Of a DNA stretch of 64,000 nt, positions 1 through 64,000 are shown in pieces. This stretch comes from a virus. Lineage: Duplodnaviria; Caudoviricetes. Made by a program: the position numbers and the translations under genes. The stretch covers positions 1-64,000 of the IMG/VR virus record IMGVR_UViG_3300010163_000010. One strand, written 5' to 3'. The notes under the pieces were generated by a model. That model searched no databases and was not told the DNA's origin. It saw only the letters and a program-made list of their open reading frames with translations. Each line of letters opens with the position of its first letter. Positions within the stretch are counted from its first letter, which is position 1.

Positions 1-121
1 ACTGGGCTCGTCTGACACAAAATCATGCGCGTCAACAGGAGACCGCGAGAAAGATGCGCTCTCGTTGATAGCGTTTGCAAGTTTCCACGCACTAAATGCC
101 ATTACTTGTCGCCTCCAATCA

Positions 122-1405
122 TTAAAGATCAAAATCGGCCAAGACCGCAGCCTCAATGTCAGAGGCATCAGAATTGTCCTTCTTCTTATCGTTCCAGCTG
201 AGGATCTTACCGAACATCATCTTGGCCTGAGCCAGTCTGTCCTTGTAGTATGTGGTCTCGATATCTTTTAGCTTAGTAATGCAACCGTAAGCATTTTGGA
301 AAAATGTTAGCAATTTGCCGGTATAGGAGGTAAAATCACTCATGGCATTCGTAAACCTAGAATGATTTTCGATGTCTGCGTTATAGTGATCCTCAACGTC
401 AACATCACGTTTTTCCGCATCACTAAGCTGCTTTTCATACGATTTAACGCCGCCGGAAATCTGCTTGCCATCGGCGCCCTTATCGTTTTTGAAATTGCTG
501 ATAGCTTTCTCAAAGTCCGCCTTTGCATCAGAAACTGCCGACTCCATCTTTTCATACTTATTCTTGATGTCTTCCAGTTCAGTCTTACTGGTAAGAACCC
601 GGTGAAGGTCGCTCTTTGTAAAGCACTCATCACCATATTTGACAGTAACTTTCTCGCCGCCGTACAGTGCCTTTTTAATATCCCGCTCCCAGGATTTTTC
701 ACTAACGGCATATGAGCTGCCCACCATATAGTTGATAACCGTATACTGAGCTTCTGATGTAGAAATATCTGACATCTTGTCCATTTGAGCCTTAAATACG
801 CTGTCACTATCGGATCCACGGCCGGTTTTAATAGTAGCTGCGGCATCATTCGGCAATTTCAGGTTAAGATCTTTGAACAGCGAATTATACATACTACAAA
901 CCTGATCCTTTTTAGCAAACTCCGCGGGGTCGTGCTCCCAAAGTTTGGTCTTATCTCGCAGCGGAAATTTCCATGCCGTCACACTGAGGCCCTTAGGCTC
1001 TTTACTGGTATAGACCTCTTCTTTCTCGTATTTTGCATAAAGGTCTTTGGCCTTCATAAAAATACGATCCATAAAAATCTTAAGCTTGGCGATGATGCTC
1101 TTGATAAAGTTGATAACCTTCTCAAAGAACTTCTTCACCTTACCCAGCAGGCCGTCAACGGCAGACTCCACAATGGCCGTCGGATCGAACTCCCGCTCGT
1201 ACTGGATGGATTCGATAACAGCCTCGGTCAGGGCATCGTTGGTGTCGCGAGTAAAGTCACTCAGCTCCATCTGAGACTCCATGATGGCCACCGGCAGCGC
1301 TCCCGTGCACTCATCGAGAGTGAGGTACTCGTGCATATCTACGGCGGGGCCGCCATAGTAGCCCGTAGCATTTTCGCTGATGGCCCTAAGCTGAGAAATT
1401 CTCAT
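122..1405 (-). CDS. virion (internal head) structural protein, jumbo-phage type
   Basis: 427-aa ORF with GAGGAGG RBS and an upstream AACA-N4-TATA late promoter. Acidic N-terminus has repeated hydrophobic-x-E-(S/A) sites (IMES, LTEA, VIES, IVES), followed by an amphipathic helix (KVKKFFEKVINFIKSIIAKLK) typical of phiKZ/AR9-like internal head proteins. Confidence 0.6.
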   Translation of the reverse strand: MRISQLRAISENATGYYGGPAVDMHEYLTLDECTGALPVAIMESQMELSDFTRDTNDALTEAVIESIQYEREFDPTAIVESAVDGLLGKVKKFFEKVINFIKSIIAKLKIFMDRIFMKAKDLYAKYEKEEVYTSKEPKGLSVTAWKFPLRDKTKLWEHDPAEFAKKDQVCSMYNSLFKDLNLKLPNDAAATIKTGRGSDSDSVFKAQMDKMSDISTSEAQYTVINYMVGSSYAVSEKSWERDIKKALYGGEKVTVKYGDECFTKSDLHRVLTSKTELEDIKNKYEKMESAVSDAKADFEKAISNFKNDKGADGKQISGGVKSYEKQLSDAEKRDVDVEDHYNADIENHSRFTNAMSDFTSYTGKLLTFFQNAYGCITKLKDIETTYYKDRLAQAKMMFGKILSWNDKKKDNSDASDIEAAVLADFDL

Positions 1406-1502
1406 TTATAAAGCCTCCTCGTAAATCGATTTTAAGTTCATTGACATCACACAGGGGTATTGTGTTGGGGTAGAACTATCTTTCCCAATATAGGAAGATA
1501 CT

Positions 1503-1514
1503 TATATGCTTGTT
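1503..1514 (-). promoter_or_regulatory. putative late promoter AACA-AGCA-TATA
   Basis: Matches the AACA-N4-TATA motif seen at 7 sites upstream of structural genes. Confidence 0.6.
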
Positions 1515-1570
1515 TGGGGCATTTCTTTCGAAGTATAGCGATTTGGGGTATAGTATGAAACCGTTTGGGG

Positions 1571-2602
1571 TTAAACGGATTTCAACGCAGTGATAAGATC
1601 TCTGGAATAGTTATCGATAGCGTTCTTCAGCGAATAGTACTCACGCAGCTGATATGCATAATGCATAGCCAGAATAACGCCAAATCCGTACACGTTAACG
1701 GTTCTGGCTAAAAGTGCGGAAACGATCGCAGAGTCAACATCTTTCCCATCTGCAACTGCGCACTGAAGATCATACGCTTTCTGCATAGTGCAGCGCAAAT
1801 ACTTGGAAGCGCTTTCGACAAACTGACAGGACATTTGTGCATCGACACAATTACCTGCACAGCCATCGCAAGCGGAAGAGCCGAGACTGTCAGGACTAAG
1901 CAGGTTGCGCAGTGAAATGTCTCTGGATCGATTGGATTCAAACCGGATCAGTCGAGCAGGATCCCCAAATATACATGACATCAAATCGAGGATACTTGGA
2001 AATACCTCGAAGAATGTCAGAGGCCCATCGCAAGACGTAATAATACCGGCCTGATCGAATCCTATAATACTGTCCAACATTTCGGGGCACTTATTCATGA
2101 TTCCCATGAGTTTACGAACCTCATCAAGATACTGCAGCTGAGGAATCGTGGAATAAGTATACTCGTAATGTCCATAACCAGCATACTCAAGCTGAGAAAC
2201 TTTACGCATAACCAATCCCCGAATAGCATCAAAGGATGTCGTCACATACGAAGTATCAGCATATGCCAGTTTGAGCACTCCGGACAACTCACCGATAATC
2301 TTAATGATCGCATTGGTGCTCGCTGTTGCTGCAGCTGTGATCTGATCAAGCTTGCTCATATACGACATACCAAAGGATTCGTCGTCATCCATAGTATAGC
2401 CGTAGGACATGGTCAGCAAAGGGGAAACGTACTTCTCATACGGACCCTGCAGCTTAATCTTGGTGTTGGTCACAATATCGGCAGTTTCAGCAGAAGCCAA
2501 ACGAGAAGCGGGATCAACCTGGGTCTGAGGCTGAACATTGCCATCGAAATCTTCTACTGATTCGCACATAATGAATGCCCCGCCAGGAACAAGTGTAAAC
2601 AT
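1571..2602 (-). CDS. hypothetical protein, probably virion-associated
   Basis: 343-aa ORF with AGGAGG RBS, inside the structural operon. Confidence 0.6.
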   Translation of the reverse strand: MFTLVPGGAFIMCESVEDFDGNVQPQTQVDPASRLASAETADIVTNTKIKLQGPYEKYVSPLLTMSYGYTMDDDESFGMSYMSKLDQITAAATASTNAIIKIIGELSGVLKLAYADTSYVTTSFDAIRGLVMRKVSQLEYAGYGHYEYTYSTIPQLQYLDEVRKLMGIMNKCPEMLDSIIGFDQAGIITSCDGPLTFFEVFPSILDLMSCIFGDPARLIRFESNRSRDISLRNLLSPDSLGSSACDGCAGNCVDAQMSCQFVESASKYLRCTMQKAYDLQCAVADGKDVDSAIVSALLARTVNVYGFGVILAMHYAYQLREYYSLKNAIDNYSRDLITALKSV

Positions 2603-2619
2603 AGTTGTCAGCCTCCTTT

Positions 2620-3645
2620 CTACAGCATAAGAGATCCGCTGTCGAAGGTATCCGGATTACGAACTATCGGACTGTTCCGATCAACTTTCAATGCACGGTT
2701 CTCCTTTTCCTTCTGAACCGAAACCATGCTGTTTGTAGTATCCACCTTTACAGAAAAGATGTTCTTCCACTTGGTCAGCTTATCAACGATCTTTCTTTGC
2801 CGGGCAATGATCTTCTTATTACCACGGCCAGTAAGCTGAAGAGATTCGATGTTCGTATTGATCAGATCAATCTGGACGTTGAGCATCTCACTGACCCTCA
2901 CTCGAGTGTAGTATATCGAATAGATAATCTCTCGAATGAGAACAATGATCTTCGGAATGAGCATCAGAACGGCTCCGATACCAACGATAGCGATGGCAAC
3001 GGTACCTACCTCAATGGACTCTTTCAGCGGCTTGGTATTCTTTGTCTGATTACTGTAACGATTCAGCAGATCAGTGATTTCGTTTAGGCTATTAGCCGCA
3101 GACAAAATATTCCTGATGTGAACATGTTTGATCGTCCCGGGGATCTCATCGAACATAACCGAGCACTCAGTGTCCTGTTCAGTAGTAACGAATCGAATCG
3201 TATTGCTAATCAAGATGCCTACAGAATAGATGCAGGCGGAGACCATGCTCGTATAGAGCAACTGCACGATCCCATTGCCAGACCTATACAGATCAGAGTA
3301 CTGCTGCCGATGATCCATAAGATGATCCATCACCTTAGTAGTAGCAACTACTACCTCCATGTACTTCTTGGCACCAGGATCCGGCGAGTTCGAGTAGATC
3401 TCATTGAGAATCTCGACGTTATCCCGAAGAACGTCTTTGTACGCAAACTTGGCAAAATCACCAGCGGACTTCTCGATCATGGAGAAATCCATGGAGTTAT
3501 ATTTATCCGTAATGAATTTGAGCATTCCAGTGAGAACATCATCGGTCACCTTAAGCTGAGCCGCTTCATCAAGAAGAAGCATAGTAACCGAATCAACCGG
3601 AACACCACACTCGCTAATGATCTTAGCGCAGTTAAAATCCAGCAT
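2620..3645 (-). CDS. virion structural protein with a hydrophobic segment
   Basis: 341-aa ORF with AAAGGTGG RBS. Hydrophobic stretch VAIAIVGIGAVLMLIPKIIVLI follows an LKES site. Confidence 0.55.
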   Translation of the reverse strand: MLDFNCAKIISECGVPVDSVTMLLLDEAAQLKVTDDVLTGMLKFITDKYNSMDFSMIEKSAGDFAKFAYKDVLRDNVEILNEIYSNSPDPGAKKYMEVVVATTKVMDHLMDHRQQYSDLYRSGNGIVQLLYTSMVSACIYSVGILISNTIRFVTTEQDTECSVMFDEIPGTIKHVHIRNILSAANSLNEITDLLNRYSNQTKNTKPLKESIEVGTVAIAIVGIGAVLMLIPKIIVLIREIIYSIYYTRVRVSEMLNVQIDLINTNIESLQLTGRGNKKIIARQRKIVDKLTKWKNIFSVKVDTTNSMVSVQKEKENRALKVDRNSPIVRNPDTFDSGSLML

Positions 3646-3659
3646 ACTATACCACCTTT

Positions 3660-6017
3660 CTATCTGGACATTGCACGATACAGCTCACGAACCATTCGGT
3701 CACTGTTCGTAGACTCTCTATCGAGCATTGCATACGTATACATCTGGAATTCACCGTTGTGCCCGTCGTAAGTGACATAGCAGACCTCATTGGCCTGATC
3801 GAGAATCACGAAGCCGAGAAGGAATCCCATGTCCATGATCATCTTGACATGATCCGGCCGCATGATGTCGATACCATACTCATCCCGAATGAACTGAACT
3901 TCATTCATAGTCATAACGACCGTTCCATTCGGTGTATAGTTTTTCATCAGATACGGTATGGACATCTTAGACCACCGACGGCGCCGGCGGAAGGCGCTGT
4001 TCCACCTGCGGGCTCCGGTGCTGTTAATAGCATCAAGCTTCAGTTCCTTAAATCCAAAGACTAAGTCAGCCAAAGACTTCTCTTCACCGCTGATGAACTT
4101 AACGAACTTCAGGAACTTACGCTTATTAATGATACAGTTGTAGATATCGTCGATCAGATCCTTAGCCGGGATTTTATGCAGTTGCACTTTAATCCCAAGA
4201 AGGATATCACGATTAACAACCTCTTCAGTCTCATCAATGACAAAGCCAATGGTAGCGTGAGTAAACGTAGGAAGCGCCTCATTGGCCTTCTTCATTTCCA
4301 TATTGGTAAAGACCTCTTTGTCGAAGGTCTTTGTCCCCGTATAACCACGACGGGCTGCCCGGGCCAAATTCACTCCACCCTTAGGCCGACGATTATCGTA
4401 CACCGCATCCACACTGACATCGCCGATAGTCATATCGGGCTCTTCGTAATCAGAATCATATCGCTGCGAACGCTCAAGATTTGTAATACGATTATTTAAC
4501 TGCTCTGTCCGAAGTTTCTTATCTGTTTTCTCCATCTTGGATACACGGTCTCTGAGATCTTTGAATTCTTTATCGTAATTATCGGCGTTTCCGGTATTCT
4601 TATTATTCGTATTTCCCCCGTTATTATTGCCAGTGTTTTTAGGCGAACCGCCGTTTCCACCATTATTGTTTCCATTGGAATTGGAGCCACCGCTATTTGA
4701 ACTGCTCCTGCCTCCACCGTTCCCTTTACCTTTACCACCGCGGCCACCCTTAGCTTCATTGAGAACAAAGGCTTCATCATCGGGAGCAAGCAACTGACGC
4801 TCAGCATCCTCAACAAGCTTATCCATTACCATCAGATCAGTATCGGTGATACCGATCAATATGGCGCTCTCTTCCATCTTATGATCCGGAAGGCCCTTCC
4901 TCTTACGGAGTTCAGACCGACGCTTCTCCACAAGTTTCAGGCGCTTATTGATAATCTTGATGTAACCGCCGTACTGCTTCATAAACGCTTTCGGATTGGA
5001 AATATTGGCACCATTGAAGCGGATGACCAGCTTCTGTTTGGTGCCGTTCTTTTTGTTCTCTTTATACTTCCTCTTATAGCGAGTGAGGTATCTGGCATAC
5101 TTGGTCTTAAGCTTTTTCAGCTTGGCCTCCAAGGAATTCAGCTTAGCCAGACTGGGACAGGACAGAATCTTGTTCTCAGATACACCCTCCAAAGCAAACA
5201 TTATGGAGTTAATAGCCTGCTTGACATTGCCCTCAACCAAGACGCTGCGATTATCGATGAGTGCATCGAGATCATAGTCGTCATCGTCGATATCCTCGTC
5301 GTATTCATCATCATTGTCATCATCGGGAGAATAATCAAAGGCGCCGCGAATAATATCGGCATCAGGAATGTACTCTCCACCTTCGGGAAGGTCAAACAAA
5401 TCCAGGCTGGCTTCGCCCAGGAATCCCCAGGTATTTAGTTCATCGAGCTTCTCCTTATAGGCCGCCTGCATAGTCCGAGTCATTGGGTCAATCGGATTGA
5501 GATTGTACATATCGTTCAGAGAGATCGTCTCATTAACAACCTTGACGAAATTCGAGCAGTTCTTACGGGATTTCTCCCAGCACTCAAGCAGGAAGTCCTG
5601 TGTCTGCTTCAAATCTTCCGCACTGACAGATTCCTGAAGGTCAGCGGCGAGCCCGAGAGCTTTGCCAAAGACCATAGTAGATTTTGAATCCACGTCGATG
5701 CCAAGGTTCTGATGGAACTGAGACAAGTACTCCTCGACCGATGCCTGATCATCAGCGCTGATGCGGTGGAACGGCATCAAACTGATACATGCGACAACAA
5801 AAGACGCATACGACCGTTCCAACATCTTACTGGTCATAGCGACTTCTTCCGGAGTTATCTGATCAGATACGATCGTCGTGAAGTAAAAAATCGAGTTTGA
5901 ACTGAAGGCCGAAATGGATCGGATATGATTCCGATTCAGATTAACCTTGAAGTTATTGCCACCATGGCGATGATCAATCTCGAAGTTCGACAGCATCGAA
6001 AACAACTCAGTGATCAC
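3660..6017 (-). CDS. virion structural protein (head-associated) with acidic and G/N-rich inserts
   Basis: 785-aa ORF with AGGAGAGG RBS. Globular N- and C-terminal parts are separated by D/E-rich, K-rich and G/N-rich tracts; several LxE(S/A) sites. Confidence 0.55.
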   Translation of the reverse strand: MITELFSMLSNFEIDHRHGGNNFKVNLNRNHIRSISAFSSNSIFYFTTIVSDQITPEEVAMTSKMLERSYASFVVACISLMPFHRISADDQASVEEYLSQFHQNLGIDVDSKSTMVFGKALGLAADLQESVSAEDLKQTQDFLLECWEKSRKNCSNFVKVVNETISLNDMYNLNPIDPMTRTMQAAYKEKLDELNTWGFLGEASLDLFDLPEGGEYIPDADIIRGAFDYSPDDDNDDEYDEDIDDDDYDLDALIDNRSVLVEGNVKQAINSIMFALEGVSENKILSCPSLAKLNSLEAKLKKLKTKYARYLTRYKRKYKENKKNGTKQKLVIRFNGANISNPKAFMKQYGGYIKIINKRLKLVEKRRSELRKRKGLPDHKMEESAILIGITDTDLMVMDKLVEDAERQLLAPDDEAFVLNEAKGGRGGKGKGNGGGRSSSNSGGSNSNGNNNGGNGGSPKNTGNNNGGNTNNKNTGNADNYDKEFKDLRDRVSKMEKTDKKLRTEQLNNRITNLERSQRYDSDYEEPDMTIGDVSVDAVYDNRRPKGGVNLARAARRGYTGTKTFDKEVFTNMEMKKANEALPTFTHATIGFVIDETEEVVNRDILLGIKVQLHKIPAKDLIDDIYNCIINKRKFLKFVKFISGEEKSLADLVFGFKELKLDAINSTGARRWNSAFRRRRRWSKMSIPYLMKNYTPNGTVVMTMNEVQFIRDEYGIDIMRPDHVKMIMDMGFLLGFVILDQANEVCYVTYDGHNGEFQMYTYAMLDRESTNSDRMVRELYRAMSR

Positions 6018-6105
6018 TAGCTAACCTCTCCTTTCTTCCTGTAGTTTGTATATGTTATGCTTCGCCAGAGTAACCATATACATTATAGTCATTGTTGTGG
6101 GCAAT

Positions 6106-6870
6106 TCAGAACCCACCAACACGACGGTTATACTCTTGATCTGGATCATTATGGACTATTCTCAGTTGGCCATCGGTAATAGATCCTACCGATGTAGTGA
6201 CGTCATTACCTTCATAATATGAACTAGTATACATGGTACCACCTTGTACTGCCCATATGTATATATCTTCCGCCGGCGAGCACTATTAAGGATACCTTAA
6301 AAAATAATGTTCTGATATTATACGTCGATGGTACTACTGAAAGTCCAAGATTCGGTGGAGTAAATTGTATGTATCTAGAAACATCTGGTGGGTTCCGTAA
6401 AAATGGAACCCACCTGGATTAGACTCATCGCAAAGCCCATAGAGGCCTTGACCTATTGCAGGAATTAAACCTTCATACCACACAATATCCATACTTCTAG
6501 TTGCACCACCAAAATTATGCTTCGCCGGCGGAGCCATATTTTGGCCCTGATACAAAAACAAGTGTTATGTTTGTTGATACAGAAGGAGACAGTTTTACCA
6601 GTGTGACAGTAGACGTAATCTATGGTTATACATGTGGGTTCCGGTGCTATAATTTTGGAACCCACCATTCCAACTATTAAACCAACCACCAATAGCACCA
6701 GCGCCTGGAACATTTGAGTCATGTGCCATATTATCCCCGTATAATATAAATATGCTATAACCATCATCACTCGCCGGCGGACGTGTCACTCTATTTAATG
6801 GGCATCGAGTATACCGGTCGTATTATATGGAATACTTTTGGTCCACGCGAAGGTGATTTAGGTGGGTTCC
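6106..6870. repeat. array of six silent in-frame coding cassettes (three divergent pairs) bounded by CGCCGGCG and GGTGGGTTCC
   Basis: CGCCGGCG at 6271, 6523 and 6772. (G/T)GTGGGTTCC at 6387, 6633 and 6861. Inverse (G/A)GAACCCACC at 6108, 6405 and 6657. Inserts of 153, 108, 108, 102, 105 and 81 bp, all stop-free in frame (S/P)PA...(G/C)GF. Confidence 0.85.
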
Positions 6871-6894
6871 AACGCCCATCACAGAAAAAGAAAC

Positions 6895-6916
6895 GGCCCG
6901 GGGATATCCCCGGGCC
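6895..6916. terminator. perfect palindrome GGCCCGGGGATATCCCCGGGCC, likely intrinsic terminator of 6927-7382
   Basis: 22-bp palindrome followed by a T-rich tract on the minus strand. Confidence 0.7.
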
Positions 6917-6926
6917 ATTCCTGTTG

Positions 6927-7382
6927 CTATTTCTTCTTAAAGCGTACGCCAACGCGAAATCCGCGTCCCGGAGCCACCTCCATGACTCCACCAGCGAACT
7001 CCCTCTTGGGAACGAGTTCACCATCGGGATCCTCCAGCCGATACATCTTAGTCGGCTTGTCCCCTCCGAACCTGACACCAATGCCATCCTCGAAGTAGGG
7101 ATCCTCAAAATCCCGCCGATCATCATCGTCGTCATCGATCTGGTTATAGAGATTCTCAATCAGATCGAGCTGCCTGGTGAGGAGATCCTTCAACTCGGCC
7201 GTGTGGTTCTCCAGCGTCCTAACACGCTCTTCGAGTTCCTTCAGCCGATTCCCCTCACCATACGTCGATGTACGCTTGTTTCTGTTGTAGTTATTGGAGC
7301 TTGACCCCTGGACCGTGCTGGTGCGCTTCTCCTTGGGTTTCAGTTCGTAAAAGCCGTCGTTGTTACGGTTCTTCTTACTCAC
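6927..7382 (-). CDS. hypothetical protein with coiled coil and N-terminal DGFYELKPK motif
   Basis: 151-aa ORF with GTG start and AGGAGG RBS; early-type AT-rich motif upstream (~7488-7503). Confidence 0.7.
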   Translation of the reverse strand: MSKKNRNNDGFYELKPKEKRTSTVQGSSSNNYNRNKRTSTYGEGNRLKELEERVRTLENHTAELKDLLTRQLDLIENLYNQIDDDDDDRRDFEDPYFEDGIGVRFGGDKPTKMYRLEDPDGELVPKREFAGGVMEVAPGRGFRVGVRFKKK

Positions 7383-7511
7383 GGTTGTTACCTCCTAATT
7401 TGACTATACCGAAATTAGTTTCGTTCTCTTTTGTCATGAATGTTGAAAACGGATAGCCAAATAGAAAGTTATCAGCTCCTTCCACTGAATTTATAGTATA
7501 TAGCTAAAGAT

Positions 7512-8039
7512 TCATTCATCAGGATTGAAGCGACTAGTTACCGCTTCGTTGGAGTGCTGATACTTTCCACAATAAAGCCTATCCACTTTTCCATAGGGTG
7601 TGATGAAATATACCTGAGCTATGGGAAGTCCAGGGTATATCTTAGTCGGGTATGTGACCTTTACCTGAAGTGTAAACTTACCGGCAAATCCGATGTCTCC
7701 GAAACCGGCTTCCTGATGAATCGATACTCCGAGCCTGCCGATAGATGATCTGCCAGTAATCAGAGGAATATACTTCTCTGAACGAATAGTCTCCACTGTA
7801 GGCATAAGATACAGCAGCCCGGGACGAAGAACCAGCCCATCATCGGATACAATGAGCGATTCGGTTACCGCATAGCTCTCAGGTTCCATCAGATCAATGT
7901 GGCTGGTCACATGGTACAAGGTTACGATATTCCCGCAATGCAGGTTGTAACTGTTGGGATTAAGATTCTTACGATTGTAGGGAGTAATAGCCAACCCCTT
8001 GCTAGAAATCTCCGCATCAATTTCACTCCCAGTAAGCAT
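7512..8039 (-). CDS. dcd: dCTP deaminase
   Basis: Motifs NPNSYNL, GRSSIGRLG, AGFGDIGFAGKFTLQV, IAQVYF and YCGKYQ. Likely start MLTGSEI at 8039, after a GGTGGG RBS. Confidence 0.9.
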   Translation of the reverse strand: MLTGSEIDAEISSKGLAITPYNRKNLNPNSYNLHCGNIVTLYHVTSHIDLMEPESYAVTESLIVSDDGLVLRPGLLYLMPTVETIRSEKYIPLITGRSSIGRLGVSIHQEAGFGDIGFAGKFTLQVKVTYPTKIYPGLPIAQVYFITPYGKVDRLYCGKYQHSNEAVTSRFNPDE

Positions 8040-8153
8040 CCCACCAATAGACGTTTTCCAAGGAAGCATTGGTATCAACCTCACAAGATTAAAATGTATA
8101 ATCATGTAAAATCGATATTCATAAGTGAATTTGACCCATCTGTGATACCCTCA

Positions 8154-8165
8154 AACATCGATATA
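8154..8165 (+). promoter_or_regulatory. putative late promoter AACA-TCGA-TATA
   Basis: AACA-N4-TATA about 40 bp upstream of the structural gene at 8205. Confidence 0.6.
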
Positions 8166-8204
8166 AGTCTTTAATATGTTATAAAGATAAGAGGTGATAA
8201 CTTA

Positions 8205-9329
8205 ATGGCTGAGATGGATAACAATTCCGGTGGCGGAGGTTTTAGTACAATCTATCTGCGAGAAGCATTATCTGCGTTATCGTCAAAAGTAAAGAATGCC
8301 GTAGGATCACTGAAGTCGTCATCGTACACAGGAACAGACAGCAACGGAATACCTTATATTCTTGACGATATCGAGAGACAGGGTATTCGGTATGGAATGC
8401 CGTATGCTACTCTGGATGATCTAATCGATAACTTTGATATTGCTCGAATGCCCGACTATGAAGGTACGACCATGCCACTGGTTGGCCATATTATTTTTAC
8501 GCGGCCAAACCTTTACGTCGGAGTATATGGCGGAAACGGCGCTGAAAACTACGCAACCATGGCAACACATCCAATGTCTGCAGCATGGGCTACGGATAAG
8601 TATGGCCAAAAGATGCTTCATATGCTGTCGTGTAACAACTCGACAGCATATATGCCTTTATTCACAACACGGGCAGCAAACTACAGCGTAGGAGATATGA
8701 CGCTGAAAACGGTTGAAAAGGCCCAAACATACTATGGCCATATCATAAAGTATGCTACGAGTTCAGAGGAACACAAGATCGGTGGATCATTTACAGTAGA
8801 ATTCCGCAACGATCGATACCAGAGTATCATGAAAGCCATACAGTTATGGGCAGCATACATCTGGATTATAACGATGACTGATGCAATGCAGCCTTCAATA
8901 TCTTCACAGAAAAATGGGATTATCGATTATGCCGGATCAGTATACTATCTGGTCACTGCAATGGATATGAGAACTCTGGTATATTGGGAGAAACTTACTG
9001 GTGTATTCCCAAAAACGGTCCCTTACTCCATTTACAGCTATGCCGATCAGCCGATTCTGGAAGACAAGTTGTCTATAGAATTCGACTATGGCATGCGATC
9101 TGATCCCTGTGATCCTGGGGTATTGTTTGACCTCAATGTATTGTCATGTAATTCACCCAAAGGAGCTGAAGGTCGGTGGACTGCTGGGTTAGAGCGTCCA
9201 TTAAGGCCCGACAGCTACGAAAGGCCATTTGGCCTCGGAAATTCTTTGGCCAGATATCCGATGGCCAAGCGAACAGACAGAAATGGTGCAGTAAAATATG
9301 AACTACTGTGGACCAACTCTCAATTTTAA
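8205..9329 (+). CDS. virion structural protein (tail tube/baseplate-tube-like)
   Basis: FTRPNL, IIDYAGSVYYLV and YWEKLTGVFPKTVP patterns typical of jumbo-phage tube-fold proteins; directly upstream of the baseplate wedge gene. Confidence 0.55.
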   Translation: MAEMDNNSGGGGFSTIYLREALSALSSKVKNAVGSLKSSSYTGTDSNGIPYILDDIERQGIRYGMPYATLDDLIDNFDIARMPDYEGTTMPLVGHIIFTRPNLYVGVYGGNGAENYATMATHPMSAAWATDKYGQKMLHMLSCNNSTAYMPLFTTRAANYSVGDMTLKTVEKAQTYYGHIIKYATSSEEHKIGGSFTVEFRNDRYQSIMKAIQLWAAYIWIITMTDAMQPSISSQKNGIIDYAGSVYYLVTAMDMRTLVYWEKLTGVFPKTVPYSIYSYADQPILEDKLSIEFDYGMRSDPCDPGVLFDLNVLSCNSPKGAEGRWTAGLERPLRPDSYERPFGLGNSLARYPMAKRTDRNGAVKYELLWTNSQF

Positions 9330-9343
9330 GGAGGTGACTGAAT

Positions 9344-11989
9344 ATGCCTGGGAAGACTGTGCGTAAACTGGTAGATCGTGTTGACATTCTGAAGGATCTT
9401 GTTCAGGTTGTAACTCCAGTATACTTCCCTAAAGAAGCACTGGATAAAAACCGCACCAGTATCTACGGTTATCTCACCGAAGCCATGTCACAGGCCATAG
9501 AGGATACTATTACTCTGGAACAACGGCGAGCAAACGATTACTGCCCGGAGTTATCCAACAGTGAAATTCGGGTGAATCAAACTGCTAAACTCTGGGGCGT
9601 AGGTGTTACCAGAGCTGTACCCGGCAGATGTCTGGCCATGCTCTCGGTGCTCAAAGAAGACATCCTCCGAAAAGGGGTTAAAGTTCGCGATGAGATCCAG
9701 TTTACAATCGACAGGCGATCTACGATTCTCTATGGAGGATATAATTTCTCTCTCGAAGATGATATCCTTATCCGCGCGGTAAAGAGAGGCAACTCATACT
9801 ACTATGCCGCAAACTATACCGGAGAACATTCGTCATATGATTCATATATCCAGATGTTCGAGGATACGAATGATCAAGGCGAACTTCTGGTATCAATGAT
9901 ATGCCAGATTTATCAGTGCAACTATACGATCACGGAGATGCACGTAACCGATCTGCTGGAGTTTACCTATGATGGAATAAGCTTCGATTATGACTACAAA
10001 CTAGCTGGATTCGAAGTCTACTATAAGCGGTCCGCTAATGATCAGTTCAAGAAAGCGACATTGGATCATTACTTAACCATGACGCCTTCTAAAGCTCTGT
10101 ACTACAATGATGATGAAAGCAACCTGCTTCGAATCATAAACAACCCTGTTCTGAATATCGGCATCAACGGGATCATTCGGGCCGAAATCAAACAGACTCT
10201 TGGTGAAGATATCAAAGTCACCATTGACCGTACTGGTACCGCGACATTCGCCATGTATCGAGACGCGGCATATAACTACAGCGGCGTCAATGTCTTCGTG
10301 ACGATGCTTTCTGATGTAGTTGGTGCTATGAATGGCGATTCTCTTCTTGATGTCAAGAAGAAACTTATCGATAAGAAAGTTCGCCGTGAGAATATCACAA
10401 CCGAACATGACATCATTCAATACATTAACGATCTTGACGCCAATGTACAGCTCATAAAGAAACGTAATGACTGCCAGGAGCATAACTATTACGTCTACGT
10501 TTTGATGCGTTATGGTGACAGGAAGATTGCTCCTACTACCACAAAACGCCTGAACTTAACCGGCGTTCGAACGATTCAAAATCTTGGCGACTTCGATCGA
10601 TACGATAAAACTGTGGACAGGAAACTTATTCGTGCATACAGCAAGTTTAAGCTTCACATTGTTGATGGGTTCCCGGATTACGATTATGTAACTAAATGCC
10701 CTATCGACGAGAATGAACCTGATGCACTGTATCTTACCTGCCCATACATGATGATCATTAATGATCTGAATATCGTATCGTACTACTTTACCAGTGTAGA
10801 TGAGACGGCCCGGCTGTCCATGCAGGTAGCCAACAACATCTACCCGTATCAAATGATTACCCAGGGTGTTCACATCTACCGCAATGCACACTCAGCTGTA
10901 GATAACGACCGCTATACTTTCACGATCAAAGGTATGCTGAATACCGAAAACGATTCACTGCTTGTAGACGACGAAGGCTACGTCATTGACAGCCGAGCAG
11001 TAATGTGCTATCTGTTCTTCACTAAGGATGGAAGTCCTTGTGCGTATCTGCCGATGATGATTTCGGAGTATGACAAGAACACCCGTGAGTTCATTTTTAC
11101 TGGTTCTATTCGAACATCAGATTACATCACAGAACTTGATCGGCTGGAGATCGTAGAAGGTTTGCGAAAAATTGGAACGGACACAAACTACAATTCAGTT
11201 ATTGACTACAGAGATGCATCTTTTACAGCATGCTTCTTCCACAAGGCCGATCCGACTACAATAGATGAATATCCTCGGAACGACAGCGCATACACCATGC
11301 TGCCTACAGAAAACACCGATGGATATGTGCTGATGAACAGCTACTACAACAACCCGAACAATCTGTACAGTTTGATTCTCGAATTTGGCAAGTTCTCTCG
11401 GTCTCCTACGAAAGTTCTGAAGGTAACTGATACTACATACGATTATTCAATCGGTGCGGTACCGTTCTTCGAATTTAACTTCGGCATTGAGAATACAGCA
11501 TCACTGTATGACACATTCAAGAACATGACCGTGGTATATGGATCGATGCTGAAACTTACCACGGGATTTGATATCGCACTTAAGTTCATAGCCACATATG
11601 GACCATCGAAGTACATTACAATATCCGGTGGTCGTATTCCCGATGAGTATGAAACTACGGCATATCTCAACGATCTCAATCCGACCTTCTATTTCAAGGT
11701 ATACGGTTTCGGTGCACCGCTGGAAGAGATTTATGACTTCATCTATAAGTACCTGAGAGACAATTACATTACCGAAGATGATGTCTTCATGTCAAATATC
11801 TGCACAGCAGTCGAAGAGAACTTCGCTACAGTTCGGTCTATTAAATATATGGGCTGTAACGATTTCGACGCATCGTATCAGCACTTCAGATACAATAAGC
11901 CGGTATTCATTAGTGAAGATATCATCACCAGATATGTGCCGGAACAACTCAATGTAACGGACATCCAGATTGAATTGGATGAAACATAA
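9344..11989 (+). CDS. baseplate wedge subunit (gp6/J-like)
   Basis: 881 aa. RAVP..., FSLEDDI and GAMNGDSLLDVKKKL...ITTEHD match the J-like G..G.ES...R...T..DY pattern. Confidence 0.65.
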   Translation: MPGKTVRKLVDRVDILKDLVQVVTPVYFPKEALDKNRTSIYGYLTEAMSQAIEDTITLEQRRANDYCPELSNSEIRVNQTAKLWGVGVTRAVPGRCLAMLSVLKEDILRKGVKVRDEIQFTIDRRSTILYGGYNFSLEDDILIRAVKRGNSYYYAANYTGEHSSYDSYIQMFEDTNDQGELLVSMICQIYQCNYTITEMHVTDLLEFTYDGISFDYDYKLAGFEVYYKRSANDQFKKATLDHYLTMTPSKALYYNDDESNLLRIINNPVLNIGINGIIRAEIKQTLGEDIKVTIDRTGTATFAMYRDAAYNYSGVNVFVTMLSDVVGAMNGDSLLDVKKKLIDKKVRRENITTEHDIIQYINDLDANVQLIKKRNDCQEHNYYVYVLMRYGDRKIAPTTTKRLNLTGVRTIQNLGDFDRYDKTVDRKLIRAYSKFKLHIVDGFPDYDYVTKCPIDENEPDALYLTCPYMMIINDLNIVSYYFTSVDETARLSMQVANNIYPYQMITQGVHIYRNAHSAVDNDRYTFTIKGMLNTENDSLLVDDEGYVIDSRAVMCYLFFTKDGSPCAYLPMMISEYDKNTREFIFTGSIRTSDYITELDRLEIVEGLRKIGTDTNYNSVIDYRDASFTACFFHKADPTTIDEYPRNDSAYTMLPTENTDGYVLMNSYYNNPNNLYSLILEFGKFSRSPTKVLKVTDTTYDYSIGAVPFFEFNFGIENTASLYDTFKNMTVVYGSMLKLTTGFDIALKFIATYGPSKYITISGGRIPDEYETTAYLNDLNPTFYFKVYGFGAPLEEIYDFIYKYLRDNYITEDDVFMSNICTAVEENFATVRSIKYMGCNDFDASYQHFRYNKPVFISEDIITRYVPEQLNVTDIQIELDET

Positions 11990-12003
11990 AGGAGGAATCA
12001 TTT

Positions 12004-12795
12004 ATGGGCAGGATTTCGATTCTCGAATATAAGCGCCGGGTTTTTAATAAGGCCTTGCTCGAGTGCTTCGCACGTATGCATCAGTTGGGTCTGAGTGACT
12101 GCGGCAAAGAGCAGCTCAATGAAGGCGTCCTCAATGCCGCGGGAGATGCCTGCAAAGCGTTTTTCGAGGATGAACTCGACCTGAAGAACCAGACTATCCG
12201 TGAGACCAAGCTGCGTCTGAGTGAGGCAGTGTCTTTCGTCCAAGACTGCGTGGACTGCGCCGAGGAGATCGCCGAAGAGAAGGCTGATACCGCCAAGGAG
12301 AAAGGCATGGTCATCCCTGATGATCAGGATATCGAACTCTCCAAAGAGGACGAGCAGGTTCTGGATCAGCTGTTCGACAACAAGACTCCCAAAGTTCAGG
12401 CTGACCAAATCCGCGATGCTACGGTTAAGGCCTTGCTCGAGGAGGACAAGAAGGCCGAAGAGATTCGTAATGCGGTTGATATCGCGAAGGCACAGTCCAA
12501 CGAAGAGGGCAGCACCACAACGCTAGAGGAAACGGTGAAGCGGATCGACAGGATCGGACCTACGTCTTTGATGCACGCCATCATCAACAACATCACCCGC
12601 AGCGCCGTGAACACGGTAACTGAGACGACCGGCGTACAGAGTATCGGCAACATCATGGATATGAACCGTGATATGATCAAGGATCAGGCAATCATGCTCT
12701 ATTCCATCTACGAGACCGCCAGCGTGTTTGGCATCTGCAAGTGGACGCCGGCTGAAGTAGCCGCTATGGCCAGAGAGATTTACAACGAGAAGTAA
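12004..12795 (+). CDS. acidic helical virion protein
   Basis: 263 aa with AGGAGG RBS; LNEG, LSEA and LEET sites; terminator downstream. Confidence 0.55.
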   Translation: MGRISILEYKRRVFNKALLECFARMHQLGLSDCGKEQLNEGVLNAAGDACKAFFEDELDLKNQTIRETKLRLSEAVSFVQDCVDCAEEIAEEKADTAKEKGMVIPDDQDIELSKEDEQVLDQLFDNKTPKVQADQIRDATVKALLEEDKKAEEIRNAVDIAKAQSNEEGSTTTLEETVKRIDRIGPTSLMHAIINNITRSAVNTVTETTGVQSIGNIMDMNRDMIKDQAIMLYSIYETASVFGICKWTPAEVAAMAREIYNEK

Positions 12796-12796
12796 A

Positions 12797-12832
12797 AGAT
12801 GCGCCAGGGAACACCCTGGCGCATCTTCTTTT
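12797..12832. terminator. intrinsic terminator between convergent genes
   Basis: AAGATGCGCCAGGG-AACA-CCCTGGCGCATCTT followed by CTTTT. Confidence 0.8.
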
Positions 12833-12834
12833 CC

Positions 12835-13215
12835 TTATATGTCAGCTTCAATGCTAATAAGCCGGCCGTTCCTTGTGACATCAAAGATATCCTCAGCATA
12901 GTCCGTGGTAACAAAATCCGGATCATACGCGAAATCATAGGTGTCAGCGATATAATCAATGACCTCATCATCGTGCTTATCAAACAGCGTTTCTGTGGCC
13001 TCGACAATGGCGCTGTACAAACCATTGTCGCTGATGTTGTAATCCTTTTTCCTACGGATAGTAAACCCATCCGCGCACACAGCCTCCACTTCCACCGCTC
13101 CTGGTGTAGTGTCATTGATAACAGCTACAACCGCTTCAGACAAAACTTTCATTCCGCATACATGAAAAAGCGCGGAACCAACTGCGTTGTATGCTAACTT
13201 TTTATTAAGCTTCAT
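12835..13215 (-). CDS. hypothetical protein
   Basis: 126-aa acidic ORF with AAGGAGG RBS. Confidence 0.6.
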   Translation of the reverse strand: MKLNKKLAYNAVGSALFHVCGMKVLSEAVVAVINDTTPGAVEVEAVCADGFTIRRKKDYNISDNGLYSAIVEATETLFDKHDDEVIDYIADTYDFAYDPDFVTTDYAEDIFDVTRNGRLISIEADI

Positions 13216-13234
13216 ACATCAATCCTCCTTAGAT

Positions 13235-13927
13235 TTATGTATCGGTTAATTTCTCCAGAACTATCTGCCCGGAGGCAATTCCTTCTTTGATACTTTTACG
13301 ACCTTTGATCTTTTTGTAGATGTAGTCCGATTCGTGTTTATTTAAATACCGTATAGTAATATCTACCCGAGGAAGCAAACTGTAATACTTCGTGATTTCA
13401 GCGTGATAAAAGATATCATCATCGGTAGTAATGACTGAAGTAAGCATATCTGTATAGCACTTTTCAATGTTGTCATAATCCGGTCTATCAATGGGATTGA
13501 GCAGTTTAGCTTCGAAGAGTATAACCTCATCTGGAGGTACCCGTGAGGGCATTTCCAGATAGGCATCAATCAGTATTTCCGCTGGAGTAGTAATCAACTG
13601 AAGCGTGCTTATAATCTTAGTAAGAGCTTTTCTGAAATAGTCTTTATTAGCGGCGGCATTCGGAGAGAATGTGTGACCATTAAAAGTACGTGGACGATCT
13701 GTCTTCATCGGATACTCATACATGAGAATATGAATAGAACGATATTCTCGCTTATCGACAATAAAAGAGGCCTTCTTAGCAGCCTTTTTAGCCGCTTTTT
13801 TCAAGTTCCATCCTCGGTCAGTAAAGTATTGCTCGACACGAGTAACAGCATCCTCAATCTTTATCGGGTATGCCTCGTTGTAATCTGTTATTCTCTGATC
13901 TCTTGAAGCGATCTTCATTGTGATCAA
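13235..13927 (-). CDS. rusA: RusA-like Holliday junction resolvase
   Basis: RPR motif, RPDYDNIEK (KPDxDN-like) and DDD acidic motif followed by KYY...PRV. Confidence 0.75.
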   Translation of the reverse strand: MITMKIASRDQRITDYNEAYPIKIEDAVTRVEQYFTDRGWNLKKAAKKAAKKASFIVDKREYRSIHILMYEYPMKTDRPRTFNGHTFSPNAAANKDYFRKALTKIISTLQLITTPAEILIDAYLEMPSRVPPDEVILFEAKLLNPIDRPDYDNIEKCYTDMLTSVITTDDDIFYHAEITKYYSLLPRVDITIRYLNKHESDYIYKKIKGRKSIKEGIASGQIVLEKLTDT

Positions 13928-13977
13928 CTCCTATTGTGTTATTATCTTTTTATATAATTTATCGTTTTATAAACAGA

Positions 13978-14003
13978 GCGGGAGAGGGTCAACCCTCTCC
14001 CGC
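13978..14003. terminator. intrinsic terminator after the endolysin
   Basis: GCGGGAGAGGG-TCAA-CCCTCTCCCGC. Confidence 0.7.
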
Positions 14004-14009
14004 ATATCG

Positions 14010-15038
14010 TTAAACCTTCTTGAGATACTTCAGCGAAAGCCAGCCACGGCCGTCCTTCAGCTGACCAAAGCCGTCCTGCTCGGCGACGATAGTGTAGGTG
14101 TTCTTATCGCGGATGCAGCCAACAGCGGCGGTATTTGTTCCAGGACCTTTACGGATGTTCAGAGCTGTACAGGTGATCTGAACATTGTACTCAGTGCTCG
14201 CGCTGCCACTGTCCAGGGCTTTCACATACGCAGCATCAACCCAGCCGCACACAGTGGAACCGCCACCAGAAACAGCCGTGAGCTGATACGGATGCTTTCC
14301 GTTATATGTCCCAGTAACCTTGGCTTTTCCAGGTTTGCAGGCCTTACCTGTAGCAGCGCCGGCATTGGTATAGTGAACCGTACCGGTAAAGTTCACAGTG
14401 TCGCCTACCTTAAAACTCCCCACCGCAGTAGAAGGAGTCGCCGGCGTAGGCGTTGATGTTGCAGTGGTATTGGCCGATGTTCCGCTGTAATCGATGAACG
14501 GCAGCTTACCGTACTTAGTCCAGGTACGAGTACTGTAGCCGCTCTTCTTGCCGATATTACCAACAGCGGTAATCTGAACCTTATTCTTCCAGGCAGGAGT
14601 GCACTCGATGCCGAGGCCATCGCCAATGTAGATACCGATATGCCCCTCCATCCAAAGGGCCTCACCAGGAATGATGTTGGAGAAGTTTGTAGTAACCCCA
14701 GTGCAAATCTTGATCATTCCGTTTGCGGAATAGTCGGGACAGCCATTGGAGTTATACTTCGCTCCTCCGTAAGTTTTACTGGCATCCCCGCACCAACCCC
14801 ACACGATACCTTTGATCAGATTCACACAGTCGAACCCGAATACCGGCGGATTCTTATTGGCATTGGCCTTGATCATGGCCGTTCGTGCTGCCTGCTTGTT
14901 GTACTGATGATTCTTGCAGTACCGATCAACATTCGACCCTGTGAGAGGAGCGCCGAAGCAGCCCATCACATACAAGGTCTTGTAGTTTGCTGCGATGTCT
15001 TTCGCTTTCGCGATGAGTTCAGATGCTTTCATACTCAT
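14010..15038 (-). CDS. endolysin: NlpC/P60/CHAP-like cysteine peptidase with SH3-like cell-wall-binding domains
   Basis: GFDCVNLIKG (catalytic Cys) and GHIGIYIG (His), a T/P linker, then two SH3-like domains (GWVDA; ALNIRKGPG...GWLSL). Confidence 0.85.
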   Translation of the reverse strand: MSMKASELIAKAKDIAANYKTLYVMGCFGAPLTGSNVDRYCKNHQYNKQAARTAMIKANANKNPPVFGFDCVNLIKGIVWGWCGDASKTYGGAKYNSNGCPDYSANGMIKICTGVTTNFSNIIPGEALWMEGHIGIYIGDGLGIECTPAWKNKVQITAVGNIGKKSGYSTRTWTKYGKLPFIDYSGTSANTTATSTPTPATPSTAVGSFKVGDTVNFTGTVHYTNAGAATGKACKPGKAKVTGTYNGKHPYQLTAVSGGGSTVCGWVDAAYVKALDSGSASTEYNVQITCTALNIRKGPGTNTAAVGCIRDKNTYTIVAEQDGFGQLKDGRGWLSLKYLKKV

Positions 15039-15068
15039 TTATAGCAGCCCCCTTTCATATACATGTCA

Positions 15069-17402
15069 TCACGAACCGTACAGGTTCAGATCATCGGCAA
15101 TATTCCGTACACGGTCAGAAATGTGCCGCATGAAGTTGCTGCCCATAGATCCCCATGCAGTCATGTTTGATGAGATAAACATGGACATCCGTTCATTCAG
15201 ACTGATACGGTTCATATTCACACCAGAGAGAGTTCCAATGAGATCCATCAATCCGGTGTTGTTCATAAAATTACTGACATTTGTGGCTAACACAGAACCA
15301 GGCGTCTGATCGTACATGCTGGTCATAGTAAGCGAATGGTACAGATCTTTTAACCCAACAGAAACATCAATCTGTGTGGGCACACCATCGTTAGCAATCA
15401 TTCCTCCATCACCAAAGCGTTTCCATGTAAGAGACTCAATCAGACCCATCTCAATATTAAAATATCCCTTGGAATATGCACGGATCAGGAATGGTGCACT
15501 GTACTGAGATTGATTCACATCTGCTTTCGGAGATGCCATACAGAAGAGATGATAAAACGGCACAAGAACGTATCTCCACTTACAGAAAGCGGTATTGTAT
15601 GGCGTAATGAAGTGCATTTCAATATCGTACGACGGCGCATGGTTAGAATCAGACCAAATCTCGGGGAAACGCATATTCATACCATGAATCGAATTGCTCA
15701 TCCAGGAACCAATTCGACCAATAGCATTCCTAAGCCCGGCAAACGCCCCAGTATTTAGTTGTGCCGTTGCCTGCTGAACATAGTTGTCAGGGTCACCAAT
15801 AGCCTCATCCAGGTTAGTACCAGTATAACCAAGAATAAATGACAGCTCACGAGTACCAGAAGCAACATTGGAGAACAATCCGGCAAGCTGTGACTCTGTA
15901 GTACTATTCGTTATTGTATCGCTTACTGAGGATTGAGGATCAAATGCAAATGACACCCCACCGGACAGACCGATAACCTCCTCGAATGTAGAAAAATCCT
16001 GCTCTGCTCCCTGGTTATACTTTCCCCAGTCAAAATCCGCACATGATTTATCTCGATACGTAAAGTTTGTAAGACCCATAAGTCTTGCTGATGTCTGACA
16101 GATAGAGTTTACATACTTGTAGTACCCTTCAGTGTCAATCTCGATACTGTAATACTGAAACTCACCTTCAATATCCTGAAGCTGACTCCATACAGAATCA
16201 TCGTCGGCACCTCTGGAGCTGCTTAGCATAGGCAGAACGGTTCGTGCAGCTTTCAAGTTTTGACCGGCATAACTAATCAAACCAGACTTAACGGAAGACA
16301 TAAACTTCGGCTTACCAGGAGCAAAAACAACAACCGGCATATTAGATGCAATATTCCGGCAGAACTCCCGACCGTAAAGGTCAGAACTACCCTGACTCAC
16401 TGCGGCTTCCTCTTCCTCATACATTGAGTCACCCCATCGCATTGTCGATCCTACTCTGCGGTCAGCAATAAAGGTATACTGAAATGGCATACCATGTACG
16501 AACAACATCTTACCGATAGGTATTCCCATGAGCGTAGACTTCGCAGTTTCTTCGTTAATTAACCCTTCAACGATACTTTTATCGTAGTACAGATTATACT
16601 CTTTATATTGCCCCATCACATCCTCGGGACTTTCAGTGCTCATCTTCGGTACTTCATCTAAATTGATATCCTCATCGGTCCCAGATGTATCAACAGGAGG
16701 AACATCTACAACTTTATCTTCCCCCTGCACATATATCTGATTAGACTGAACCGTCATCCCCTGCTCTGCGTTACTTCCACCTTCATCCATCGCTTCTCGT
16801 GTCATAGGAGCATCCATGGCTTCAACTTTGGCAACTTTAATCGAAGCATTATGAACAACGGCAGTATTAGTACTGGAGACCTTCATCGCCCTATTGCCAG
16901 CTACCCAGCTGCCAGTGACAGTCTGATCATCACCGATCACAGAAGAAATACGATAACGCTTCTCAGTGAAATTATCGAACTCAACATCAATCAATCGATC
17001 ACACATCAGACGATCCCCGGTGTGAAGGCCATTAGGGCCAGGAGTACTCTCATGTGCAGAAGGATAAACCTTCACCAGATTATCTTGTATATCAATGACG
17101 TTATATTCCTTAACAGACCCGTCAGACAATCGATTGGGCTCTTCAATCGGATTGAAGTCTTCATCGATAGCATAGTATTCTATCAACGATGCCGGGCACC
17201 AGTATCCAGTCGGCGTACTCTCGATCAACCCTTCAGAAATATACAACAGGTCAACATTCTGAGCGTGATACTGCTTCCTGGAATAGAATCTTGCCCCGGT
17301 AGCAAGAACTTCTGTGGTTGGCTCAATGTCGTATGGAGTCCTAAAGAGTCGAGTAGGTCTGACTGCTCGGCACATCAATGATTTAACCGTAAATTCAGCC
17401 AT
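15069..17402 (-). CDS. virion structural protein (tail/baseplate hub region)
   Basis: 777 aa directly downstream of the tape measure gene; GMPFQY, FPEIWSDS, PFLIRAYSKG and PTQIDV..KDLY blocks. Confidence 0.6.
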   Translation of the reverse strand: MAEFTVKSLMCRAVRPTRLFRTPYDIEPTTEVLATGARFYSRKQYHAQNVDLLYISEGLIESTPTGYWCPASLIEYYAIDEDFNPIEEPNRLSDGSVKEYNVIDIQDNLVKVYPSAHESTPGPNGLHTGDRLMCDRLIDVEFDNFTEKRYRISSVIGDDQTVTGSWVAGNRAMKVSSTNTAVVHNASIKVAKVEAMDAPMTREAMDEGGSNAEQGMTVQSNQIYVQGEDKVVDVPPVDTSGTDEDINLDEVPKMSTESPEDVMGQYKEYNLYYDKSIVEGLINEETAKSTLMGIPIGKMLFVHGMPFQYTFIADRRVGSTMRWGDSMYEEEEAAVSQGSSDLYGREFCRNIASNMPVVVFAPGKPKFMSSVKSGLISYAGQNLKAARTVLPMLSSSRGADDDSVWSQLQDIEGEFQYYSIEIDTEGYYKYVNSICQTSARLMGLTNFTYRDKSCADFDWGKYNQGAEQDFSTFEEVIGLSGGVSFAFDPQSSVSDTITNSTTESQLAGLFSNVASGTRELSFILGYTGTNLDEAIGDPDNYVQQATAQLNTGAFAGLRNAIGRIGSWMSNSIHGMNMRFPEIWSDSNHAPSYDIEMHFITPYNTAFCKWRYVLVPFYHLFCMASPKADVNQSQYSAPFLIRAYSKGYFNIEMGLIESLTWKRFGDGGMIANDGVPTQIDVSVGLKDLYHSLTMTSMYDQTPGSVLATNVSNFMNNTGLMDLIGTLSGVNMNRISLNERMSMFISSNMTAWGSMGSNFMRHISDRVRNIADDLNLYGS

Positions 17403-17434
17403 ATCGCATCTATCTCCTTTCTGAAGATATAGGA

Positions 17435-17460
17435 GGGCATGGGCCTTTCAGCCCATGCCC
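17435..17460. terminator. hairpin between the tape measure gene and the next gene
   Basis: GGGCATGGGC-CTTTCA-GCCCATGCCC. Confidence 0.5.
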
Positions 17461-17485
17461 AACTAAACAAGCGCTTGAGGCCTGA

Positions 17486-20400
17486 TTATAGACCTGTCAT
17501 CCGATTAATGATATCCGCTCCAACATCATCAACCTCTCGGTCACCATTGGAATAGATAGGTTCACCAACCGGAACGTGATAGTTATTCCGTTTAGTCCGT
17601 CTAGACTGGCCATCGGACGGACCTTCTTTAGGCTGCTCGGTATTTGTCTTAATAGCGGAAAGCAATTCTACCATCTGTCCCATCATTGCCGCAATGCCAT
17701 TAAGAATCTTGTCCGTTTCGACATTAGTGCTTCCGGCTGTATTAGTTCCATTAATAGCACTCGTGATCGCATTCGTAACCTGAGAAACCGTAGTATCGCT
17801 CTTGGCTTCACTGCGAATCTTGTCCATCTGATTATTGAGGGCAATGACCTTTCGGTTCAATGCGGTCACATTATAACTCGTATTGGTTACAGGGCCCTTA
17901 CCATAATCGGAAGGATCAGCAGCAACTCCTTCGGCATACCCAGTTTTGAAATCCTTTTCAATATCGGGATCTAATCCAGGACCTTTGCCTGCAAGTTCCT
18001 GCACGCGATTCATGTCGTTGGCCATTCCGACACTGGCATTGACAGGCTTAGCAGAGGTTGTTAATGTTTTTGCAACATCAGCGGTTGTAGAAGACTCAGA
18101 TATCGGGCTTGTCTGCTGGGCCAACACCCCACTGGCGCTATTATCGGTTGGAGCTTGTGTAGTTGTCGTTCCATCTGTAAACGGTTCGGGTGCAGTATTG
18201 ATGTATGTGTTATAGATCTCCTGTGCGTATTTGGCACGCTTCTGCCAGGCATTGTATCCATTGGTACCCTTTTTACTGAACCCGGGGTACTCATAGATGT
18301 CCAAACCCTGACGAGCAGCCTCCGTGGGATCAGGTGCGGCATTGAGTGCATCCTTCAGGTTTGTATAAGACTCAGCGTTCTCATGCTTAAAGTACTCAAG
18401 TTGTGTGCCGAGTTCGTACCAGTTCATTCCGTTCTGAGCAGACCAATCAAACAGATTCTTGGCGCGACCTTTGGTCCACTGCGCCAGACCAATACCAGGC
18501 CAATAGTGTCCATCCAGAATATAGCCATTACGAGCATACTTGAGGCCGTTCTTATCATACACCGGGAAGAGCATATCCCGAGTATAATGGTCCATTGTGG
18601 CTCGATCGCTATATAACTTCTCATAGGTCAAACCGTGCTTGTCAAAGTCGAAGAGGTAATCACCCTCGATACGATCAGGAGTATTACCAGATTCGGCTTG
18701 CCAGCATCCCATGATGCCAGAGGCACCAACGGGAGTAAGACCAAACTCAGTTGTAAGCCAATCCCAGGTACGTTTCTTATTGACTGTCGGATCAGTAGAC
18801 GTTTCAATGTTTTTACCGCTTCCGATACTGGTGCTTGTTGTACCACCAGTTGTTCCGGATGTATCGTACGATGTTCCACTAACGGAAGTTCCATTTGTAG
18901 ATGCAGTGGGACCACCACCGGTAAGGATGGACAACAAGTTCGAAATCTTACCTGTAACGGTAGAGAACATGTTGTTTACAATACCAAGCAGTGAGCCAAG
19001 AGTTCCATCGAAACCGATGCTGCCAGTAGTATCAGTTGTCTCGAATCCAGTGGATCCTCCAGTACTGGTAGTACTGCTCGAACTGCCACTGGTACTTGCT
19101 GTCGCAGCATTCCCATCCGCATATCCAGCAGCTTCTCCTCCGGTATAACCAATTAAGGACATATTGCTTGCAGGATTCTTCGTGTAAAGGTTATTTATCG
19201 ATCCGCCGTTAGGACCTCTAAATACCCAGAGGGATTTATTTCCTTTGGTTATCGAACTTACAGGCCAGGTCTTCATTGTACGTTTCTCACTGAACGGATC
19301 ATTCACGAGAACTTGACCATCGCTAGTCATGCCAACCAGTGTGATAAAGTGCCCGCTTCCACTTGTAAAGTCATTATGCTGCTCACTAGCTATCATCGGA
19401 TATCCGGCCGACAGAGAAGAAGTTATGGCATTCTTGCTTCCAGTGCTAAGTTGTTCGGCATCAATACCATAAAGTTTACTCAATTTCGGGAATAGTATGC
19501 CACCGGCAGTACCACTGTGCTCTGTTCTAGCTCCATTCTCCCTAGACCAGTTGGCAACACCAACAGGATCCACATTAGCACCATACGACCGCAGAATCAT
19601 CGACAGCGATGTGGGACCACAAGCGGAGTTATACATATTCTGCTTCTTGTAATCCGGGTCATTCGGGCCAAGCACCGTATATTTGACCTTTGCCCAACGA
19701 GGATCCGTTTGCATATAGAACGGGAAGTTATTCTTATGAACAATTCCACTCTGTGCATCGAATCCGGACACAGGAGTACCAGCAGCCGCCTTAACCGTTC
19801 CCAGCTCTTGTCCTTGATCAATCTCACCCTTACCGAAATCTTCAGGCTCTGGAGGTTCATCAAACCCAGGACCTTTTCCGAATCCAAGAGCATTCTTTAC
19901 CGTGTTTACACCAGTACTAAAAGCATTACCGACCTTCTGAAGCATAGTTGTCTTTTCCACGCCTTTGGATTCATATTTTTCCAAATAATCATCCATAGTA
20001 AGATCAGGAGAATTCTCTTTATTGTACTGGACCAGATCGTTGTATACCTTCGTCTGAGCATCAGCGAGTGCATCTTTATCGCCAAATAGACCATATACAA
20101 ATACGACGATATCATCCATAATCAAAGCAGCCGCAGAGCTTAGCAATAAACCAAGCGGACCTTTGATTAAACCAAGGAGCTGTCCCAATGCACTGCATAT
20201 ACCAGAAGTTAACTTCATGGCAAGCGTCGCATCTTTACTGTAGATTCCAAAATACTGATCGGTATTATTGATCCCATCGAAGAATGCAGCAATAGCAAAA
20301 GCCAGCTCTGTAAGCGGTATTACTGAGCTAACTGTTTTAAGAGCATTTGCCGCAGCTGCTCCGGTGGATGTTGCAAGAACCTTATCGATAACATGCTCTG

Positions 20401-23400
20401 TGACGTATTTCTGAATTGGCTTGATAATCTTAGTTATCAGATTGTAGTTAACCGAACGTATAAATCTTGCTACAGGGCTGCTGCCTGTAAAGAACGTATT
20501 CAGGATCTTACCGAAGAGTTGACTCACCTTATTAGAGCTGCTCATCATGCGTCGTACTTGGTGATGATCAGGGAGCATTCCCATTAATCCACCATTGATA
20601 ATATTTGCCCCGACTAATCTTGTGGCAGCATCAGTTTCAAGTCCCTGTGTTATGTTCCCAGCAACGCTAAGTCCAAATGTCACAGGAGATACATCATCGA
20701 AAGCACTCTTGGTGCTAATCGAAGAAGTTGTACTAAGACTGGCTGGTGCATTTAACTTGGCCTTGGTGCTGTCTGAAACTTTATTAGACGAAGCGTTCTT
20801 CTTAGCCGCATAGGTTTGGGGTCTTCTGGCTAATCCGTTAGAACGTGTAGATGTTTTGGATGTAATACCAGAGCTGGTGTTTGTACCAGTATCGACCAGA
20901 ACCTCACCGGTGCCCCACTTGGACTTATTCAAATCAGGAGGCATCGTATCAGGCATACAGAGGCCGGCTTCACACTTCGGACCCTTACCGCCTTCGAGCG
21001 GGCCTTCATTCTCTGTCCTGTCTGTCTCTCCGGCATCAAGCATACCCAGGTCAGTAACAGTCTCAAGCATGAGGCTGTTCTTCTTGTCTTTGTCATCTTT
21101 ATCCTCGGGGCCTTTTCCATAAGAGTATACAGCTTTGGATGTATTATCAACCAGCTTACTCATTGTAGTGGACTTACGACCACCAGTTAGAGGATCGACC
21201 AATCCAACCTTATTACCAGATGCCTTCTCAGCAACCATGTAATGAGTATTCTTACCATACACGCCGCCTTTACCCATTACAACTGCAGGTTTACCGGAAG
21301 CCAGACTAGTTCCCAATGTACCAGGATCAACGGGGCCCTGTTTCATATTAAAGCCATGTGCAGAGGCGTACTTACTATAGAATGCTGGATTCGTTCCGCC
21401 GTCCTTAGCACGCATACCCGTAAGCTTGCTCAACTTGTCAGCCTCTACCGGGCTGGCCTTTTTGTCTCCGTACGCAGATGCTACCATTGCCGCGGCAGTA
21501 GGTCCACATCCAACCTTAGCCATTTCAGCTGAACCATGGTTCCACTTACTGGACTGCTGACTCATCGGGGTAACCGGTCCAGTACCCCAAGAAGAATCCA
21601 TCAACTTTGCGGCTTTCTCGCGGATTTTTGCTGAACCATTAAGATCCGATGCATCAAACCGAGGAGTTGTATCCTCTGGGCCTTTACCCCAGTTCCAAGG
21701 CATCCAGCCACCAACGGTATCAACTACCGTAGTGATACCTTTCCCTACCGCACGAACGCCATTACCGATCCAATTACCAACGGTAGAAACAGCATTCTTC
21801 GCACCATCGATAAACCCGGCAACTCCGGTCTTTTGTGCAGTGCTCGTTACAGCACCAGTACTACTGGTATTACCCATAAGCGCATTAGTCATTCCAGTAG
21901 CGAAAGAATCAAAGATCGTAGCCTTCTTGCCGTTTACTTCCTTCATGTCACCAAGGAATGTGTTGCCCATTCCCTCGCCAATACGTCCAAATAGTTCAGG
22001 TATTTTCTTCTTACCTTTAAGTACATCTGCCATTGTATCCATAACAGATGCACCAAGACCTTTACCAAGAGTCAGCAATGCTTCCAAAGCTTCCTTAGAA
22101 GTCTTAGTCTTAGGTATCATGTTATCTGTAGTCTCAGGAGCAGGGCCGGTTCCATATTCTGTTTCACTTGAAGTCGTCACGTCATGACTCTCTGGAGGTT
22201 CATATCTAATTTCACCTTCAGATGCTGATGCTCCAAAGGCTTTGCCATTGGTAGCTTTTTCCGTATCAACCACAAGACCAGCTTTAATGCCACGGTATCC
22301 AGCACTGATAATGGGAATTGAACTGTATGCTTTCTCAGCAGCTCCAACCGCAGAACCTACGGTATCAACAACCGCACCACCAGCCTGCTTCAGACCACGA
22401 TATGCACCACCTATAAAGGGAATACTTTCAATGCCTTTATCGACAGCACTTCCAGCACTGCTGACTGCCTCAACGGCACCTTTGGCCAAATTCTTTCCGC
22501 CCTTGTAAATGTCACCAAGGATCGGAATGCCCTCTATGGCCTTATCAATAGCCTGAACGATTCCAGAAAGAGCTTGTTTAATTGCAGAGGTAATGCCACG
22601 TACAATCTCAGACAGACCTTTATCAGCACCACCGATCATGGCTCCAAACGTCTTCATTATGCCAGAACCAATTGATGTGAAAAGGTTTATGACATTTTTA
22701 GGATTGAATATAATTTTTATGCCTGCCCATGCCGCCGTAACGATACCTTTGCCCAAACTGAACAACAGCTTCACAATACTTCCAGCAATCTTCACACCGC
22801 CACTGATAATACCTCCACCGAGCTTAGCCGCGAACTCACCAAGGCCGCCGCCTTCTTTGATTGTACCGCCAAAGAAGTTACCAATAGCAGTACCGATTGT
22901 AGCAGGTAGATTCTCGGCAATACTAGCTAGCTTGTCGTAAAATCCACCGATAACTTTCGGAATAAGTTCCGGAAGCCTGTCAGCAAAATCACTGAGCTTC
23001 TGGCCAATACTCTCTGCCATATTGCCAATGAAACTAGTGAACTTATCGACTACAACAGGCGCGCCTTCAACGAAATTGATAGCAGCATTCCCAACGGCTT
23101 TAGCACCATTCTTAACACCGGTAACAACATTGGTGGCCAAATTCTTGGCTTTTTCACCGAGACCACCAAACACATTCTTCACACGAGTACCAAATGTCTC
23201 TTTTTCTCCCTTTTCGTTGAACTGCTTTGCATACTCATCTACAGTAAGATCAGTACCATTAGCTTTATTATATGCATCGGTCGCAGCCTGCAGTTTTTGC
23301 TGATCTTCTGCCAACTCTTTCTTATCAGCATCACTGGCCAAAAGGCTATAGACCATCTGTACGATATCATCCTGGAACATGGCCGCAGCAACCGAAAGAA

Positions 23401-26400
23401 CAGGGCCAACACCGGGGATCAAACTGAGCAAGCCGCCAAGAGTATTGACGATACCAGAAGTTAATCTCATGGCCAAGGACACATCAGAGCCAAAAACGTT
23501 AAAATACTTCTTAGCGTTACCAAAACCAGCAATGAAGTCGGCAACAGCAAATGCAACAGCTAAACCACCACCGCTTGCAAATGCCGCAATCTGCTTACCA
23601 GCACTCTTTAAAGACTCTTTTGCACCGGACTGCATTGCTTTCTCAAGAACAGGTCCACAGAGCTTAGATGTAAGCTTGGATGCGAGTTCTCCGAGCTTGC
23701 CTTTAAGACTGCCGAACATCTTCACTATGGTCTTATTGCTCGTAATAGCTTTAACAGCTTTAGCTATAGCAGACTTTACTGGGCCAAGCTTAGCCATGTC
23801 ATCAGCCGAACCAGCTGCAGCTTTTCCAATCTGACCAATATTTTTACCGATACCAGTAATTCCATGAGCAAGCTGTTCAGCTCCCCAGAGCCGGTTGCCC
23901 TCTTCGCCAAAGAGATTGTATGCTGTTCCAGCTACACCGGCAAGAGTTCCAACAGTTGGTAATACAGTTTTCGTTAATACCCCGCCTACAGCTTTCCCAA
24001 CAGCACTTCCGCCCAACTTGGTCAGCAATCCGCCAATAGGACCACCAATTAGGGATCCTATTGTTTCAAGGAGACTTTTCTTCTCTTCTTTTTCTTCTTT
24101 GGCTCCTTCTGCGGCAGCTTCGCTATCATTCATTGCCTCGGCTGATTGAATAGCATTGATCTCATCCATACTTTGTGCATTTTGAATTGCATTATCATAC
24201 ACTTCGCGAGGATTGTCAGACTTCTCAGCTGCGGCATCAACTTTGCGGTATCTTTGCTTGAACTTCTCAAGACCAGTCTTCCGTGTTATTTTATCCATAG
24301 CGGCTCTTTCTGCAGCTTCCTTTGCAGACTCAGCCTCTGTAGAAGCTACGATCTTACCGCCAACTGTTGCTAGAGTACCAGTACTGCTCCCGGCCAGAAT
24401 AAACCGTGCTTCATTGGACATATCCAACCCATTTATCTCGCCGCTGTAGATCTTCTGTAGAACCTCTTCTTCTGTTATCGATTTAACTTCCTGTCTCGCC
24501 TCTGGTGAAATATTTGTACGATTCGTAATCTTAAGTTTCTTATTACCACCAGCGTTGAGCATTCTATAATTAAGCTTCTTCTGTGCAGTTTCCAAAACTG
24601 AAGCTTCTGCAGTTTCGGGTGTATTTGTTTCGGTGGTCTCATCATTTGAGCTTTCTTCATCAGAAGTTATAGGCATAAGTCTAATCCGTAACCGCTTAAG
24701 TCTAGCCCTAGGAGTTTCCGCGGTTTTTGTTTCATCCTCAGATGTAGATGCCTCTTTGGTTTCCTTTTTAGTCTCATCTTTTGAACTCTCACTGGTATCG
24801 GTTATAGACCTAAGTCTAGGTACTCTCCTAACGTTAGGTCTCTTGGTTGTAGATTCATCGGTAGATATTTCTTCAGCTTTCTTCTCTTCAGACTTTGTAT
24901 CTTCAGTTGTATCAGATGTAGAAGGATTAGAACGTCCGGATATGTTGTTCATCAGGGTATTAATGCGATTCCGCACGTCTCCCATGATGTTATCAACTTT
25001 TTCTGCAGTTTCACGTTTGATTCGTTCTTCGGTAGTCTCAACCGTTGGCCCTGCTTCTGTTGAAGATTCATTTCCAGGGCCAGCAGGAGTCGCCTTGTTG
25101 TCTGTAGTGCCACTATCACCAGTATCGGAAGGATTTGGATTCATCCTATCCCACATCTGATAATTAATGCCAGCAATATACACTGGAATTGTTGCATCAG
25201 GAGGCATCGCACATCCGCCTAATGGATCCACATACGACACAGGGAACGGAATGTTGAGTCCTTCACCGCCAACGGAAATAGGAACCATTCCCTTGATCTT
25301 AAGACCATGAAGAACAATCTTCGGATCCAATGTGAAGTTTGAGATCTTATCCGCAATCCAGCTGACACCGCCTTTGATACCTTGCCAAACAAAACCAACA
25401 GCCTTTAAAGCTCCTTTACCGATAGCCTTTAGCCCTTTATATATCCCCATTCCAACTTCAGGGATCATGGCCCCTGCTAGTTGAACCACACCAGAGATAA
25501 CCCCGGATATTGCCAAAATACCATCATGAAGAACTCCGCTCAATGTGGAAATAGTGTTGCCAACTGCCTCACCAATTCCCTTAGCAGCACCAAGAAGGGT
25601 ATTGCCTACAATTCTAACTGCACCGACAAAGCCCTCGCCCAAGGTCTTAGTTACAGTCCAGAGTGCATTGGCAACACCTTTGGCACCTTCAAAGAGGAAG
25701 CTACCAATATCAAGCAGGTGATCCTTAAGGAAGGTAGCGGCAGCACCAATAGCTCTGAACGGAAGAGTTACAATGCCCTTGATCAAATCCCATAGACTGT
25801 AAACTTTATCAAGAATGATGTCCTTGATGCCAGTAAAGAATCCGCTGATACGATCAGCCATACGGCCCCAGAAGTTCCGATATTTCTTTACATCTTTACG
25901 GCTTCCTTCCATATGTTCATCGTATTCGTCTTCCTTAAGATATGGATTCTTTTTACCGCCACCCCACTTCTTATCGATAGCGGTTCGAATATAGGCCGTA
26001 TTCCAGCCAACACCGCCGATCTGACCATGAATTTCTTCATATATCTTGCGGGTATTAGCGGCTATCTCTTTAAGGTATGAGTTGTTCGTTTTTCTTCCAG
26101 GAAGTCTAATACTGCTCGTAGATTTATCATTCGTCGTACTGTCTCCAGAATCAGAAGATTTTTTCTTCGCTTTATCTTCTTCTGCTTGAGCTTTTAGCCT
26201 GTTACGTTCATCATTAGTAGCCGCTTTCTCATTCTTACGTTTTGCATCTGCGGCATCTGAATCCGACCTGTTCTTTTCACGATTAGCGTTAACTCCAGGA
26301 GTCTTCTTATCAGACGTTCCAGGAACAGGAGGCGGAGTAGGAGTTTTCGCCTTGGTAGTTTTAGAAGTACGAGTAGATGTCTTGTTCTTATCTTTACTCG

Positions 26401-29400
26401 CATTCTGATCAGTTTTGTCTTTATTACGGCCTAAGAGTCTATCAAGAAATCCGAGTCGAGATTGCCGGCGTTCCATCCGCTCTTTGATCTTCTGCTCTTT
26501 TCTCTTTCGCCGTTCTTCCATTTTGGCTTTAAGGTTTTCTTCCCGTTCTTTTTCGCGCTGTTTCCGACGTTCACGAGCTTCAGCGCTTAACTGATCCACG
26601 CTCTTATTATCAATACCACCAGTAGTAACCAACTCCAGAGCCTTAAACGGAGCAGAGATAATGGCTCCAAGAGCTTTACCGACAGCATCAAAGATTGTAT
26701 TAAGAGCTTTCTCCAGAGGACTAAGAACTTTATCCTTAAAGAAGCGTTTCATTTTCTGACCCGGACTCTCGGGATCATCCGGATCATTGAAGATTTTCGT
26801 AATTGAGTCTTTAATATGCTGACCAATATTCTTCATGGAGTTGGAGATAGATACTCCAGCTTCAGTAAGATGATCCCGTAATGGCTGCATAGAACGTCTA
26901 AATGGTTCAACGATAGAATCATGGAACCATGTTCCAATAGACTTACCAACAGCATTGATCTTATCGCCAAGAGGCTCCATGACTTTGTGCTGCATGAAGT
27001 CAAATGCTTTACCGAATAAGCCACCCTTACGTTTCTTTACCTTCTTGCCGGTAGGCTTACCATTCTTATCTAACTCATCCTCTTCGGTCTCTTCACCCAT
27101 AAAGAACTTACGAATATCATCAGCATTAACCGCACCTGTGATACCGCCGAGCAATGCAAAGATAGGTCCACCAGGCAGCAGCGACAGCCCAGGAATAATA
27201 CCAATACCGGAAATCAGGCTCCACGCAGCTCCACCCAATGCGGCACCACCAAGAGCAGGACCAATGGAATCTTTAATGGCTTTGCGAGTCTTTGGCCCGA
27301 GAAGTGATTTCTCATTGCCTTCTGCATCAAGTTCACTTCCGAACAAAGCCTCTTTCATCTGTTCAGATGCAGAGATCATTCCACCAAGGCCACCAAGAAG
27401 AGCACCGATAAATGGACCTCCAGGAAGGAATAGACTGCCGATAATGCCAAGACCACTGCCGAGTGCAATGTTTGGGAAGTATTTCTTAAACCCGTCGTAT
27501 ACGGTCTTATCAATAAGGCCGCCCTTTCGACTGTCGACTTTTACGTGCTTATCAATCTTACCCGTCTTCCAGTCAAATACGACTCGGTCTTCATCCTTAC
27601 TCACTTCACCAAAGAGATATTCTTTAAATTTCTCAGAGGCAGATAAGAATCCACCGAAGGATCCAATAAGTGCTCCAAGAATAGGTCCACCAGGAAGGAA
27701 TAAGCTGCCAAGTATGCCAACTCCAGCACCAATGACCATATCCGGGAAAGCCTTTTTCATCTCAGTGGCCATTAGGTCAAATTTCTTCCTGGAATCATGT
27801 GTATCCTTTTCAAACTCATCATAATCCGCACGAGCGTAGTCGGGACCAAGCATCAGATCTTTAAAATCATCAGCAATATTTTTGAACAGTCCGACTAACC
27901 CATGATATTTGAACTTATAACCGCCATATATATCCTGCTCGTTATTCTCATCGTAAATATGACCTTCTGTATCATAGAGTTCCTTCTTGCGGCCACGATA
28001 CTTCTTACCTTCTTCATTGCCCCACAGAAGTTTATCCCACCAGCTGAGTTTAGCTTTATTTTCGGCTTCTGATTCCTCATCGCTTTTACGTTTGGAAGAT
28101 GAGCCGCCTTTAAGTGTCTCTTTGGCATTAGAAGTAAGTTCACGCCCTCTATGAATAATAGAGTTAATTTTATCGCTCCATTTGCCACCCTCATAGTCTT
28201 CGTAATGAGCATTCTTTACCGCATCTTCATGTACTGGTGTACCAGATTGATACCGCCATACGCCATCTTTATCTTTTATGATTGTATCTCCGGCTTCAGT
28301 AACTTTGCGATTCTTATCACGCTTACCAATTAACGACTCTTTATATCCCGTAAGTTTCTCGCTGACTGGCTTAACCACTTTCTGATTTAGCCTATCGGCA
28401 ATTTGCGGGAGTAGGCCGCTCTTCGGATCAAACATGAACTTCTTAAACGGATTGCCAATATTCTCAGCAAACCAGCTCTTAGCAGAAAGCCAGTTAGCCT
28501 TCAATGTCGCCTGAAGAGAATCAAGAATCGATGGGAGTTTATGCTTATCCAACAAGACTGCAGACGCGTCCTCACCATAAAGCACTCGGAACAGGAAGCT
28601 GTCCACAACTTTAAGACCATCCGTAACAAGATCAAATGGAACCTTACCGTACTCTCTTGTAAGTTCAGCAAGTTTCTTGAAACCGACCTTATCAAGCATT
28701 CCATTTACTTCCTTGGATAACTCTGCGGCCTTTTCGTCCATAGTACGTTTAGCGCCAGACGGTATCTGATCTTTCTCGTACTCTTGTATACGTCCGTTGT
28801 TTATAATAGGAGCACCGGTCTTTTTATCTGTAGGAGCTGTATTAGCCCTAAACTGTTTCATCGTATTACCAATACGCAGAACATCAGCACCTTCCGAACG
28901 AACGATAACAATATGACCGCCAAAGGCTTCATTATCTTTTGCTCGTTGTTCGTTATCAGAAACTTCTTTATCATGTGCTGCTCTCTTACGATTGATCTCT
29001 TGTACTTTTCGATCTTCCTGATATGAATAACGCTTCCACCCTTTATCGGAAAGTTTCTTTGCCGCTTCAATGTTAGCATTAACATTATCCGGAAGACCAT
29101 TTGTAACGATCCGTTCACCATTTTTGCCTTTAGGTTTAACAACCTTTGTCTTAGTGCTGTCTCCAAGTAAGTATGTGTAAGTGATGATTCCGCGTTCCAG
29201 CATAGTACGAATATCATTCACCATTGTATTCATCGGCAAAGGAACACCAAGCACCGTACGTCTCTCTATGTCTTTATCATGCATCTCTTGGATTTCATTA
29301 GAAGATGCTCCGCCGGCGACAGACTTAGACAACGAAATGATCTGACTCTCAATGCCTGGATCAAGCATACCCATATATGCAGCAATCTTACCGGTATCAT

Positions 29401-31144
29401 GCAGCATGTTATTTTGATATGCATTATTCTGATTACGAGCCATTCTTGCATCGATAATCTCTGAAGATAATTTCTCTAAGTCAAGGTCATCCAATGTAAG
29501 CAACGCCTGTTGGATAATATCACCGAATAGAACTGAATCATTTCTAGAAAGACCACCCGGAAGAGTTTTCCTGAATTCCTCCCGGCTTATATGCGGATCA
29601 ATAAATGCACTATTCTCAGCTTGATTCTGAAGGTACTGATAGACTACATCATTAAAACGCTTTTGGTCCTCTGGATCGACAAATTCGATAGCCCGTGTAT
29701 TCTCTACGAACTGGTTGGCAGCAGAGCCCATACGGTTTACAAGATCATTCGCCTGATTTGTCTGCTGTGCCAGTACTTTCTCCGCGTCTGTAAACTTTCC
29801 TTCTTTATAATCAAAAATCTTTAAGGGAAGTCCTGTCAAGTCAGAATGAATTTGACTTAACAGAGTTGGAATAACCTCTTCTATCGCTTTTGCTGCTTTA
29901 CTGGTATATAATGCTTGAGCAGTTGGATCTCTCATTCCGGTGTCGATGTACTTCCTGGATCGTGTGCTGGCACCGAATATACCCTTAATAAGATCACTTA
30001 TCTTCGTGCTTTCACCGGAGTCAAACTTCTTACCAGCGTCTGCCCACTTGGTAAGTAATGCAGGGAAGAACCCTGCAAGTTTCTCACCGGTAAGGTGAAG
30101 CTGCCTTTTAAATGTTTCGGGCATGATCTTTGTAAGAAGCTGGTCTGTTACAAGCTGCCAGGGGTTGTCCCCAACGTACTCCAGTATGTTACTGAGACTA
30201 CCGGCACCAGTTATCATGCTTAGATAACTGCCGATATTGTATTTCTCATCAAGATTCTTACCTGCCATCTTGAAGAGATTCCTAATATCGACTTCACCAT
30301 GATTACCAAAAATCTCAAGCTCTTCCCGCATTGTTTGTTTAGGTGCCTCAACCGGCTTAGTGTTCTTCTCGATGTTAGTCAGAACATTCATTACTTCCTG
30401 CATCTTGCCCATCATCTGATTGTGTGTCTCTCTGGTGACATCAAGGATGGACACAGCTGTCTGATTGATAGCCTGTACAGTAGCAGCCTGCTGAGTAACC
30501 ATGTTCTGAGCCGCATTCATAATCTGAGAATGCTGTTTCAAAGAAAGACGTATATCAGCCTGCGCATTCGCGTTTTCTGTATGAACAATAGCGGCGGTGC
30601 CCTCGGCAACAGCTTCAATCGTAGCCTCAGTGCGATTATCTTCTGTCCCTTCCTGGGCTTCCGCCAGGGCAATCTCTTTCTCCCAAGCTTCATCATCCTC
30701 AGCTTCAGGATTCCAGTCGCCATTTTCATCAAATGCAGACATGTCAACGTCACCGAAGTTATCCATGAGGCCACCCTCAGCGGCCTCTCCGAATTCAGAC
30801 CTACTCCGGTTTGCGTCGTACAGATTTCCGGTTTTCAAATCATCCAAAGCATTGCCTGCAAACCTCTTGAGGGCTTTAAAATCCTCGGTCTGCATGGCTT
30901 TGTTGATCTGACGATTGATATTGTCAACAGGGTTTCTCAAGAATCGTGCAACATCCTGAAGCAGTTCCTCGTTGGTATCAACCATACCGGCAATAGTTGG
31001 CAGTTCCTTGGCTACATACTCGGAACCTGACGCTAAAAAGAGCTGTGCGGTACCTTTAAAGTACTTGCCGCCTTTAGCAGCACATTCTTTAAGGCTTTGC
31101 CGCACATCTTTAGACATCTTATCATTGCCAGCATTTTTTGCCAC
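17486..31144 (-). CDS. giant tape measure protein with two C39-like peptidase domains and a tail lysozyme domain
   Basis: 4552 aa, largely helical, with Gly-zipper repeats (GSLFLPGGP.LGAL). C39-like Q...W...CGPT...H...DP occurs twice (~21120-21570 and ~19210-19730). Lysozyme-like GIMGCWQAES...GIGLAQWT...TQLEY at ~18200-18780. Confidence 0.85.
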   Translation of the reverse strand: MAKNAGNDKMSKDVRQSLKECAAKGGKYFKGTAQLFLASGSEYVAKELPTIAGMVDTNEELLQDVARFLRNPVDNINRQINKAMQTEDFKALKRFAGNALDDLKTGNLYDANRSRSEFGEAAEGGLMDNFGDVDMSAFDENGDWNPEAEDDEAWEKEIALAEAQEGTEDNRTEATIEAVAEGTAAIVHTENANAQADIRLSLKQHSQIMNAAQNMVTQQAATVQAINQTAVSILDVTRETHNQMMGKMQEVMNVLTNIEKNTKPVEAPKQTMREELEIFGNHGEVDIRNLFKMAGKNLDEKYNIGSYLSMITGAGSLSNILEYVGDNPWQLVTDQLLTKIMPETFKRQLHLTGEKLAGFFPALLTKWADAGKKFDSGESTKISDLIKGIFGASTRSRKYIDTGMRDPTAQALYTSKAAKAIEEVIPTLLSQIHSDLTGLPLKIFDYKEGKFTDAEKVLAQQTNQANDLVNRMGSAANQFVENTRAIEFVDPEDQKRFNDVVYQYLQNQAENSAFIDPHISREEFRKTLPGGLSRNDSVLFGDIIQQALLTLDDLDLEKLSSEIIDARMARNQNNAYQNNMLHDTGKIAAYMGMLDPGIESQIISLSKSVAGGASSNEIQEMHDKDIERRTVLGVPLPMNTMVNDIRTMLERGIITYTYLLGDSTKTKVVKPKGKNGERIVTNGLPDNVNANIEAAKKLSDKGWKRYSYQEDRKVQEINRKRAAHDKEVSDNEQRAKDNEAFGGHIVIVRSEGADVLRIGNTMKQFRANTAPTDKKTGAPIINNGRIQEYEKDQIPSGAKRTMDEKAAELSKEVNGMLDKVGFKKLAELTREYGKVPFDLVTDGLKVVDSFLFRVLYGEDASAVLLDKHKLPSILDSLQATLKANWLSAKSWFAENIGNPFKKFMFDPKSGLLPQIADRLNQKVVKPVSEKLTGYKESLIGKRDKNRKVTEAGDTIIKDKDGVWRYQSGTPVHEDAVKNAHYEDYEGGKWSDKINSIIHRGRELTSNAKETLKGGSSSKRKSDEESEAENKAKLSWWDKLLWGNEEGKKYRGRKKELYDTEGHIYDENNEQDIYGGYKFKYHGLVGLFKNIADDFKDLMLGPDYARADYDEFEKDTHDSRKKFDLMATEMKKAFPDMVIGAGVGILGSLFLPGGPILGALIGSFGGFLSASEKFKEYLFGEVSKDEDRVVFDWKTGKIDKHVKVDSRKGGLIDKTVYDGFKKYFPNIALGSGLGIIGSLFLPGGPFIGALLGGLGGMISASEQMKEALFGSELDAEGNEKSLLGPKTRKAIKDSIGPALGGAALGGAAWSLISGIGIIPGLSLLPGGPIFALLGGITGAVNADDIRKFFMGEETEEDELDKNGKPTGKKVKKRKGGLFGKAFDFMQHKVMEPLGDKINAVGKSIGTWFHDSIVEPFRRSMQPLRDHLTEAGVSISNSMKNIGQHIKDSITKIFNDPDDPESPGQKMKRFFKDKVLSPLEKALNTIFDAVGKALGAIISAPFKALELVTTGGIDNKSVDQLSAEARERRKQREKEREENLKAKMEERRKRKEQKIKERMERRQSRLGFLDRLLGRNKDKTDQNASKDKNKTSTRTSKTTKAKTPTPPPVPGTSDKKTPGVNANREKNRSDSDAADAKRKNEKAATNDERNRLKAQAEEDKAKKKSSDSGDSTTNDKSTSSIRLPGRKTNNSYLKEIAANTRKIYEEIHGQIGGVGWNTAYIRTAIDKKWGGGKKNPYLKEDEYDEHMEGSRKDVKKYRNFWGRMADRISGFFTGIKDIILDKVYSLWDLIKGIVTLPFRAIGAAATFLKDHLLDIGSFLFEGAKGVANALWTVTKTLGEGFVGAVRIVGNTLLGAAKGIGEAVGNTISTLSGVLHDGILAISGVISGVVQLAGAMIPEVGMGIYKGLKAIGKGALKAVGFVWQGIKGGVSWIADKISNFTLDPKIVLHGLKIKGMVPISVGGEGLNIPFPVSYVDPLGGCAMPPDATIPVYIAGINYQMWDRMNPNPSDTGDSGTTDNKATPAGPGNESSTEAGPTVETTEERIKRETAEKVDNIMGDVRNRINTLMNNISGRSNPSTSDTTEDTKSEEKKAEEISTDESTTKRPNVRRVPRLRSITDTSESSKDETKKETKEASTSEDETKTAETPRARLKRLRIRLMPITSDEESSNDETTETNTPETAEASVLETAQKKLNYRMLNAGGNKKLKITNRTNISPEARQEVKSITEEEVLQKIYSGEINGLDMSNEARFILAGSSTGTLATVGGKIVASTEAESAKEAAERAAMDKITRKTGLEKFKQRYRKVDAAAEKSDNPREVYDNAIQNAQSMDEINAIQSAEAMNDSEAAAEGAKEEKEEKKSLLETIGSLIGGPIGGLLTKLGGSAVGKAVGGVLTKTVLPTVGTLAGVAGTAYNLFGEEGNRLWGAEQLAHGITGIGKNIGQIGKAAAGSADDMAKLGPVKSAIAKAVKAITSNKTIVKMFGSLKGKLGELASKLTSKLCGPVLEKAMQSGAKESLKSAGKQIAAFASGGGLAVAFAVADFIAGFGNAKKYFNVFGSDVSLAMRLTSGIVNTLGGLLSLIPGVGPVLSVAAAMFQDDIVQMVYSLLASDADKKELAEDQQKLQAATDAYNKANGTDLTVDEYAKQFNEKGEKETFGTRVKNVFGGLGEKAKNLATNVVTGVKNGAKAVGNAAINFVEGAPVVVDKFTSFIGNMAESIGQKLSDFADRLPELIPKVIGGFYDKLASIAENLPATIGTAIGNFFGGTIKEGGGLGEFAAKLGGGIISGGVKIAGSIVKLLFSLGKGIVTAAWAGIKIIFNPKNVINLFTSIGSGIMKTFGAMIGGADKGLSEIVRGITSAIKQALSGIVQAIDKAIEGIPILGDIYKGGKNLAKGAVEAVSSAGSAVDKGIESIPFIGGAYRGLKQAGGAVVDTVGSAVGAAEKAYSSIPIISAGYRGIKAGLVVDTEKATNGKAFGASASEGEIRYEPPESHDVTTSSETEYGTGPAPETTDNMIPKTKTSKEALEALLTLGKGLGASVMDTMADVLKGKKKIPELFGRIGEGMGNTFLGDMKEVNGKKATIFDSFATGMTNALMGNTSSTGAVTSTAQKTGVAGFIDGAKNAVSTVGNWIGNGVRAVGKGITTVVDTVGGWMPWNWGKGPEDTTPRFDASDLNGSAKIREKAAKLMDSSWGTGPVTPMSQQSSKWNHGSAEMAKVGCGPTAAAMVASAYGDKKASPVEADKLSKLTGMRAKDGGTNPAFYSKYASAHGFNMKQGPVDPGTLGTSLASGKPAVVMGKGGVYGKNTHYMVAEKASGNKVGLVDPLTGGRKSTTMSKLVDNTSKAVYSYGKGPEDKDDKDKKNSLMLETVTDLGMLDAGETDRTENEGPLEGGKGPKCEAGLCMPDTMPPDLNKSKWGTGEVLVDTGTNTSSGITSKTSTRSNGLARRPQTYAAKKNASSNKVSDSTKAKLNAPASLSTTSSISTKSAFDDVSPVTFGLSVAGNITQGLETDAATRLVGANIINGGLMGMLPDHHQVRRMMSSSNKVSQLFGKILNTFFTGSSPVARFIRSVNYNLITKIIKPIQKYVTEHVIDKVLATSTGAAAANALKTVSSVIPLTELAFAIAAFFDGINNTDQYFGIYSKDATLAMKLTSGICSALGQLLGLIKGPLGLLLSSAAALIMDDIVVFVYGLFGDKDALADAQTKVYNDLVQYNKENSPDLTMDDYLEKYESKGVEKTTMLQKVGNAFSTGVNTVKNALGFGKGPGFDEPPEPEDFGKGEIDQGQELGTVKAAAGTPVSGFDAQSGIVHKNNFPFYMQTDPRWAKVKYTVLGPNDPDYKKQNMYNSACGPTSLSMILRSYGANVDPVGVANWSRENGARTEHSGTAGGILFPKLSKLYGIDAEQLSTGSKNAITSSLSAGYPMIASEQHNDFTSGSGHFITLVGMTSDGQVLVNDPFSEKRTMKTWPVSSITKGNKSLWVFRGPNGGSINNLYTKNPASNMSLIGYTGGEAAGYADGNAATASTSGSSSSTTSTGGSTGFETTDTTGSIGFDGTLGSLLGIVNNMFSTVTGKISNLLSILTGGGPTASTNGTSVSGTSYDTSGTTGGTTSTSIGSGKNIETSTDPTVNKKRTWDWLTTEFGLTPVGASGIMGCWQAESGNTPDRIEGDYLFDFDKHGLTYEKLYSDRATMDHYTRDMLFPVYDKNGLKYARNGYILDGHYWPGIGLAQWTKGRAKNLFDWSAQNGMNWYELGTQLEYFKHENAESYTNLKDALNAAPDPTEAARQGLDIYEYPGFSKKGTNGYNAWQKRAKYAQEIYNTYINTAPEPFTDGTTTTQAPTDNSASGVLAQQTSPISESSTTADVAKTLTTSAKPVNASVGMANDMNRVQELAGKGPGLDPDIEKDFKTGYAEGVAADPSDYGKGPVTNTSYNVTALNRKVIALNNQMDKIRSEAKSDTTVSQVTNAITSAINGTNTAGSTNVETDKILNGIAAMMGQMVELLSAIKTNTEQPKEGPSDGQSRRTKRNNYHVPVGEPIYSNGDREVDDVGADIINRMTGL

Positions 31145-31172
31145 AATACGTCGCTCCTTTCTGTACGTATTC

Positions 31173-31184
31173 TATAGGGATGTT
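31173..31184 (-). promoter_or_regulatory. putative late promoter AACA-TCCC-TATA
   Basis: About 30 bp upstream of the tape measure start. Confidence 0.6.
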
Positions 31185-31199
31185 CCGGGGCAGTAAAAA

Positions 31200-31223
31200 C
31201 CCCACCCCTGCTTGGGGGTGGGG
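31200..31223 (-). terminator. intrinsic terminator
   Basis: CCCCACCCC...GGGGTGGGG hairpin followed by TTTTT on the minus strand. Confidence 0.65.
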
Positions 31224-31228
31224 GAATT

Positions 31229-31334
31229 TCGCCGGCGGAGAGTGATAGTTTATGGGTAATCGGTGGGTTTAATGGGAACTATGAAGCGTTTGGTTATTTA
31301 TGGGAAAATATCCCTGGATGGAATGGTGGGTTCC
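31229..31334 (+). repeat. solitary silent cassette SPAESDSLWVIGGFNGNYEAFGYLWENIPGWNGGF
   Basis: TCGCCGGCGGA at 31229 and GGTGGGTTCC at 31325, with an 87-bp stop-free in-frame insert. Confidence 0.8.
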
Positions 31335-31834
31335 TATTTCTTATCCATACGACGCTGGAGAGCCAGCATGCGGTCAACAAGGCTCTTCTTATATGTGATC
31401 TTTCCAGCGTACTTGCCGGAACGTTCCATCTTACGAAGGCCAACCATAAGAAGCTTATTGCGGAATACCCGCATATTCTTACCACACTCAGTGTAGATAT
31501 ACATAGCTTCATCAATGGCATCCGATACCCACTCGATATCGTTAGGGCCATACTCAAAGGTGTCAATGATATTGGCCCGCTCGCTGGAACTAACCATACC
31601 AGCATGCTTCAGCAGCTTATCCAGGAACGCCTTCATACTGCTATTGATATCGACATCATCCGCGATAAGCTGATCGTGCTTAAGAATCCACTTCTTAGCC
31701 TTAAAGTTCTCATCGGCCAAGACTGCATATACGAGTCCCTGGAAATCGGACTTCGAAAACCTGCTGGACGGATTCTCTTTGAGATCGGCGATCATCTGCT
31801 CTACGCTCGCCGCGTACTCTTTCTTGTCATCCAT
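31334..31834 (-). CDS. hypothetical protein
   Basis: 166-aa ORF with AGGAGG RBS, last gene of the PAAR operon. Confidence 0.65.
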   Translation of the reverse strand: MDDKKEYAASVEQMIADLKENPSSRFSKSDFQGLVYAVLADENFKAKKWILKHDQLIADDVDINSSMKAFLDKLLKHAGMVSSSERANIIDTFEYGPNDIEWVSDAIDEAMYIYTECGKNMRVFRNKLLMVGLRKMERSGKYAGKITYKKSLVDRMLALQRRMDKK

Positions 31835-31838
31835 TAAG

Positions 31839-32135
31839 TCAACCTCCTATTATAACGTTGCTGCTTCCCTCAACAACAATGCCTCCGATACTAACGCTAT
31901 CGCCAATACGAGCGGCAGGAAGTCCATTAATGAACACGGAACCGCTGCCTGATGCTATCACATCATTGTGGCTGGAATGAGCAATGCAGCCATGGGAAGA
32001 GTACGTATCGCCTACCCTCCCAGCAGGCTTCCCATTAATAAGCACATTTGAACTTCCACTGGTTAAACTCGTAGGAACACAAGAATCATGTCCCGAGTTC
32101 TTATCTCCAAGTCTTGTAGCTCCAGGCATATTCAA
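31839..32135 (-). CDS. PAAR-domain spike tip protein
   Basis: ATRLGD...H...SGSSNVLINGKPAGRVGD...GSGSVFINGLPAARIGD...GSSNV. Confidence 0.92.
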   Translation of the reverse strand: MNMPGATRLGDKNSGHDSCVPTSLTSGSSNVLINGKPAGRVGDTYSSHGCIAHSSHNDVIASGSGSVFINGLPAARIGDSVSIGGIVVEGSSNVIIGG

Positions 32136-32140
32136 TCACC

Positions 32141-32428
32141 TTAGTTGAGGCGAATAATTCCGCCGGATACTTTGAAGTTGCCATTGATCTCAACATCACC
32201 GTTAATCTTCAGCTTATTACAGTTGATTGTGATGTTCTTGGCATTGAGAACAATATTTCCTGTTTTGGCATTGATATCAACGCTGGTGAATTTGATGCTG
32301 TCGGGAACCTCAATGACCATCTGCTTCCCTTCATAGATCAAGACAGTCATGCCACCAGCCGATTCAAGCTCAGACCTGTGGATACCCCTCTTTTGAAGGG
32401 TATCCGTCGGTTCACCGCTTTCAATCAT
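32141..32428 (-). CDS. short baseplate spike (gp5/gpV C-terminal beta-helix-like) protein
   Basis: Alternating beta repeats (NIVLNAKNITINCNKLKINGDVEING) ending GGIIRLN; adjacent to PAAR. Confidence 0.65.
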   Translation of the reverse strand: MIESGEPTDTLQKRGIHRSELESAGGMTVLIYEGKQMVIEVPDSIKFTSVDINAKTGNIVLNAKNITINCNKLKINGDVEINGNFKVSGGIIRLN

Positions 32429-32441
32429 ACTTGATTACCTC

Positions 32442-32747
32442 TCAGACCCTGGGAACCAGAACCATGTAGCCGTCGGTATCCCGGACACCGCTCTTGGTCT
32501 TCTTGATCTTCTTACCGCTAAGCATCTTGTTGTACCGGTCACGGATCCGAGTCAGAATGTCGTTCTCACCGGCGTTGTTGGCATTGATAATAATGGACAG
32601 GATCTCCTCATCGCGGGCTTCCTTGCCGTACACAGGGATAGCCAGGAGCGCGATCATCAGATCCCGATTGACGTCTTTCATAACGACCTTATTCGCGGTC
32701 TTCTTCTCCTGCTTCTCCAGGAGCATAGCACGCACATTCACAGACAT
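32442..32747 (-). CDS. hypothetical protein with C-terminal DGYMVLVPR motif
   Basis: 101-aa ORF with AAAGGA RBS. Confidence 0.6.
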   Translation of the reverse strand: MSVNVRAMLLEKQEKKTANKVVMKDVNRDLMIALLAIPVYGKEARDEEILSIIINANNAGENDILTRIRDRYNKMLSGKKIKKTKSGVRDTDGYMVLVPRV

Positions 32748-32827
32748 AGTAACACATCCTTTCTACGTTATTTAATTGTCTTGATACGATTAAATAAACA
32801 ATTATAAGACCATTTTATAATACCTCG

Positions 32828-32839
32828 AACACCAATATA
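32828..32839 (+). promoter_or_regulatory. putative late promoter AACA-CCAA-TATA
   Basis: About 30 bp upstream of the RNAP beta gene. Confidence 0.6.
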
Positions 32840-32869
32840 AAGTTCGGAAATACGGAAGGATGTGATACA

Positions 32870-35800
32870 ATGGTATATCTGGACTATCTTGACAGCTTTA
32901 CAGTTTATAAGGCAAAGCAGCCGGTAATCATGCCGGAAGCAACCAAGAACCGTAAAAAGAACCGGGCGTACGTGGTCCTTGCTCCTACGATCGAGCAAGG
33001 ATTTCAGTTTTTGTCTACTACCAACAACGTCAAATATCGGAATCTGACCAAGTACTTCATTCCGATGAAATGGAACGTTTCTTTGTACGGCAGCGGCCAC
33101 CAAATTGTGAAATTTGATGCTGAGGGAGAAGTATCTGATCTGCTTTCCAAATACCAGCACGGAAACCTTTCTGGTATCAAGAAAGTGGATCGCTTTATCC
33201 CTGGAAAAGCCGATCCCCTCAAACAGTTTAACGTCTTGGTAGAAGTGAACTACGTATTTGATACGATTCTGAATAACGCCAAGGATCATAGAAAGCTGTC
33301 AGTTAAGATAGATCAAGTGCTGACTGAACTCGGCAAAGCTATAGCAACGATAAGCTCTCTCGGCAATTATGAGATAACCACGCTGATCCCATTGACTCTG
33401 TGGTTCTCACATGAAGATTACACTAATCCTGATCAGTTGTGGAAGCCCACAACGAAAAATCCCATGGGACATGTGTTAAGGTCACTCTTGTCGTACCGGA
33501 AAACCTTAGATCTGCTCGCTGGGCCTGGTGAAAACTCTTCATTGGTTTTGCTTGATAACAATACACTGATCAGGCTTACACCGAGTAAACTCCCAGCAGA
33601 TAGTGCTGATGGCAACGAATACAACCTTTTCATTAAGGATATATACAAGCAGTTCTTTACCAAAGCGAAAAAGAGCGTTGCTTCGGTTATTGACTATGGC
33701 GATGATGAAGAAACCATCAAGGATGCTGCCGCGGAGAAGCAGTTAGCCCAGGCCAAGAAAGAGACCACTGTAGACTTAGCTCAGGAAAAAATTGAAAAAG
33801 ATCTCAAAATCGACCATGAAAAACTCAGCGATGAAAAAGCTGCAGAGGTTCGCAAGATTGCAGCTAAGGCAGTAAGGGAGAAAGAAGAGCTGGTAGAACC
33901 CGAAGAGGAAGCTGATACCCCTGAGGTGGATGATACCAAACTTTCTCAACAGGAAGCAGACGTTCTTCTTACTGCACAGATGGAAGGCCGGTCCGCAGAA
34001 TCAGCAAAGCGCAACGAGATGCTCAAGAAGAAATACACCGAACTTAAAATGGGAGACACTTCCATTAAACAATTGGTCGAAGAAGAAAAGGAAGTTGATG
34101 TCCCTACAGTCGCAATCCATGCTAAAACTCTTAATCCTGCAATGGAAAATATCACTGGTCAACGGTTTGAGGAAGTTTACGAAGAAAACCTAATGCAGCA
34201 TGATCTTGTGAATATCCTTCTTCATTTCTCCACTGCAAAACCGGCAATGTATCTGAATAAAGACATCAAAATCGTTGATGTCTCTACTCATGTCGATCGG
34301 GTCATCAGATACACCGTTCAGTTTGAGGATGAGGATCGCAAACGTCACAGTTTCTCATTCAAGCTTCCTAAGATGTACAAGCACAAGTATCTGTACCTGA
34401 ATGGACAAGAGCTTGTCATTACACACCAAAAGCTCCCATATCCGATCACCAAGGTATCTGCAGATCGATGCCAGCTTGTTACAAACTACAACAAGTTGTT
34501 TATCTATCGGTACGGAACAGCACTATCTCCCAGAATGACGAAACTGAAGAAGATCCTCAGTGGAGACAAGCTTCCTAACTTGGCTATTCGTAAAGGTGAC
34601 TGTACACGATTAAATTCTCAGCTTACAACGATCGAATTTGATGACTTCGCTTCTAACTTTGTGACCATTGACATCGGAAACCAGAATGATAACATTCGGT
34701 TTTGTTTTGACCCCGAAATCAATATGGCAACAATATCTTCCACTGCAAAGAAGCCGACTCCAGATGGCGAAGATGAAAGTGCACTGTTTCCGATCGCTGT
34801 ATCCAGAAAAGGATCTACCAAAACTCAGTACTGGTTGTCTGGAATTACAAACAATATCTACGATTCCACTGGTAAGTCTTGTGGAGAACTATCAGAGTTC
34901 TTCACTGAAAAGCTCATAGAGTATATACCCGATGCAGCAAAAGAACTTGATGCAACTACAGTTGGATCACGATTTATTTACTCTCGTGTGCACATCATGG
35001 ATACAGAGGTTCCTTTAATTCTGGTAATGGGAGCTGCTGATCCTGATGGTCTGATCGGAGCTCTTGAAAAGGGTAAGATTAACTATCAGTTTGTAGACAA
35101 GAGGCCCAAGGTCGACAAAAACACTACTGGGGTTATACCGTTTGCTGATGGGTACCTCGTGTTTGACCGATATCCGTATGAGAACTCTCTGCTGATGAAC
35201 GGCCTCATGATACTGCCTACAAAAGAATACAACTTCTACGATCTCAATACCAGAGATACGTACGTTGATATATTCGATCATATGTGTGGCAGAAAGACTA
35301 TGGCCGATAACCTTCCGGCATTCTACTATATGATGGTAGATCCGATAACTAAAGAGGTTCTGAATAAACTCGGACAACCTACAGATTTCACAACACTGCT
35401 GCACTTCTGCAACGGTGTTCTGGTTGATAACTCCTATCAGATCGATTCTATCTATCTGAATTCCAGATTACGGTCTACTGAGATCATTATGGCCCATCTT
35501 TACAGAGAGCTTGCTGTTGCCTGGAGTAACTATCGGTCTGGGCGCACAGATACATTCTCAATACCCGAGGATGCCATCATCAAGATTCTTCTTACATCCA
35601 AAATCGTAGACCCAAAGTCCAGGCTGAACATTACACTCGAACTGGAGAACGACCGTAATGTGAAGCTCAAGGGTCCGAGTGGGATGAACGAAGATCATTC
35701 CTTCACAATCGAGAAACGTGCATATCATCCTACTATGCGAGGGATTATCGGAACCAACAGTACAGCTTCTGGTGAGGTTGGTATTTGCCGGCACATGGTG

Positions 35801-37126
35801 ATTAATCCCAATATTCTTGATGCCAGAGGATTCATTGATGTCAACAAAAGTGAAGGATACGATGGAACTGAGCTTATGACTCCCGGTGAAGCTCTGTCTC
35901 CGTTCAGCGTTGAGTCTGCTGACATTGAGAGGTTGTGTATGTCTGTAGGTCAGGCTAAACACCTGGTACCGGTGGACTCACAGTGTTCTCCTCCAATCTC
36001 ATATGACTTCGAACGAGTTGCACCGTACCTTAGCAACGACTTTGCATTCCAAGCTAAGCAGGATGGTCAGGTTGTTGAAATCAAAGATGATATCATGATT
36101 ATCAAATACAAGGACGGAACTTTCGACGATGTAGACCTCTCTGTGCACCCGGCTAAGAATACAGACGGTGGATTCTATATCATGAATAACCTGTCTACTA
36201 ATCTCACAGCCGGAAAGAAGTTTAAGCAAGGAGAAATTCTTGCTTATGACAAGAAGTACATCAATGACTTGGATTTCTTTGGAGATCCTTCGGCTAACGT
36301 CGGTACATTAGCACGAGTAGCCTTTGAATGTAACGGCTGTGTATTTGAAGACTCTGGTTATATAACAGATGAATTTGCACATAAGTTTGCTACACACATA
36401 ACACGACAAAAGAGAGTTATCATATCCCCATTTGCAAACATCAAGTACATCGCAAAGGTTGGTCAATCAGTTAAAGCCAATGATCCTATTCTGGCTTTTG
36501 ATGATACCGAAGATGAATTCTCGTCACAGCTGCTTGCATCTATTGCGGATCAGGCTGAAGATCTTGATGAAATTATCGCTACAAGTGCTCCTGTCGTATC
36601 CAAATTCACAGGAACAATTAAGGATATTGACATCGTTTACACCGTACCGATTGAACAAATGACACCAAGTCTTCGCAAGGTTGTCCAGGACTATTCTAAA
36701 GAGGCAGCCAAGCGAGAAAAGACCCTTAGCAAATATGTTAGCGTATTCGATGCAAACACCATAACCAAGAACTCGACGATCTCAGAAGTTGACTCACAAG
36801 GTAAGGTTGGTGGCGTTAAAATCGGTGAAGGAGTCATCATCGATTTCTATATCGAGTACGAGGACATAGCTGGCAATGGCGATAAGGGATCTATTGGTGC
36901 TCTTAAGTTCACTACCTGTGAGGTTATACCTACAGAACTGGCAGCCTACAGCGAGAATAACCCGGACAAGAAAATCGATCTGTATGTATCGGCCTTCGGT
37001 GCATTTAAACGCATGGTTGCCGACGTCGAGAAGGTCGGCATTCTTACCAAGGTTCTTGTAGAAGAAAAGCGACGCATGAAAGAACAGTACGGAGAGAAAA
37101 TCAAGGCAGAATTAAAGAAGAAGTAG
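32870..37126 (+). CDS. phage multi-subunit RNA polymerase beta subunit, probably virion RNAP
   Basis: YLYLNG, KGPSG, HPTMRGII..TASGEVG, PF...DIERL.MS..QAKH, FEDS and NGDK...LKFT...KIDL motifs. It lacks the C-terminal GEME region (split subunit) and has a long N-terminal extension and a late promoter. Confidence 0.9.
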   Translation: MVYLDYLDSFTVYKAKQPVIMPEATKNRKKNRAYVVLAPTIEQGFQFLSTTNNVKYRNLTKYFIPMKWNVSLYGSGHQIVKFDAEGEVSDLLSKYQHGNLSGIKKVDRFIPGKADPLKQFNVLVEVNYVFDTILNNAKDHRKLSVKIDQVLTELGKAIATISSLGNYEITTLIPLTLWFSHEDYTNPDQLWKPTTKNPMGHVLRSLLSYRKTLDLLAGPGENSSLVLLDNNTLIRLTPSKLPADSADGNEYNLFIKDIYKQFFTKAKKSVASVIDYGDDEETIKDAAAEKQLAQAKKETTVDLAQEKIEKDLKIDHEKLSDEKAAEVRKIAAKAVREKEELVEPEEEADTPEVDDTKLSQQEADVLLTAQMEGRSAESAKRNEMLKKKYTELKMGDTSIKQLVEEEKEVDVPTVAIHAKTLNPAMENITGQRFEEVYEENLMQHDLVNILLHFSTAKPAMYLNKDIKIVDVSTHVDRVIRYTVQFEDEDRKRHSFSFKLPKMYKHKYLYLNGQELVITHQKLPYPITKVSADRCQLVTNYNKLFIYRYGTALSPRMTKLKKILSGDKLPNLAIRKGDCTRLNSQLTTIEFDDFASNFVTIDIGNQNDNIRFCFDPEINMATISSTAKKPTPDGEDESALFPIAVSRKGSTKTQYWLSGITNNIYDSTGKSCGELSEFFTEKLIEYIPDAAKELDATTVGSRFIYSRVHIMDTEVPLILVMGAADPDGLIGALEKGKINYQFVDKRPKVDKNTTGVIPFADGYLVFDRYPYENSLLMNGLMILPTKEYNFYDLNTRDTYVDIFDHMCGRKTMADNLPAFYYMMVDPITKEVLNKLGQPTDFTTLLHFCNGVLVDNSYQIDSIYLNSRLRSTEIIMAHLYRELAVAWSNYRSGRTDTFSIPEDAIIKILLTSKIVDPKSRLNITLELENDRNVKLKGPSGMNEDHSFTIEKRAYHPTMRGIIGTNSTASGEVGICRHMVINPNILDARGFIDVNKSEGYDGTELMTPGEALSPFSVESADIERLCMSVGQAKHLVPVDSQCSPPISYDFERVAPYLSNDFAFQAKQDGQVVEIKDDIMIIKYKDGTFDDVDLSVHPAKNTDGGFYIMNNLSTNLTAGKKFKQGEILAYDKKYINDLDFFGDPSANVGTLARVAFECNGCVFEDSGYITDEFAHKFATHITRQKRVIISPFANIKYIAKVGQSVKANDPILAFDDTEDEFSSQLLASIADQAEDLDEIIATSAPVVSKFTGTIKDIDIVYTVPIEQMTPSLRKVVQDYSKEAAKREKTLSKYVSVFDANTITKNSTISEVDSQGKVGGVKIGEGVIIDFYIEYEDIAGNGDKGSIGALKFTTCEVIPTELAAYSENNPDKKIDLYVSAFGAFKRMVADVEKVGILTKVLVEEKRRMKEQYGEKIKAELKKK

Positions 37127-37295
37127 ATGATTTATAATGTGCTTGTGGTGATGATTTTGACAACTTCACTCAAATTTTACGAAAAGGCAAAAATCATGAA
37201 AAATACACGCTATAGCGTTATTTATCACTAAAACAGCGCTTTATCGTAAAAGAAAACGTCATTTAGAGAAGGTATATTAGGCGAAGAAAACAACA

Positions 37296-37325
37296 GGGCA
37301 GAGGGGGGATATCCCCCCTCTGCCC
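37296..37325. terminator. 30-bp perfect palindrome, bidirectional terminator
   Basis: GGGCAGAGGGGGGATATCCCCCCTCTGCCC between convergent genes. Confidence 0.75.
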
Positions 37326-37329
37326 ATTT

Positions 37330-37929
37330 TTATTTCCTGGTTGACCAAATATCATTATCCCCCATAACTGTTGTACGGGGAACATAAGATCGATCTACCA
37401 ACTTCCCTTCCGCTTTACGTGTATCACCAAGCAAAGTTTCCAGAGCTTTAATGATGTTCTTATTTTTATTGATCCAGTCAACAACTGGTGCCAGAACTAT
37501 CTGCGTGTCCTTGGCAACACGACGGGTCTTACGAATCTGCCGTATTAATTTCACAAGCTGACTCGGAGTATAGTCGGTTTTAACCTCAAGTTCAACCGCA
37601 TGCATAATATCCGACGTAGCCCGATTCATTTCAACTTCTTCTTGCTGTGCGGTCTTATAACGAGATTCAACCTGACGTAAGAAATCAAGAAAGCTCTTTA
37701 TCGATTCGCTAGTCTGATCCAACTCGTACATCGTGAGACATTTAGGAGGCTCATACGATGCAATATGTGCAGACACGGCTTTTGTGTCACCCGAAGACTG
37801 GATTTCTATGGGATCGTTAATATTGGCTGTACTGTCATCTTTAAGTACAAACATAGATTCACCACCTATCTGCTCGGTATTACTCTCTTGTTGAGCAGAT
37901 AATAGCGATCTAAGAGTTGATAAGGTCAT
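37330..37929 (-). CDS. hypothetical coiled-coil protein
   Basis: 199 aa; DIMHAVEL...IRKTRRVAKD and YVPR patterns. Confidence 0.65.
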   Translation of the reverse strand: MTLSTLRSLLSAQQESNTEQIGGESMFVLKDDSTANINDPIEIQSSGDTKAVSAHIASYEPPKCLTMYELDQTSESIKSFLDFLRQVESRYKTAQQEEVEMNRATSDIMHAVELEVKTDYTPSQLVKLIRQIRKTRRVAKDTQIVLAPVVDWINKNKNIIKALETLLGDTRKAEGKLVDRSYVPRTTVMGDNDIWSTRK

Positions 37930-38055
37930 ATCAATTCACCACGATGTATTTTGAGATACATACTATATCCGTGATAGGCAGGCTGAAATAAATACCCCAG
38001 GGTGTCACCGCACCCTGGGGATTTTTCAGGTAAACGAGAAAGGAGGATTATCGGC

Positions 38056-38205
38056 ATGTTTAACATGGTTAAATGGGCTGATGAGCTGCGGAAGCAGTGT
38101 AAAGCATCATCCTATCCCTACCTGGCTAATATGTCTGAGGAAGAAGAGGAGCGCTTGTATCAGGCTTCTCTGGCACGCTTCCTTAGGCAGCACGGTCAGG
38201 TATAG
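38056..38205 (+). CDS. small hypothetical protein (49 aa)
   Basis: AAGGAGG RBS before ATG at 38056; early-type motif at ~37958; downstream hairpin with T-tract at ~38247-38279. Confidence 0.55.
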   Translation: MFNMVKWADELRKQCKASSYPYLANMSEEEEERLYQASLARFLRQHGQV

Positions 38206-38318
38206 ATATACCACGTATCGTCACGATCTTTGTGACGGAACAGGAAGAAACTCATCACTGCCTGGTGGGTTTCTTTTTTACTCCAGACTCGTTATTATTT
38301 TGTTATACTGTATCAGAA

Positions 38319-38451
38319 GGAACCCACATTCTGCACCACGATTCACGGACATCGCTGCTAGATAACCGTCTGATAGTATAAGTGATCCATTCATTAGAAT
38401 GATATATACCGCCAGTGCCTTTGGATCGTAATAACTATCTGTCGCCGGCGG
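38319..38451 (-). repeat. solitary silent cassette PPATDSYYDPKALAVYIILMNGSLILSDGYLAAMSVNRGAECGF
   Basis: CGCCGGCG at 38443 and GGAACCCACA at 38319, with a 114-bp stop-free in-frame insert. Confidence 0.75.
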
Positions 38452-38950
38452 GAGGTTCTTGCTGCCAGCAGTTGTCAGACCGATCCTCGCTGAAAGAGTT
38501 ATCTGCAGCATCATCCGGCTCAACAGGCGCACTCTCATCGAACGCACTTGTGTCTAACCAGTCGACAGGTGTGTAGAAGGAATGAACCTCTTTATCGCCC
38601 ATAACCCAGAAACCAGAGATTTCTGACCAGACAATCCACTGCCCAGGGCACACTACAAGCGGCCCAGAGACATCATCGTTGAGGATAATGTGAAGCTCAT
38701 CCAGTGCATTGTGACCATGGTCACACGCAATCTCCACATTGTCGACAGAAATCGTCTTTCCACCGGTAATGCAGCAAAAAGCATCCCCGAGCCACTCAAT
38801 CACCTGCTGCAGATTACCGGGGAAGTTTTCCTTGGTGCAAACGTACTGAATGCCAACCAGGTTTCCTTTGGGCACCAGTTTGAGAATCGACCTAAATCCC
38901 GTATCAGACTCAGGCCGCAGGTCTTTAATCCCATTCTCATCCAACTGCAT
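38435..38950 (-). CDS. hypothetical protein
   Basis: 171 aa with AAGGAG RBS; N-terminal DENGIKDLRP. Its last codons overlap the cassette site. Confidence 0.65.
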   Translation of the reverse strand: MQLDENGIKDLRPESDTGFRSILKLVPKGNLVGIQYVCTKENFPGNLQQVIEWLGDAFCCITGGKTISVDNVEIACDHGHNALDELHIILNDDVSGPLVVCPGQWIVWSEISGFWVMGDKEVHSFYTPVDWLDTSAFDESAPVEPDDAADNSFSEDRSDNCWQQEPPAGDR

Positions 38951-38971
38951 TGTTGAAATCTCCTTTCTTAA

Positions 38972-39640
38972 TCAGAACTGGTAAAGTCCATATTCCTTCA
39001 TAAAATCATTCATGTCGCCTTTATAGGTCTCAATAGAACCATTGGTCTTACAGACCACAATCTTTATCAGATACTCGTACTTGGAGAAACCCAGATAGCC
39101 ATTGGCCATGATGTCGTACACGCCACTGATCCCTTGTCGATGAAAGTTAATGAACTGGAAGAGTTCGCCGAGATTACGAATCAGCCGCTCTTCCTGCCAA
39201 ACATCAATCTTGCTTCCATTCCCATCGTCATCAACAGCAACGAGTCTGGCTCCGATTATCATCTTGTCAATATGGGCAAGCTTGAAGTAGCTTTTCACCG
39301 GAATCTTGGTGTACATCATATCACCGGTATCGACCAGAACAAATCCATTGCTCTTCTCGTGATCTCCAGTCTTCATGAGCTTCAGCTCTTTAGAAGCCGC
39401 CTTATCCTGCCCAGACTCAATTTTCAGCTCACCACAGCCGTACACATTCTTCCAAACAACGAAGTTGCTGGAATTGGTGCACTTGAACGACGAGTGACCC
39501 TTAAACCGCTTCAGCCTCTTGTAGTACCAGTACTTCCAGGAGCTCTTCTTAAACTTAGGCTGCTTCGGTTTCTTTTTCTTGAGGTTATTCGGTTTTACGG
39601 GGATGAGCGTATAGAACCCATCCCCAGTGCTTGTACTCAT
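38972..39640 (-). CDS. hypothetical basic protein
   Basis: 222 aa; N-terminal DGFYTLIPVK followed by a Lys-rich tract. Confidence 0.65.
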   Translation of the reverse strand: MSTSTGDGFYTLIPVKPNNLKKKKPKQPKFKKSSWKYWYYKRLKRFKGHSSFKCTNSSNFVVWKNVYGCGELKIESGQDKAASKELKLMKTGDHEKSNGFVLVDTGDMMYTKIPVKSYFKLAHIDKMIIGARLVAVDDDGNGSKIDVWQEERLIRNLGELFQFINFHRQGISGVYDIMANGYLGFSKYEYLIKIVVCKTNGSIETYKGDMNDFMKEYGLYQF

Positions 39641-40263
39641 AGTATCACCTTCCCCTTATCGTCAAATTTGAGACCTAGTATGATCTGAAGGTTCCTGGGA
39701 TCGCCACAGCTGTGATCAAAGGTCATGTCGTCATAGATAATAAGAACCTTCTCAACATATTTGATTCGCTTGTATCCGCCATGCTTTCCCATCTTTATGT
39801 ATTTATCAAGGTTATCATACATCACAGTGTGAATCCAGTTTAATGCACGCTTGAGTTCCGCGGGAGTAGTAATCAGCAAGTACATACTGCTATTCTTAGA
39901 CGATCCTTCAAGACGTTCGATAACAATCGAATCCATACCACCGCCTTCAAGCAATACTTTTACGGAAAGCGCGATAGCCTTAACATGCCGCAATTTCTCA
40001 GAGCCATCTTTAATGGCCGAGAATTTAGTTCCAGTGGACCAATTAATATCATTGCAGACACTCTTCCAAGCTTTGTTCTGCCAGGACTTGGCGGCGTAGT
40101 TAATCTTGTAGTGCCTGTTGATATTAACGCTCGCACCAGCAACCGGTTTGGTGGTAGTCGGGAAAACCACGGTGTCCTCGACGATCCTGCACTCGCCAAT
40201 GGGATACTCCATCTGAATCTTGGGTCTGAGGATATAGAACCCGTCTTCGTCGTAGTTGTTCAT
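39637..40263 (-). CDS. hypothetical protein
   Basis: 208 aa with AAGGAG RBS; N-terminal DEDGFYILRPK. Confidence 0.65.
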   Translation of the reverse strand: MNNYDEDGFYILRPKIQMEYPIGECRIVEDTVVFPTTTKPVAGASVNINRHYKINYAAKSWQNKAWKSVCNDINWSTGTKFSAIKDGSEKLRHVKAIALSVKVLLEGGGMDSIVIERLEGSSKNSSMYLLITTPAELKRALNWIHTVMYDNLDKYIKMGKHGGYKRIKYVEKVLIIYDDMTFDHSCGDPRNLQIILGLKFDDKGKVIL

Positions 40264-40402
40264 GGATATACTCCTTTCAATTCTGCATTATCTTAGTGTG
40301 ATATGATGAATCATAAAAGAATTACAATGTAGAAGCACTAACTGAAAATCGTTTTCTACCCTAAACTTCAAAGAAAGAACCGACATAAGTAAGTAAAATA
40401 TA

Positions 40403-40764
40403 TAGCAGCGAATATGCTGCCCTTCGAAGATGCCCTAAAAATGATTCTCGCTGAGAGCTGATGGGAGAGACCTTCAAGTCTCGGGAATCAGCTCGAACCT
40501 AAACTTTCTAATACGGGCAGCTTCGCTGTTAAAAAGTTTTAATATAGGGTTGGTTGCATGGAATTCCATTCCTATGCAACCAACAACAAAAAAATAGAAG
40601 GACAAAATTTAGTAATTTATACACGACATCGATTCTAGTTGTGATAGTTGTAAAGGACTTTTTCGCTTCGTTCTCGGACTTTGACGTCCTTCCACTACGC
40701 TCGATTAAAATTTCATAAACACTAAAACTACGACTCCAGTCAACATAGACCGTTGGACTGGAGT
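40403..40764 (+). ncRNA. candidate structured non-coding RNA or leader
   Basis: Nested stems TAGCAGCGAA/TTCGCTGTTA, GCTGCCC/GGGCAGC, GAGCTGAT/ATCAGCTC and GAGAC/GTCTC, plus further hairpins at 40549-40584 and 40733-40764. Confidence 0.5.
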
Positions 40765-40776
40765 AATTAAAGGAGC

Positions 40777-41340
40777 GTGAACATTTTGCTCATTGTACTT
40801 ACGTCTAATACTGATGAGGTCAAGAACATTCATCAGTATACAGAAAACTTCGTTGTCAATTACCTCAGTTGTGACCTTAGGCCCCCCTGCGCCGGCGAAA
40901 GTTACAATTTCAAGGTGTATCATCAGGATGGCATGTCCGTTGAGGAATACGATGAGTACACAAATGTCTCCGGGTATAACTACAAATTCATTCCGGTTCG
41001 TACGATAGACCAGGCATTGGATGATATCATCGACGGCATTATCGCCGCTGAAGATCGCTTAGACAGCACTAATGATCCTGATAATCCGAAAGAAGATCTT
41101 ATGGTTGTTTGTTGTTTCCCGAGACAATGGAACGCCCAGGCAGTGAAGTATATCAACAATGTCCTTACTCATAAGGCGGAAACTCAGATACTGGACATCT
41201 ATAAGCACTTCAAGATTACCAACGACAGTCAGCTTGAACAGATTGTCAAGAATCGACTGAATACGGAGTTCGTGTATCGTGATGATCCTATCGCCTATGG
41301 ATTTGCATTGTACAAAGCTCTCGGCGGTGATGTAATGTGA
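40777..41340 (+). CDS. hypothetical protein
   Basis: 187 aa with GTG start; translationally coupled to the next gene. Confidence 0.6.
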   Translation: MNILLIVLTSNTDEVKNIHQYTENFVVNYLSCDLRPPCAGESYNFKVYHQDGMSVEEYDEYTNVSGYNYKFIPVRTIDQALDDIIDGIIAAEDRLDSTNDPDNPKEDLMVVCCFPRQWNAQAVKYINNVLTHKAETQILDIYKHFKITNDSQLEQIVKNRLNTEFVYRDDPIAYGFALYKALGGDVM

Positions 41341-42071
41341 GAATACCACATGTGCACCAGCTTGGGCCTGATACTCTTTCTGCGCCTACGTCTGAAATCA
41401 AGGTTGATATCAAACCGGAAGGATACATCGATGATCTCGGACTGTTTGAGGATAAGAAAGAGTACGTCAAGTTCATGATGAGACTCAAACAGATGATTCG
41501 TAACTCGTTTGAGTACACTGAGGCCATCAGCTTTCTCAAGAAGCAGTATGGGATGAACTATTGTGGTATTCATCCGAATCTGAAGATGTGTGATGGATTT
41601 CGAATTGAGCTGCACCACACGCCGCTGGTTTTGGAAGATTACTGCTCGATTATCATAAACAAGCGGATCAAGCGTGGAGAGACGCTGAAGATGTCAGCTA
41701 TCGCCAGTGAGGTAATGGAGGTTCATTATTTGGGTCTTGTTGGGTTGTACCCACTGTGTGAGCTGTGCCATCACTTTGCTCACTCTGCTCCTGGTGATGA
41801 GTTGTTCATTCCTATGGCTAACGTCTATGGGTATCCCGGTGAGTTCATGAACATTTATGGGGACTTTGTTCCGGCTGCCATGAAAACCAAGTGGGAGAAT
41901 GTGCAGGTGTTGAATAAGTCCTACACGATGATCAACAATGAACTTCCTTTAGAATTGCAGAAGCAATACATCTATATTGATGCCACCGAGGACGACGCCA
42001 TTGTTCCTGAGGGTATCAGTACGACAAAACTTGTCAAGTTCATAGATAAGCTGAATAAAAACGAGATATAG
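41337..42071 (+). CDS. HNH-like (His-Me finger) protein
   Basis: YCGI...IELHHTP...LYPLCELCHH pattern. Confidence 0.55.
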   Translation: MRIPHVHQLGPDTLSAPTSEIKVDIKPEGYIDDLGLFEDKKEYVKFMMRLKQMIRNSFEYTEAISFLKKQYGMNYCGIHPNLKMCDGFRIELHHTPLVLEDYCSIIINKRIKRGETLKMSAIASEVMEVHYLGLVGLYPLCELCHHFAHSAPGDELFIPMANVYGYPGEFMNIYGDFVPAAMKTKWENVQVLNKSYTMINNELPLELQKQYIYIDATEDDAIVPEGISTTKLVKFIDKLNKNEI

Positions 42072-42122
42072 AAATTGGACATGCGTGGTTAAGTACCGAG
42101 CCTGTCCAATTTTCTTTTGTCT

Positions 42123-42140
42123 ATATACTATACAAGTGAA
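42123..42140 (+). promoter_or_regulatory. putative early promoter ATATACTATAnnnGTGA
   Basis: Same motif at 42817, 43705, 37958 (+) and ~7488-7503 (-), each upstream of a non-structural gene. Confidence 0.5.
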
Positions 42141-42168
42141 TAATGAACGGAGAGGATTGACGATAGAG

Positions 42169-42807
42169 ATGAGTCATAGGGTTGATTATCTACTGTTCAC
42201 TGACGCCTCGTGCCGGCGTGTTGACGATCGGCACTATTGCGCGTATGGAGACGTGATACTCAATACTGCAAATAACGAGTACACGAGCTTCGGAGGCCCG
42301 CTCGGGAATCAGAGCGTGGCGCACTGTGAAGCCTGGGCCATTTGGTCTGGGCTGCTGAAGACCAAGGAGATTATTGAGAGCCGTCCCGATAACAAACTCT
42401 GCAGAGTGCTGCTCATCAGCGATAGTAAGCTCAACGTTCTCGCGCTGAGCAAGTACTTGAGCAGCTGGGACATCAGTGACTGGAAGCATTGGAAGAAACA
42501 CAACTCCGAGGATCAGGTTAAGAATCAGGATCTGTACAGACGTATACTGGAACTGGTGTTCAATTGCGAACGAATGAAACTGAAGGTAACCCATATCAAT
42601 TCTCACCTTAAAGAAGACGACTGGCAGACGATCCAGGCTAAGTTGAGTAAGTTTGGTGTTACCGCAGATGAGAACACGTCGAAATTGTGTCTCAAGATGA
42701 ACGCGCTGGCTGACAGCATCGCTTCTGACATCAGTTGGGATCTCAGGTCTACAGATGATCCGGAAATGTTTATGCAGCTTGTGCCGCGCAGGCCAAGCAG
42801 TAAATAG
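42169..42807 (+). CDS. rnhA: ribonuclease HI
   Basis: FTDASC, CEAWAI, ISDS, VKNQDL, HINSH and MNALAD give the RNase HI D-E-D-H-D arrangement. Start is 42157 (TTG) or 42169. Confidence 0.88.
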   Translation: MSHRVDYLLFTDASCRRVDDRHYCAYGDVILNTANNEYTSFGGPLGNQSVAHCEAWAIWSGLLKTKEIIESRPDNKLCRVLLISDSKLNVLALSKYLSSWDISDWKHWKKHNSEDQVKNQDLYRRILELVFNCERMKLKVTHINSHLKEDDWQTIQAKLSKFGVTADENTSKLCLKMNALADSIASDISWDLRSTDDPEMFMQLVPRRPSSK

Positions 42808-42851
42808 TTTCTACGCATATACTATATTTGGGTAAAGGAGGTGGAGTAACA

Positions 42852-43688
42852 ATGGGCAGAAGTTGTGCCGATAGACTCCATCAGATTCAGAAGGATATCG
42901 GTTTAACCGATAAAGAACTGAAAGAGGCCGTAAGAGAAGTGGCTCGGCCTCGGGAAGTGCAGCTTCCCACAATTCATGAAAAGCTTCCTAAAGTTGAAAA
43001 GGAGATGAATGAGTACAGGGTCGGCGGTAAACGCCATAAGAAAGCTGTCGCATACTGGTACTTGGAGGAGTATCTGAAGCCTGAGTATGCGCAGGAAATC
43101 TATGTTGAGCACCCGGACTATAAGGAGCTTGTGGAGTACGCCTACGAACAGGCGATGAATCTGGTACAACTTCAGTCCTTTGAGCTCGAGAAAGACATTG
43201 ATCTGTTCAGTGTCTTTCCGGATTACACTCCGGTAGGAAAATATGATATTCCCGAGGAGCAATGGGAGGAGTTTGATCAGTACTGCGAAAAGCATCCCGT
43301 AAAGAACGTATCTGACGTCTTTAAGCGTCGGAAGAAGTTCAAGAAATGGCGTAACAAGAGGAGCAGGAAGTATTGTACTAAAAAGTACATCGAACGGATG
43401 TATGATCCGTTATTTGCTCTTACTGTTACGGATGAAAAGGAGATATTAGCGAACCTGCAACGGATCAGCAGGGAGAATGAGCAGCGAATAATTGAGTTCC
43501 ACAAATTCTTAGACTCGTTGGTAGCAGACCAGTCAATAGGTTCTTCGGCGATGGCCAAGTTCAACGAGCAAACGAAGGTGATACAACAAAAGCATCGACA
43601 ACGTATCCATGATTTTATGAAAGCCCATGGAATGAGTCCAACCCCATTACGGTTAGATTATGATCCAGGGATTGAACCAGGAGGGTGA
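42852..43688 (+). CDS. hypothetical protein
   Basis: ATG at 42852 after an AGGAGGTGGAG RBS; charged helical protein. Confidence 0.65.
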   Translation: MGRSCADRLHQIQKDIGLTDKELKEAVREVARPREVQLPTIHEKLPKVEKEMNEYRVGGKRHKKAVAYWYLEEYLKPEYAQEIYVEHPDYKELVEYAYEQAMNLVQLQSFELEKDIDLFSVFPDYTPVGKYDIPEEQWEEFDQYCEKHPVKNVSDVFKRRKKFKKWRNKRSRKYCTKKYIERMYDPLFALTVTDEKEILANLQRISRENEQRIIEFHKFLDSLVADQSIGSSAMAKFNEQTKVIQQKHRQRIHDFMKAHGMSPTPLRLDYDPGIEPGG

Positions 43689-43739
43689 TAAAGTAGATTC
43701 TGGTATATATTATATATGGGTACAGGAGGTGAGAGATAG

Positions 43740-45584
43740 TTGGGCAACAAGTCTAGTAAGAAAAACGAGAAACTCTCCAAGAAGCACTTGCTCCCGTATG
43801 AGTTGGAACAGTATCGTGTGATCGGGGAGCCTGACATGACCCAGCACTGGCTGGAGATTTTCACTCCGGCTATCGTGAGTGATCTGTTCACAATTATGAA
43901 TAGCAGCAGTAACAATCAGCAGAAAGCCGAGTATATTAAGGAGGAGTTGGGATACTACGGCTTCATGGAAGTGGGATTGGGCACGAATGTGTACGCAATG
44001 CACAATCCCGCGTATCCCGGTGTGGTGTACAAATTTGCGCTGGATGATAATGGCCTTGCCGATAACTTTAACGATTCGATTCTTCAGGATATGATTGACG
44101 AGTGCATTGGCGGCAAGATCCGGCGTTCAACTCCTGTTCTGGCCAGACATCCTTCTGGAATTGTCTCGGTTCAGGAACGGTGGGTTGTGATCCGAGATCA
44201 GGATCGGATGGATACGTTTCGGGCTAGTATCCTGAAAGCACTTGAGAAGTTAGCCCAAAAGTTTCTCATAGTGGATCTGGCACCATCGGAATATCATCTT
44301 AACTATGGCGTAGACCGGCAGGGGAACTGGAGGTTCCTGGACGCGTCTGATTTGTATCCGCTTTCCAATATCAAAGGCGGTATCAAATGCAAGAAGCCGG
44401 TTGGTTGGGACGATGATGCCAACAAGATGATCCGCTGCGGTGGAAGCTTGAGGTATACGCCCGATTTCAGCAGGATTAAGTGCAGTAAGTGCGGCACAGA
44501 ATCTTTCCCGCTGGAAATAAGACCAAACGATAAGGAGGACAAAGCGAAGATGTCTAATGCTATGATGGACGGCTTGTCGATTGAGACGCGGGAGCAGATG
44601 TACCGCGATGAGATCGATGCGATTAGTCGTCGTTACGGCAGGATCCCGAGACCTGGTCCCGTGATTCAGGTTGACGAAGCTCGGAACAAGCCGCCGCAGG
44701 CCAAGTCCAAGGCCAGGTTTGTCCCGATGGATTCTTCGTCCGCCGGGGTCAGGACTCCTAACGGTTCGACTATGATCCTGGTCGATGACGATGACGTTTC
44801 GGTTCAGCGTCAGTCTCCTAAGAGCCCCAGTCCGGAAGCTCTCAAGAACACTCATACGTCGTTTAAGCGAGGGAATAACTGTTCCGTTATCTATTCTTTC
44901 AACGACGACGATGAGCAGCCTGAAGAGGAACCGGCAGATGACCCTCAGGAAGATGCCGCTGATAGTGGTGCTGTCATTATTGATACCACTGAGCCCGAGC
45001 CGGAAAAGGTGGATCCTCAGGATACCAAGAAGTCTTCTTCGAATGAGGATGAGCCTGAGTGTCTTGTCTCTTTGGAGTACGACAACGATGAGCTCTCGGC
45101 GATCAAGCTGAAGATAACCGGTGACATTGAGTCAGCTTTGTACAACGGGCTGGCTCCGATTTGCGTGTCGTTCGGCAAAGGCTCTAGTGTCTACACGGCT
45201 ATCAGCACTAAGGTTCTCATTGATATTCTCACTCCCATTTGCAAGGAACTTCGCGATGAGGAGATTGAGATATTGGGAGGCGCTGAAGATTCTGATGACG
45301 ATGAGACCGACGGCGAGGAAGATGACGACGATAGCGGCCCGTTCTATGAGTCTATGCGGGTTATCCGACAACTCCATGATGCTTTGGAAGATGACGATGC
45401 CGGTGAAGTTGAGCGGCTACTGCCTCGTCTCAGAGATGCGTTTAAGAATGACGATTTGATGTACGAAGGTGAACGTCTCTATGACACGCTTTCGGATCAT
45501 CAGTATCCGTTCTATACGTGGATCGATCGCAGGTACCTCAAATATATGAGGAATTTCGATCCGGATCTGAATATCATCGAGTGA
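43740..45584 (+). CDS. protein-kinase-like protein with Zn finger and acidic C-terminal region
   Basis: GLGTN Gly loop, VVYKFA, D.....H.N and FLDAS motifs, then C...C...CSKC; long D/E-rich tail. Confidence 0.55.
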   Translation: MGNKSSKKNEKLSKKHLLPYELEQYRVIGEPDMTQHWLEIFTPAIVSDLFTIMNSSSNNQQKAEYIKEELGYYGFMEVGLGTNVYAMHNPAYPGVVYKFALDDNGLADNFNDSILQDMIDECIGGKIRRSTPVLARHPSGIVSVQERWVVIRDQDRMDTFRASILKALEKLAQKFLIVDLAPSEYHLNYGVDRQGNWRFLDASDLYPLSNIKGGIKCKKPVGWDDDANKMIRCGGSLRYTPDFSRIKCSKCGTESFPLEIRPNDKEDKAKMSNAMMDGLSIETREQMYRDEIDAISRRYGRIPRPGPVIQVDEARNKPPQAKSKARFVPMDSSSAGVRTPNGSTMILVDDDDVSVQRQSPKSPSPEALKNTHTSFKRGNNCSVIYSFNDDDEQPEEEPADDPQEDAADSGAVIIDTTEPEPEKVDPQDTKKSSSNEDEPECLVSLEYDNDELSAIKLKITGDIESALYNGLAPICVSFGKGSSVYTAISTKVLIDILTPICKELRDEEIEILGGAEDSDDDETDGEEDDDDSGPFYESMRVIRQLHDALEDDDAGEVERLLPRLRDAFKNDDLMYEGERLYDTLSDHQYPFYTWIDRRYLKYMRNFDPDLNIIE

Positions 45585-45703
45585 ACCCGCTGGGATGATC
45601 TATAGTTCCAGTGGTTCATTATAAATTGACTGCTTGTGGAATATCCTTATAAGTCCATAGCAGTCAGTAAGTATCAACCCCGTGTATAAAAGGAGGAACA
45701 TTT

Positions 45704-46798
45704 ATGGCTATGGTAATCATTGGCTCTGAGAGCCTCATTCGTGATGAGGTTTTCACTAACTACCGGCAGGTGGCCGCCTTCAACCTGGGCAAGGGGAAGG
45801 GCTCGGCCGTCAATTCCGTCGGTCGTGAGATCGAGTACGAGAAGCTGGGCTTCCTGCCCAATGAGGACACGATCAACGGCATCAAGTCCGGTGACATCAA
45901 GCTCAAGAAGGTCATCAAGAAGGCCGTCAAGGTCCTGCACAAGCCGTCCATGGACAGCGAGTCCGCGACCCTGGGCTTGGGTGTTACGCAGCTGATCACC
46001 TTGATCACCTCTGACCGTAAGGCCAAGAAGGGGATTCCGGTGGTCGCTTTCATCACTGATCAGGATGACCCCGAGCGGAACAAGATCCTGGTCAAGTTCA
46101 TCAAGGCGATCCTGGGCGAGTTCGGCATCAAGACTTTGGATAAGGCTAAGGTAATTAAGAAGATCTTCAAGAAGCGCAAGAAGGCGCGTGATCGTGTGGC
46201 CAGCTACTGCAGCAAGAACAAGAACGGCTGCAACCTCTCTCAGAAGGGGGTTGAGCTCAAGAAGCTCAACTTTGTCTACTTTGAGATGGAGCTGCGCCAG
46301 AGCGGCATGGTCGACGTGGACCTGGCTGACCTGGCCGATCGGGATGTGGTCAACGCCTGCGTGCGGACGCTGCTGAGGGTGTATACCGCCGAGAACCTGA
46401 AGGATGCTTCCAGCAAGAGCATGGCCAAGAAGCTGGCCAAGAAGGATCGCCGGTCTGTTCGGGCCTACAATGATCTGCGGGAGATTCTCCTGACCGTCAA
46501 CGCCAACCTGAAGCTGCCTAAGGTCAAGTATGGGCAGAAGAAGAAGAACGGCCGCGCGGTGAAGCCCAAGCTGAACTGCAAGAAGTTCAAGAAGTTCTTC
46601 ATGAAGAAGGACAACCGCGCCCTGCTGGTGCTGATCTACTGGCACACCCTGGCCATTCTGGTCGGTGTCGAGGCTGGCTCTAAGGAGTACAACGCCCACA
46701 TGAAGCTGCTGTCCTCTCTGTTCAAGCCGGAGTTCATCAAGCAGTATCTGACGTCGACGGCTGCGTACGTCAAGGGTGAGTCTCTCGCCACGAAGTAA
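45704..46798 (+). CDS. highly basic Lys-rich protein with strong codon bias, possibly nucleic-acid binding
   Basis: 364 aa, very K-rich, nearly all AAG and C/G-ending codons; AAGGAGG RBS; own terminator. Confidence 0.7.
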   Translation: MAMVIIGSESLIRDEVFTNYRQVAAFNLGKGKGSAVNSVGREIEYEKLGFLPNEDTINGIKSGDIKLKKVIKKAVKVLHKPSMDSESATLGLGVTQLITLITSDRKAKKGIPVVAFITDQDDPERNKILVKFIKAILGEFGIKTLDKAKVIKKIFKKRKKARDRVASYCSKNKNGCNLSQKGVELKKLNFVYFEMELRQSGMVDVDLADLADRDVVNACVRTLLRVYTAENLKDASSKSMAKKLAKKDRRSVRAYNDLREILLTVNANLKLPKVKYGQKKKNGRAVKPKLNCKKFKKFFMKKDNRALLVLIYWHTLAILVGVEAGSKEYNAHMKLLSSLFKPEFIKQYLTSTAAYVKGESLATK

Positions 46799-46810
46799 GT
46801 GACCGATGAG

Positions 46811-46845
46811 GTCGGGTCCAGGAGATTCTTGGGCCCGATCTTTTT
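46811..46845 (+). terminator. intrinsic terminator
   Basis: GTCGGGTCCAGGA-GAT-TCTTGGGCCCGAT followed by CTTTTT. Confidence 0.7.
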
Positions 46846-46860
46846 ATCGCTGGAGGTGTT

Positions 46861-47154
46861 TTGATGCCTAAGGTTAAAGCCTTGTATGAGTGCCGGCAGT
46901 GTGGTGCTCATTTTATGTCTGATGAAAAGTATGACGTCAGAAATCTGGAGACTTATAAGGATCTGCAGTTTTTCGATCAGCTCAACGCGTTAGGGGAGCA
47001 AGTGCGGACTGAGACTGCTCCCGTGTCTTGGGCGAAGCATCTGTGGGTGCCGTTGAAGATTGTGCATAAGTGCAATGAGAGTGTTCACGGTGTATGCGAT
47101 CTGATTGGGCTTTTGGAGCTCCCTGATGACTCCGGAGATAACGACAGATCGTGA
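46861..47154 (+). CDS. small Zn-ribbon protein
   Basis: YECRQCG...HKC; GGAGGT RBS. Confidence 0.6.
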   Translation: MMPKVKALYECRQCGAHFMSDEKYDVRNLETYKDLQFFDQLNALGEQVRTETAPVSWAKHLWVPLKIVHKCNESVHGVCDLIGLLELPDDSGDNDRS

Positions 47155-47962
47155 TCGCCAGGGGTTCTATTCCCTGAAGCGTAAGTACAGCGAACTGTAC
47201 AAACGTGTGAACTATATCCAGAGGGACATCGATCTCATCCAAAACAAGATTACCGAGTATGATATCCGCTCGGCCAACACGTCAATTTTGGAACAGAATC
47301 ACAAGCTCAAAAAAGCTACGTTGGAGGCGATCAACAGTCTCCCTGGAAAAGACCGTAAGGTTATTATAGGAAAAATGATCAAGAACGACCCCTCTCTGCA
47401 AAAGGTTATAGTCAGAGGTGTTATACGTGCAAAGAGGGATCTGTTCTCGGCAAATCTCATTCAAGATGCTGATGTATTAAGCATTAAGAATGATGCTGTA
47501 TTCATTATAGGGCGAAAGCTCAGGTATACATCGTTTGGTGCTATAGAGTTTAGGCCGAAACATGTGTATTCGCTCTACATGAACATAGATGGAACAGAGT
47601 TCTACTATGATAAGACTGAGCAAAGAGTCTCTGTTAAAGGTATCCGGGATGAGATAGTCGAACATCCCGATCATCAAGCAGGGATGATGCAGTTCTTTGT
47701 GACTGTAATGAAGCATTTAATGTTGGACCGGCGAGATGCTCTCAGAAAGTATCTGATTGAGTTCTCATCGGCCTATAAGGAAAAGAAACTTCCGCCGTGT
47801 TACTACCGGGAACTCAGCAGTGACAACTTCTATCGAACAAAAATGGCCTTGGGCGACTACACGTTTGCTCTTGATTATGCCAGTGAAGATGAACTTGAAT
47901 TGATTGATGGTGTATATAACTATAAAAGGTTTGTACTCCCGTTAATTCAAAAGTATATCTGA
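47126..47962 (+). CDS. family-B DNA polymerase-like palm fragment
   Basis: EYDIRSANTS (motif A-like), IIGK and SIKNDAVFI (motif C-like), VSVKGI; only ~280 aa. Confidence 0.55.
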   Translation: MTPEITTDRDRQGFYSLKRKYSELYKRVNYIQRDIDLIQNKITEYDIRSANTSILEQNHKLKKATLEAINSLPGKDRKVIIGKMIKNDPSLQKVIVRGVIRAKRDLFSANLIQDADVLSIKNDAVFIIGRKLRYTSFGAIEFRPKHVYSLYMNIDGTEFYYDKTEQRVSVKGIRDEIVEHPDHQAGMMQFFVTVMKHLMLDRRDALRKYLIEFSSAYKEKKLPPCYYRELSSDNFYRTKMALGDYTFALDYASEDELELIDGVYNYKRFVLPLIQKYI

Positions 47963-47976
47963 TCGGAGGAGTTGTC

Positions 47977-48486
47977 ATGATAATGAACATTCCCGTGCTG
48001 ATAACACTGTATGTTTTGGCAGCACTGTTGCTGGCTTTCGCCGGAACGGTAACTGTCTATGCGATTAAATTTCTACGGGCTGCCCGCGAAAATAAGAAGA
48101 AGACTGAGCTTGTTGTCAAGCTTACAGAGGAGAGAGTGCGGAAGGAATATAACCGCATCGCATTGCTTGACTACGACAAGCTCAACCGGGTTCTGTCTGT
48201 GATGTTCTCCCGGTACCTGATTCTCTCCTCTGACGCCAATGTCAGTGAAAAAGATCCTAATGCCTACCAGCAGCTGTATGCGTCAGCGCTGGCGAAAATG
48301 ATTGAATATCTCGGCCCGGAAACTATGAAGGCATTGGACTACCATTATGGTGATAATTATGTGATACGATGGGCCGAGTCCGCGTTCCGATCATTGGAAT
48401 TCGACGGAGTAGTGAGCAACATTGTTCATCTGCAAGGTAAGGTGAGTTGTAAGGATGTTGCGCAACGTTTGGCTACGTGGCAATAG
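47977..48486 (+). CDS. membrane-anchored hypothetical protein
   Basis: N-terminal transmembrane helix; GGAGGAG RBS. Confidence 0.65.
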   Translation: MIMNIPVLITLYVLAALLLAFAGTVTVYAIKFLRAARENKKKTELVVKLTEERVRKEYNRIALLDYDKLNRVLSVMFSRYLILSSDANVSEKDPNAYQQLYASALAKMIEYLGPETMKALDYHYGDNYVIRWAESAFRSLEFDGVVSNIVHLQGKVSCKDVAQRLATWQ

Positions 48487-48490
48487 AATT

Positions 48491-48523
48491 GGTGCTCGGG
48501 GAAACCCGAGCACCGTTCTTTTT
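48491..48523. terminator. intrinsic terminator between convergent genes
   Basis: GGTGCTCGGG-GAAA-CCCGAGCACC followed by GTTCTTTTT. Confidence 0.8.
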
Positions 48524-49159
48524 CTATTTGAAACTGGCAAGTTTATCGGCTACATCAAACAGACCTTGATCCAGAGTTTGACCTTCAGCTCGCCGGCATT
48601 CATTGCAGTACCGGCGAATATATCCACGATGTTCAGGTTCCAATCCATCTTCCCATTTATCTATGAAGCGATCTAACCGGCCAAAGGTTGCCTTAACATC
48701 CAGGAAGATTCCTTTGTTTGACTTTTTGTTGTGAGCTCCTCCCATGTGTATGGGTTTAGAGAGCATAACGATCATGATGTTGTTTTCCTCATGCTCTGTG
48801 AGTACCTGGTCGCCAATGGAGAATGTTGTAACCTTTTCGTTTCCCCTTCTGAGATTAGCCTTGAGCACAATATCGCAGATGTCGAACAGGTTAAAGATAG
48901 GACCATGGTGCATTTCTATTTTGAGCCTGGGTTCATCGGTGGGGAGTCGTCCCATGATAGCACAACGGTTCAATCCGCCTGCTTTCAGTTTAGCTATGTA
49001 GTCGCTATACCTGTCGTCAGACCGTACAACCCATTCGCAGCCTTTGACATATTTTACATACCGGTCATAGTCTTCCAGCAGGTCATCGGGCTCAGCTTCG
49101 AACGATACATAGTTATCAGAGAACTCGCCAGATCCATATATGCGTGTAGCTCCAAACAT
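48524..49159 (-). CDS. HNH-like protein, paralogue of 41337-42071
   Basis: RCAI...IEMHHGP..LFDIC...H..N.I.IV.LSK..H pattern. Confidence 0.55.
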   Translation of the reverse strand: MFGATRIYGSGEFSDNYVSFEAEPDDLLEDYDRYVKYVKGCEWVVRSDDRYSDYIAKLKAGGLNRCAIMGRLPTDEPRLKIEMHHGPIFNLFDICDIVLKANLRRGNEKVTTFSIGDQVLTEHEENNIMIVMLSKPIHMGGAHNKKSNKGIFLDVKATFGRLDRFIDKWEDGLEPEHRGYIRRYCNECRRAEGQTLDQGLFDVADKLASFK

Positions 49160-49381
49160 ATCAGCCTATTCCTTTCATATACAGTGTAACAGATTTATAA
49201 GGATGTCGTACGCGTTTTTAAAGGTAGGCATCCACTCGTGTATATCTGGTTGTAGTATGGACACACCCACATTCGTTTCACTGGACTTTTGCTTGTTCGA
49301 CACACTCCTTTGTTGGTGCCAAATCTTCTGCCGCTGGGAATTCCCAGCGGCAGCTTTTTTAGTTATCAAAGGTAAACCCGG

Positions 49382-49393
49382 AACAACACTATA
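49382..49393 (+). promoter_or_regulatory. putative late promoter AACA-ACAC-TATA
   Basis: Upstream of the structural operon starting at 49437. Confidence 0.6.
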
Positions 49394-49436
49394 GATTCAA
49401 GTAGTCTATATTATTAAGAAAGGAGGGCGTTGTGAC

Positions 49437-51614
49437 TTGACCTATGACTTTCTTAAGACCTTATACACCGATATCGTTCAAATGATTAAGGGAATGGTCG
49501 TAAAGCGAGCAGACCTTGCTCGTGAAAATGATACCATTGATACGATACGAGCGTTCGAAACGTACTTATCATGCGTGAATGGGACTCGGTATTTTCATAC
49601 ATTCAAGCCGTATGATATTCGAGTTCTCAAAAAGTATTATCCGGAAGATTTCGCGAATCGATGCTATGCCAATCCAGAAGCTATTCCTGTAGATGATCGA
49701 AATATGATCGTTAAGGATCAGGCTCAGCTTATTCTGGATACGTATGAAGAGAAGAATGAGTATTATCGGATACTCATGGGATTGCCCAGGCTTGATGATC
49801 ATCGATGGATCTACATAACCGACCAGCCGGATATCCGCAAAGATGTTCCGATTCATAAGTTGTCGATAGAGGAGATTTCACGCTTGGAGGTTCGGGGTAT
49901 TCTCCCCAAACTCCGCAGAAATAATCCTACAAAGCAATATCTCGATTATCTGGGTATTAATGCCATTGATCACCTTGATGCGCGGTTAGCTAAGCCATTT
50001 GAGATTCTTCGGTTGGGAATATGCTCCAATCCTCGTACTGAGGAGATGTTCCGGGAGCAATATTACAGAGCTAGATCTTATATAATGGCTACGATCTATC
50101 ATCGGGAAGAGTTTACCACTAAGACTCTTTATGATCCGGTTATTGGCATGCTAATGGTAACATTGGCGGCTGCCAATACGCTTGTGCCCAGCGAGAAAGA
50201 TTACCTTAACTTCGAAGAGATGCTCAATGCCATACTGGAATCTTATGGATTCCTCAGGTACTTTGAAAAGTTTCCGTTTACGTATAAACGGAGACTGGTC
50301 ATTGCTCTTGATCAACTTCTCAAGGTTAAAGGTACCGATGGGGTTCTAGTCGACGTATGCAGATTGTTTTCTCCTGATAATGATCTGATAGCTAACCGAT
50401 ACTATCTCATGAAGACACAAACCAAAGATCTTGATGGTAACGTAATCTTCAGCGGTAATCCTAATACGGATTATACCCTTCAGTTTGTCAAGTCTTCTAT
50501 TATTGAGCATGATATCAGCATGCAGGAAGAAGACCGGCTATCATATGAATCTGTAACAGATAATGATTACCTGTGGCAGCTTACACCAGACGAGAAGGAG
50601 AATCTTCTCACTAAAGACTTTAACCTGATGTTTACAAAATACGTTGGGGTTGATGCTGCGTATGACATTACGTCTTTAGTGTTTGAGGTATGCTGCTTTA
50701 TCAATCTGCTGATGTATGCCAGGGACAACCTGGCAAAAGTCACTATTCCCAATGTATATGCTACAGAAGGAAAGTGTTCTTTGTTCACGATGTTGAACTT
50801 TTTGCTTGCGGCAATGTCTCTGCGAGCGGGATTCGATGGGAATATTATCTATGAACCAGAGTCAATCGCCGAGATATGGCGATTCAACTATGGAGACATT
50901 CATGATAAACTTCAGGAAATTGTTGACAAGTATGAACTTCGTATTGATGTAGACAGGACATTGGTTGAAGGTTTCGATATTGAGCTTGCCGGACCTGCCG
51001 GCAACAATAATGCTACCGATATGATTAACATTTACGTCAAGAATCGTGAGCTATTTGACGCTATCTTAGACGAAATGAATTCAACTAATGATATTGGACA
51101 TTATATCGCTCTATCTAACACTAAAGATATGCTATTCACGTCATGTATAGAACGAAAGACATTTGTTAAGACAGATGGAACAATAGCTGCTACGTATCGT
51201 GATATGCTTAGCGATCTTGATCTGCGGTTGGTGAGCAAACTTGACAGTGTAGCCGATGACGAAGATAAACAGAATGCTCTCATTGTGTATATTCTGGAGC
51301 GTCTTGAGGAGATGTTTAATTCTCCGGAACTGCATTATCTGTTTTTGAATACTCCAACAGTTTACTCTACTCTCATTGGTAAGTATATTCGTATTGCGAT
51401 CAACGTATTCAAGTCTGCACCGACACAGCTTCGATCCGTCAATGTATTCTTCAATATCGGCGAACGTACCCCTGTGCGGGTTATCGATGAAGAAGAGGGC
51501 GAAGTTGTTCATAATGTAGACGATTGGATACATGTACAGGATGAACTCACGATTCATCGAGAGGTATTTCTCGATGAAGTAGTATGTGTAGGCAATAAGG
51601 TTTACGAAGAATAA
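49437..51614 (+). CDS. virion structural protein (baseplate wedge-like)
   Basis: 725 aa; YEEKNEYYRILMGLP and LLKVKGT patterns; AGGAGG RBS and late promoter. Confidence 0.6.
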   Translation: MTYDFLKTLYTDIVQMIKGMVVKRADLARENDTIDTIRAFETYLSCVNGTRYFHTFKPYDIRVLKKYYPEDFANRCYANPEAIPVDDRNMIVKDQAQLILDTYEEKNEYYRILMGLPRLDDHRWIYITDQPDIRKDVPIHKLSIEEISRLEVRGILPKLRRNNPTKQYLDYLGINAIDHLDARLAKPFEILRLGICSNPRTEEMFREQYYRARSYIMATIYHREEFTTKTLYDPVIGMLMVTLAAANTLVPSEKDYLNFEEMLNAILESYGFLRYFEKFPFTYKRRLVIALDQLLKVKGTDGVLVDVCRLFSPDNDLIANRYYLMKTQTKDLDGNVIFSGNPNTDYTLQFVKSSIIEHDISMQEEDRLSYESVTDNDYLWQLTPDEKENLLTKDFNLMFTKYVGVDAAYDITSLVFEVCCFINLLMYARDNLAKVTIPNVYATEGKCSLFTMLNFLLAAMSLRAGFDGNIIYEPESIAEIWRFNYGDIHDKLQEIVDKYELRIDVDRTLVEGFDIELAGPAGNNNATDMINIYVKNRELFDAILDEMNSTNDIGHYIALSNTKDMLFTSCIERKTFVKTDGTIAATYRDMLSDLDLRLVSKLDSVADDEDKQNALIVYILERLEEMFNSPELHYLFLNTPTVYSTLIGKYIRIAINVFKSAPTQLRSVNVFFNIGERTPVRVIDEEEGEVVHNVDDWIHVQDELTIHREVFLDEVVCVGNKVYEE

Positions 51615-51641
51615 ATTTAGAGGAAGGAGCGTTAAAGGCTA

Positions 51642-52529
51642 ATGGCACGTCTTTTTAGTAAAGGCGACAAAGCTCGGGTCTACGATGAGCTGCGCGATTC
51701 CGCCGGTAATATCCTGGCCGCTGGTTCTGGACATCAGATCATTGGTGACGTAGAAGTCATCTATAGATCCACGCGGAATGGGAAGCCGATTTTTACCAAG
51801 ACCCATTATACGAATGATCTGTTGGTCACTGGTGCCGTGTTCTTGTCCGAGAAGGTTAATAACGTCCGGTCATCGTTCTTAACTACGCCGATCGATTATT
51901 CCCTTGGTATTCACAAGATCGAGGAGATCGAGCGTACGTCAAAGACTGTTCCGCAGGAGCATATCGTCGGCTTCTGCGTGGGCGTTGGTGGTACTGGCGG
52001 CACCTATAATACTGTGCATAAAGTGCATAAGACTGATCTCACCGTTCCCACAATGGTTCCGTTCCGTGTAGTTAAGCTGGATCGAGATTTGCAGGCACAA
52101 GAGCGCCGGCGTTATCTTCTGCGGATTGTAAAGGGTGATTATGCCTATTACTACGGCAAACGGTTCAGCGTTGATCGTGAGATCAATGTCCTCTATGAGG
52201 ATGGAACAGTTGTACCTGTCGATGTGAATCTCATTGGAGATACTAACAAGAAGTTTATCAAGACGTTCACCAAATACACCTGCACGATCGATGAGACTGA
52301 TATCAGAGAGTATTTCAAGGTAACGGAAGGCTCAACACAACATTCTTTGGTGAACTCTATCGGTCTGCTCACCGGGTATCTCGGGAGAGCTGGTGACTCC
52401 GATGAGAAGAAAGATAACTTCGATGAGGTTTACAATGCACGGATGATGACCACGCTGAATACTGAGAACGGTGAGCTGAAGGATTCACAGTCTACGATCA
52501 AATATAACTATCGGCTGTATTTTGTGTAA
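51642..52529 (+). CDS. virion structural protein (baseplate-associated)
   Basis: 295-aa beta-rich protein (NDLLVTGA, VPFRV, YYYGKRF) in a late operon. Confidence 0.55.
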   Translation: MARLFSKGDKARVYDELRDSAGNILAAGSGHQIIGDVEVIYRSTRNGKPIFTKTHYTNDLLVTGAVFLSEKVNNVRSSFLTTPIDYSLGIHKIEEIERTSKTVPQEHIVGFCVGVGGTGGTYNTVHKVHKTDLTVPTMVPFRVVKLDRDLQAQERRRYLLRIVKGDYAYYYGKRFSVDREINVLYEDGTVVPVDVNLIGDTNKKFIKTFTKYTCTIDETDIREYFKVTEGSTQHSLVNSIGLLTGYLGRAGDSDEKKDNFDEVYNARMMTTLNTENGELKDSQSTIKYNYRLYFV

Positions 52530-52548
52530 GTCTTGGGAGTGATACATT

Positions 52549-53775
52549 ATGGGAAGAATGTTAACTCCTGAGCAGCAAGCAGAAGCTTTTGCGATAATGA
52601 AGGATCCTAAGAATATCGATGTCCATGTTCTCAGTGCGTTGTTTGCTTATCACAAAAAGAGTGGCATCAAGTTCAGTGTTGAGGACGGGATAGTTATCGG
52701 CCCCAACGAGTCGCCGTTTGTGAAGCCCAATACTGTGACGACACTTGGGATCTATATCGCAAATAAGTACCTGCTTGAAGATCTTGGTATCTTCGGATAC
52801 ATAAATAAGAACATCAACGGGAAACTGCAAGAGAAGATCGATAATGCAATGGGAAAAGCCTGTCAGGCTCGAGAAATTACTCCTGAACAGTATGCTAACT
52901 ACATCGACCGAGGTCAGTGGCTGTATGGTGGTCCCTTTGGGTTTATCTCTGGTGTCTCGTTGTCTCATACAATTATGGAACTGCCTCCCGCGGCAAAGAA
53001 ACAGCGTAAGCAATTGATCGAAGAGAATCAAGATGCGATCGCGGCCAACGATGCCCAGGCTGTTCGTAATATGGAGCTCAAGATTGTTGATACCGCACTG
53101 AATGAGATGCGCAAGAAGGATGATCCGGCTATGGCGCTCTTTGATTCCGGATGCGGCATCGATCCTAAGAACCAGTACAAGACGATTTTTGTCATGAAGG
53201 GAGCCGTACAGGATAATACAGGAGAATCTCCTACTGGATATAAAGTCATCACTTCAAACTATGACGAAGGAATTACCAAAGAGGACATGCCTAAGATTGC
53301 TGATACTGTAGTAAGCAGTGCGTATTCTACTGGAGTATCCACGCAGGATTCTGGAACTAATGGTAAGAAGTACAACGCTTTGTTCCAGCGGGTGAGACTT
53401 CGGGAGCGTGGATCTGATTGTGGCACTAAGGATACTATTGATGTTACCATAACAGCAGATAATGCTGATAATTATATCTATCGCAATATCCTTGAAGGAT
53501 CGAAACTTGTCATGCTGATGCCGGATACGATTGGCAATTACATCGGAAAAACGGTGCATATGCGAACTGGTATTCATTGTAAGTGTCCTGATCCGGAGTA
53601 CTGTTCTGCTTGTATTGGTGATAGGCCGTATCGCGTTGGAATCCGTAATATCGGGTATGCATTTATGTCAATCTCCGGCTCTACTCTTAATGCATCGATG
53701 AAGAAAAAGCACGATATTTCAATAAAGACATATAAGGTCACGCTGCATGATATGCTTAAATACGTTGACCAGTGA
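52549..53775 (+). CDS. phage RNA polymerase beta' subunit, C-terminal part
   Basis: Bridge-helix-like STQDSG, DCGT, Zn site MRT...C...CSAC.G and trigger-loop-like NIG...LNASMKKKH. Confidence 0.88.
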   Translation: MGRMLTPEQQAEAFAIMKDPKNIDVHVLSALFAYHKKSGIKFSVEDGIVIGPNESPFVKPNTVTTLGIYIANKYLLEDLGIFGYINKNINGKLQEKIDNAMGKACQAREITPEQYANYIDRGQWLYGGPFGFISGVSLSHTIMELPPAAKKQRKQLIEENQDAIAANDAQAVRNMELKIVDTALNEMRKKDDPAMALFDSGCGIDPKNQYKTIFVMKGAVQDNTGESPTGYKVITSNYDEGITKEDMPKIADTVVSSAYSTGVSTQDSGTNGKKYNALFQRVRLRERGSDCGTKDTIDVTITADNADNYIYRNILEGSKLVMLMPDTIGNYIGKTVHMRTGIHCKCPDPEYCSACIGDRPYRVGIRNIGYAFMSISGSTLNASMKKKHDISIKTYKVTLHDMLKYVDQ

Positions 53776-53797
53776 AGTTTTGGAGGTGTATTAACAA

Positions 53798-54415
53798 ATG
53801 ATACCTGATATTAACGAGCAGTACGCTTTTCGTACTGAGGTAAGTATTAGTAATGGCGAAGAGCGTATGGCCAAGTTCTACCGCAACGAAGATCTGAACT
53901 ACATGCGTAAGAAGCTGAACGCCAGCCGCAATCGCAGCAGCCGTGAGTTGGGTTATATGGGCAACCGGTGTTACGAGGCGGCTCGGACTCTTGTGGAATC
54001 GCTCGAGACCATTTATCGGCTTGAGGATTCTCAGCAGTTTGAGTTCATTACGACCGATACTGTTCTTGCGATTCCTAACGACACCAACTTCGCGGAAGCT
54101 GTTTTGACAACATCTGGGTACGTCCTTGCGCATGTTGAGCACATGGGAATTAAAGCGGAATCGATATTTCCGTACGACATTACCATTGCATTTACGCAGC
54201 AGGGTGGCCCTGAGAATGATGTCTATACACTACATTTTCAGTTCTATGATAAACAGATTGCTGATAACGACGGAACAAAAGTTAGCACGGTGAATGCTAA
54301 ACAAACCATTAAGGGCGCTATCCCGGCTCCTAGCGCTATTGGAATGAGCTTTATGCGTGCATATCAGCAAGCTCAAGCAAATACCCCAGGACATTATTTC
54401 CATACGGGCGATTAA
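53798..54415 (+). CDS. hypothetical protein
   Basis: 205 aa with GGAGGT RBS. Confidence 0.65.
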   Translation: MIPDINEQYAFRTEVSISNGEERMAKFYRNEDLNYMRKKLNASRNRSSRELGYMGNRCYEAARTLVESLETIYRLEDSQQFEFITTDTVLAIPNDTNFAEAVLTTSGYVLAHVEHMGIKAESIFPYDITIAFTQQGGPENDVYTLHFQFYDKQIADNDGTKVSTVNAKQTIKGAIPAPSAIGMSFMRAYQQAQANTPGHYFHTGD

Positions 54416-54429
54416 AGCAGGTGTGATAA

Positions 54430-54933
54430 ATGACTGGTGCATCTATTGGTCAGGCCATATGGGTAATCCATAATGGCGCTACAACTACCGCTACATTGGG
54501 AACCCTGTATGCGGAGTATGTTGCTGGCCGCATTGGTCAGTATCAAATATACTATGTAGACCCGCAGTCAATCGAGGATTCCCGTAAAGAGAAGATCCTG
54601 AAACCTCTGGTAGGCGCCATGAGTATAACTGACGTTCAAAATCAAGGCATTCATCAAAAGGTAACAGTTACTTCTGAGGATGAGTTGTCGGTAACCCTAG
54701 GCGCTACTGGAGCATTACTGGATTTTGCTGATTTTGATCCACCTCATATAACAGTGAACTACCCATCGAATACCAAGCATTATGTAACTGCGCTTAGATC
54801 TCTTGGTGGTCCTCCAGGTGATACCATCTTTGTGCGCAAAGTTACCGGGTATCGTATGACTGGTTCCTGTAATGTGATCACACTTCCGGTTCCAAATATG
54901 ATTGCTGATTCAGGCTTTGTAATTATGGCTTGA
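54430..54933 (+). CDS. hypothetical protein
   Basis: 167 aa, in the same operon. Confidence 0.6.
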   Translation: MTGASIGQAIWVIHNGATTTATLGTLYAEYVAGRIGQYQIYYVDPQSIEDSRKEKILKPLVGAMSITDVQNQGIHQKVTVTSEDELSVTLGATGALLDFADFDPPHITVNYPSNTKHYVTALRSLGGPPGDTIFVRKVTGYRMTGSCNVITLPVPNMIADSGFVIMA

Positions 54934-54955
54934 TACACAGCATAATATATGTATA

Positions 54956-55426
54956 AACGGGAGTTCATGGATGCGATGATACCTTGCATATTGGCTATTG
55001 CTGGTCATCCTAGGTAAGACCGTTGTTGTAATCTGGCCAAATTACGACAGGCAACATGCTGATTGCTGCGTGGACTCTATATCGGTGATCCCGTTAATAA
55101 AATATCTGATCTTTTCCATTTGGCAGAAACAGCTCATGCTCATACAATTTAATACAGTGTCCTTCTTCTTTGGTACACAGGCGTGTAACTGAAAGCGGTT
55201 GGGAAGCGGCATTAACAATGCTTGGCGGCAACGAGTGCCGCTTCCCACATTATATCCAGACTTGTCCATGCGGGACCACGAGGCTCATAACCTGAAGTCT
55301 GGGCGCCTCTGTCGTTTTGCCAGCGGCAGTGTCACTTCCTCCTCTTTATACCGTGGCGGCTAGATGGATTTCAGGTTGGCCTCCGGGTTTGGACATGCCC
55401 GGAGGCCGATCTAATTTCCGTCCCAC
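54956..55426 (+). ncRNA. candidate structured ncRNA region containing a tRNA-fMet-like anticodon arm
   Basis: Many stems with G-U pairs on the + strand; AGGCTCATAACCTGAAG at 55281-55297. Confidence 0.5.
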
Positions 55427-55446
55427 AAGGAAATCAAAGGAGTAAT

Positions 55447-56106
55447 ATGATGAGTAAGATTAAAGAGTGGTTCATCAAGTTTATGAACAAACTTGGGTTC
55501 TACACTGATAAGCAGGTACTTGAACGTTGCATCGATAATAATAGCAACTATGAGAAAATTATCGATACCATGAAGGGCGATATGGCCAAGCTGAAAGAAG
55601 AGGTTCATCAGCTCAGCATTCAGAATTTGGACCTCAATATGCAGAACAAACGGCTGGTGGATGCGCCGTTCGAAAATCAGGAGTACATAAAAGACCTCCA
55701 AACACAGCTTGGGGACATACTTCATGTTTCCCCATGTTTTGAATTTTCGAATGACATGGCTATCCCTGGATCTACATGCATCGTTACCGGCATTGAGGAT
55801 GATCCGCAGGGAGATGAGCGTTTCACAGTCGTAAGAGGACGGACCGTATTAACTGACGATATGACTCCGCTTATCGATCAGACTAAGAGCATTGAAGATC
55901 GCATGTCTCTGCTTATGGACTATATGAAACGGTGGGGTTTGTGTGATCGAATTGTGCGTGATCTGATGAGTTACGGGGCACTGTCAGTTAGTTTGGCGTA
56001 CAACAAAAACTGTACGGCATATGAGATGTATTATCAACTGTCGGCAGTCAGAATCACTGGTTCTGCGACATTCACGATTAATGATAGCGTGAAGTACGAA
56101 AACTAA
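55447..56106 (+). CDS. hypothetical coiled-coil protein
   Basis: 219 aa with AAGGAG RBS. Confidence 0.65.
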   Translation: MMSKIKEWFIKFMNKLGFYTDKQVLERCIDNNSNYEKIIDTMKGDMAKLKEEVHQLSIQNLDLNMQNKRLVDAPFENQEYIKDLQTQLGDILHVSPCFEFSNDMAIPGSTCIVTGIEDDPQGDERFTVVRGRTVLTDDMTPLIDQTKSIEDRMSLLMDYMKRWGLCDRIVRDLMSYGALSVSLAYNKNCTAYEMYYQLSAVRITGSATFTINDSVKYEN

Positions 56107-56120
56107 ACGGAGAATATACA

Positions 56121-56142
56121 GGGGAGGCCATATGGCCTCCCC
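56121..56142. terminator. perfect palindrome GGGGAGGCCATATGGCCTCCCC, bidirectional terminator
   Basis: Lies between convergent genes. Confidence 0.7.
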
Positions 56143-56149
56143 GTTGCTT

Positions 56150-56623
56150 TTACTCTTCGGTATTGTTTATTTCCGTGGACTCATCGGTCTCATAGTCAAG
56201 GACCGCCATCTCTGCCTGAGGATCAGGAATATCGATCCCGAGATTCCCTTCGACATAATCCTCAGCGTCAATGGCTCCTCCAATCATCTCGAAGAGCTTG
56301 GACGCAGCCTCGGCCAACTGCTTGGAGCGATTGGCGTCGATAACACCCTCGCTGATGCAGTATATTGCGATCGATGCAATCTCCAGAATGGCGAAGACGA
56401 TAATTGCAGTGGTGTTGTTGCTGCATCCGATCATTCCGCAGATACCAACGATGCATCCGGCCGCCGACATCCAGAACTTGCGGGACTTGATTTTCTCCTT
56501 CCAGTTCGGCCTGGTTGTCTGGGTTTCCACCAGAGTGCTGGCCAATCGGATGAGCTCATCGGTGTTATCCGCAAGCATCGTCAGTTGTTCCTGTGTCAAA
56601 GTATTGGTCTGCTGATCCTCCAT
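56150..56623 (-). CDS. holin (SRKFW type)
   Basis: WKEKIKSRKFW followed by two TM helices and YCISEGVIDA; GAGGAGG RBS. Confidence 0.8.
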   Translation of the reverse strand: MEDQQTNTLTQEQLTMLADNTDELIRLASTLVETQTTRPNWKEKIKSRKFWMSAAGCIVGICGMIGCSNNTTAIIVFAILEIASIAIYCISEGVIDANRSKQLAEAASKLFEMIGGAIDAEDYVEGNLGIDIPDPQAEMAVLDYETDESTEINNTEE

Positions 56624-57047
56624 TGTTTATTTCCTCCTCTGTTACAATGGTATTTGGTGGTTCTGGTATGTTAAAAGTAGGCTCAGGCGTACTCATACCA
56701 CGAGTTGGATTGGGGTTGTCTCGAATCGTTTTAGCCCACGGGAAGTCATTATATTTGAACACGTTTTCGATCGTCTTAGTGATGAGGTAGAATCCGATCT
56801 GACCGATGATAATCGTACAGACGTTGCTAGACAAAGTCTCGGCGATAGCAATCTTATCCATGAACGCCAGTATGTAAGAACACCAGATCCAGAGAACACC
56901 GTTGATGGTATAGATCCAGATAAGCTGCTTAGATGTACTATTGAGAGAATATGCCAAGCGCTGTTTGAACGTTATCACCTTAGCCGCAGATATCTCTTCT
57001 CTTTTTTCTTCCCGTGATTTGAATAGCTTGATCTTCATGGGAATCAC
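56565..57047 (-). CDS. two-TM membrane protein (holin-associated)
   Basis: Two hydrophobic helices; YL..K..EN pattern. Confidence 0.6.
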   Translation of the reverse strand: MIPMKIKLFKSREEKREEISAAKVITFKQRLAYSLNSTSKQLIWIYTINGVLWIWCSYILAFMDKIAIAETLSSNVCTIIIGQIGFYLITKTIENVFKYNDFPWAKTIRDNPNPTRGMSTPEPTFNIPEPPNTIVTEEEINNGGSADQYFDTGTTDDACG

Positions 57048-59209
57048 TGACTTTCTGTATAGTATTGAGGCGCCCTATTCGTATCGAGAGGTTCTTGCTT
57101 GATAATGGTAAACTGAATAATGTCTCCGATCGCAAGGTCGAATCCAGCATGGAACCTGATGCCTTCATTACACGTATTGTAATCAAGCTCTTCGCGAAGA
57201 ACGGTTTGTCCGTAGTTTACCAGAAGTTTATCAAGACCGAAGACATAATCAGGCACAGTAATCGTAAGTTCTGTACCGGGAGCAAGTGGTGCCGCCGGTT
57301 GATGTTCATATACAAACAGCTTGGTAACAACATTGCCGATACGTGCTTTAACTGCATTGATCTGATCGTTGAGATATGTTTCAAGGTCAGCAACTCCACA
57401 CTGAGTAGATGCAATCCATTCAAACTTGCTGGTAGCGTTTCCGCTGTTGCCCACATAGATGAATTTCTCATCCGCGTGCATCCAGATATCGCCAATGACC
57501 GTATAGTTACCAGTTGCAGGGTCGACATTGGGAGGCTCGATAGGCCGGACATGAATCATTGTAGGTGTGATTCCAAGATTATGTTCAATAGCAACCTCTG
57601 GAATATATGTTGATCCATCCCATGCAGTAAGAGGAGCACCACCGATAAAGTTGCTTTCGCCTTTGTGTTCGATGTACGTCGGATACCTCTTGGTTATATC
57701 GATCTGGCTATGGCTCAATGAGAACCAAGTGTGCATGGCCTCATTGTACACAAGCCAGATATACGATCCAGCTACATAGCCGCCACGAACAGGAGAACCG
57801 AAACAGTCGGCAATAGGCTCAGCAGGTCCATCGATGCATTTGGCAGTTGGTGCGGTTTCCAGGTCGTATTTTAACTTTACCAGTAAGCAGTAATGATCGC
57901 ACAGCTGATCGTATGTGATATCGAGATGAATATGTTGTCCAGATGTTCCCGTAGCATCAATGACGTTGAAGTTAGGGACATCCATCATGGCGCCTTGGAG
58001 GATCGTGAAATACAGATGATCGCCTTTGTTAAGTTCTGTTGTAAGCAGAACTACAGCGCCCATGACGTCAATGTCATAATCGACATCGTACACCAGCATA
58101 TGATTATCTCGAATGACTGTGAGTTCATCCCGTCGTTTATTGTAGTTTGGAACCGGAATAACGGTTGTATGATCGCGATCGGCCTCATATTCCTCATGAA
58201 GAACCTTCAGCGCATACCTGTAGTTACCAGTAGCTCCAAAGTTATTAGGAACAATCGATCCGTTGGATTCAATGAATTCTGTTACCTTCCAGACTATAAC
58301 TTCTCCCGCGGTGAGAGGGAACTTGAACTTAATGACTTTCTCATCATCACTCAATGTATAGTCCAGGTTGTTTCGAAGTATCGTTTGGCCGTAGTTGATT
58401 TCGTATGATTGTGCACCAATAGCTGCAACAGGGACATCCAGTTCATCGGTATCTTTCTCAACGGTTACTTTGTATTCCTTGGTTTCGAGATCATACTTTA
58501 AGGTTCCTCTCTTGGCAGTGGTAATATACGAGGTAATCTTGAAGAAGATGATTTCGCCTTCCATGAAACTGATACCATTGAGGAATCTGATACCGCCTTT
58601 AACGCTGGGCACATAGTCATAATCAATCCCGAATCTGAAGATGGTTTGCCCGTAGTTAATCGTGATCTTATCGATGTTGTGGTCAAATCCTGGAACGTCG
58701 ATAACATACTGGCCATTGTATAGGATCTCGTAAGCATACTCCCGCTCGACAGGAAGAACCACTTTTGTCACATCACTGTATATATCGCTGCTGAGCAGTA
58801 TCCAAGAGTCAAGCTTTTCGCCATAGACCATGAACATAGTAGTTCCCGGCTTCTGACCACCAGGGATTCTGTCACCAGAACCGCTAATGATAGGTTTCGG
58901 GCCGCTGTTGTTGAAGTCGAGAGTAGGTTCACACTCCACGTTAGTGTGAACAGTCAACAACAGGGGAAACCCATCACAAAGTACCTTATCGTGGATATGT
59001 GCTTCAAGGTGCCTGTAAGTTCCGTAGCTGCGAGTGTGATTCAGATGACGCAGCGGACTGGCGACATGCTTATCGTATTGGTGCAAATAGTCTTCAAGCA
59101 CTCCGCCGTTATCGCGCCTTAGAATGTTACTTGTAACTGTTTGCGGAAACATTGTATCCCAAATTTTACGCTTTACATTCCATTGGCGCATGCGGATATA
59201 CCTATTCAT
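57044..59209 (-). CDS. tail fibre / baseplate accessory protein with repeated beta domains
   Basis: Repeated NYGQT....DY modules and an H-N-L-G-x-x-P module; late promoter upstream. Confidence 0.65.
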   Translation of the reverse strand: MNRYIRMRQWNVKRKIWDTMFPQTVTSNILRRDNGGVLEDYLHQYDKHVASPLRHLNHTRSYGTYRHLEAHIHDKVLCDGFPLLLTVHTNVECEPTLDFNNSGPKPIISGSGDRIPGGQKPGTTMFMVYGEKLDSWILLSSDIYSDVTKVVLPVEREYAYEILYNGQYVIDVPGFDHNIDKITINYGQTIFRFGIDYDYVPSVKGGIRFLNGISFMEGEIIFFKITSYITTAKRGTLKYDLETKEYKVTVEKDTDELDVPVAAIGAQSYEINYGQTILRNNLDYTLSDDEKVIKFKFPLTAGEVIVWKVTEFIESNGSIVPNNFGATGNYRYALKVLHEEYEADRDHTTVIPVPNYNKRRDELTVIRDNHMLVYDVDYDIDVMGAVVLLTTELNKGDHLYFTILQGAMMDVPNFNVIDATGTSGQHIHLDITYDQLCDHYCLLVKLKYDLETAPTAKCIDGPAEPIADCFGSPVRGGYVAGSYIWLVYNEAMHTWFSLSHSQIDITKRYPTYIEHKGESNFIGGAPLTAWDGSTYIPEVAIEHNLGITPTMIHVRPIEPPNVDPATGNYTVIGDIWMHADEKFIYVGNSGNATSKFEWIASTQCGVADLETYLNDQINAVKARIGNVVTKLFVYEHQPAAPLAPGTELTITVPDYVFGLDKLLVNYGQTVLREELDYNTCNEGIRFHAGFDLAIGDIIQFTIIKQEPLDTNRAPQYYTESQ

Positions 59210-59230
59210 GGATAACAGACCTCCTTTCTT

Positions 59231-59242
59231 TATATGGTTGTT
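59231..59242 (-). promoter_or_regulatory. putative late promoter AACA-ACCA-TATA
   Basis: About 20 bp upstream of the 59209 start. Confidence 0.6.
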
Positions 59243-59250
59243 TCAGATAG

Positions 59251-59462
59251 ACGGAACCCACCGTGATGCATTGGAGTTGGAGGAGCAAATATAAAGCCAT
59301 ATATACCATGCTCATCAACTATAAAAATTTCATCAGTATCAAACCCATAGTCCTCCGCCGGCGACAATTACGGAATATAGTGCAGTTATTGCTATATGTG
59401 CAGGGATAAGTAACTATTACACATATGTAAATAACCCGCCAACTGCACCTGGTGGGTTCCGT
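59251..59462. repeat. divergent pair of silent cassettes sharing a CGCCGGCG site
   Basis: ACGGAACCCACC (59251) - 93 bp - CGCCGGCG (59356) - 87 bp - GGTGGGTTCCGT (59451); both arms are open in frame. Confidence 0.85.
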
Positions 59463-59475
59463 TAAAGAAATAAAA

Positions 59476-59495
59476 GCGGGGCCATCAGGCCCCGC
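59476..59495 (-). terminator. intrinsic terminator of 59508-61526
   Basis: GCGGGGCC-ATCA-GGCCCCGC followed by TTTT on the minus strand. Confidence 0.7.
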
Positions 59496-59507
59496 AGTAT
59501 GTTTTTC

Positions 59508-61526
59508 TTAGCCCACCGGAGTCTCGGTAGTCTCAACCGGTACCAGTACCAGCTGGCCAACCTGGGGATCGGTGACGTCGGACAGGCTGTTCACAATCAG
59601 AGGCACACGCAGTGCCAGCTCGTTGAACGTAGTCTGATCGACGTAAGTGCTGTCCAGCTCGGCCAGCGTCTTGCCGCCAACACTGGTAGCATCACCGGCG
59701 ATATTCACATGCAGCTTTTCGTCGTCGGCAATCTTGACGATCTTGCCAGCCACGTCGGTGTTGCTGTCGCTGGGAATGCCGTCATCGGTCAGCAGGTCGC
59801 CGCCGATAGCATCAGTGATACCGTAGCCAGCCAGAGTAGTCGGAGTATTGTCGATGCTGCTCCAGTCGACGTATTTGCCGGTCTTCAGGTATACGGTTGC
59901 ATACTCGGTAACGGCGCCGTCGGGAGTGTCAGGATCAGTCTTGGTAACAATCCATACACCATGGACCTGGCCGGCATTAGCAGGATCATACTCGATGACC
60001 ACATCACCCGGGTTGACCATGGTGTTCGTAACCCAGGTAGAGGGAGCATCGGTAGTCTCCTTGGTAACAGCCTTGGTGATATCGGAGGAGAGGTTGTCCT
60101 TGGAGATGATGCCCTTCAGCTTGCTGACATCAAGCTCCGTGATGCCGCTGCCGCCCTTGAGCGCAGCAATGTCACCCAGAACCGTATCGGCTGTATCGGC
60201 ATCGCCCAGAGTAGTCTGAATATTGGTGACCTTCTCAACCAGGCCGGCAACCGCTGCGGTGCCTGTATCAGGATCAGCCGGCTTGCCGTTCAGAATCTGG
60301 TCGATCGCGGTCTTGTGCTCATCAAACGTGGTGCTGTCGACGGCATCGGTAATACCATAGCCGACCAGAGTAGTGGGCTTATTGGTAACGCCGGACCACG
60401 CAACAGCGGAGGCCTCGCCGGCGGTATAGGGCAGGTACGCATCTTTCCAGTCGGAGGTACCAAGCTTGGTCTCGTCGACCACATAGTACATCATACCGGC
60501 CTTGGTGATATTGCCCTCGCCGTCGGTCTCATCAGCGATCTTAACAGTATCACCCTTCTGTACCTGAGTAGTGGTCAGGCCAGCCAGATCGGCCTCAGAT
60601 GTGATGACATGCATCTCAGACAGGGCCGCCTTGGGCACAACGGCCACGTCAAGGATGCCGGTCTTGATCCAGGAGGCGTCAGAATTCTTCAGGTCGTTCT
60701 GGAGGGTGGCGATATCCTTCTTGATAGTGCCGTCTGTGTCGGCATCGCCGATAGTGTCATTGATAGCATCGATATCAGTCTTCAGCGCCAGGTCAGCCAG
60801 CTTCTTGCCGCCGACAGAGCCAGCGTCGCCGGTGATATCGAAGTCCAGTTTGCCGTCGGCATTGGTCTGGGTAATCTTACCAGCCGCAGTCCAGTCCTCG
60901 GCGTCGCCGGCATTCTTGGCACCATGATCAACGATGGAGGCGGAGCCAACCGCATCGGTGATGCCATAACCGGCCAGAGTAGTCGGAGTATTGACGATAC
61001 GATCCCACTTAACGTCAGAGGCAGCATCAGTCAGCGCGGCAAACTCCACTGTGGGAGGGTCACCCTCGGCAGCACCGGCAGTGACATTCTTGACCACATG
61101 GGTGGATACGACATTGCCCTCGCTGTCTTTGATCTGAACGATGTCGCCGATGTGCACGGAGGCCTTGTCCACAGCATCCAGAGAGGCAGCATCGACCACC
61201 TTACCGCCCACATCGTCAGGCAGGTTGCTGCGATCGATTACGCCGGTGATCTTGGACGCCTCAACCTCGGTAACACCGGAGCCGTCCTCCAGCTTCGGCA
61301 GAACCTCATGGTCGATTGTGGCAACGCGGTTGATGAGGGAAATCAGCAGATCGGAGACGTTATCGCCGGCCTCAAGAACGGTACCGAAGCCGAACGGTTT
61401 GGTCTCGAGCTTTTCGATAGTGGAGGCTTTGCCCAGGCCCACGATGTCCGCAGACGTGCCGAGATAGATAGAGTCCCAATCGGTGCCATTGAATCGCCGA
61501 ATCGTAGATTTCAGAATAGTAGCCAT
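59508..61526 (-). CDS. tail fibre-like protein with PTTL(A/V)GYGITDA repeats
   Basis: Three W..(I/V).N.PTTL.GYGITDA repeats typical of phage fibres; strong codon bias. Confidence 0.75.
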   Translation of the reverse strand: MATILKSTIRRFNGTDWDSIYLGTSADIVGLGKASTIEKLETKPFGFGTVLEAGDNVSDLLISLINRVATIDHEVLPKLEDGSGVTEVEASKITGVIDRSNLPDDVGGKVVDAASLDAVDKASVHIGDIVQIKDSEGNVVSTHVVKNVTAGAAEGDPPTVEFAALTDAASDVKWDRIVNTPTTLAGYGITDAVGSASIVDHGAKNAGDAEDWTAAGKITQTNADGKLDFDITGDAGSVGGKKLADLALKTDIDAINDTIGDADTDGTIKKDIATLQNDLKNSDASWIKTGILDVAVVPKAALSEMHVITSEADLAGLTTTQVQKGDTVKIADETDGEGNITKAGMMYYVVDETKLGTSDWKDAYLPYTAGEASAVAWSGVTNKPTTLVGYGITDAVDSTTFDEHKTAIDQILNGKPADPDTGTAAVAGLVEKVTNIQTTLGDADTADTVLGDIAALKGGSGITELDVSKLKGIISKDNLSSDITKAVTKETTDAPSTWVTNTMVNPGDVVIEYDPANAGQVHGVWIVTKTDPDTPDGAVTEYATVYLKTGKYVDWSSIDNTPTTLAGYGITDAIGGDLLTDDGIPSDSNTDVAGKIVKIADDEKLHVNIAGDATSVGGKTLAELDSTYVDQTTFNELALRVPLIVNSLSDVTDPQVGQLVLVPVETTETPVG

Positions 61527-61555
61527 AATTTTAAGTCACTCCTTTATCAAATAGA

Positions 61556-62866
61556 TTAGGGGCTTGATTGCTCTTGCTTGAGTATGATAAACTGAATCTT
61601 ATCACCAGAATTCAGCACGATGTTATTCTTGAGTATCACATCGTTATTGCTAACGGTGTAATCGATACTCGGACGCAGCATCGTCTGACCATAGTTGACG
61701 ATAATCTTATCGATACCACCATTGAACCCAGTGATATTCGAAATCTCAGTAACGTTATCATCGATAATCTCCATATTCTGGACAATCGAGATGATATTGC
61801 CGGGCTTCTTATCCAACCGGTCAATCAACGGATCATACTTGTTTTCGATCGCCGTGACCGCCGTATTAACGGCATTATCGGTGTAAGATTTAAGCGCAGC
61901 CTCAAGATCATCGGCATTGTTTTGAATCTTCTCATCGATATAGTCACGAAGTTCTATGATTTCACGAGTTGCCTCTTCACGGAACATTCTCAGGCGTTCA
62001 GACAGCATAGAAACCGTTGTTTGCAGGGCCGAATCCGTGGATCGCAGTAGTACCCAATTGCTGTTCTGTTTGTCATATACAAGCATTATAATGTTGTTTG
62101 GGGCTATTGTGATGGCCAGGGGCTCGCCACTTGTATCGACAATGGGCATATATTCTCCATTATTGTATGAGAGTTTTGCCCCGGGAAACAGCGGATTGGT
62201 TACTCGTACGGTGATGACAGAAAGATCAGGAAGATCTCCGGTGTAGGGTTTGTGCCGAATATCAGCCATCAGCCCGCCATTGATTGTCTCGGCAAAGATG
62301 CCGTGTCCGCTGATGTCTGCCCAACCTTCAAACATTTGCTTAATATAGTTGTATCTGCCTTCATAAGCAGCACATGCGTTGTTGTCATAATAACGGATAA
62401 ATACATGGCCTTCATCGGACTTATATGCGACACATATGCCGTTATCTGACGGCCAGTTCAGTTGCTCATAGTTCTCATATGTAACTGGGGCAAATAGTAT
62501 GGCCGGATGATGCATTTGCCGAAGTACCGTGTCGGGTGTAAAGTTTATTCCAACATCATCGAGTTGTGTTAATCGACTGTAGATAGTTACGCCATCGACA
62601 GTATCGGCATTGAGAATATCCTTACTGTAGTTATACTTATTGAGTATGGGTTGAAGATATTTGAGGCTGTTCGGTGAAAACAGCTCTCCTGTATGGGGAT
62701 TACGTATAACAAGTGTGCCGTCCTTGTAGTTGATTCCAAGCTCTCCTGGAGCGAGTTTCTGTCCATCAGCCTCGCTCATCACCTCCGGCAATATGATCCG
62801 AAAGATATCAGATAAGAGTTGGCACTGCCACGCAGACAGCGTGGTATTAACAGGATCACGCGTCAT
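61556..62866 (-). CDS. tail fibre / accessory protein
   Basis: L.PGELGINY N-terminus, coiled coil and C-terminal NYGQT..DY module. Likely start is ATG 62866 (GGAGGT RBS), not 62905. Confidence 0.65.
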   Translation of the reverse strand: MTRDPVNTTLSAWQCQLLSDIFRIILPEVMSEADGQKLAPGELGINYKDGTLVIRNPHTGELFSPNSLKYLQPILNKYNYSKDILNADTVDGVTIYSRLTQLDDVGINFTPDTVLRQMHHPAILFAPVTYENYEQLNWPSDNGICVAYKSDEGHVFIRYYDNNACAAYEGRYNYIKQMFEGWADISGHGIFAETINGGLMADIRHKPYTGDLPDLSVITVRVTNPLFPGAKLSYNNGEYMPIVDTSGEPLAITIAPNNIIMLVYDKQNSNWVLLRSTDSALQTTVSMLSERLRMFREEATREIIELRDYIDEKIQNNADDLEAALKSYTDNAVNTAVTAIENKYDPLIDRLDKKPGNIISIVQNMEIIDDNVTEISNITGFNGGIDKIIVNYGQTMLRPSIDYTVSNNDVILKNNIVLNSGDKIQFIILKQEQSSP

Positions 62867-62886
62867 AACAGCTCTTACCTCCTTTT

Positions 62887-62898
62887 TATAAGGTTGTT
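62887..62898 (-). promoter_or_regulatory. putative late promoter AACA-ACCT-TATA
   Basis: Lies between a hairpin (~62913-62934) and the RBS of the 62866 start. Confidence 0.6.
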
Positions 62899-62938
62899 TC
62901 GACATAATAGAAGGGGAGGGAATCGTCCCTCCCCAAGT

Positions 62939-64000
62939 CTATTCGTCTTCGTAGTTTGCGTCAATAGCGTACGGTGCATTCCCGTGATGAATGAGTCCAG
63001 GAATGACAACCTTAGCGTCTCGTTCGTTTATGCCGACAAGATCGGTATCGGCAATATCATGGAACTTACGCTTGAAATCCTTGACCCATTCTTCAGCTTC
63101 ATGCTTGTTCTGCTCAAGGTAATCAAGCATTGCTTTCAATCTGCCGTTGAAGATATACTCTTCTAGCAGAACGTCATAGTAACCACGCATGGTATACTCT
63201 GTGATATGAATGGGTATCATTCGTGCATAGTTTCGATTCGGCCGCTGGATACTCTCGGATGTATCAGGTTCATTCCAGTATGCGATGCAAGCTTTCTTAG
63301 CCTTGCTCAGCCATTCATCTTTCTTGCTGTAGAAGATATCAACGCAGCGAATGATTTCTTTGAAATCAAGCAGCAGAATCTTTCCGGCTGTAATTTCCTG
63401 GTATTTATCCCTGGATACATAGTGACCATTGACGAACAGCATCATCCGATTCTGAATGAAAGCTACTTCTCTGAGACTGTAGTCTATGACCATTCGATAT
63501 GCGGATTCACGTTCACGCACATCAGTGTCAGGAGATTCATAATCGATATGAAGCCTCCCGATATTGCTTGAGAACATTACAGAGAAATCGGTGGTGTCTA
63601 TCAATGCCGTAGAGATCACATGAGAACGTCCTGTATACAGACGCTCGAGTCTTAGGTCAAATCGATCAGGCCCGGTGACCAGACGTTTGTAAAAGACATT
63701 TACGTTCTCCTGTTTGATTGCCCCGGAGTTCAAGAGGTCCGCAACAATGCTGATGTATCGAATACCGAGTTTCCCTCTGAAGTTCATTACAACATCGTCG
63801 AACAGGAATGCTGTAACGTTATCATGATCGAACTGAACGTGTATGAGTCGCTCATTGACTCGGATAATGATAGATTCTGTATCAGAGTAGCAAATCTTAT
63901 CATCGATGTCATCCAGGAACTCAAACCACACATCATTCTCTTCAGGGGCCTCTGCATCGAAACTTTCTCCCATGTGAATCTTGTGCAGCTTATTGTCTGT
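62939..64000 (-). CDS. virion structural protein, 5'-truncated by the window edge
   Basis: Frame is open to the window end; LFVNG...Y beta module. Confidence 0.55.
   Translation of the reverse strand, partial: TDNKLHKIHMGESFDAEAPEENDVWFEFLDDIDDKICYSDTESIIIRVNERLIHVQFDHDNVTAFLFDDVVMNFRGKLGIRYISIVADLLNSGAIKQENVNVFYKRLVTGPDRFDLRLERLYTGRSHVISTALIDTTDFSVMFSSNIGRLHIDYESPDTDVRERESAYRMVIDYSLREVAFIQNRMMLFVNGHYVSRDKYQEITAGKILLLDFKEIIRCVDIFYSKKDEWLSKAKKACIAYWNEPDTSESIQRPNRNYARMIPIHITEYTMRGYYDVLLEEYIFNGRLKAMLDYLEQNKHEAEEWVKDFKRKFHDIADTDLVGINERDAKVVIPGLIHHGNAPYAIDANYEDE

Follow-up and report, generated by a model that had tools for sequence, protein, structure and literature searches.

What are reading frames doing in a phage genome that leave a shared palindrome back to back, one on each strand, and end in frame at the same short word? 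The question is raised by positions 6106–6870 of the window, by which we mean the whole stretch of DNA presented for analysis (64,000 nt; positions 1 to 64,000 of the virus record IMGVR_UViG_3300010163_000010). An earlier note on this DNA had read the frames as unexpressed donor segments that are swapped into an expressed gene via two conserved sites, with Borrelia vls, Neisseria pilS or a shufflon as the nearest analogies. The present analysis covers the entire record, a linear virus contig of 105 kb that is 41% complete, together with relatives of the phage.

The contig encodes a phiKZ-type RNA polymerase subunit whose closest annotated relatives are PBS1, SA1 and LPJP1 at ~30%. Judged from its sequence, the source is a PBS1/AR9-like jumbo phage, for which the labels of relatives suggest a gut, Clostridia-infecting habit. 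It is a member of a large family, in which the longest contigs measure ~230–290 kb; relatives above ~58–62% identity were not found, the best full-length virion-protein matches being ~58%. The contig spans 35–151 kb of the syntenic relative G001 (231 kb). Two side observations on gene content may be recorded here: the jumbo phage family has a conserved serine recombinase whose C-terminal tail is long (G001 L022:11319-12257; G004 L213), and a D-x-D-G-F-x-x-L motif occurs in window genes such as 38972–39640 and in the RT/Avd tails of relatives.

Cassettes and boundary words

Each cassette extends from an invariant 10-mer, TCGCCGGCGG in either orientation, through to GTGGGTTC. The array at 6106–6870 comprises three units in which two frames run outward, back to back, from a central palindrome and end at GTGGGTTC. 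Coordinates, translations and insert lengths of the six array cassettes proved to be as claimed in the earlier note, and the four further copies reported for the window are present (Table 1). Two more lie beyond it (contig 73195–73308 and 89049–89153, both on the minus strand), so that the 105-kb contig holds 12 cassettes in total, 10 of them within the window, scattered over at least 83 kb and both strands. Four cassettes are singles with one arm only, and the pair unit at 59254–59459 has 12-bp inverted ends.

Table 1. Cassettes, shared sites and neighbouring hairpin, in window coordinates
Position	Strand	Feature
6109..6279	-	cassette 1 (57 codons, S-type start), array unit 1
6270..6395	+	cassette 2 (42 codons, P-type start), array unit 1
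6406..6531	-	cassette 3 (42 codons, P-type), array unit 2
6522..6641	+	cassette 4 (40 codons, S-type), array unit 2
6658..6780	-	cassette 5 (41 codons, P-type), array unit 3
6771..6869	+	cassette 6 (33 codons, S-type), array unit 3
6270..6279		5' site common to cassettes 1 and 2, 10-mer with palindromic core
6522..6531		5' site common to cassettes 3 and 4
6771..6780		5' site common to cassettes 5 and 6
6387..6414		3' sites of cassettes 2/3, tail to tail, forming a 10-bp inverted repeat with an 8-nt loop
6634..6665		tail-to-tail 3' sites of cassettes 4/5
6889..6922	-	terminator-like hairpin of gene 6927–7382, separating the array from that transcript
31229..31333	+	single cassette (35 codons, S-type), antisense; flanked by the stop of gene 31334–31834 and by a terminator-like hairpin
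38320..38451	-	single cassette (44 codons, P-type)
59254..59364	-	cassette (37 codons, S-type), one arm of a back-to-back pair flanked by two fibre-like genes
59355..59459	+	cassette (35 codons, P-type), partner of the 59254..59364 cassette

The site definitions required some revision. Palindromic core and end site are real; the 5' site proved to be an asymmetric 10-mer (TCGCCGGCGG or its complement CCGCCGGCGA) that is present in full at 8/8 loci, singles included, and the base preceding the end site may be A in addition to G or T. Depending on the orientation of the 10-mer, six cassettes read Ser-Pro-Ala (S-type) and six Pro-Pro-Ala (P-type). At the other boundary, the end site is extended by C in 11/12 and by CG in 6/12 cassettes.

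The two words are far too frequent for chance: the CGCCGGCG core occurs 12 times in the window versus 0.36 expected and GTGGGTTC 10 times versus 1.44 expected, counts that were reached by no shuffle. Contig-wide there are 14 cores and 12 end sites; every one of the 12 GTGGGTTC sites closes a cassette, and six other CGCCGGCG copies lack an end site. The inserts, 81–153 bp in length, are multiples of three in 12/12 cases (joint chance 1.9e-6) and free of stops in 12/12 cases (joint chance 1.5e-14, by shuffling), stops being present in the other frames, which extends the corresponding claim for the ten window copies to the whole contig. Since the two cassettes at 73 and 89 kb lie outside the window, their in-frame and stop-free state amounts to a fresh, out-of-sample test of the cassette rule. 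As a control, 31 chance core-to-end matches were taken from public collections; five were in frame, and two of these five were stop-free.

Beyond the sites, the cassette interiors share no DNA similarity with one another, in agreement with the little similarity noted earlier. Decayed copies (up to two mismatches in the 5' site and one in the 3' site) were not detected in the contig. Scans for the site pair in viral, metagenome and genome collections, which may not include this genome or very near ones, returned GC-rich chance matches only, and a scan for CGGCGATG arrays gave an output dominated by collagen-like repeats. A cassette profile found no match among 1.84 billion representatives, in a search that recovers exact copies of 6/10 cassettes and covers cluster representatives only, and the ESM Atlas yielded no usable match. 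Random-length or stop-containing copies, mini-genes and RNA elements, named in the earlier note as outcomes that would speak against a donor library, did not emerge on testing. The cassette library is real and highly non-random, and it is very probably functional.

Some further details of the layout are given for completeness. The three plus-strand cassettes of the array (6109–6869) share one frame, as do the three minus-strand cassettes, for which the chance is ~1 in 9; the array cores are spaced by 252 and 249. The end site, downstream flank and terminator hairpin at window 6862–6929 are 85% identical over 74 bp to contig 73130–73202, a likeness between the right end of the array and the flank of the 73-kb cassette that suggests a duplication or a shared insertion target. 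At 38435–38451, the 5' site of the 38-kb cassette overlaps the last codons of gene 38435–38950 on the same strand, but in another frame.

Silent and coding character of the cassettes

That the cassettes represent silent, protein-coding donor segments is well supported. In line with the earlier statement that the 5' boundary carries no shared start or ribosome binding site, an in-frame start with RBS was found at 0/12 cassettes; seven of the 12 contain no in-frame start whatsoever, and the next stop follows 0 to 167 codons beyond the end site. The cassettes are codon-periodic. Their third-position GC is ~27% versus ~51% in phage genes, and TTT is used 13 times versus TTC once, a codon use that differs from that of the phage genes and hints at a foreign origin, with loops perhaps captured from AT-richer sources. 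The boundary codons are constant throughout, even though the phage uses GCG and GGG rather rarely, as minor codons (15% and 12%), confirming what had been noted about their invariance and indicating that the constraint acts on DNA or RNA.

RNA folding of single cassettes is no better than that of shuffles (mean z −0.06). Paired units fold as panhandles with inverted ends of 9–12 bp, and inverted-end scores stand out in two of the four paired units (z −3.8 and −3.0). Rfam gave no match for the cassettes and Pfam none for their interiors; target duplications around cassettes were not seen.

The adenine content was considered as well. AAC accounts for 5/407 cassette codons, the interiors contain ~30% A, and codons convertible to stops by A-mutagenesis number 9/407 versus ~33 expected. 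This scarcity of A-to-stop codons, along with the lack of Lys, may reflect surface-loop composition, as Gln, Arg and Leu are low too. A is absent from the 3' word and from the S-type 5' word; half of the cassettes read A in the 5' site.

The variable lectin slot of the family

In the two near-complete relatives, avd-TR-RT and a DUF6273 target occupy a locus that the contig does not cover. In G001 this is a classical DGR with avd, template, RT and a 375-aa fibre with DUF6273 tip, and the overlapping ends of the G001 assembly (L022:1-302 and the end of L033) differ in their allele of the variable region, which directly indicates that the DGR is active. A search with the G001 RT delineated a clade of some 70 enzymes. 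Ten family RT loci were read, including those of long-branch and YADD/YMDN enzymes; all ten are classical DGRs, and none has a library-type acceptor. GGGTTCC ends 6/10 family templates, the other four being one base off, with the frame G-F-R-P, and it ends 0/69 templates of other DGRs. The family's variable regions, 27–33 residues long, start with S-P or T-A and end with G-F-R-P; in G006, template and targets are bounded by S-P and G-G-F-R-P, and GTGGGTTCCG occurs in two of the targets. One family target was modelled as a C-type lectin (pLDDT 90) with Z scores of 8.5 to 4EPS and 7.9 to TvpA in a wide alignment search; Foldseek gave weak lectin matches only. In the model, the variable region runs from just past W-T-S via a loop and a beta-hairpin to G-F-R-P. 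DUF6273 has been reported as a C-type lectin with such a variable slot (PMC10743442).

Two side observations concern the family DGRs themselves. One clade of RTs has YMDN in place of YMDD (P0304-P0308, P0311), and its locus L208:9044-10360 still holds a template-target pair with adenine changes. The 288-kb genome G006 (C1:103000-133500, 243479-244333; L311, L312, L318) combines one DGR template with about eight lectin-tipped paralogues, one of which, a putative target, lies >100 kb from the RT; remote DGR targets are not expected in phages (PMC5758913).

It is to this slot that the cassettes were shown to correspond, by their ends, their 3' word and a hairpin strand. They run from S/P-P-A to G-F in 12/12 cases, with Arg next in 6/12, and carry the 3' word GGGTTC in 12/12 and GGGTTCC in 11/12, word and frame being those of the family templates. 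A strand-plus-Gly motif seen in 43/50 family variable regions is present in 10/12 cassettes versus 2.5 in shuffles (p<2e-4), a motif derived from the family but picked after the cassettes had been inspected; two cassettes lack it. Cassette 4 alone folds as a beta-hairpin (strands 11–18 and 25–32, pLDDT ~81 there). Scored against a position-specific profile of family variable regions, the interiors gave a sum below the shuffled mean (p=0.77), and the cassettes, with 33–57 residues and variable length, are longer than family variable regions. With 5 AAC codons in 407, they are not classical templates, nor are they products of one template. What they probably constitute is a silent library of whole binding loops for one DUF6273-tipped receptor-binding gene.

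The predicted acceptor and the distribution of the library

Of the earlier donor-swap reading, the part concerning silent coding donors has held up (frame, stops, periodicity, no RBS), whereas an expressed gene with both sites is not found in the 41% contig. In this sequenced part, the 105-kb contig, acceptor gene, RT and Avd were all searched for and not found; nor does the contig contain a resolvase, integrase or other recombinase. Acceptor and swapping escape observation because the genome is incomplete, the contig being without the locus at which relatives keep that gene; no sequencing run was listed either. Two candidates were tried and rejected: the 672-aa fibre gene carries the 10-mer (60415–60424) out of the cassette frame and without an end site, and the 4552-aa gene carries it (29310–29319) likewise without an end site. 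No protein of the contig or of G001 has a suitable Pro-Ala...Gly-Phe motif.

A generic detector of recurring in-frame word pairs, which picks up this library at once in its own contig, found nothing comparable in G001 (231 kb), G004, G005 and G006 (288 kb). Among the genomes read, the library is therefore confined to this lineage.

Proposed copying mechanism and rival explanations

How might such a library be used? A cassette would be equivalent to the Ser-Pro to Gly-Phe(-Arg) stretch of the lectin tip (loop, beta-hairpin, loop), and a single expressed lectin-tipped fibre gene with both words is predicted to reside in the missing 59% of the genome. One cassette at a time would be copied into this gene, with the 8–10 bases shared at each end as joining points. 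Since a junction in the palindromic core yields Pro-Ala in either orientation, one site can serve two donors, and the core may thereby enable a single 5' site to feed two back-to-back cassettes. Copying could be accomplished by DGR-derived machinery, with RT/Avd making a cassette cDNA that is homed via short terminal identity, with little adenine mutagenesis. For BPP-1, an identity of at least 8 bp is enough for 5' cDNA integration, and homing is possible for heterologous sequence too (PMC3240598). The RT step is suggested by this 8-bp homing, by cassette ends that are those of DGR templates, by RT and Avd at the expected locus in both near-complete relatives, by a 3' word and an S-type 5' word without A, and by the few A-to-stop codons. 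The lack of AAC runs, interiors with ~30% A and the A in half of the 5' sites speak against it, as does the antisense or behind-terminator position of several cassettes; moreover, the cassettes have no common sequence downstream of the 3' word, as priming RNA would need, and the contig has no homologue of the family TR spacer. We advance the statement as a whole, a silent loop library copied by DGR-derived homing with the RT step included, tentatively and at close to evenly balanced confidence. We lean somewhat against its most radical form, possible as it is, according to which the system would be an inside-out DGR with dozens of unrelated, dispersed whole-loop templates, any of which a repurposed RT copies via 8–10 bases.

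The same library could serve the same lectin slot by exchange at the DNA level, with a site-specific recombinase or strand-annealing/RecA-like gene conversion acting at the 10-mer and 9-mer, by double crossover or by copying, and the DGR replaced. The 10-mer is invariant at 8/8 loci, including bases that no codon needs and the cassette-free side; its palindromic core is common to opposite-strand donors, paired units have inverted ends, and transcription of the donors would be unnecessary. Donors lie on both strands and often behind terminators, and AAC runs and a shared priming sequence are missing. A serine recombinase is conserved in relatives within the part missing here, but it is also present in relatives without cassettes, and no tyrosine integrase was found. 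Conserved sites of 9–10 bp are short for serine/tyrosine recombinases and for RecA-type pairing. DNA-level exchange by itself leaves the identity of the 3' word with the family's DGR homing end unexplained. The evidence on the enzyme is split, and we consider this mechanism somewhat less likely than DGR-derived homing.

There is a small probability that the cassettes are relics, i.e. captured or mis-inserted loop fragments that once were coding and no longer act as donors. Their codon use unlike that of phage genes, the insertion-like position of several singles beside terminator hairpins or overlapping a gene end, and four relatives without cassettes would fit this notion; against it, 12/12 cassettes are in frame with perfect sites and no decayed copy was found within the mismatches allowed, although a very recent capture would look alike. 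Hardly probable, too, is a donor library for some other Pro-Ala...Gly-Phe loop protein than the DUF6273 tip: the interiors indeed lack a profile match to family variable regions or Pfam, and two cassettes are without the strand motif, but contig and G001 proteins offer no suitable motif, and 3' word and frame are family-specific. That the cassettes are mini-genes in their own right, structured RNAs or mobile units of MITE type with inverted ends is very improbable, as the paired units with their 9–12 bp inverted ends and panhandle folds are outweighed by the missing RBS-bearing start, stops at 0–167 codons past the end site, individual cassettes that fold like shuffles, the lack of an Rfam match, four singles with one arm only, the lack of target duplications, and a frame and stop constraint between two words that none of the three explains.

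Comparison with known systems

A silent library of binding loops has to be set against several known systems, of which the DGR is the closest: a DGR target fed by many unrelated donors fits the data better than the vls/pilS or shufflon analogy proposed earlier. The cassettes have the slot boundaries, 3' word, frame and hairpin anatomy of DGRs with DUF6273 targets (BPP-1 mtd-avd-TR-brt; the gut-phage tentaclins, tgt2, PMC10743442; the family DGRs), and short terminal identities are alike; the target is likely of the same kind. In a DGR, one AAC-rich template is near-identical to one or more targets, with only adenines changed (PMC5758913). Here, in contrast, at least 12 unrelated A-rich donors of varied length occur on both strands without common template ancestry, and neither spacer RNA nor RT adjoins them in the sequenced 41%, the missing part being where relatives keep these. 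Template-target near-identity, readily found as TR/VR pairs in relatives, is missing from the cassettes; they do have a conserved, GC-rich homing end at the 3' side, in frame with the C-terminal strand of the lectin.

Borrelia vlsE/vls, Neisseria pilE/pilS and Anaplasma msp2 keep promoterless, start-less in-frame donors for one surface gene; these donors are paralogues with long mutual homology that are used by segmental gene conversion. Silent in-frame donors without a start of their own are common to both, but the present cassettes share only 10 + 9 bases, are arranged back to back on a palindrome and reside in a virus. In shufflons and fibre inversions (R64 Rci/sfx, Mu Gin, P1 Cin, p15B Min), whole C-termini are swapped via one site at a compact locus with the recombinase adjoining. 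Opposite-strand alternatives, short recurrent in-frame sites and a receptor-binding target are reminiscent of such systems; the cassettes differ in being internal and dispersed across at least 83 kb, with two different sites and without stops of their own, in a contig without integrase or resolvase. For T-even gp38 adhesins, hypervariable segments between glycine-rich motifs are described (PMC3157838), and variable loops between conserved motifs of a phage adhesin are a shared trait. We know of no stored silent copies for gp38, which varies by exchange between phages.

A silent loop library in phages was not found described in the literature, of which coverage was incomplete. The locus works like silent-cassette antigenic variation on a DGR-type target, yet it departs from DGR, vls/pilS and shufflon in the very features by which each of them is defined. 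Its own contribution lies in the palindromic, back-to-back layout and in a 3' word that is tied, specifically in this family, to the homing end of the DGR.

Implications

DNA editing and display scaffolds are two fields in which an enzyme that joins segments via two words of 9–10 bases would be of interest. Should the RT reading be true, the locus would represent natural multi-template retro-editing, which would be categorically new, and, to our knowledge, the first known viral counterpart of silent-cassette antigenic variation. Phages are known to alter host recognition by point mutation, DGR hypermutation, fibre-end inversion and inter-phage exchange. A genome-wide repertoire of pre-selected loops, changes in loop length included, would be a different strategy, in which each swap would bring in a folded loop that had probably been useful before, not a random one. 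It would also show how a library can take over a DGR target.

Follow-up and report, generated by a model that had tools for sequence, protein, structure and literature searches.

We identified 12 short coding units, here called cassettes, in an uncultured jumbo phage. They are intergenic and start-less, unrelated to one another in sequence and unequal in length. Probably, they are silent coding alternatives to one part of a receptor-binding tail protein of the DUF6273/C-type-lectin-like type, namely its variable strand-hairpin segment, and would be swapped into an acceptor gene for that protein. The segment that they would span extends from the 'SP' that follows a conserved WW/YW strand as far as the 'GF(R)' strand. 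In relatives of the phage, such a lectin-like protein is encoded next to the terminase and is diversified by a DGR.

The window (the whole stretch of DNA analysed, 64,000 nucleotides) corresponds to bases 1-64000 of the 105,182-bp IMG/VR virus record IMGVR_UViG_3300010163_000010, for which CheckV estimates a completeness of 41%. The contig is collinear with the 230,855-bp genome of a relative, G003, with about 60% protein identity. Exact-protein look-ups identified no other assemblies or near-identical strains of the source phage on record.

Cassette inventory

A scan of the whole contig recovered the 12 units at six loci, with ten units in the window and two beyond it. Each starts at CGCCGGCG and ends at G(G/T)TGGGTTC, and only these end words are common to the units. 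Their lengths range from 33 to 57 aa. The stretch at 6106-6869 consists of six units in alternating orientation. The units and their junctions, together with one decayed unit, are as follows (window coordinates, except where the contig is named):

6063..6101, plus strand: decayed short unit at the left array edge; 5' word degenerate (CGCCAGAG), 3' word degenerate (GTGGGC), stop as the fourth codon
6109..6278, minus strand: cassette 1, 57 aa, SPAEDIYIW...VGGF, stop codon immediately after
6271..6395, plus strand: cassette 2, 42 aa, PPASTIKD..VLILYVDG..SGGF, then R; CGCCGGCG palindrome in common with cassette 1
6387..6414, no strand: tail-to-tail junction, GGTGGGTTCC-N8-GGAACCCACC, a 10-bp inverted repeat
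6406..6530, minus strand: cassette 3, 42 aa, PPAKHNFGG...NPGGF, then H
6523..6641, plus strand: cassette 4, 40 aa, SPAEPYFGPDTKTSVMFVDTEGD...TCGF, then R
6633-6666, no strand: second tail-to-tail junction, with a 14-nt spacer
6658..6779, minus strand: cassette 5, 41 aa, PPASDDGYSIFILYGD...WNGGF, then Q
6772..6869, plus strand: cassette 6, 33 aa, SPADVSLYLMG...DLGGF, then Q
31230..31333, plus strand: cassette 7, single, 35 aa, SPAESDSLWVIGG...WNGGF
38320..38450, minus strand: cassette 8, single, 44 aa, PPATDSYYDPKALAVYIILMNG...ECGF
59254..59363, minus strand: cassette 9, 37 aa, SPAEDYGFDTDEIFIVDEHG...HHGGF, then R; flanked by two tail-fibre-like genes
59356..59459, plus strand: cassette 10, 35 aa, PPATITEYSAVIAIC...APGGF, then R and a stop; head-to-head with cassette 9
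contig 73195-73307, minus strand: cassette 11, single, outside the window
contig 89049-89152, minus strand: a further single cassette, outside the window

At its start, the decayed unit has 25 nt copied from the junction between cassettes 3 and 4 (84% identity).

The peptides share a plan, already recognized in the preliminary description and borne out when read from the units: SPA or PPA, a polar stretch, a hydrophobic strand (e.g., IYIW, VLILY, VMFV, IFILY, LWVI, VYIIL, IFIV), a turn with Gly, and GGF (CGF in two units and SGF in one). The counts given there for the ten units of the window are also correct, in that the codon after the end starts with C in nine and encodes Arg in four. Over the whole contig, Arg is the next codon in six of the 12 units.

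Coding signal

The two end words lie in one common frame in 12 of 12 units, for which the chance expectation is (1/3)^11 = 5.6e-6. The frame that reads S/P-P-A ... G-G-F contains no stop codon in any unit, compared with about three (approximately 1 to 7 each) in the other five frames. Based on shuffled interiors, the joint probability of a common and open frame is about 2e-14. With codon log-odds trained on long genes of the same phage, only the cassette frame scores positive (+31 bits, versus -206 to -517 in the others).

The end words are themselves over-represented. GTGGGTTCC has 11 copies in the 105 kb, each of them at a cassette end (0.57 copies expected), and CGCCGGCG has 14 copies (0.83 expected). 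As a control, the word pair was sought in other IMG/VR contigs, where it matched 96 times. Only 13 of these matches are in frame and open, as chance predicts, and all 13 are in contigs of 57-69% G+C, in which stop codons are rare; none is related. The observation of the cassette units is confirmed, and is beyond chance.

Genomic context and junctions

All units are intergenic, and none is an in-frame part of a longer gene. We identified no start codon or promoter context at any unit, and several have in-frame stops within a few codons upstream of SPA. Expression in situ as small genes was ruled out by these stops and by the overlap of head-to-head units. The cassettes have no Rfam match, so known RNA families were also rejected. 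Cassette 7 is wedged between the stop codon of a gene (31334-31834, minus strand) and the terminator hairpin of that same gene. The 5' word of cassette 8 overlaps the last codons and the stop of a 171-aa gene (38435-38950, minus strand) in a different frame. Frameshifting from this gene into the cassette was considered and rejected, as it needs a +1 shift and there is no slippery site; the overlap is more simply an artefact of insertion.

Head-to-head neighbours overlap at the 8-bp palindrome CGCCGGCG, and tail-to-tail neighbours present inverted GGTGGGTTCC words with 8 or 14 nt between them. Cassettes 6 and 11 share a 3' flank of 74 nt (85% identity), to which the terminator at 6874-6918 belongs, and the cassette bodies are unrelated. 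Because this homology stops at the 3' word, the 3' word is marked as a recombination junction.

The terminator hairpin itself, which is GC-rich (GGCCCGGGGA.ATCCCCGGGCC), is present in 96%-identical copies at window positions 6874-6918 and contig positions 73146-73191, each beside the 3' end of a cassette. These copies may reflect either simple reuse or movement together with the cassette.

Six more CGCCGGCG palindromes are located off the cassettes, at 3982, 14439, 29311, 40890, 52104 and 60416, and those at 3982, 29311, 40890, 52104 and 60416 are inside genes. These six sites are more than the 0.83 expected over the entire contig. One of them, at 29311, has 14 nt in common with two cassette junctions. 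In-frame fusion to SPA was rejected for the sites at 3982, 29311 and 60416, whose genes use different frames there (AG or RRR). With the two single cassettes that lie past the window, the opposite strand on the far side of the palindrome (contig 73300-73395 and 89145-89210) opens like a cassette (PPASENFIFIFD... and SPAVERERVEVIYLFLF..., respectively) and then reaches a stop without a 3' word. These openings may be truncated partner units.

The 151-aa protein adjoining the array (window 6927-7382) contains NDGFYELKPK, which fits the motif DG(F/Y)YxLxP. A 4552-aa protein is encoded at 17486-31144 of the window. Its homologues in relatives have matches to Peptidase_M23 and phage lysozyme and weak C39-like matches, so the protein is probably injected or virion-associated and cell-wall-degrading.

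DGR components and recombination enzymes

The preliminary description had set the cassettes apart from a classical DGR, and this distinction stands. Lengths are unequal, interiors are unshared, and the contig lacks an RT and any TR/VR-like repeat. In a comparison of the contig with itself, we found no TR/VR repeat pair of equal length differing at TR adenines. Cassette interiors are 30% A and are not rich in AAY. The absence of A-specific differences and the unequal lengths led us to reject classical DGR repeats.

There is no RT match (PF00078) in the 105-kb contig, which represents approximately 41% of the genome; G003 has one. The contig ends about 5 kb short of the place where the relatives carry their DGR module. 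Over the same 105 kb (about 41% of the genome), no serine or tyrosine recombinase was identified, with neither a Resolvase match nor a Phage_integrase match above the cut-off. Pfam and PHROGs identified no nuclease or recombinase among ten genes, most of which lack a homologue in G003.

Absence of cassettes from relatives

Cassettes were not found in relatives with 62-85% protein identity (the whole of G003, two partial records, and the array site in L235). L235, the 83% relative, was examined at the site syntenic to the array and has three small genes where the array would sit; the contig of the 85% relative stops before that site. The syntenic gap at 59.2 kb is 127 bp in G003, with no cassette, versus 298 bp here, and the gap at 73 kb is 79 bp in G003 versus 750 bp here. 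Given their absence from G003, the short G003 gaps and the small genes in the 83% relative, the cassettes are specific to this lineage. As the relatives lack cassettes where examined, transfer is not visible by comparison.

The variable segment in the tail proteins of relatives

We identified DGRs with C-terminal variable segments in two relatives. That of G003 (L028:7397-10855, equivalent to G003 227.4-230.9 kb; L034:7154-11503) comprises a 375-aa tail-fibre target, a 326-aa ORF, a TR and a 501-aa RT. The target, which has a weak match to DUF6273, ends ...WWLATA[VR]GFRPHVALAAS. The VR is unlike between two assemblies of the same phage, which indicates that this DGR is active in nature. In the second relative (L128:6403-9887), the target, an avd-like gene, the TR and the RT are in canonical order directly upstream of the terminase. 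Its target ends ...YWWTS-SPA-GSSGVYVVYGDGAIGSYIYPSYS-CGF-RPHVCITLQLT, and its TR peptide, SSPNSSSNVYNVNSDGTINNNNPSNSNGFRPIG, is almost the same as that of G003. The TR/VR homology in L128 begins at S-S-P and ends at GFRP.

The borders of the cassettes (S/P-P-A ... G-G-F, often followed by R) are the TR/VR borders of these DGR targets. In the DUF6273/C-type-lectin-like proteins the segment is delimited as (W)W-x-x-S-P ... G-F/V-R-P, and the ends of the 12 cassettes are S/P-P-A and G/C/S-G-F without exception. At the DNA level, the 3' ends compared are TGTGGGTTTCGC in L128, TGGGTTCCGG in G003 and G(G/T)TGGGTTCC(G) in the cassettes. The 3' end of the G003 VR and TR, TGGGTTCCGGCCCC, has TGGGTTCC in common with the cassette 3' word.

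A family profile of the C-terminal domain matched 4202 proteins, with the consensus ...WWTRSPYSSSNVYYVSSSGSISSNGAPSSSYGFRPAICLDL (in summary, WWTRSP..VYYV..SG....GFRP). The AlphaFold model of the L128 C-terminal domain has a pLDDT of 85 and a pTM of 0.82. Against the PDB, it gave C-type-lectin-like matches only (the Lcl C-terminal domain, an IgA peptidase domain and CTLDs), all of which are weak (best E 0.002). In this model the variable segment lies at the C-terminal end of a C-lec-fold protein, as it does in the G003 target, and SPA..CGF forms the end of one strand and a beta-hairpin. This geometry agrees with the published account of DUF6273 as C-lec-like, with a VR that forms a surface beta-hairpin (PMC10743442; bioRxiv 10.1101/2024.10.15.618418).

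Resemblance of the cassette interiors

The cassettes were previously suggested to resemble the variable region of C-type-lectin-fold receptor-binding proteins. The resemblance holds for the borders, which equal the TR/VR borders of the relatives, and for composition, and comparison of profile scores with shuffles agrees weakly. The cassettes contain 11.1% G, 7.9% Y, 2.0% W and 1.5% K, versus 7.4, 4.3, 0.8 and 7.4%, respectively, in the phage genes. This is close to the composition of the family variable segment, which is rich in G, Y and W and poor in K.

The cassettes were scored with HMMs of the family variable segment, and the interiors were shuffled with the ends fixed as controls. The summed score of the 12 cassettes is 27.3 bits, versus 5.3 +/- 6.5 for shuffled interiors, and none of 500 shuffles reaches it. 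A second family profile gave 23.0 versus 5.1 +/- 6.5 (0 of 300 shuffles reach the score), and a third gave 28.4 versus 17.3 +/- 5.9 (18 of 400). Most of the signal comes from four of the 12 cassettes (4, 8, 9 and 11). Cassette 4 is the best match to the variable-segment profile, with 11.3 bits, a score reached by none of 500 shuffles.

Searches of other kinds gave no significant result. Single cassettes have no Pfam match, and the hhalign comparison of the cassettes with the family is not significant (E 0.35); the sole stretch that it aligned places the hydrophobic strand of the cassettes on the VYVVYGDG strand of the family. Judged from these sequence comparisons, the resemblance of the interiors to the family segment appears modest but real. 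The earlier interpretation as a whole is partly supported.

Search for the acceptor gene

No acceptor with a lectin-like end was found in the 105 kb by a regular-expression scan of all frames. A profile search with the 12 peptides found no cassette inside a longer protein among the proteins of 101-2000 aa in a collection of 5.8 billion clusters. In that search, an intact copy of 11 of the 12 cassettes would score 30-46 bits and pass the threshold. Viral contigs, metagenome contigs around terminase homologues and prokaryote genomes contained only chance or terminator-like matches to an acceptor. The searches based on the terminase neighbourhood and on fibre homologues returned relatives and not the source lineage, and homologues of the fibre proteins of relatives contained no SPA...GGF. 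Likewise, no expression site with cassette borders was identified in the 105 kb (about 41% of the genome) or in the viral, metagenome and protein collections.

The layout of a further relative, L238, is informative about the left end of the contig. L238 has a lectin-like fibre gene (...TQGFRAVVALMM), which lies some 5 kb left of the point that corresponds to window position 1. Its 369-aa gene is about 5 kb from this lectin-like fibre gene and from the terminase. Window positions 1-121 are a cut homologue of the 369-aa gene, and the first bases encode the N-terminus. From this layout and the cut homologue, the contig stops just short of the expected acceptor site. The assembly break at the left end may reflect population heterogeneity at the locus. 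No acceptor was found on the contig or in the databases searched, and the cassettes are a putative donor library.

Proposed mechanism and alternatives

In the mechanism that we propose, the acceptor is off the contig, probably about 5 kb past its left end, and one cassette at a time would replace its variable segment. Replacement would occur by recombination at the two invariant words, YCGCCGGCGR (5') and GTGGGTTCC (3'). Both borders are conserved as DNA words, and thus replacement would need two crossovers. The likeliest route would be orientation-independent copying (gene conversion or template switching) and not adenine mutagenesis; such copying fits the mixed orientations and the dispersal of the cassettes. 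The palindromic 5' word would permit head-to-head storage. Loop length and sequence could be altered in one step, and receptor specificity would be altered with them. An acceptor of this type would be expected to read TCGCCGGCG ... GGTGGGTTCC(G), or TCGCCGGCG ... GGTGGGTTCCG(N)CC, in frame (SPA ... GGFRP), beside the terminase. At only 8-10 nt, the conserved words are short for ordinary homologous recombination, a point against this explanation.

The broader proposal is that the virus has a system of the antigenic-variation type, with a genome-wide store of ready-made binding loops of unequal length and whole swaps into a lectin-like tail protein at two short words, replacing or complementing the DGR with which related phages diversify this slot. 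We put this forward tentatively, with slightly more doubt than belief.

The cassettes could instead be inert relics, i.e., dead copies of variable segments that are unused by-products in intergenic DNA, derived from off-target integration of DGR cDNA beside GC-rich hairpins or from past recombination with other phages. The lack of an acceptor, RT or recombinase on the contig would be consistent with relics, as would the decayed unit and possible truncated partners, the position of several units beside terminator hairpins, and the relatives without cassettes. However, the open frames in 12 of 12 units (about 2e-14) and the near-perfect end words point to maintenance or a very recent origin. Products of a single TR would also share their length and non-adenine positions, whereas these units share nothing between the end words. 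We consider this origin unlikely. Somewhat less likely still is a multi-template retroelement, in which the cassettes would be alternative TRs for an off-contig DGR-derived RT, with cDNA primed at an IMH-like GTGGGTTCC(G) and resolved at CGCCGGCG. An avd-TR-RT module does lie beside the target gene in relatives, and in G003 the VR and TR have a GC-rich 3' end that the 3' word overlaps, but the cassettes are neither adenine-rich nor AAY-rich, they occur in both orientations at six loci with no common flanking RNA element, and the 105 kb lacks an RT.

Alternation of orientation, the head-to-head palindrome and the tail-to-tail arrangement (10-N8/14-10) are all features expected of a shufflon-like exchange, in which a recombinase would act on the palindrome and the inverted GGTGGGTTCC words and a cassette would enter the acceptor by reciprocal exchange through paired inversions. 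In G003, a serine recombinase gene is present at another place in the genome. No recombinase is present on the contig studied here, however, the sites are shorter than known recombinase sites, and their spacers are unequal (8 and 14 nt). With loci distributed over 83 kb, the intermediates would be very large inversions, and no cassette adjoins the constant part of a gene that it would complete. Shufflon-like exchange thus seems as improbable as the multi-template retroelement. Finally, the head-to-head pairs end in perfect inverted repeats (e.g., 59251-59462), and all copies are intergenic and lineage-specific, as might be the case for a non-coding MITE-like element with terminal inverted repeats of 10-12 bp and incidental open frames. 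Unlike transposing copies, however, the units have interiors that are unrelated in both sequence and length. Coding constraint is evident from the codon log-odds and from the statistics on common and open frames, and Rfam has no match. A MITE-like element is very improbable.

Comparison with known systems

Phages are known to retarget receptor binding in three ways: point mutagenesis by DGRs, invertible tail-fibre ends, and slow modular exchange between phages. If silent alternatives to the variable segment are indeed what the cassettes encode, storing whole loops as a library would add a fourth, allowing jumps in loop length and shape that are beyond the reach of a DGR. Such a library would also account for some of the intergenic DNA that is unannotated in jumbo phages. 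We found no description in the literature of a silent binding-loop library in a virus. As read from its bases, the genome displays a head-to-head, dispersed cassette architecture, which is not proof of use.

Shufflons and multiple inversion systems (Rci/pilV of R64; Gin, Cin and Min of Mu, P1 and p15B) likewise alternate the tips of binding proteins between short inverted repeats. In R64, Mu, P1 and p15B, the parts exchanged are C-terminal ends next to the constant portion of the gene, and the recombinase is encoded next door. In contrast, the cassettes would replace an internal segment with two borders, and they adjoin no constant part.

The in-frame segments with short conserved borders correspond to silent donors of the type known from Treponema pallidum tprK, Borrelia vlsE/vls and Neisseria pilE/pilS. 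Like the cassettes, those donors lack promoters and start codons and are in frame between short conserved borders. They are in part arrayed and in part dispersed and encode a surface-exposed variable region, as the cassettes would. The hosts of the tprK, vls and pilS systems are bacteria and their donors are diverged paralogues, whereas here the host is a virus, the cassettes are unrelated, and they are known without an expression site or transfer. Also unlike those systems, one border of the cassettes is an 8-bp palindrome common to head-to-head units.

The DGRs with DUF6273 or C-lec targets (Mtd of Bordetella phage BPP-1; the tentaclin and Mtd-like targets of gut phages; G003 and L128) act on the same slot, the C-terminal variable segment SP ... 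GF(R)P, and TGGGTTCC of the cassette 3' word is found in the VR/TR end of G003 as well. A DGR uses one adenine-rich template to make point variants of fixed length, whereas here there are at least 12 unrelated units, not adenine-rich, of 33-57 aa, in both orientations and at six loci. A library in a slot that relatives diversify with a DGR would offer a natural comparison of two strategies on one scaffold.
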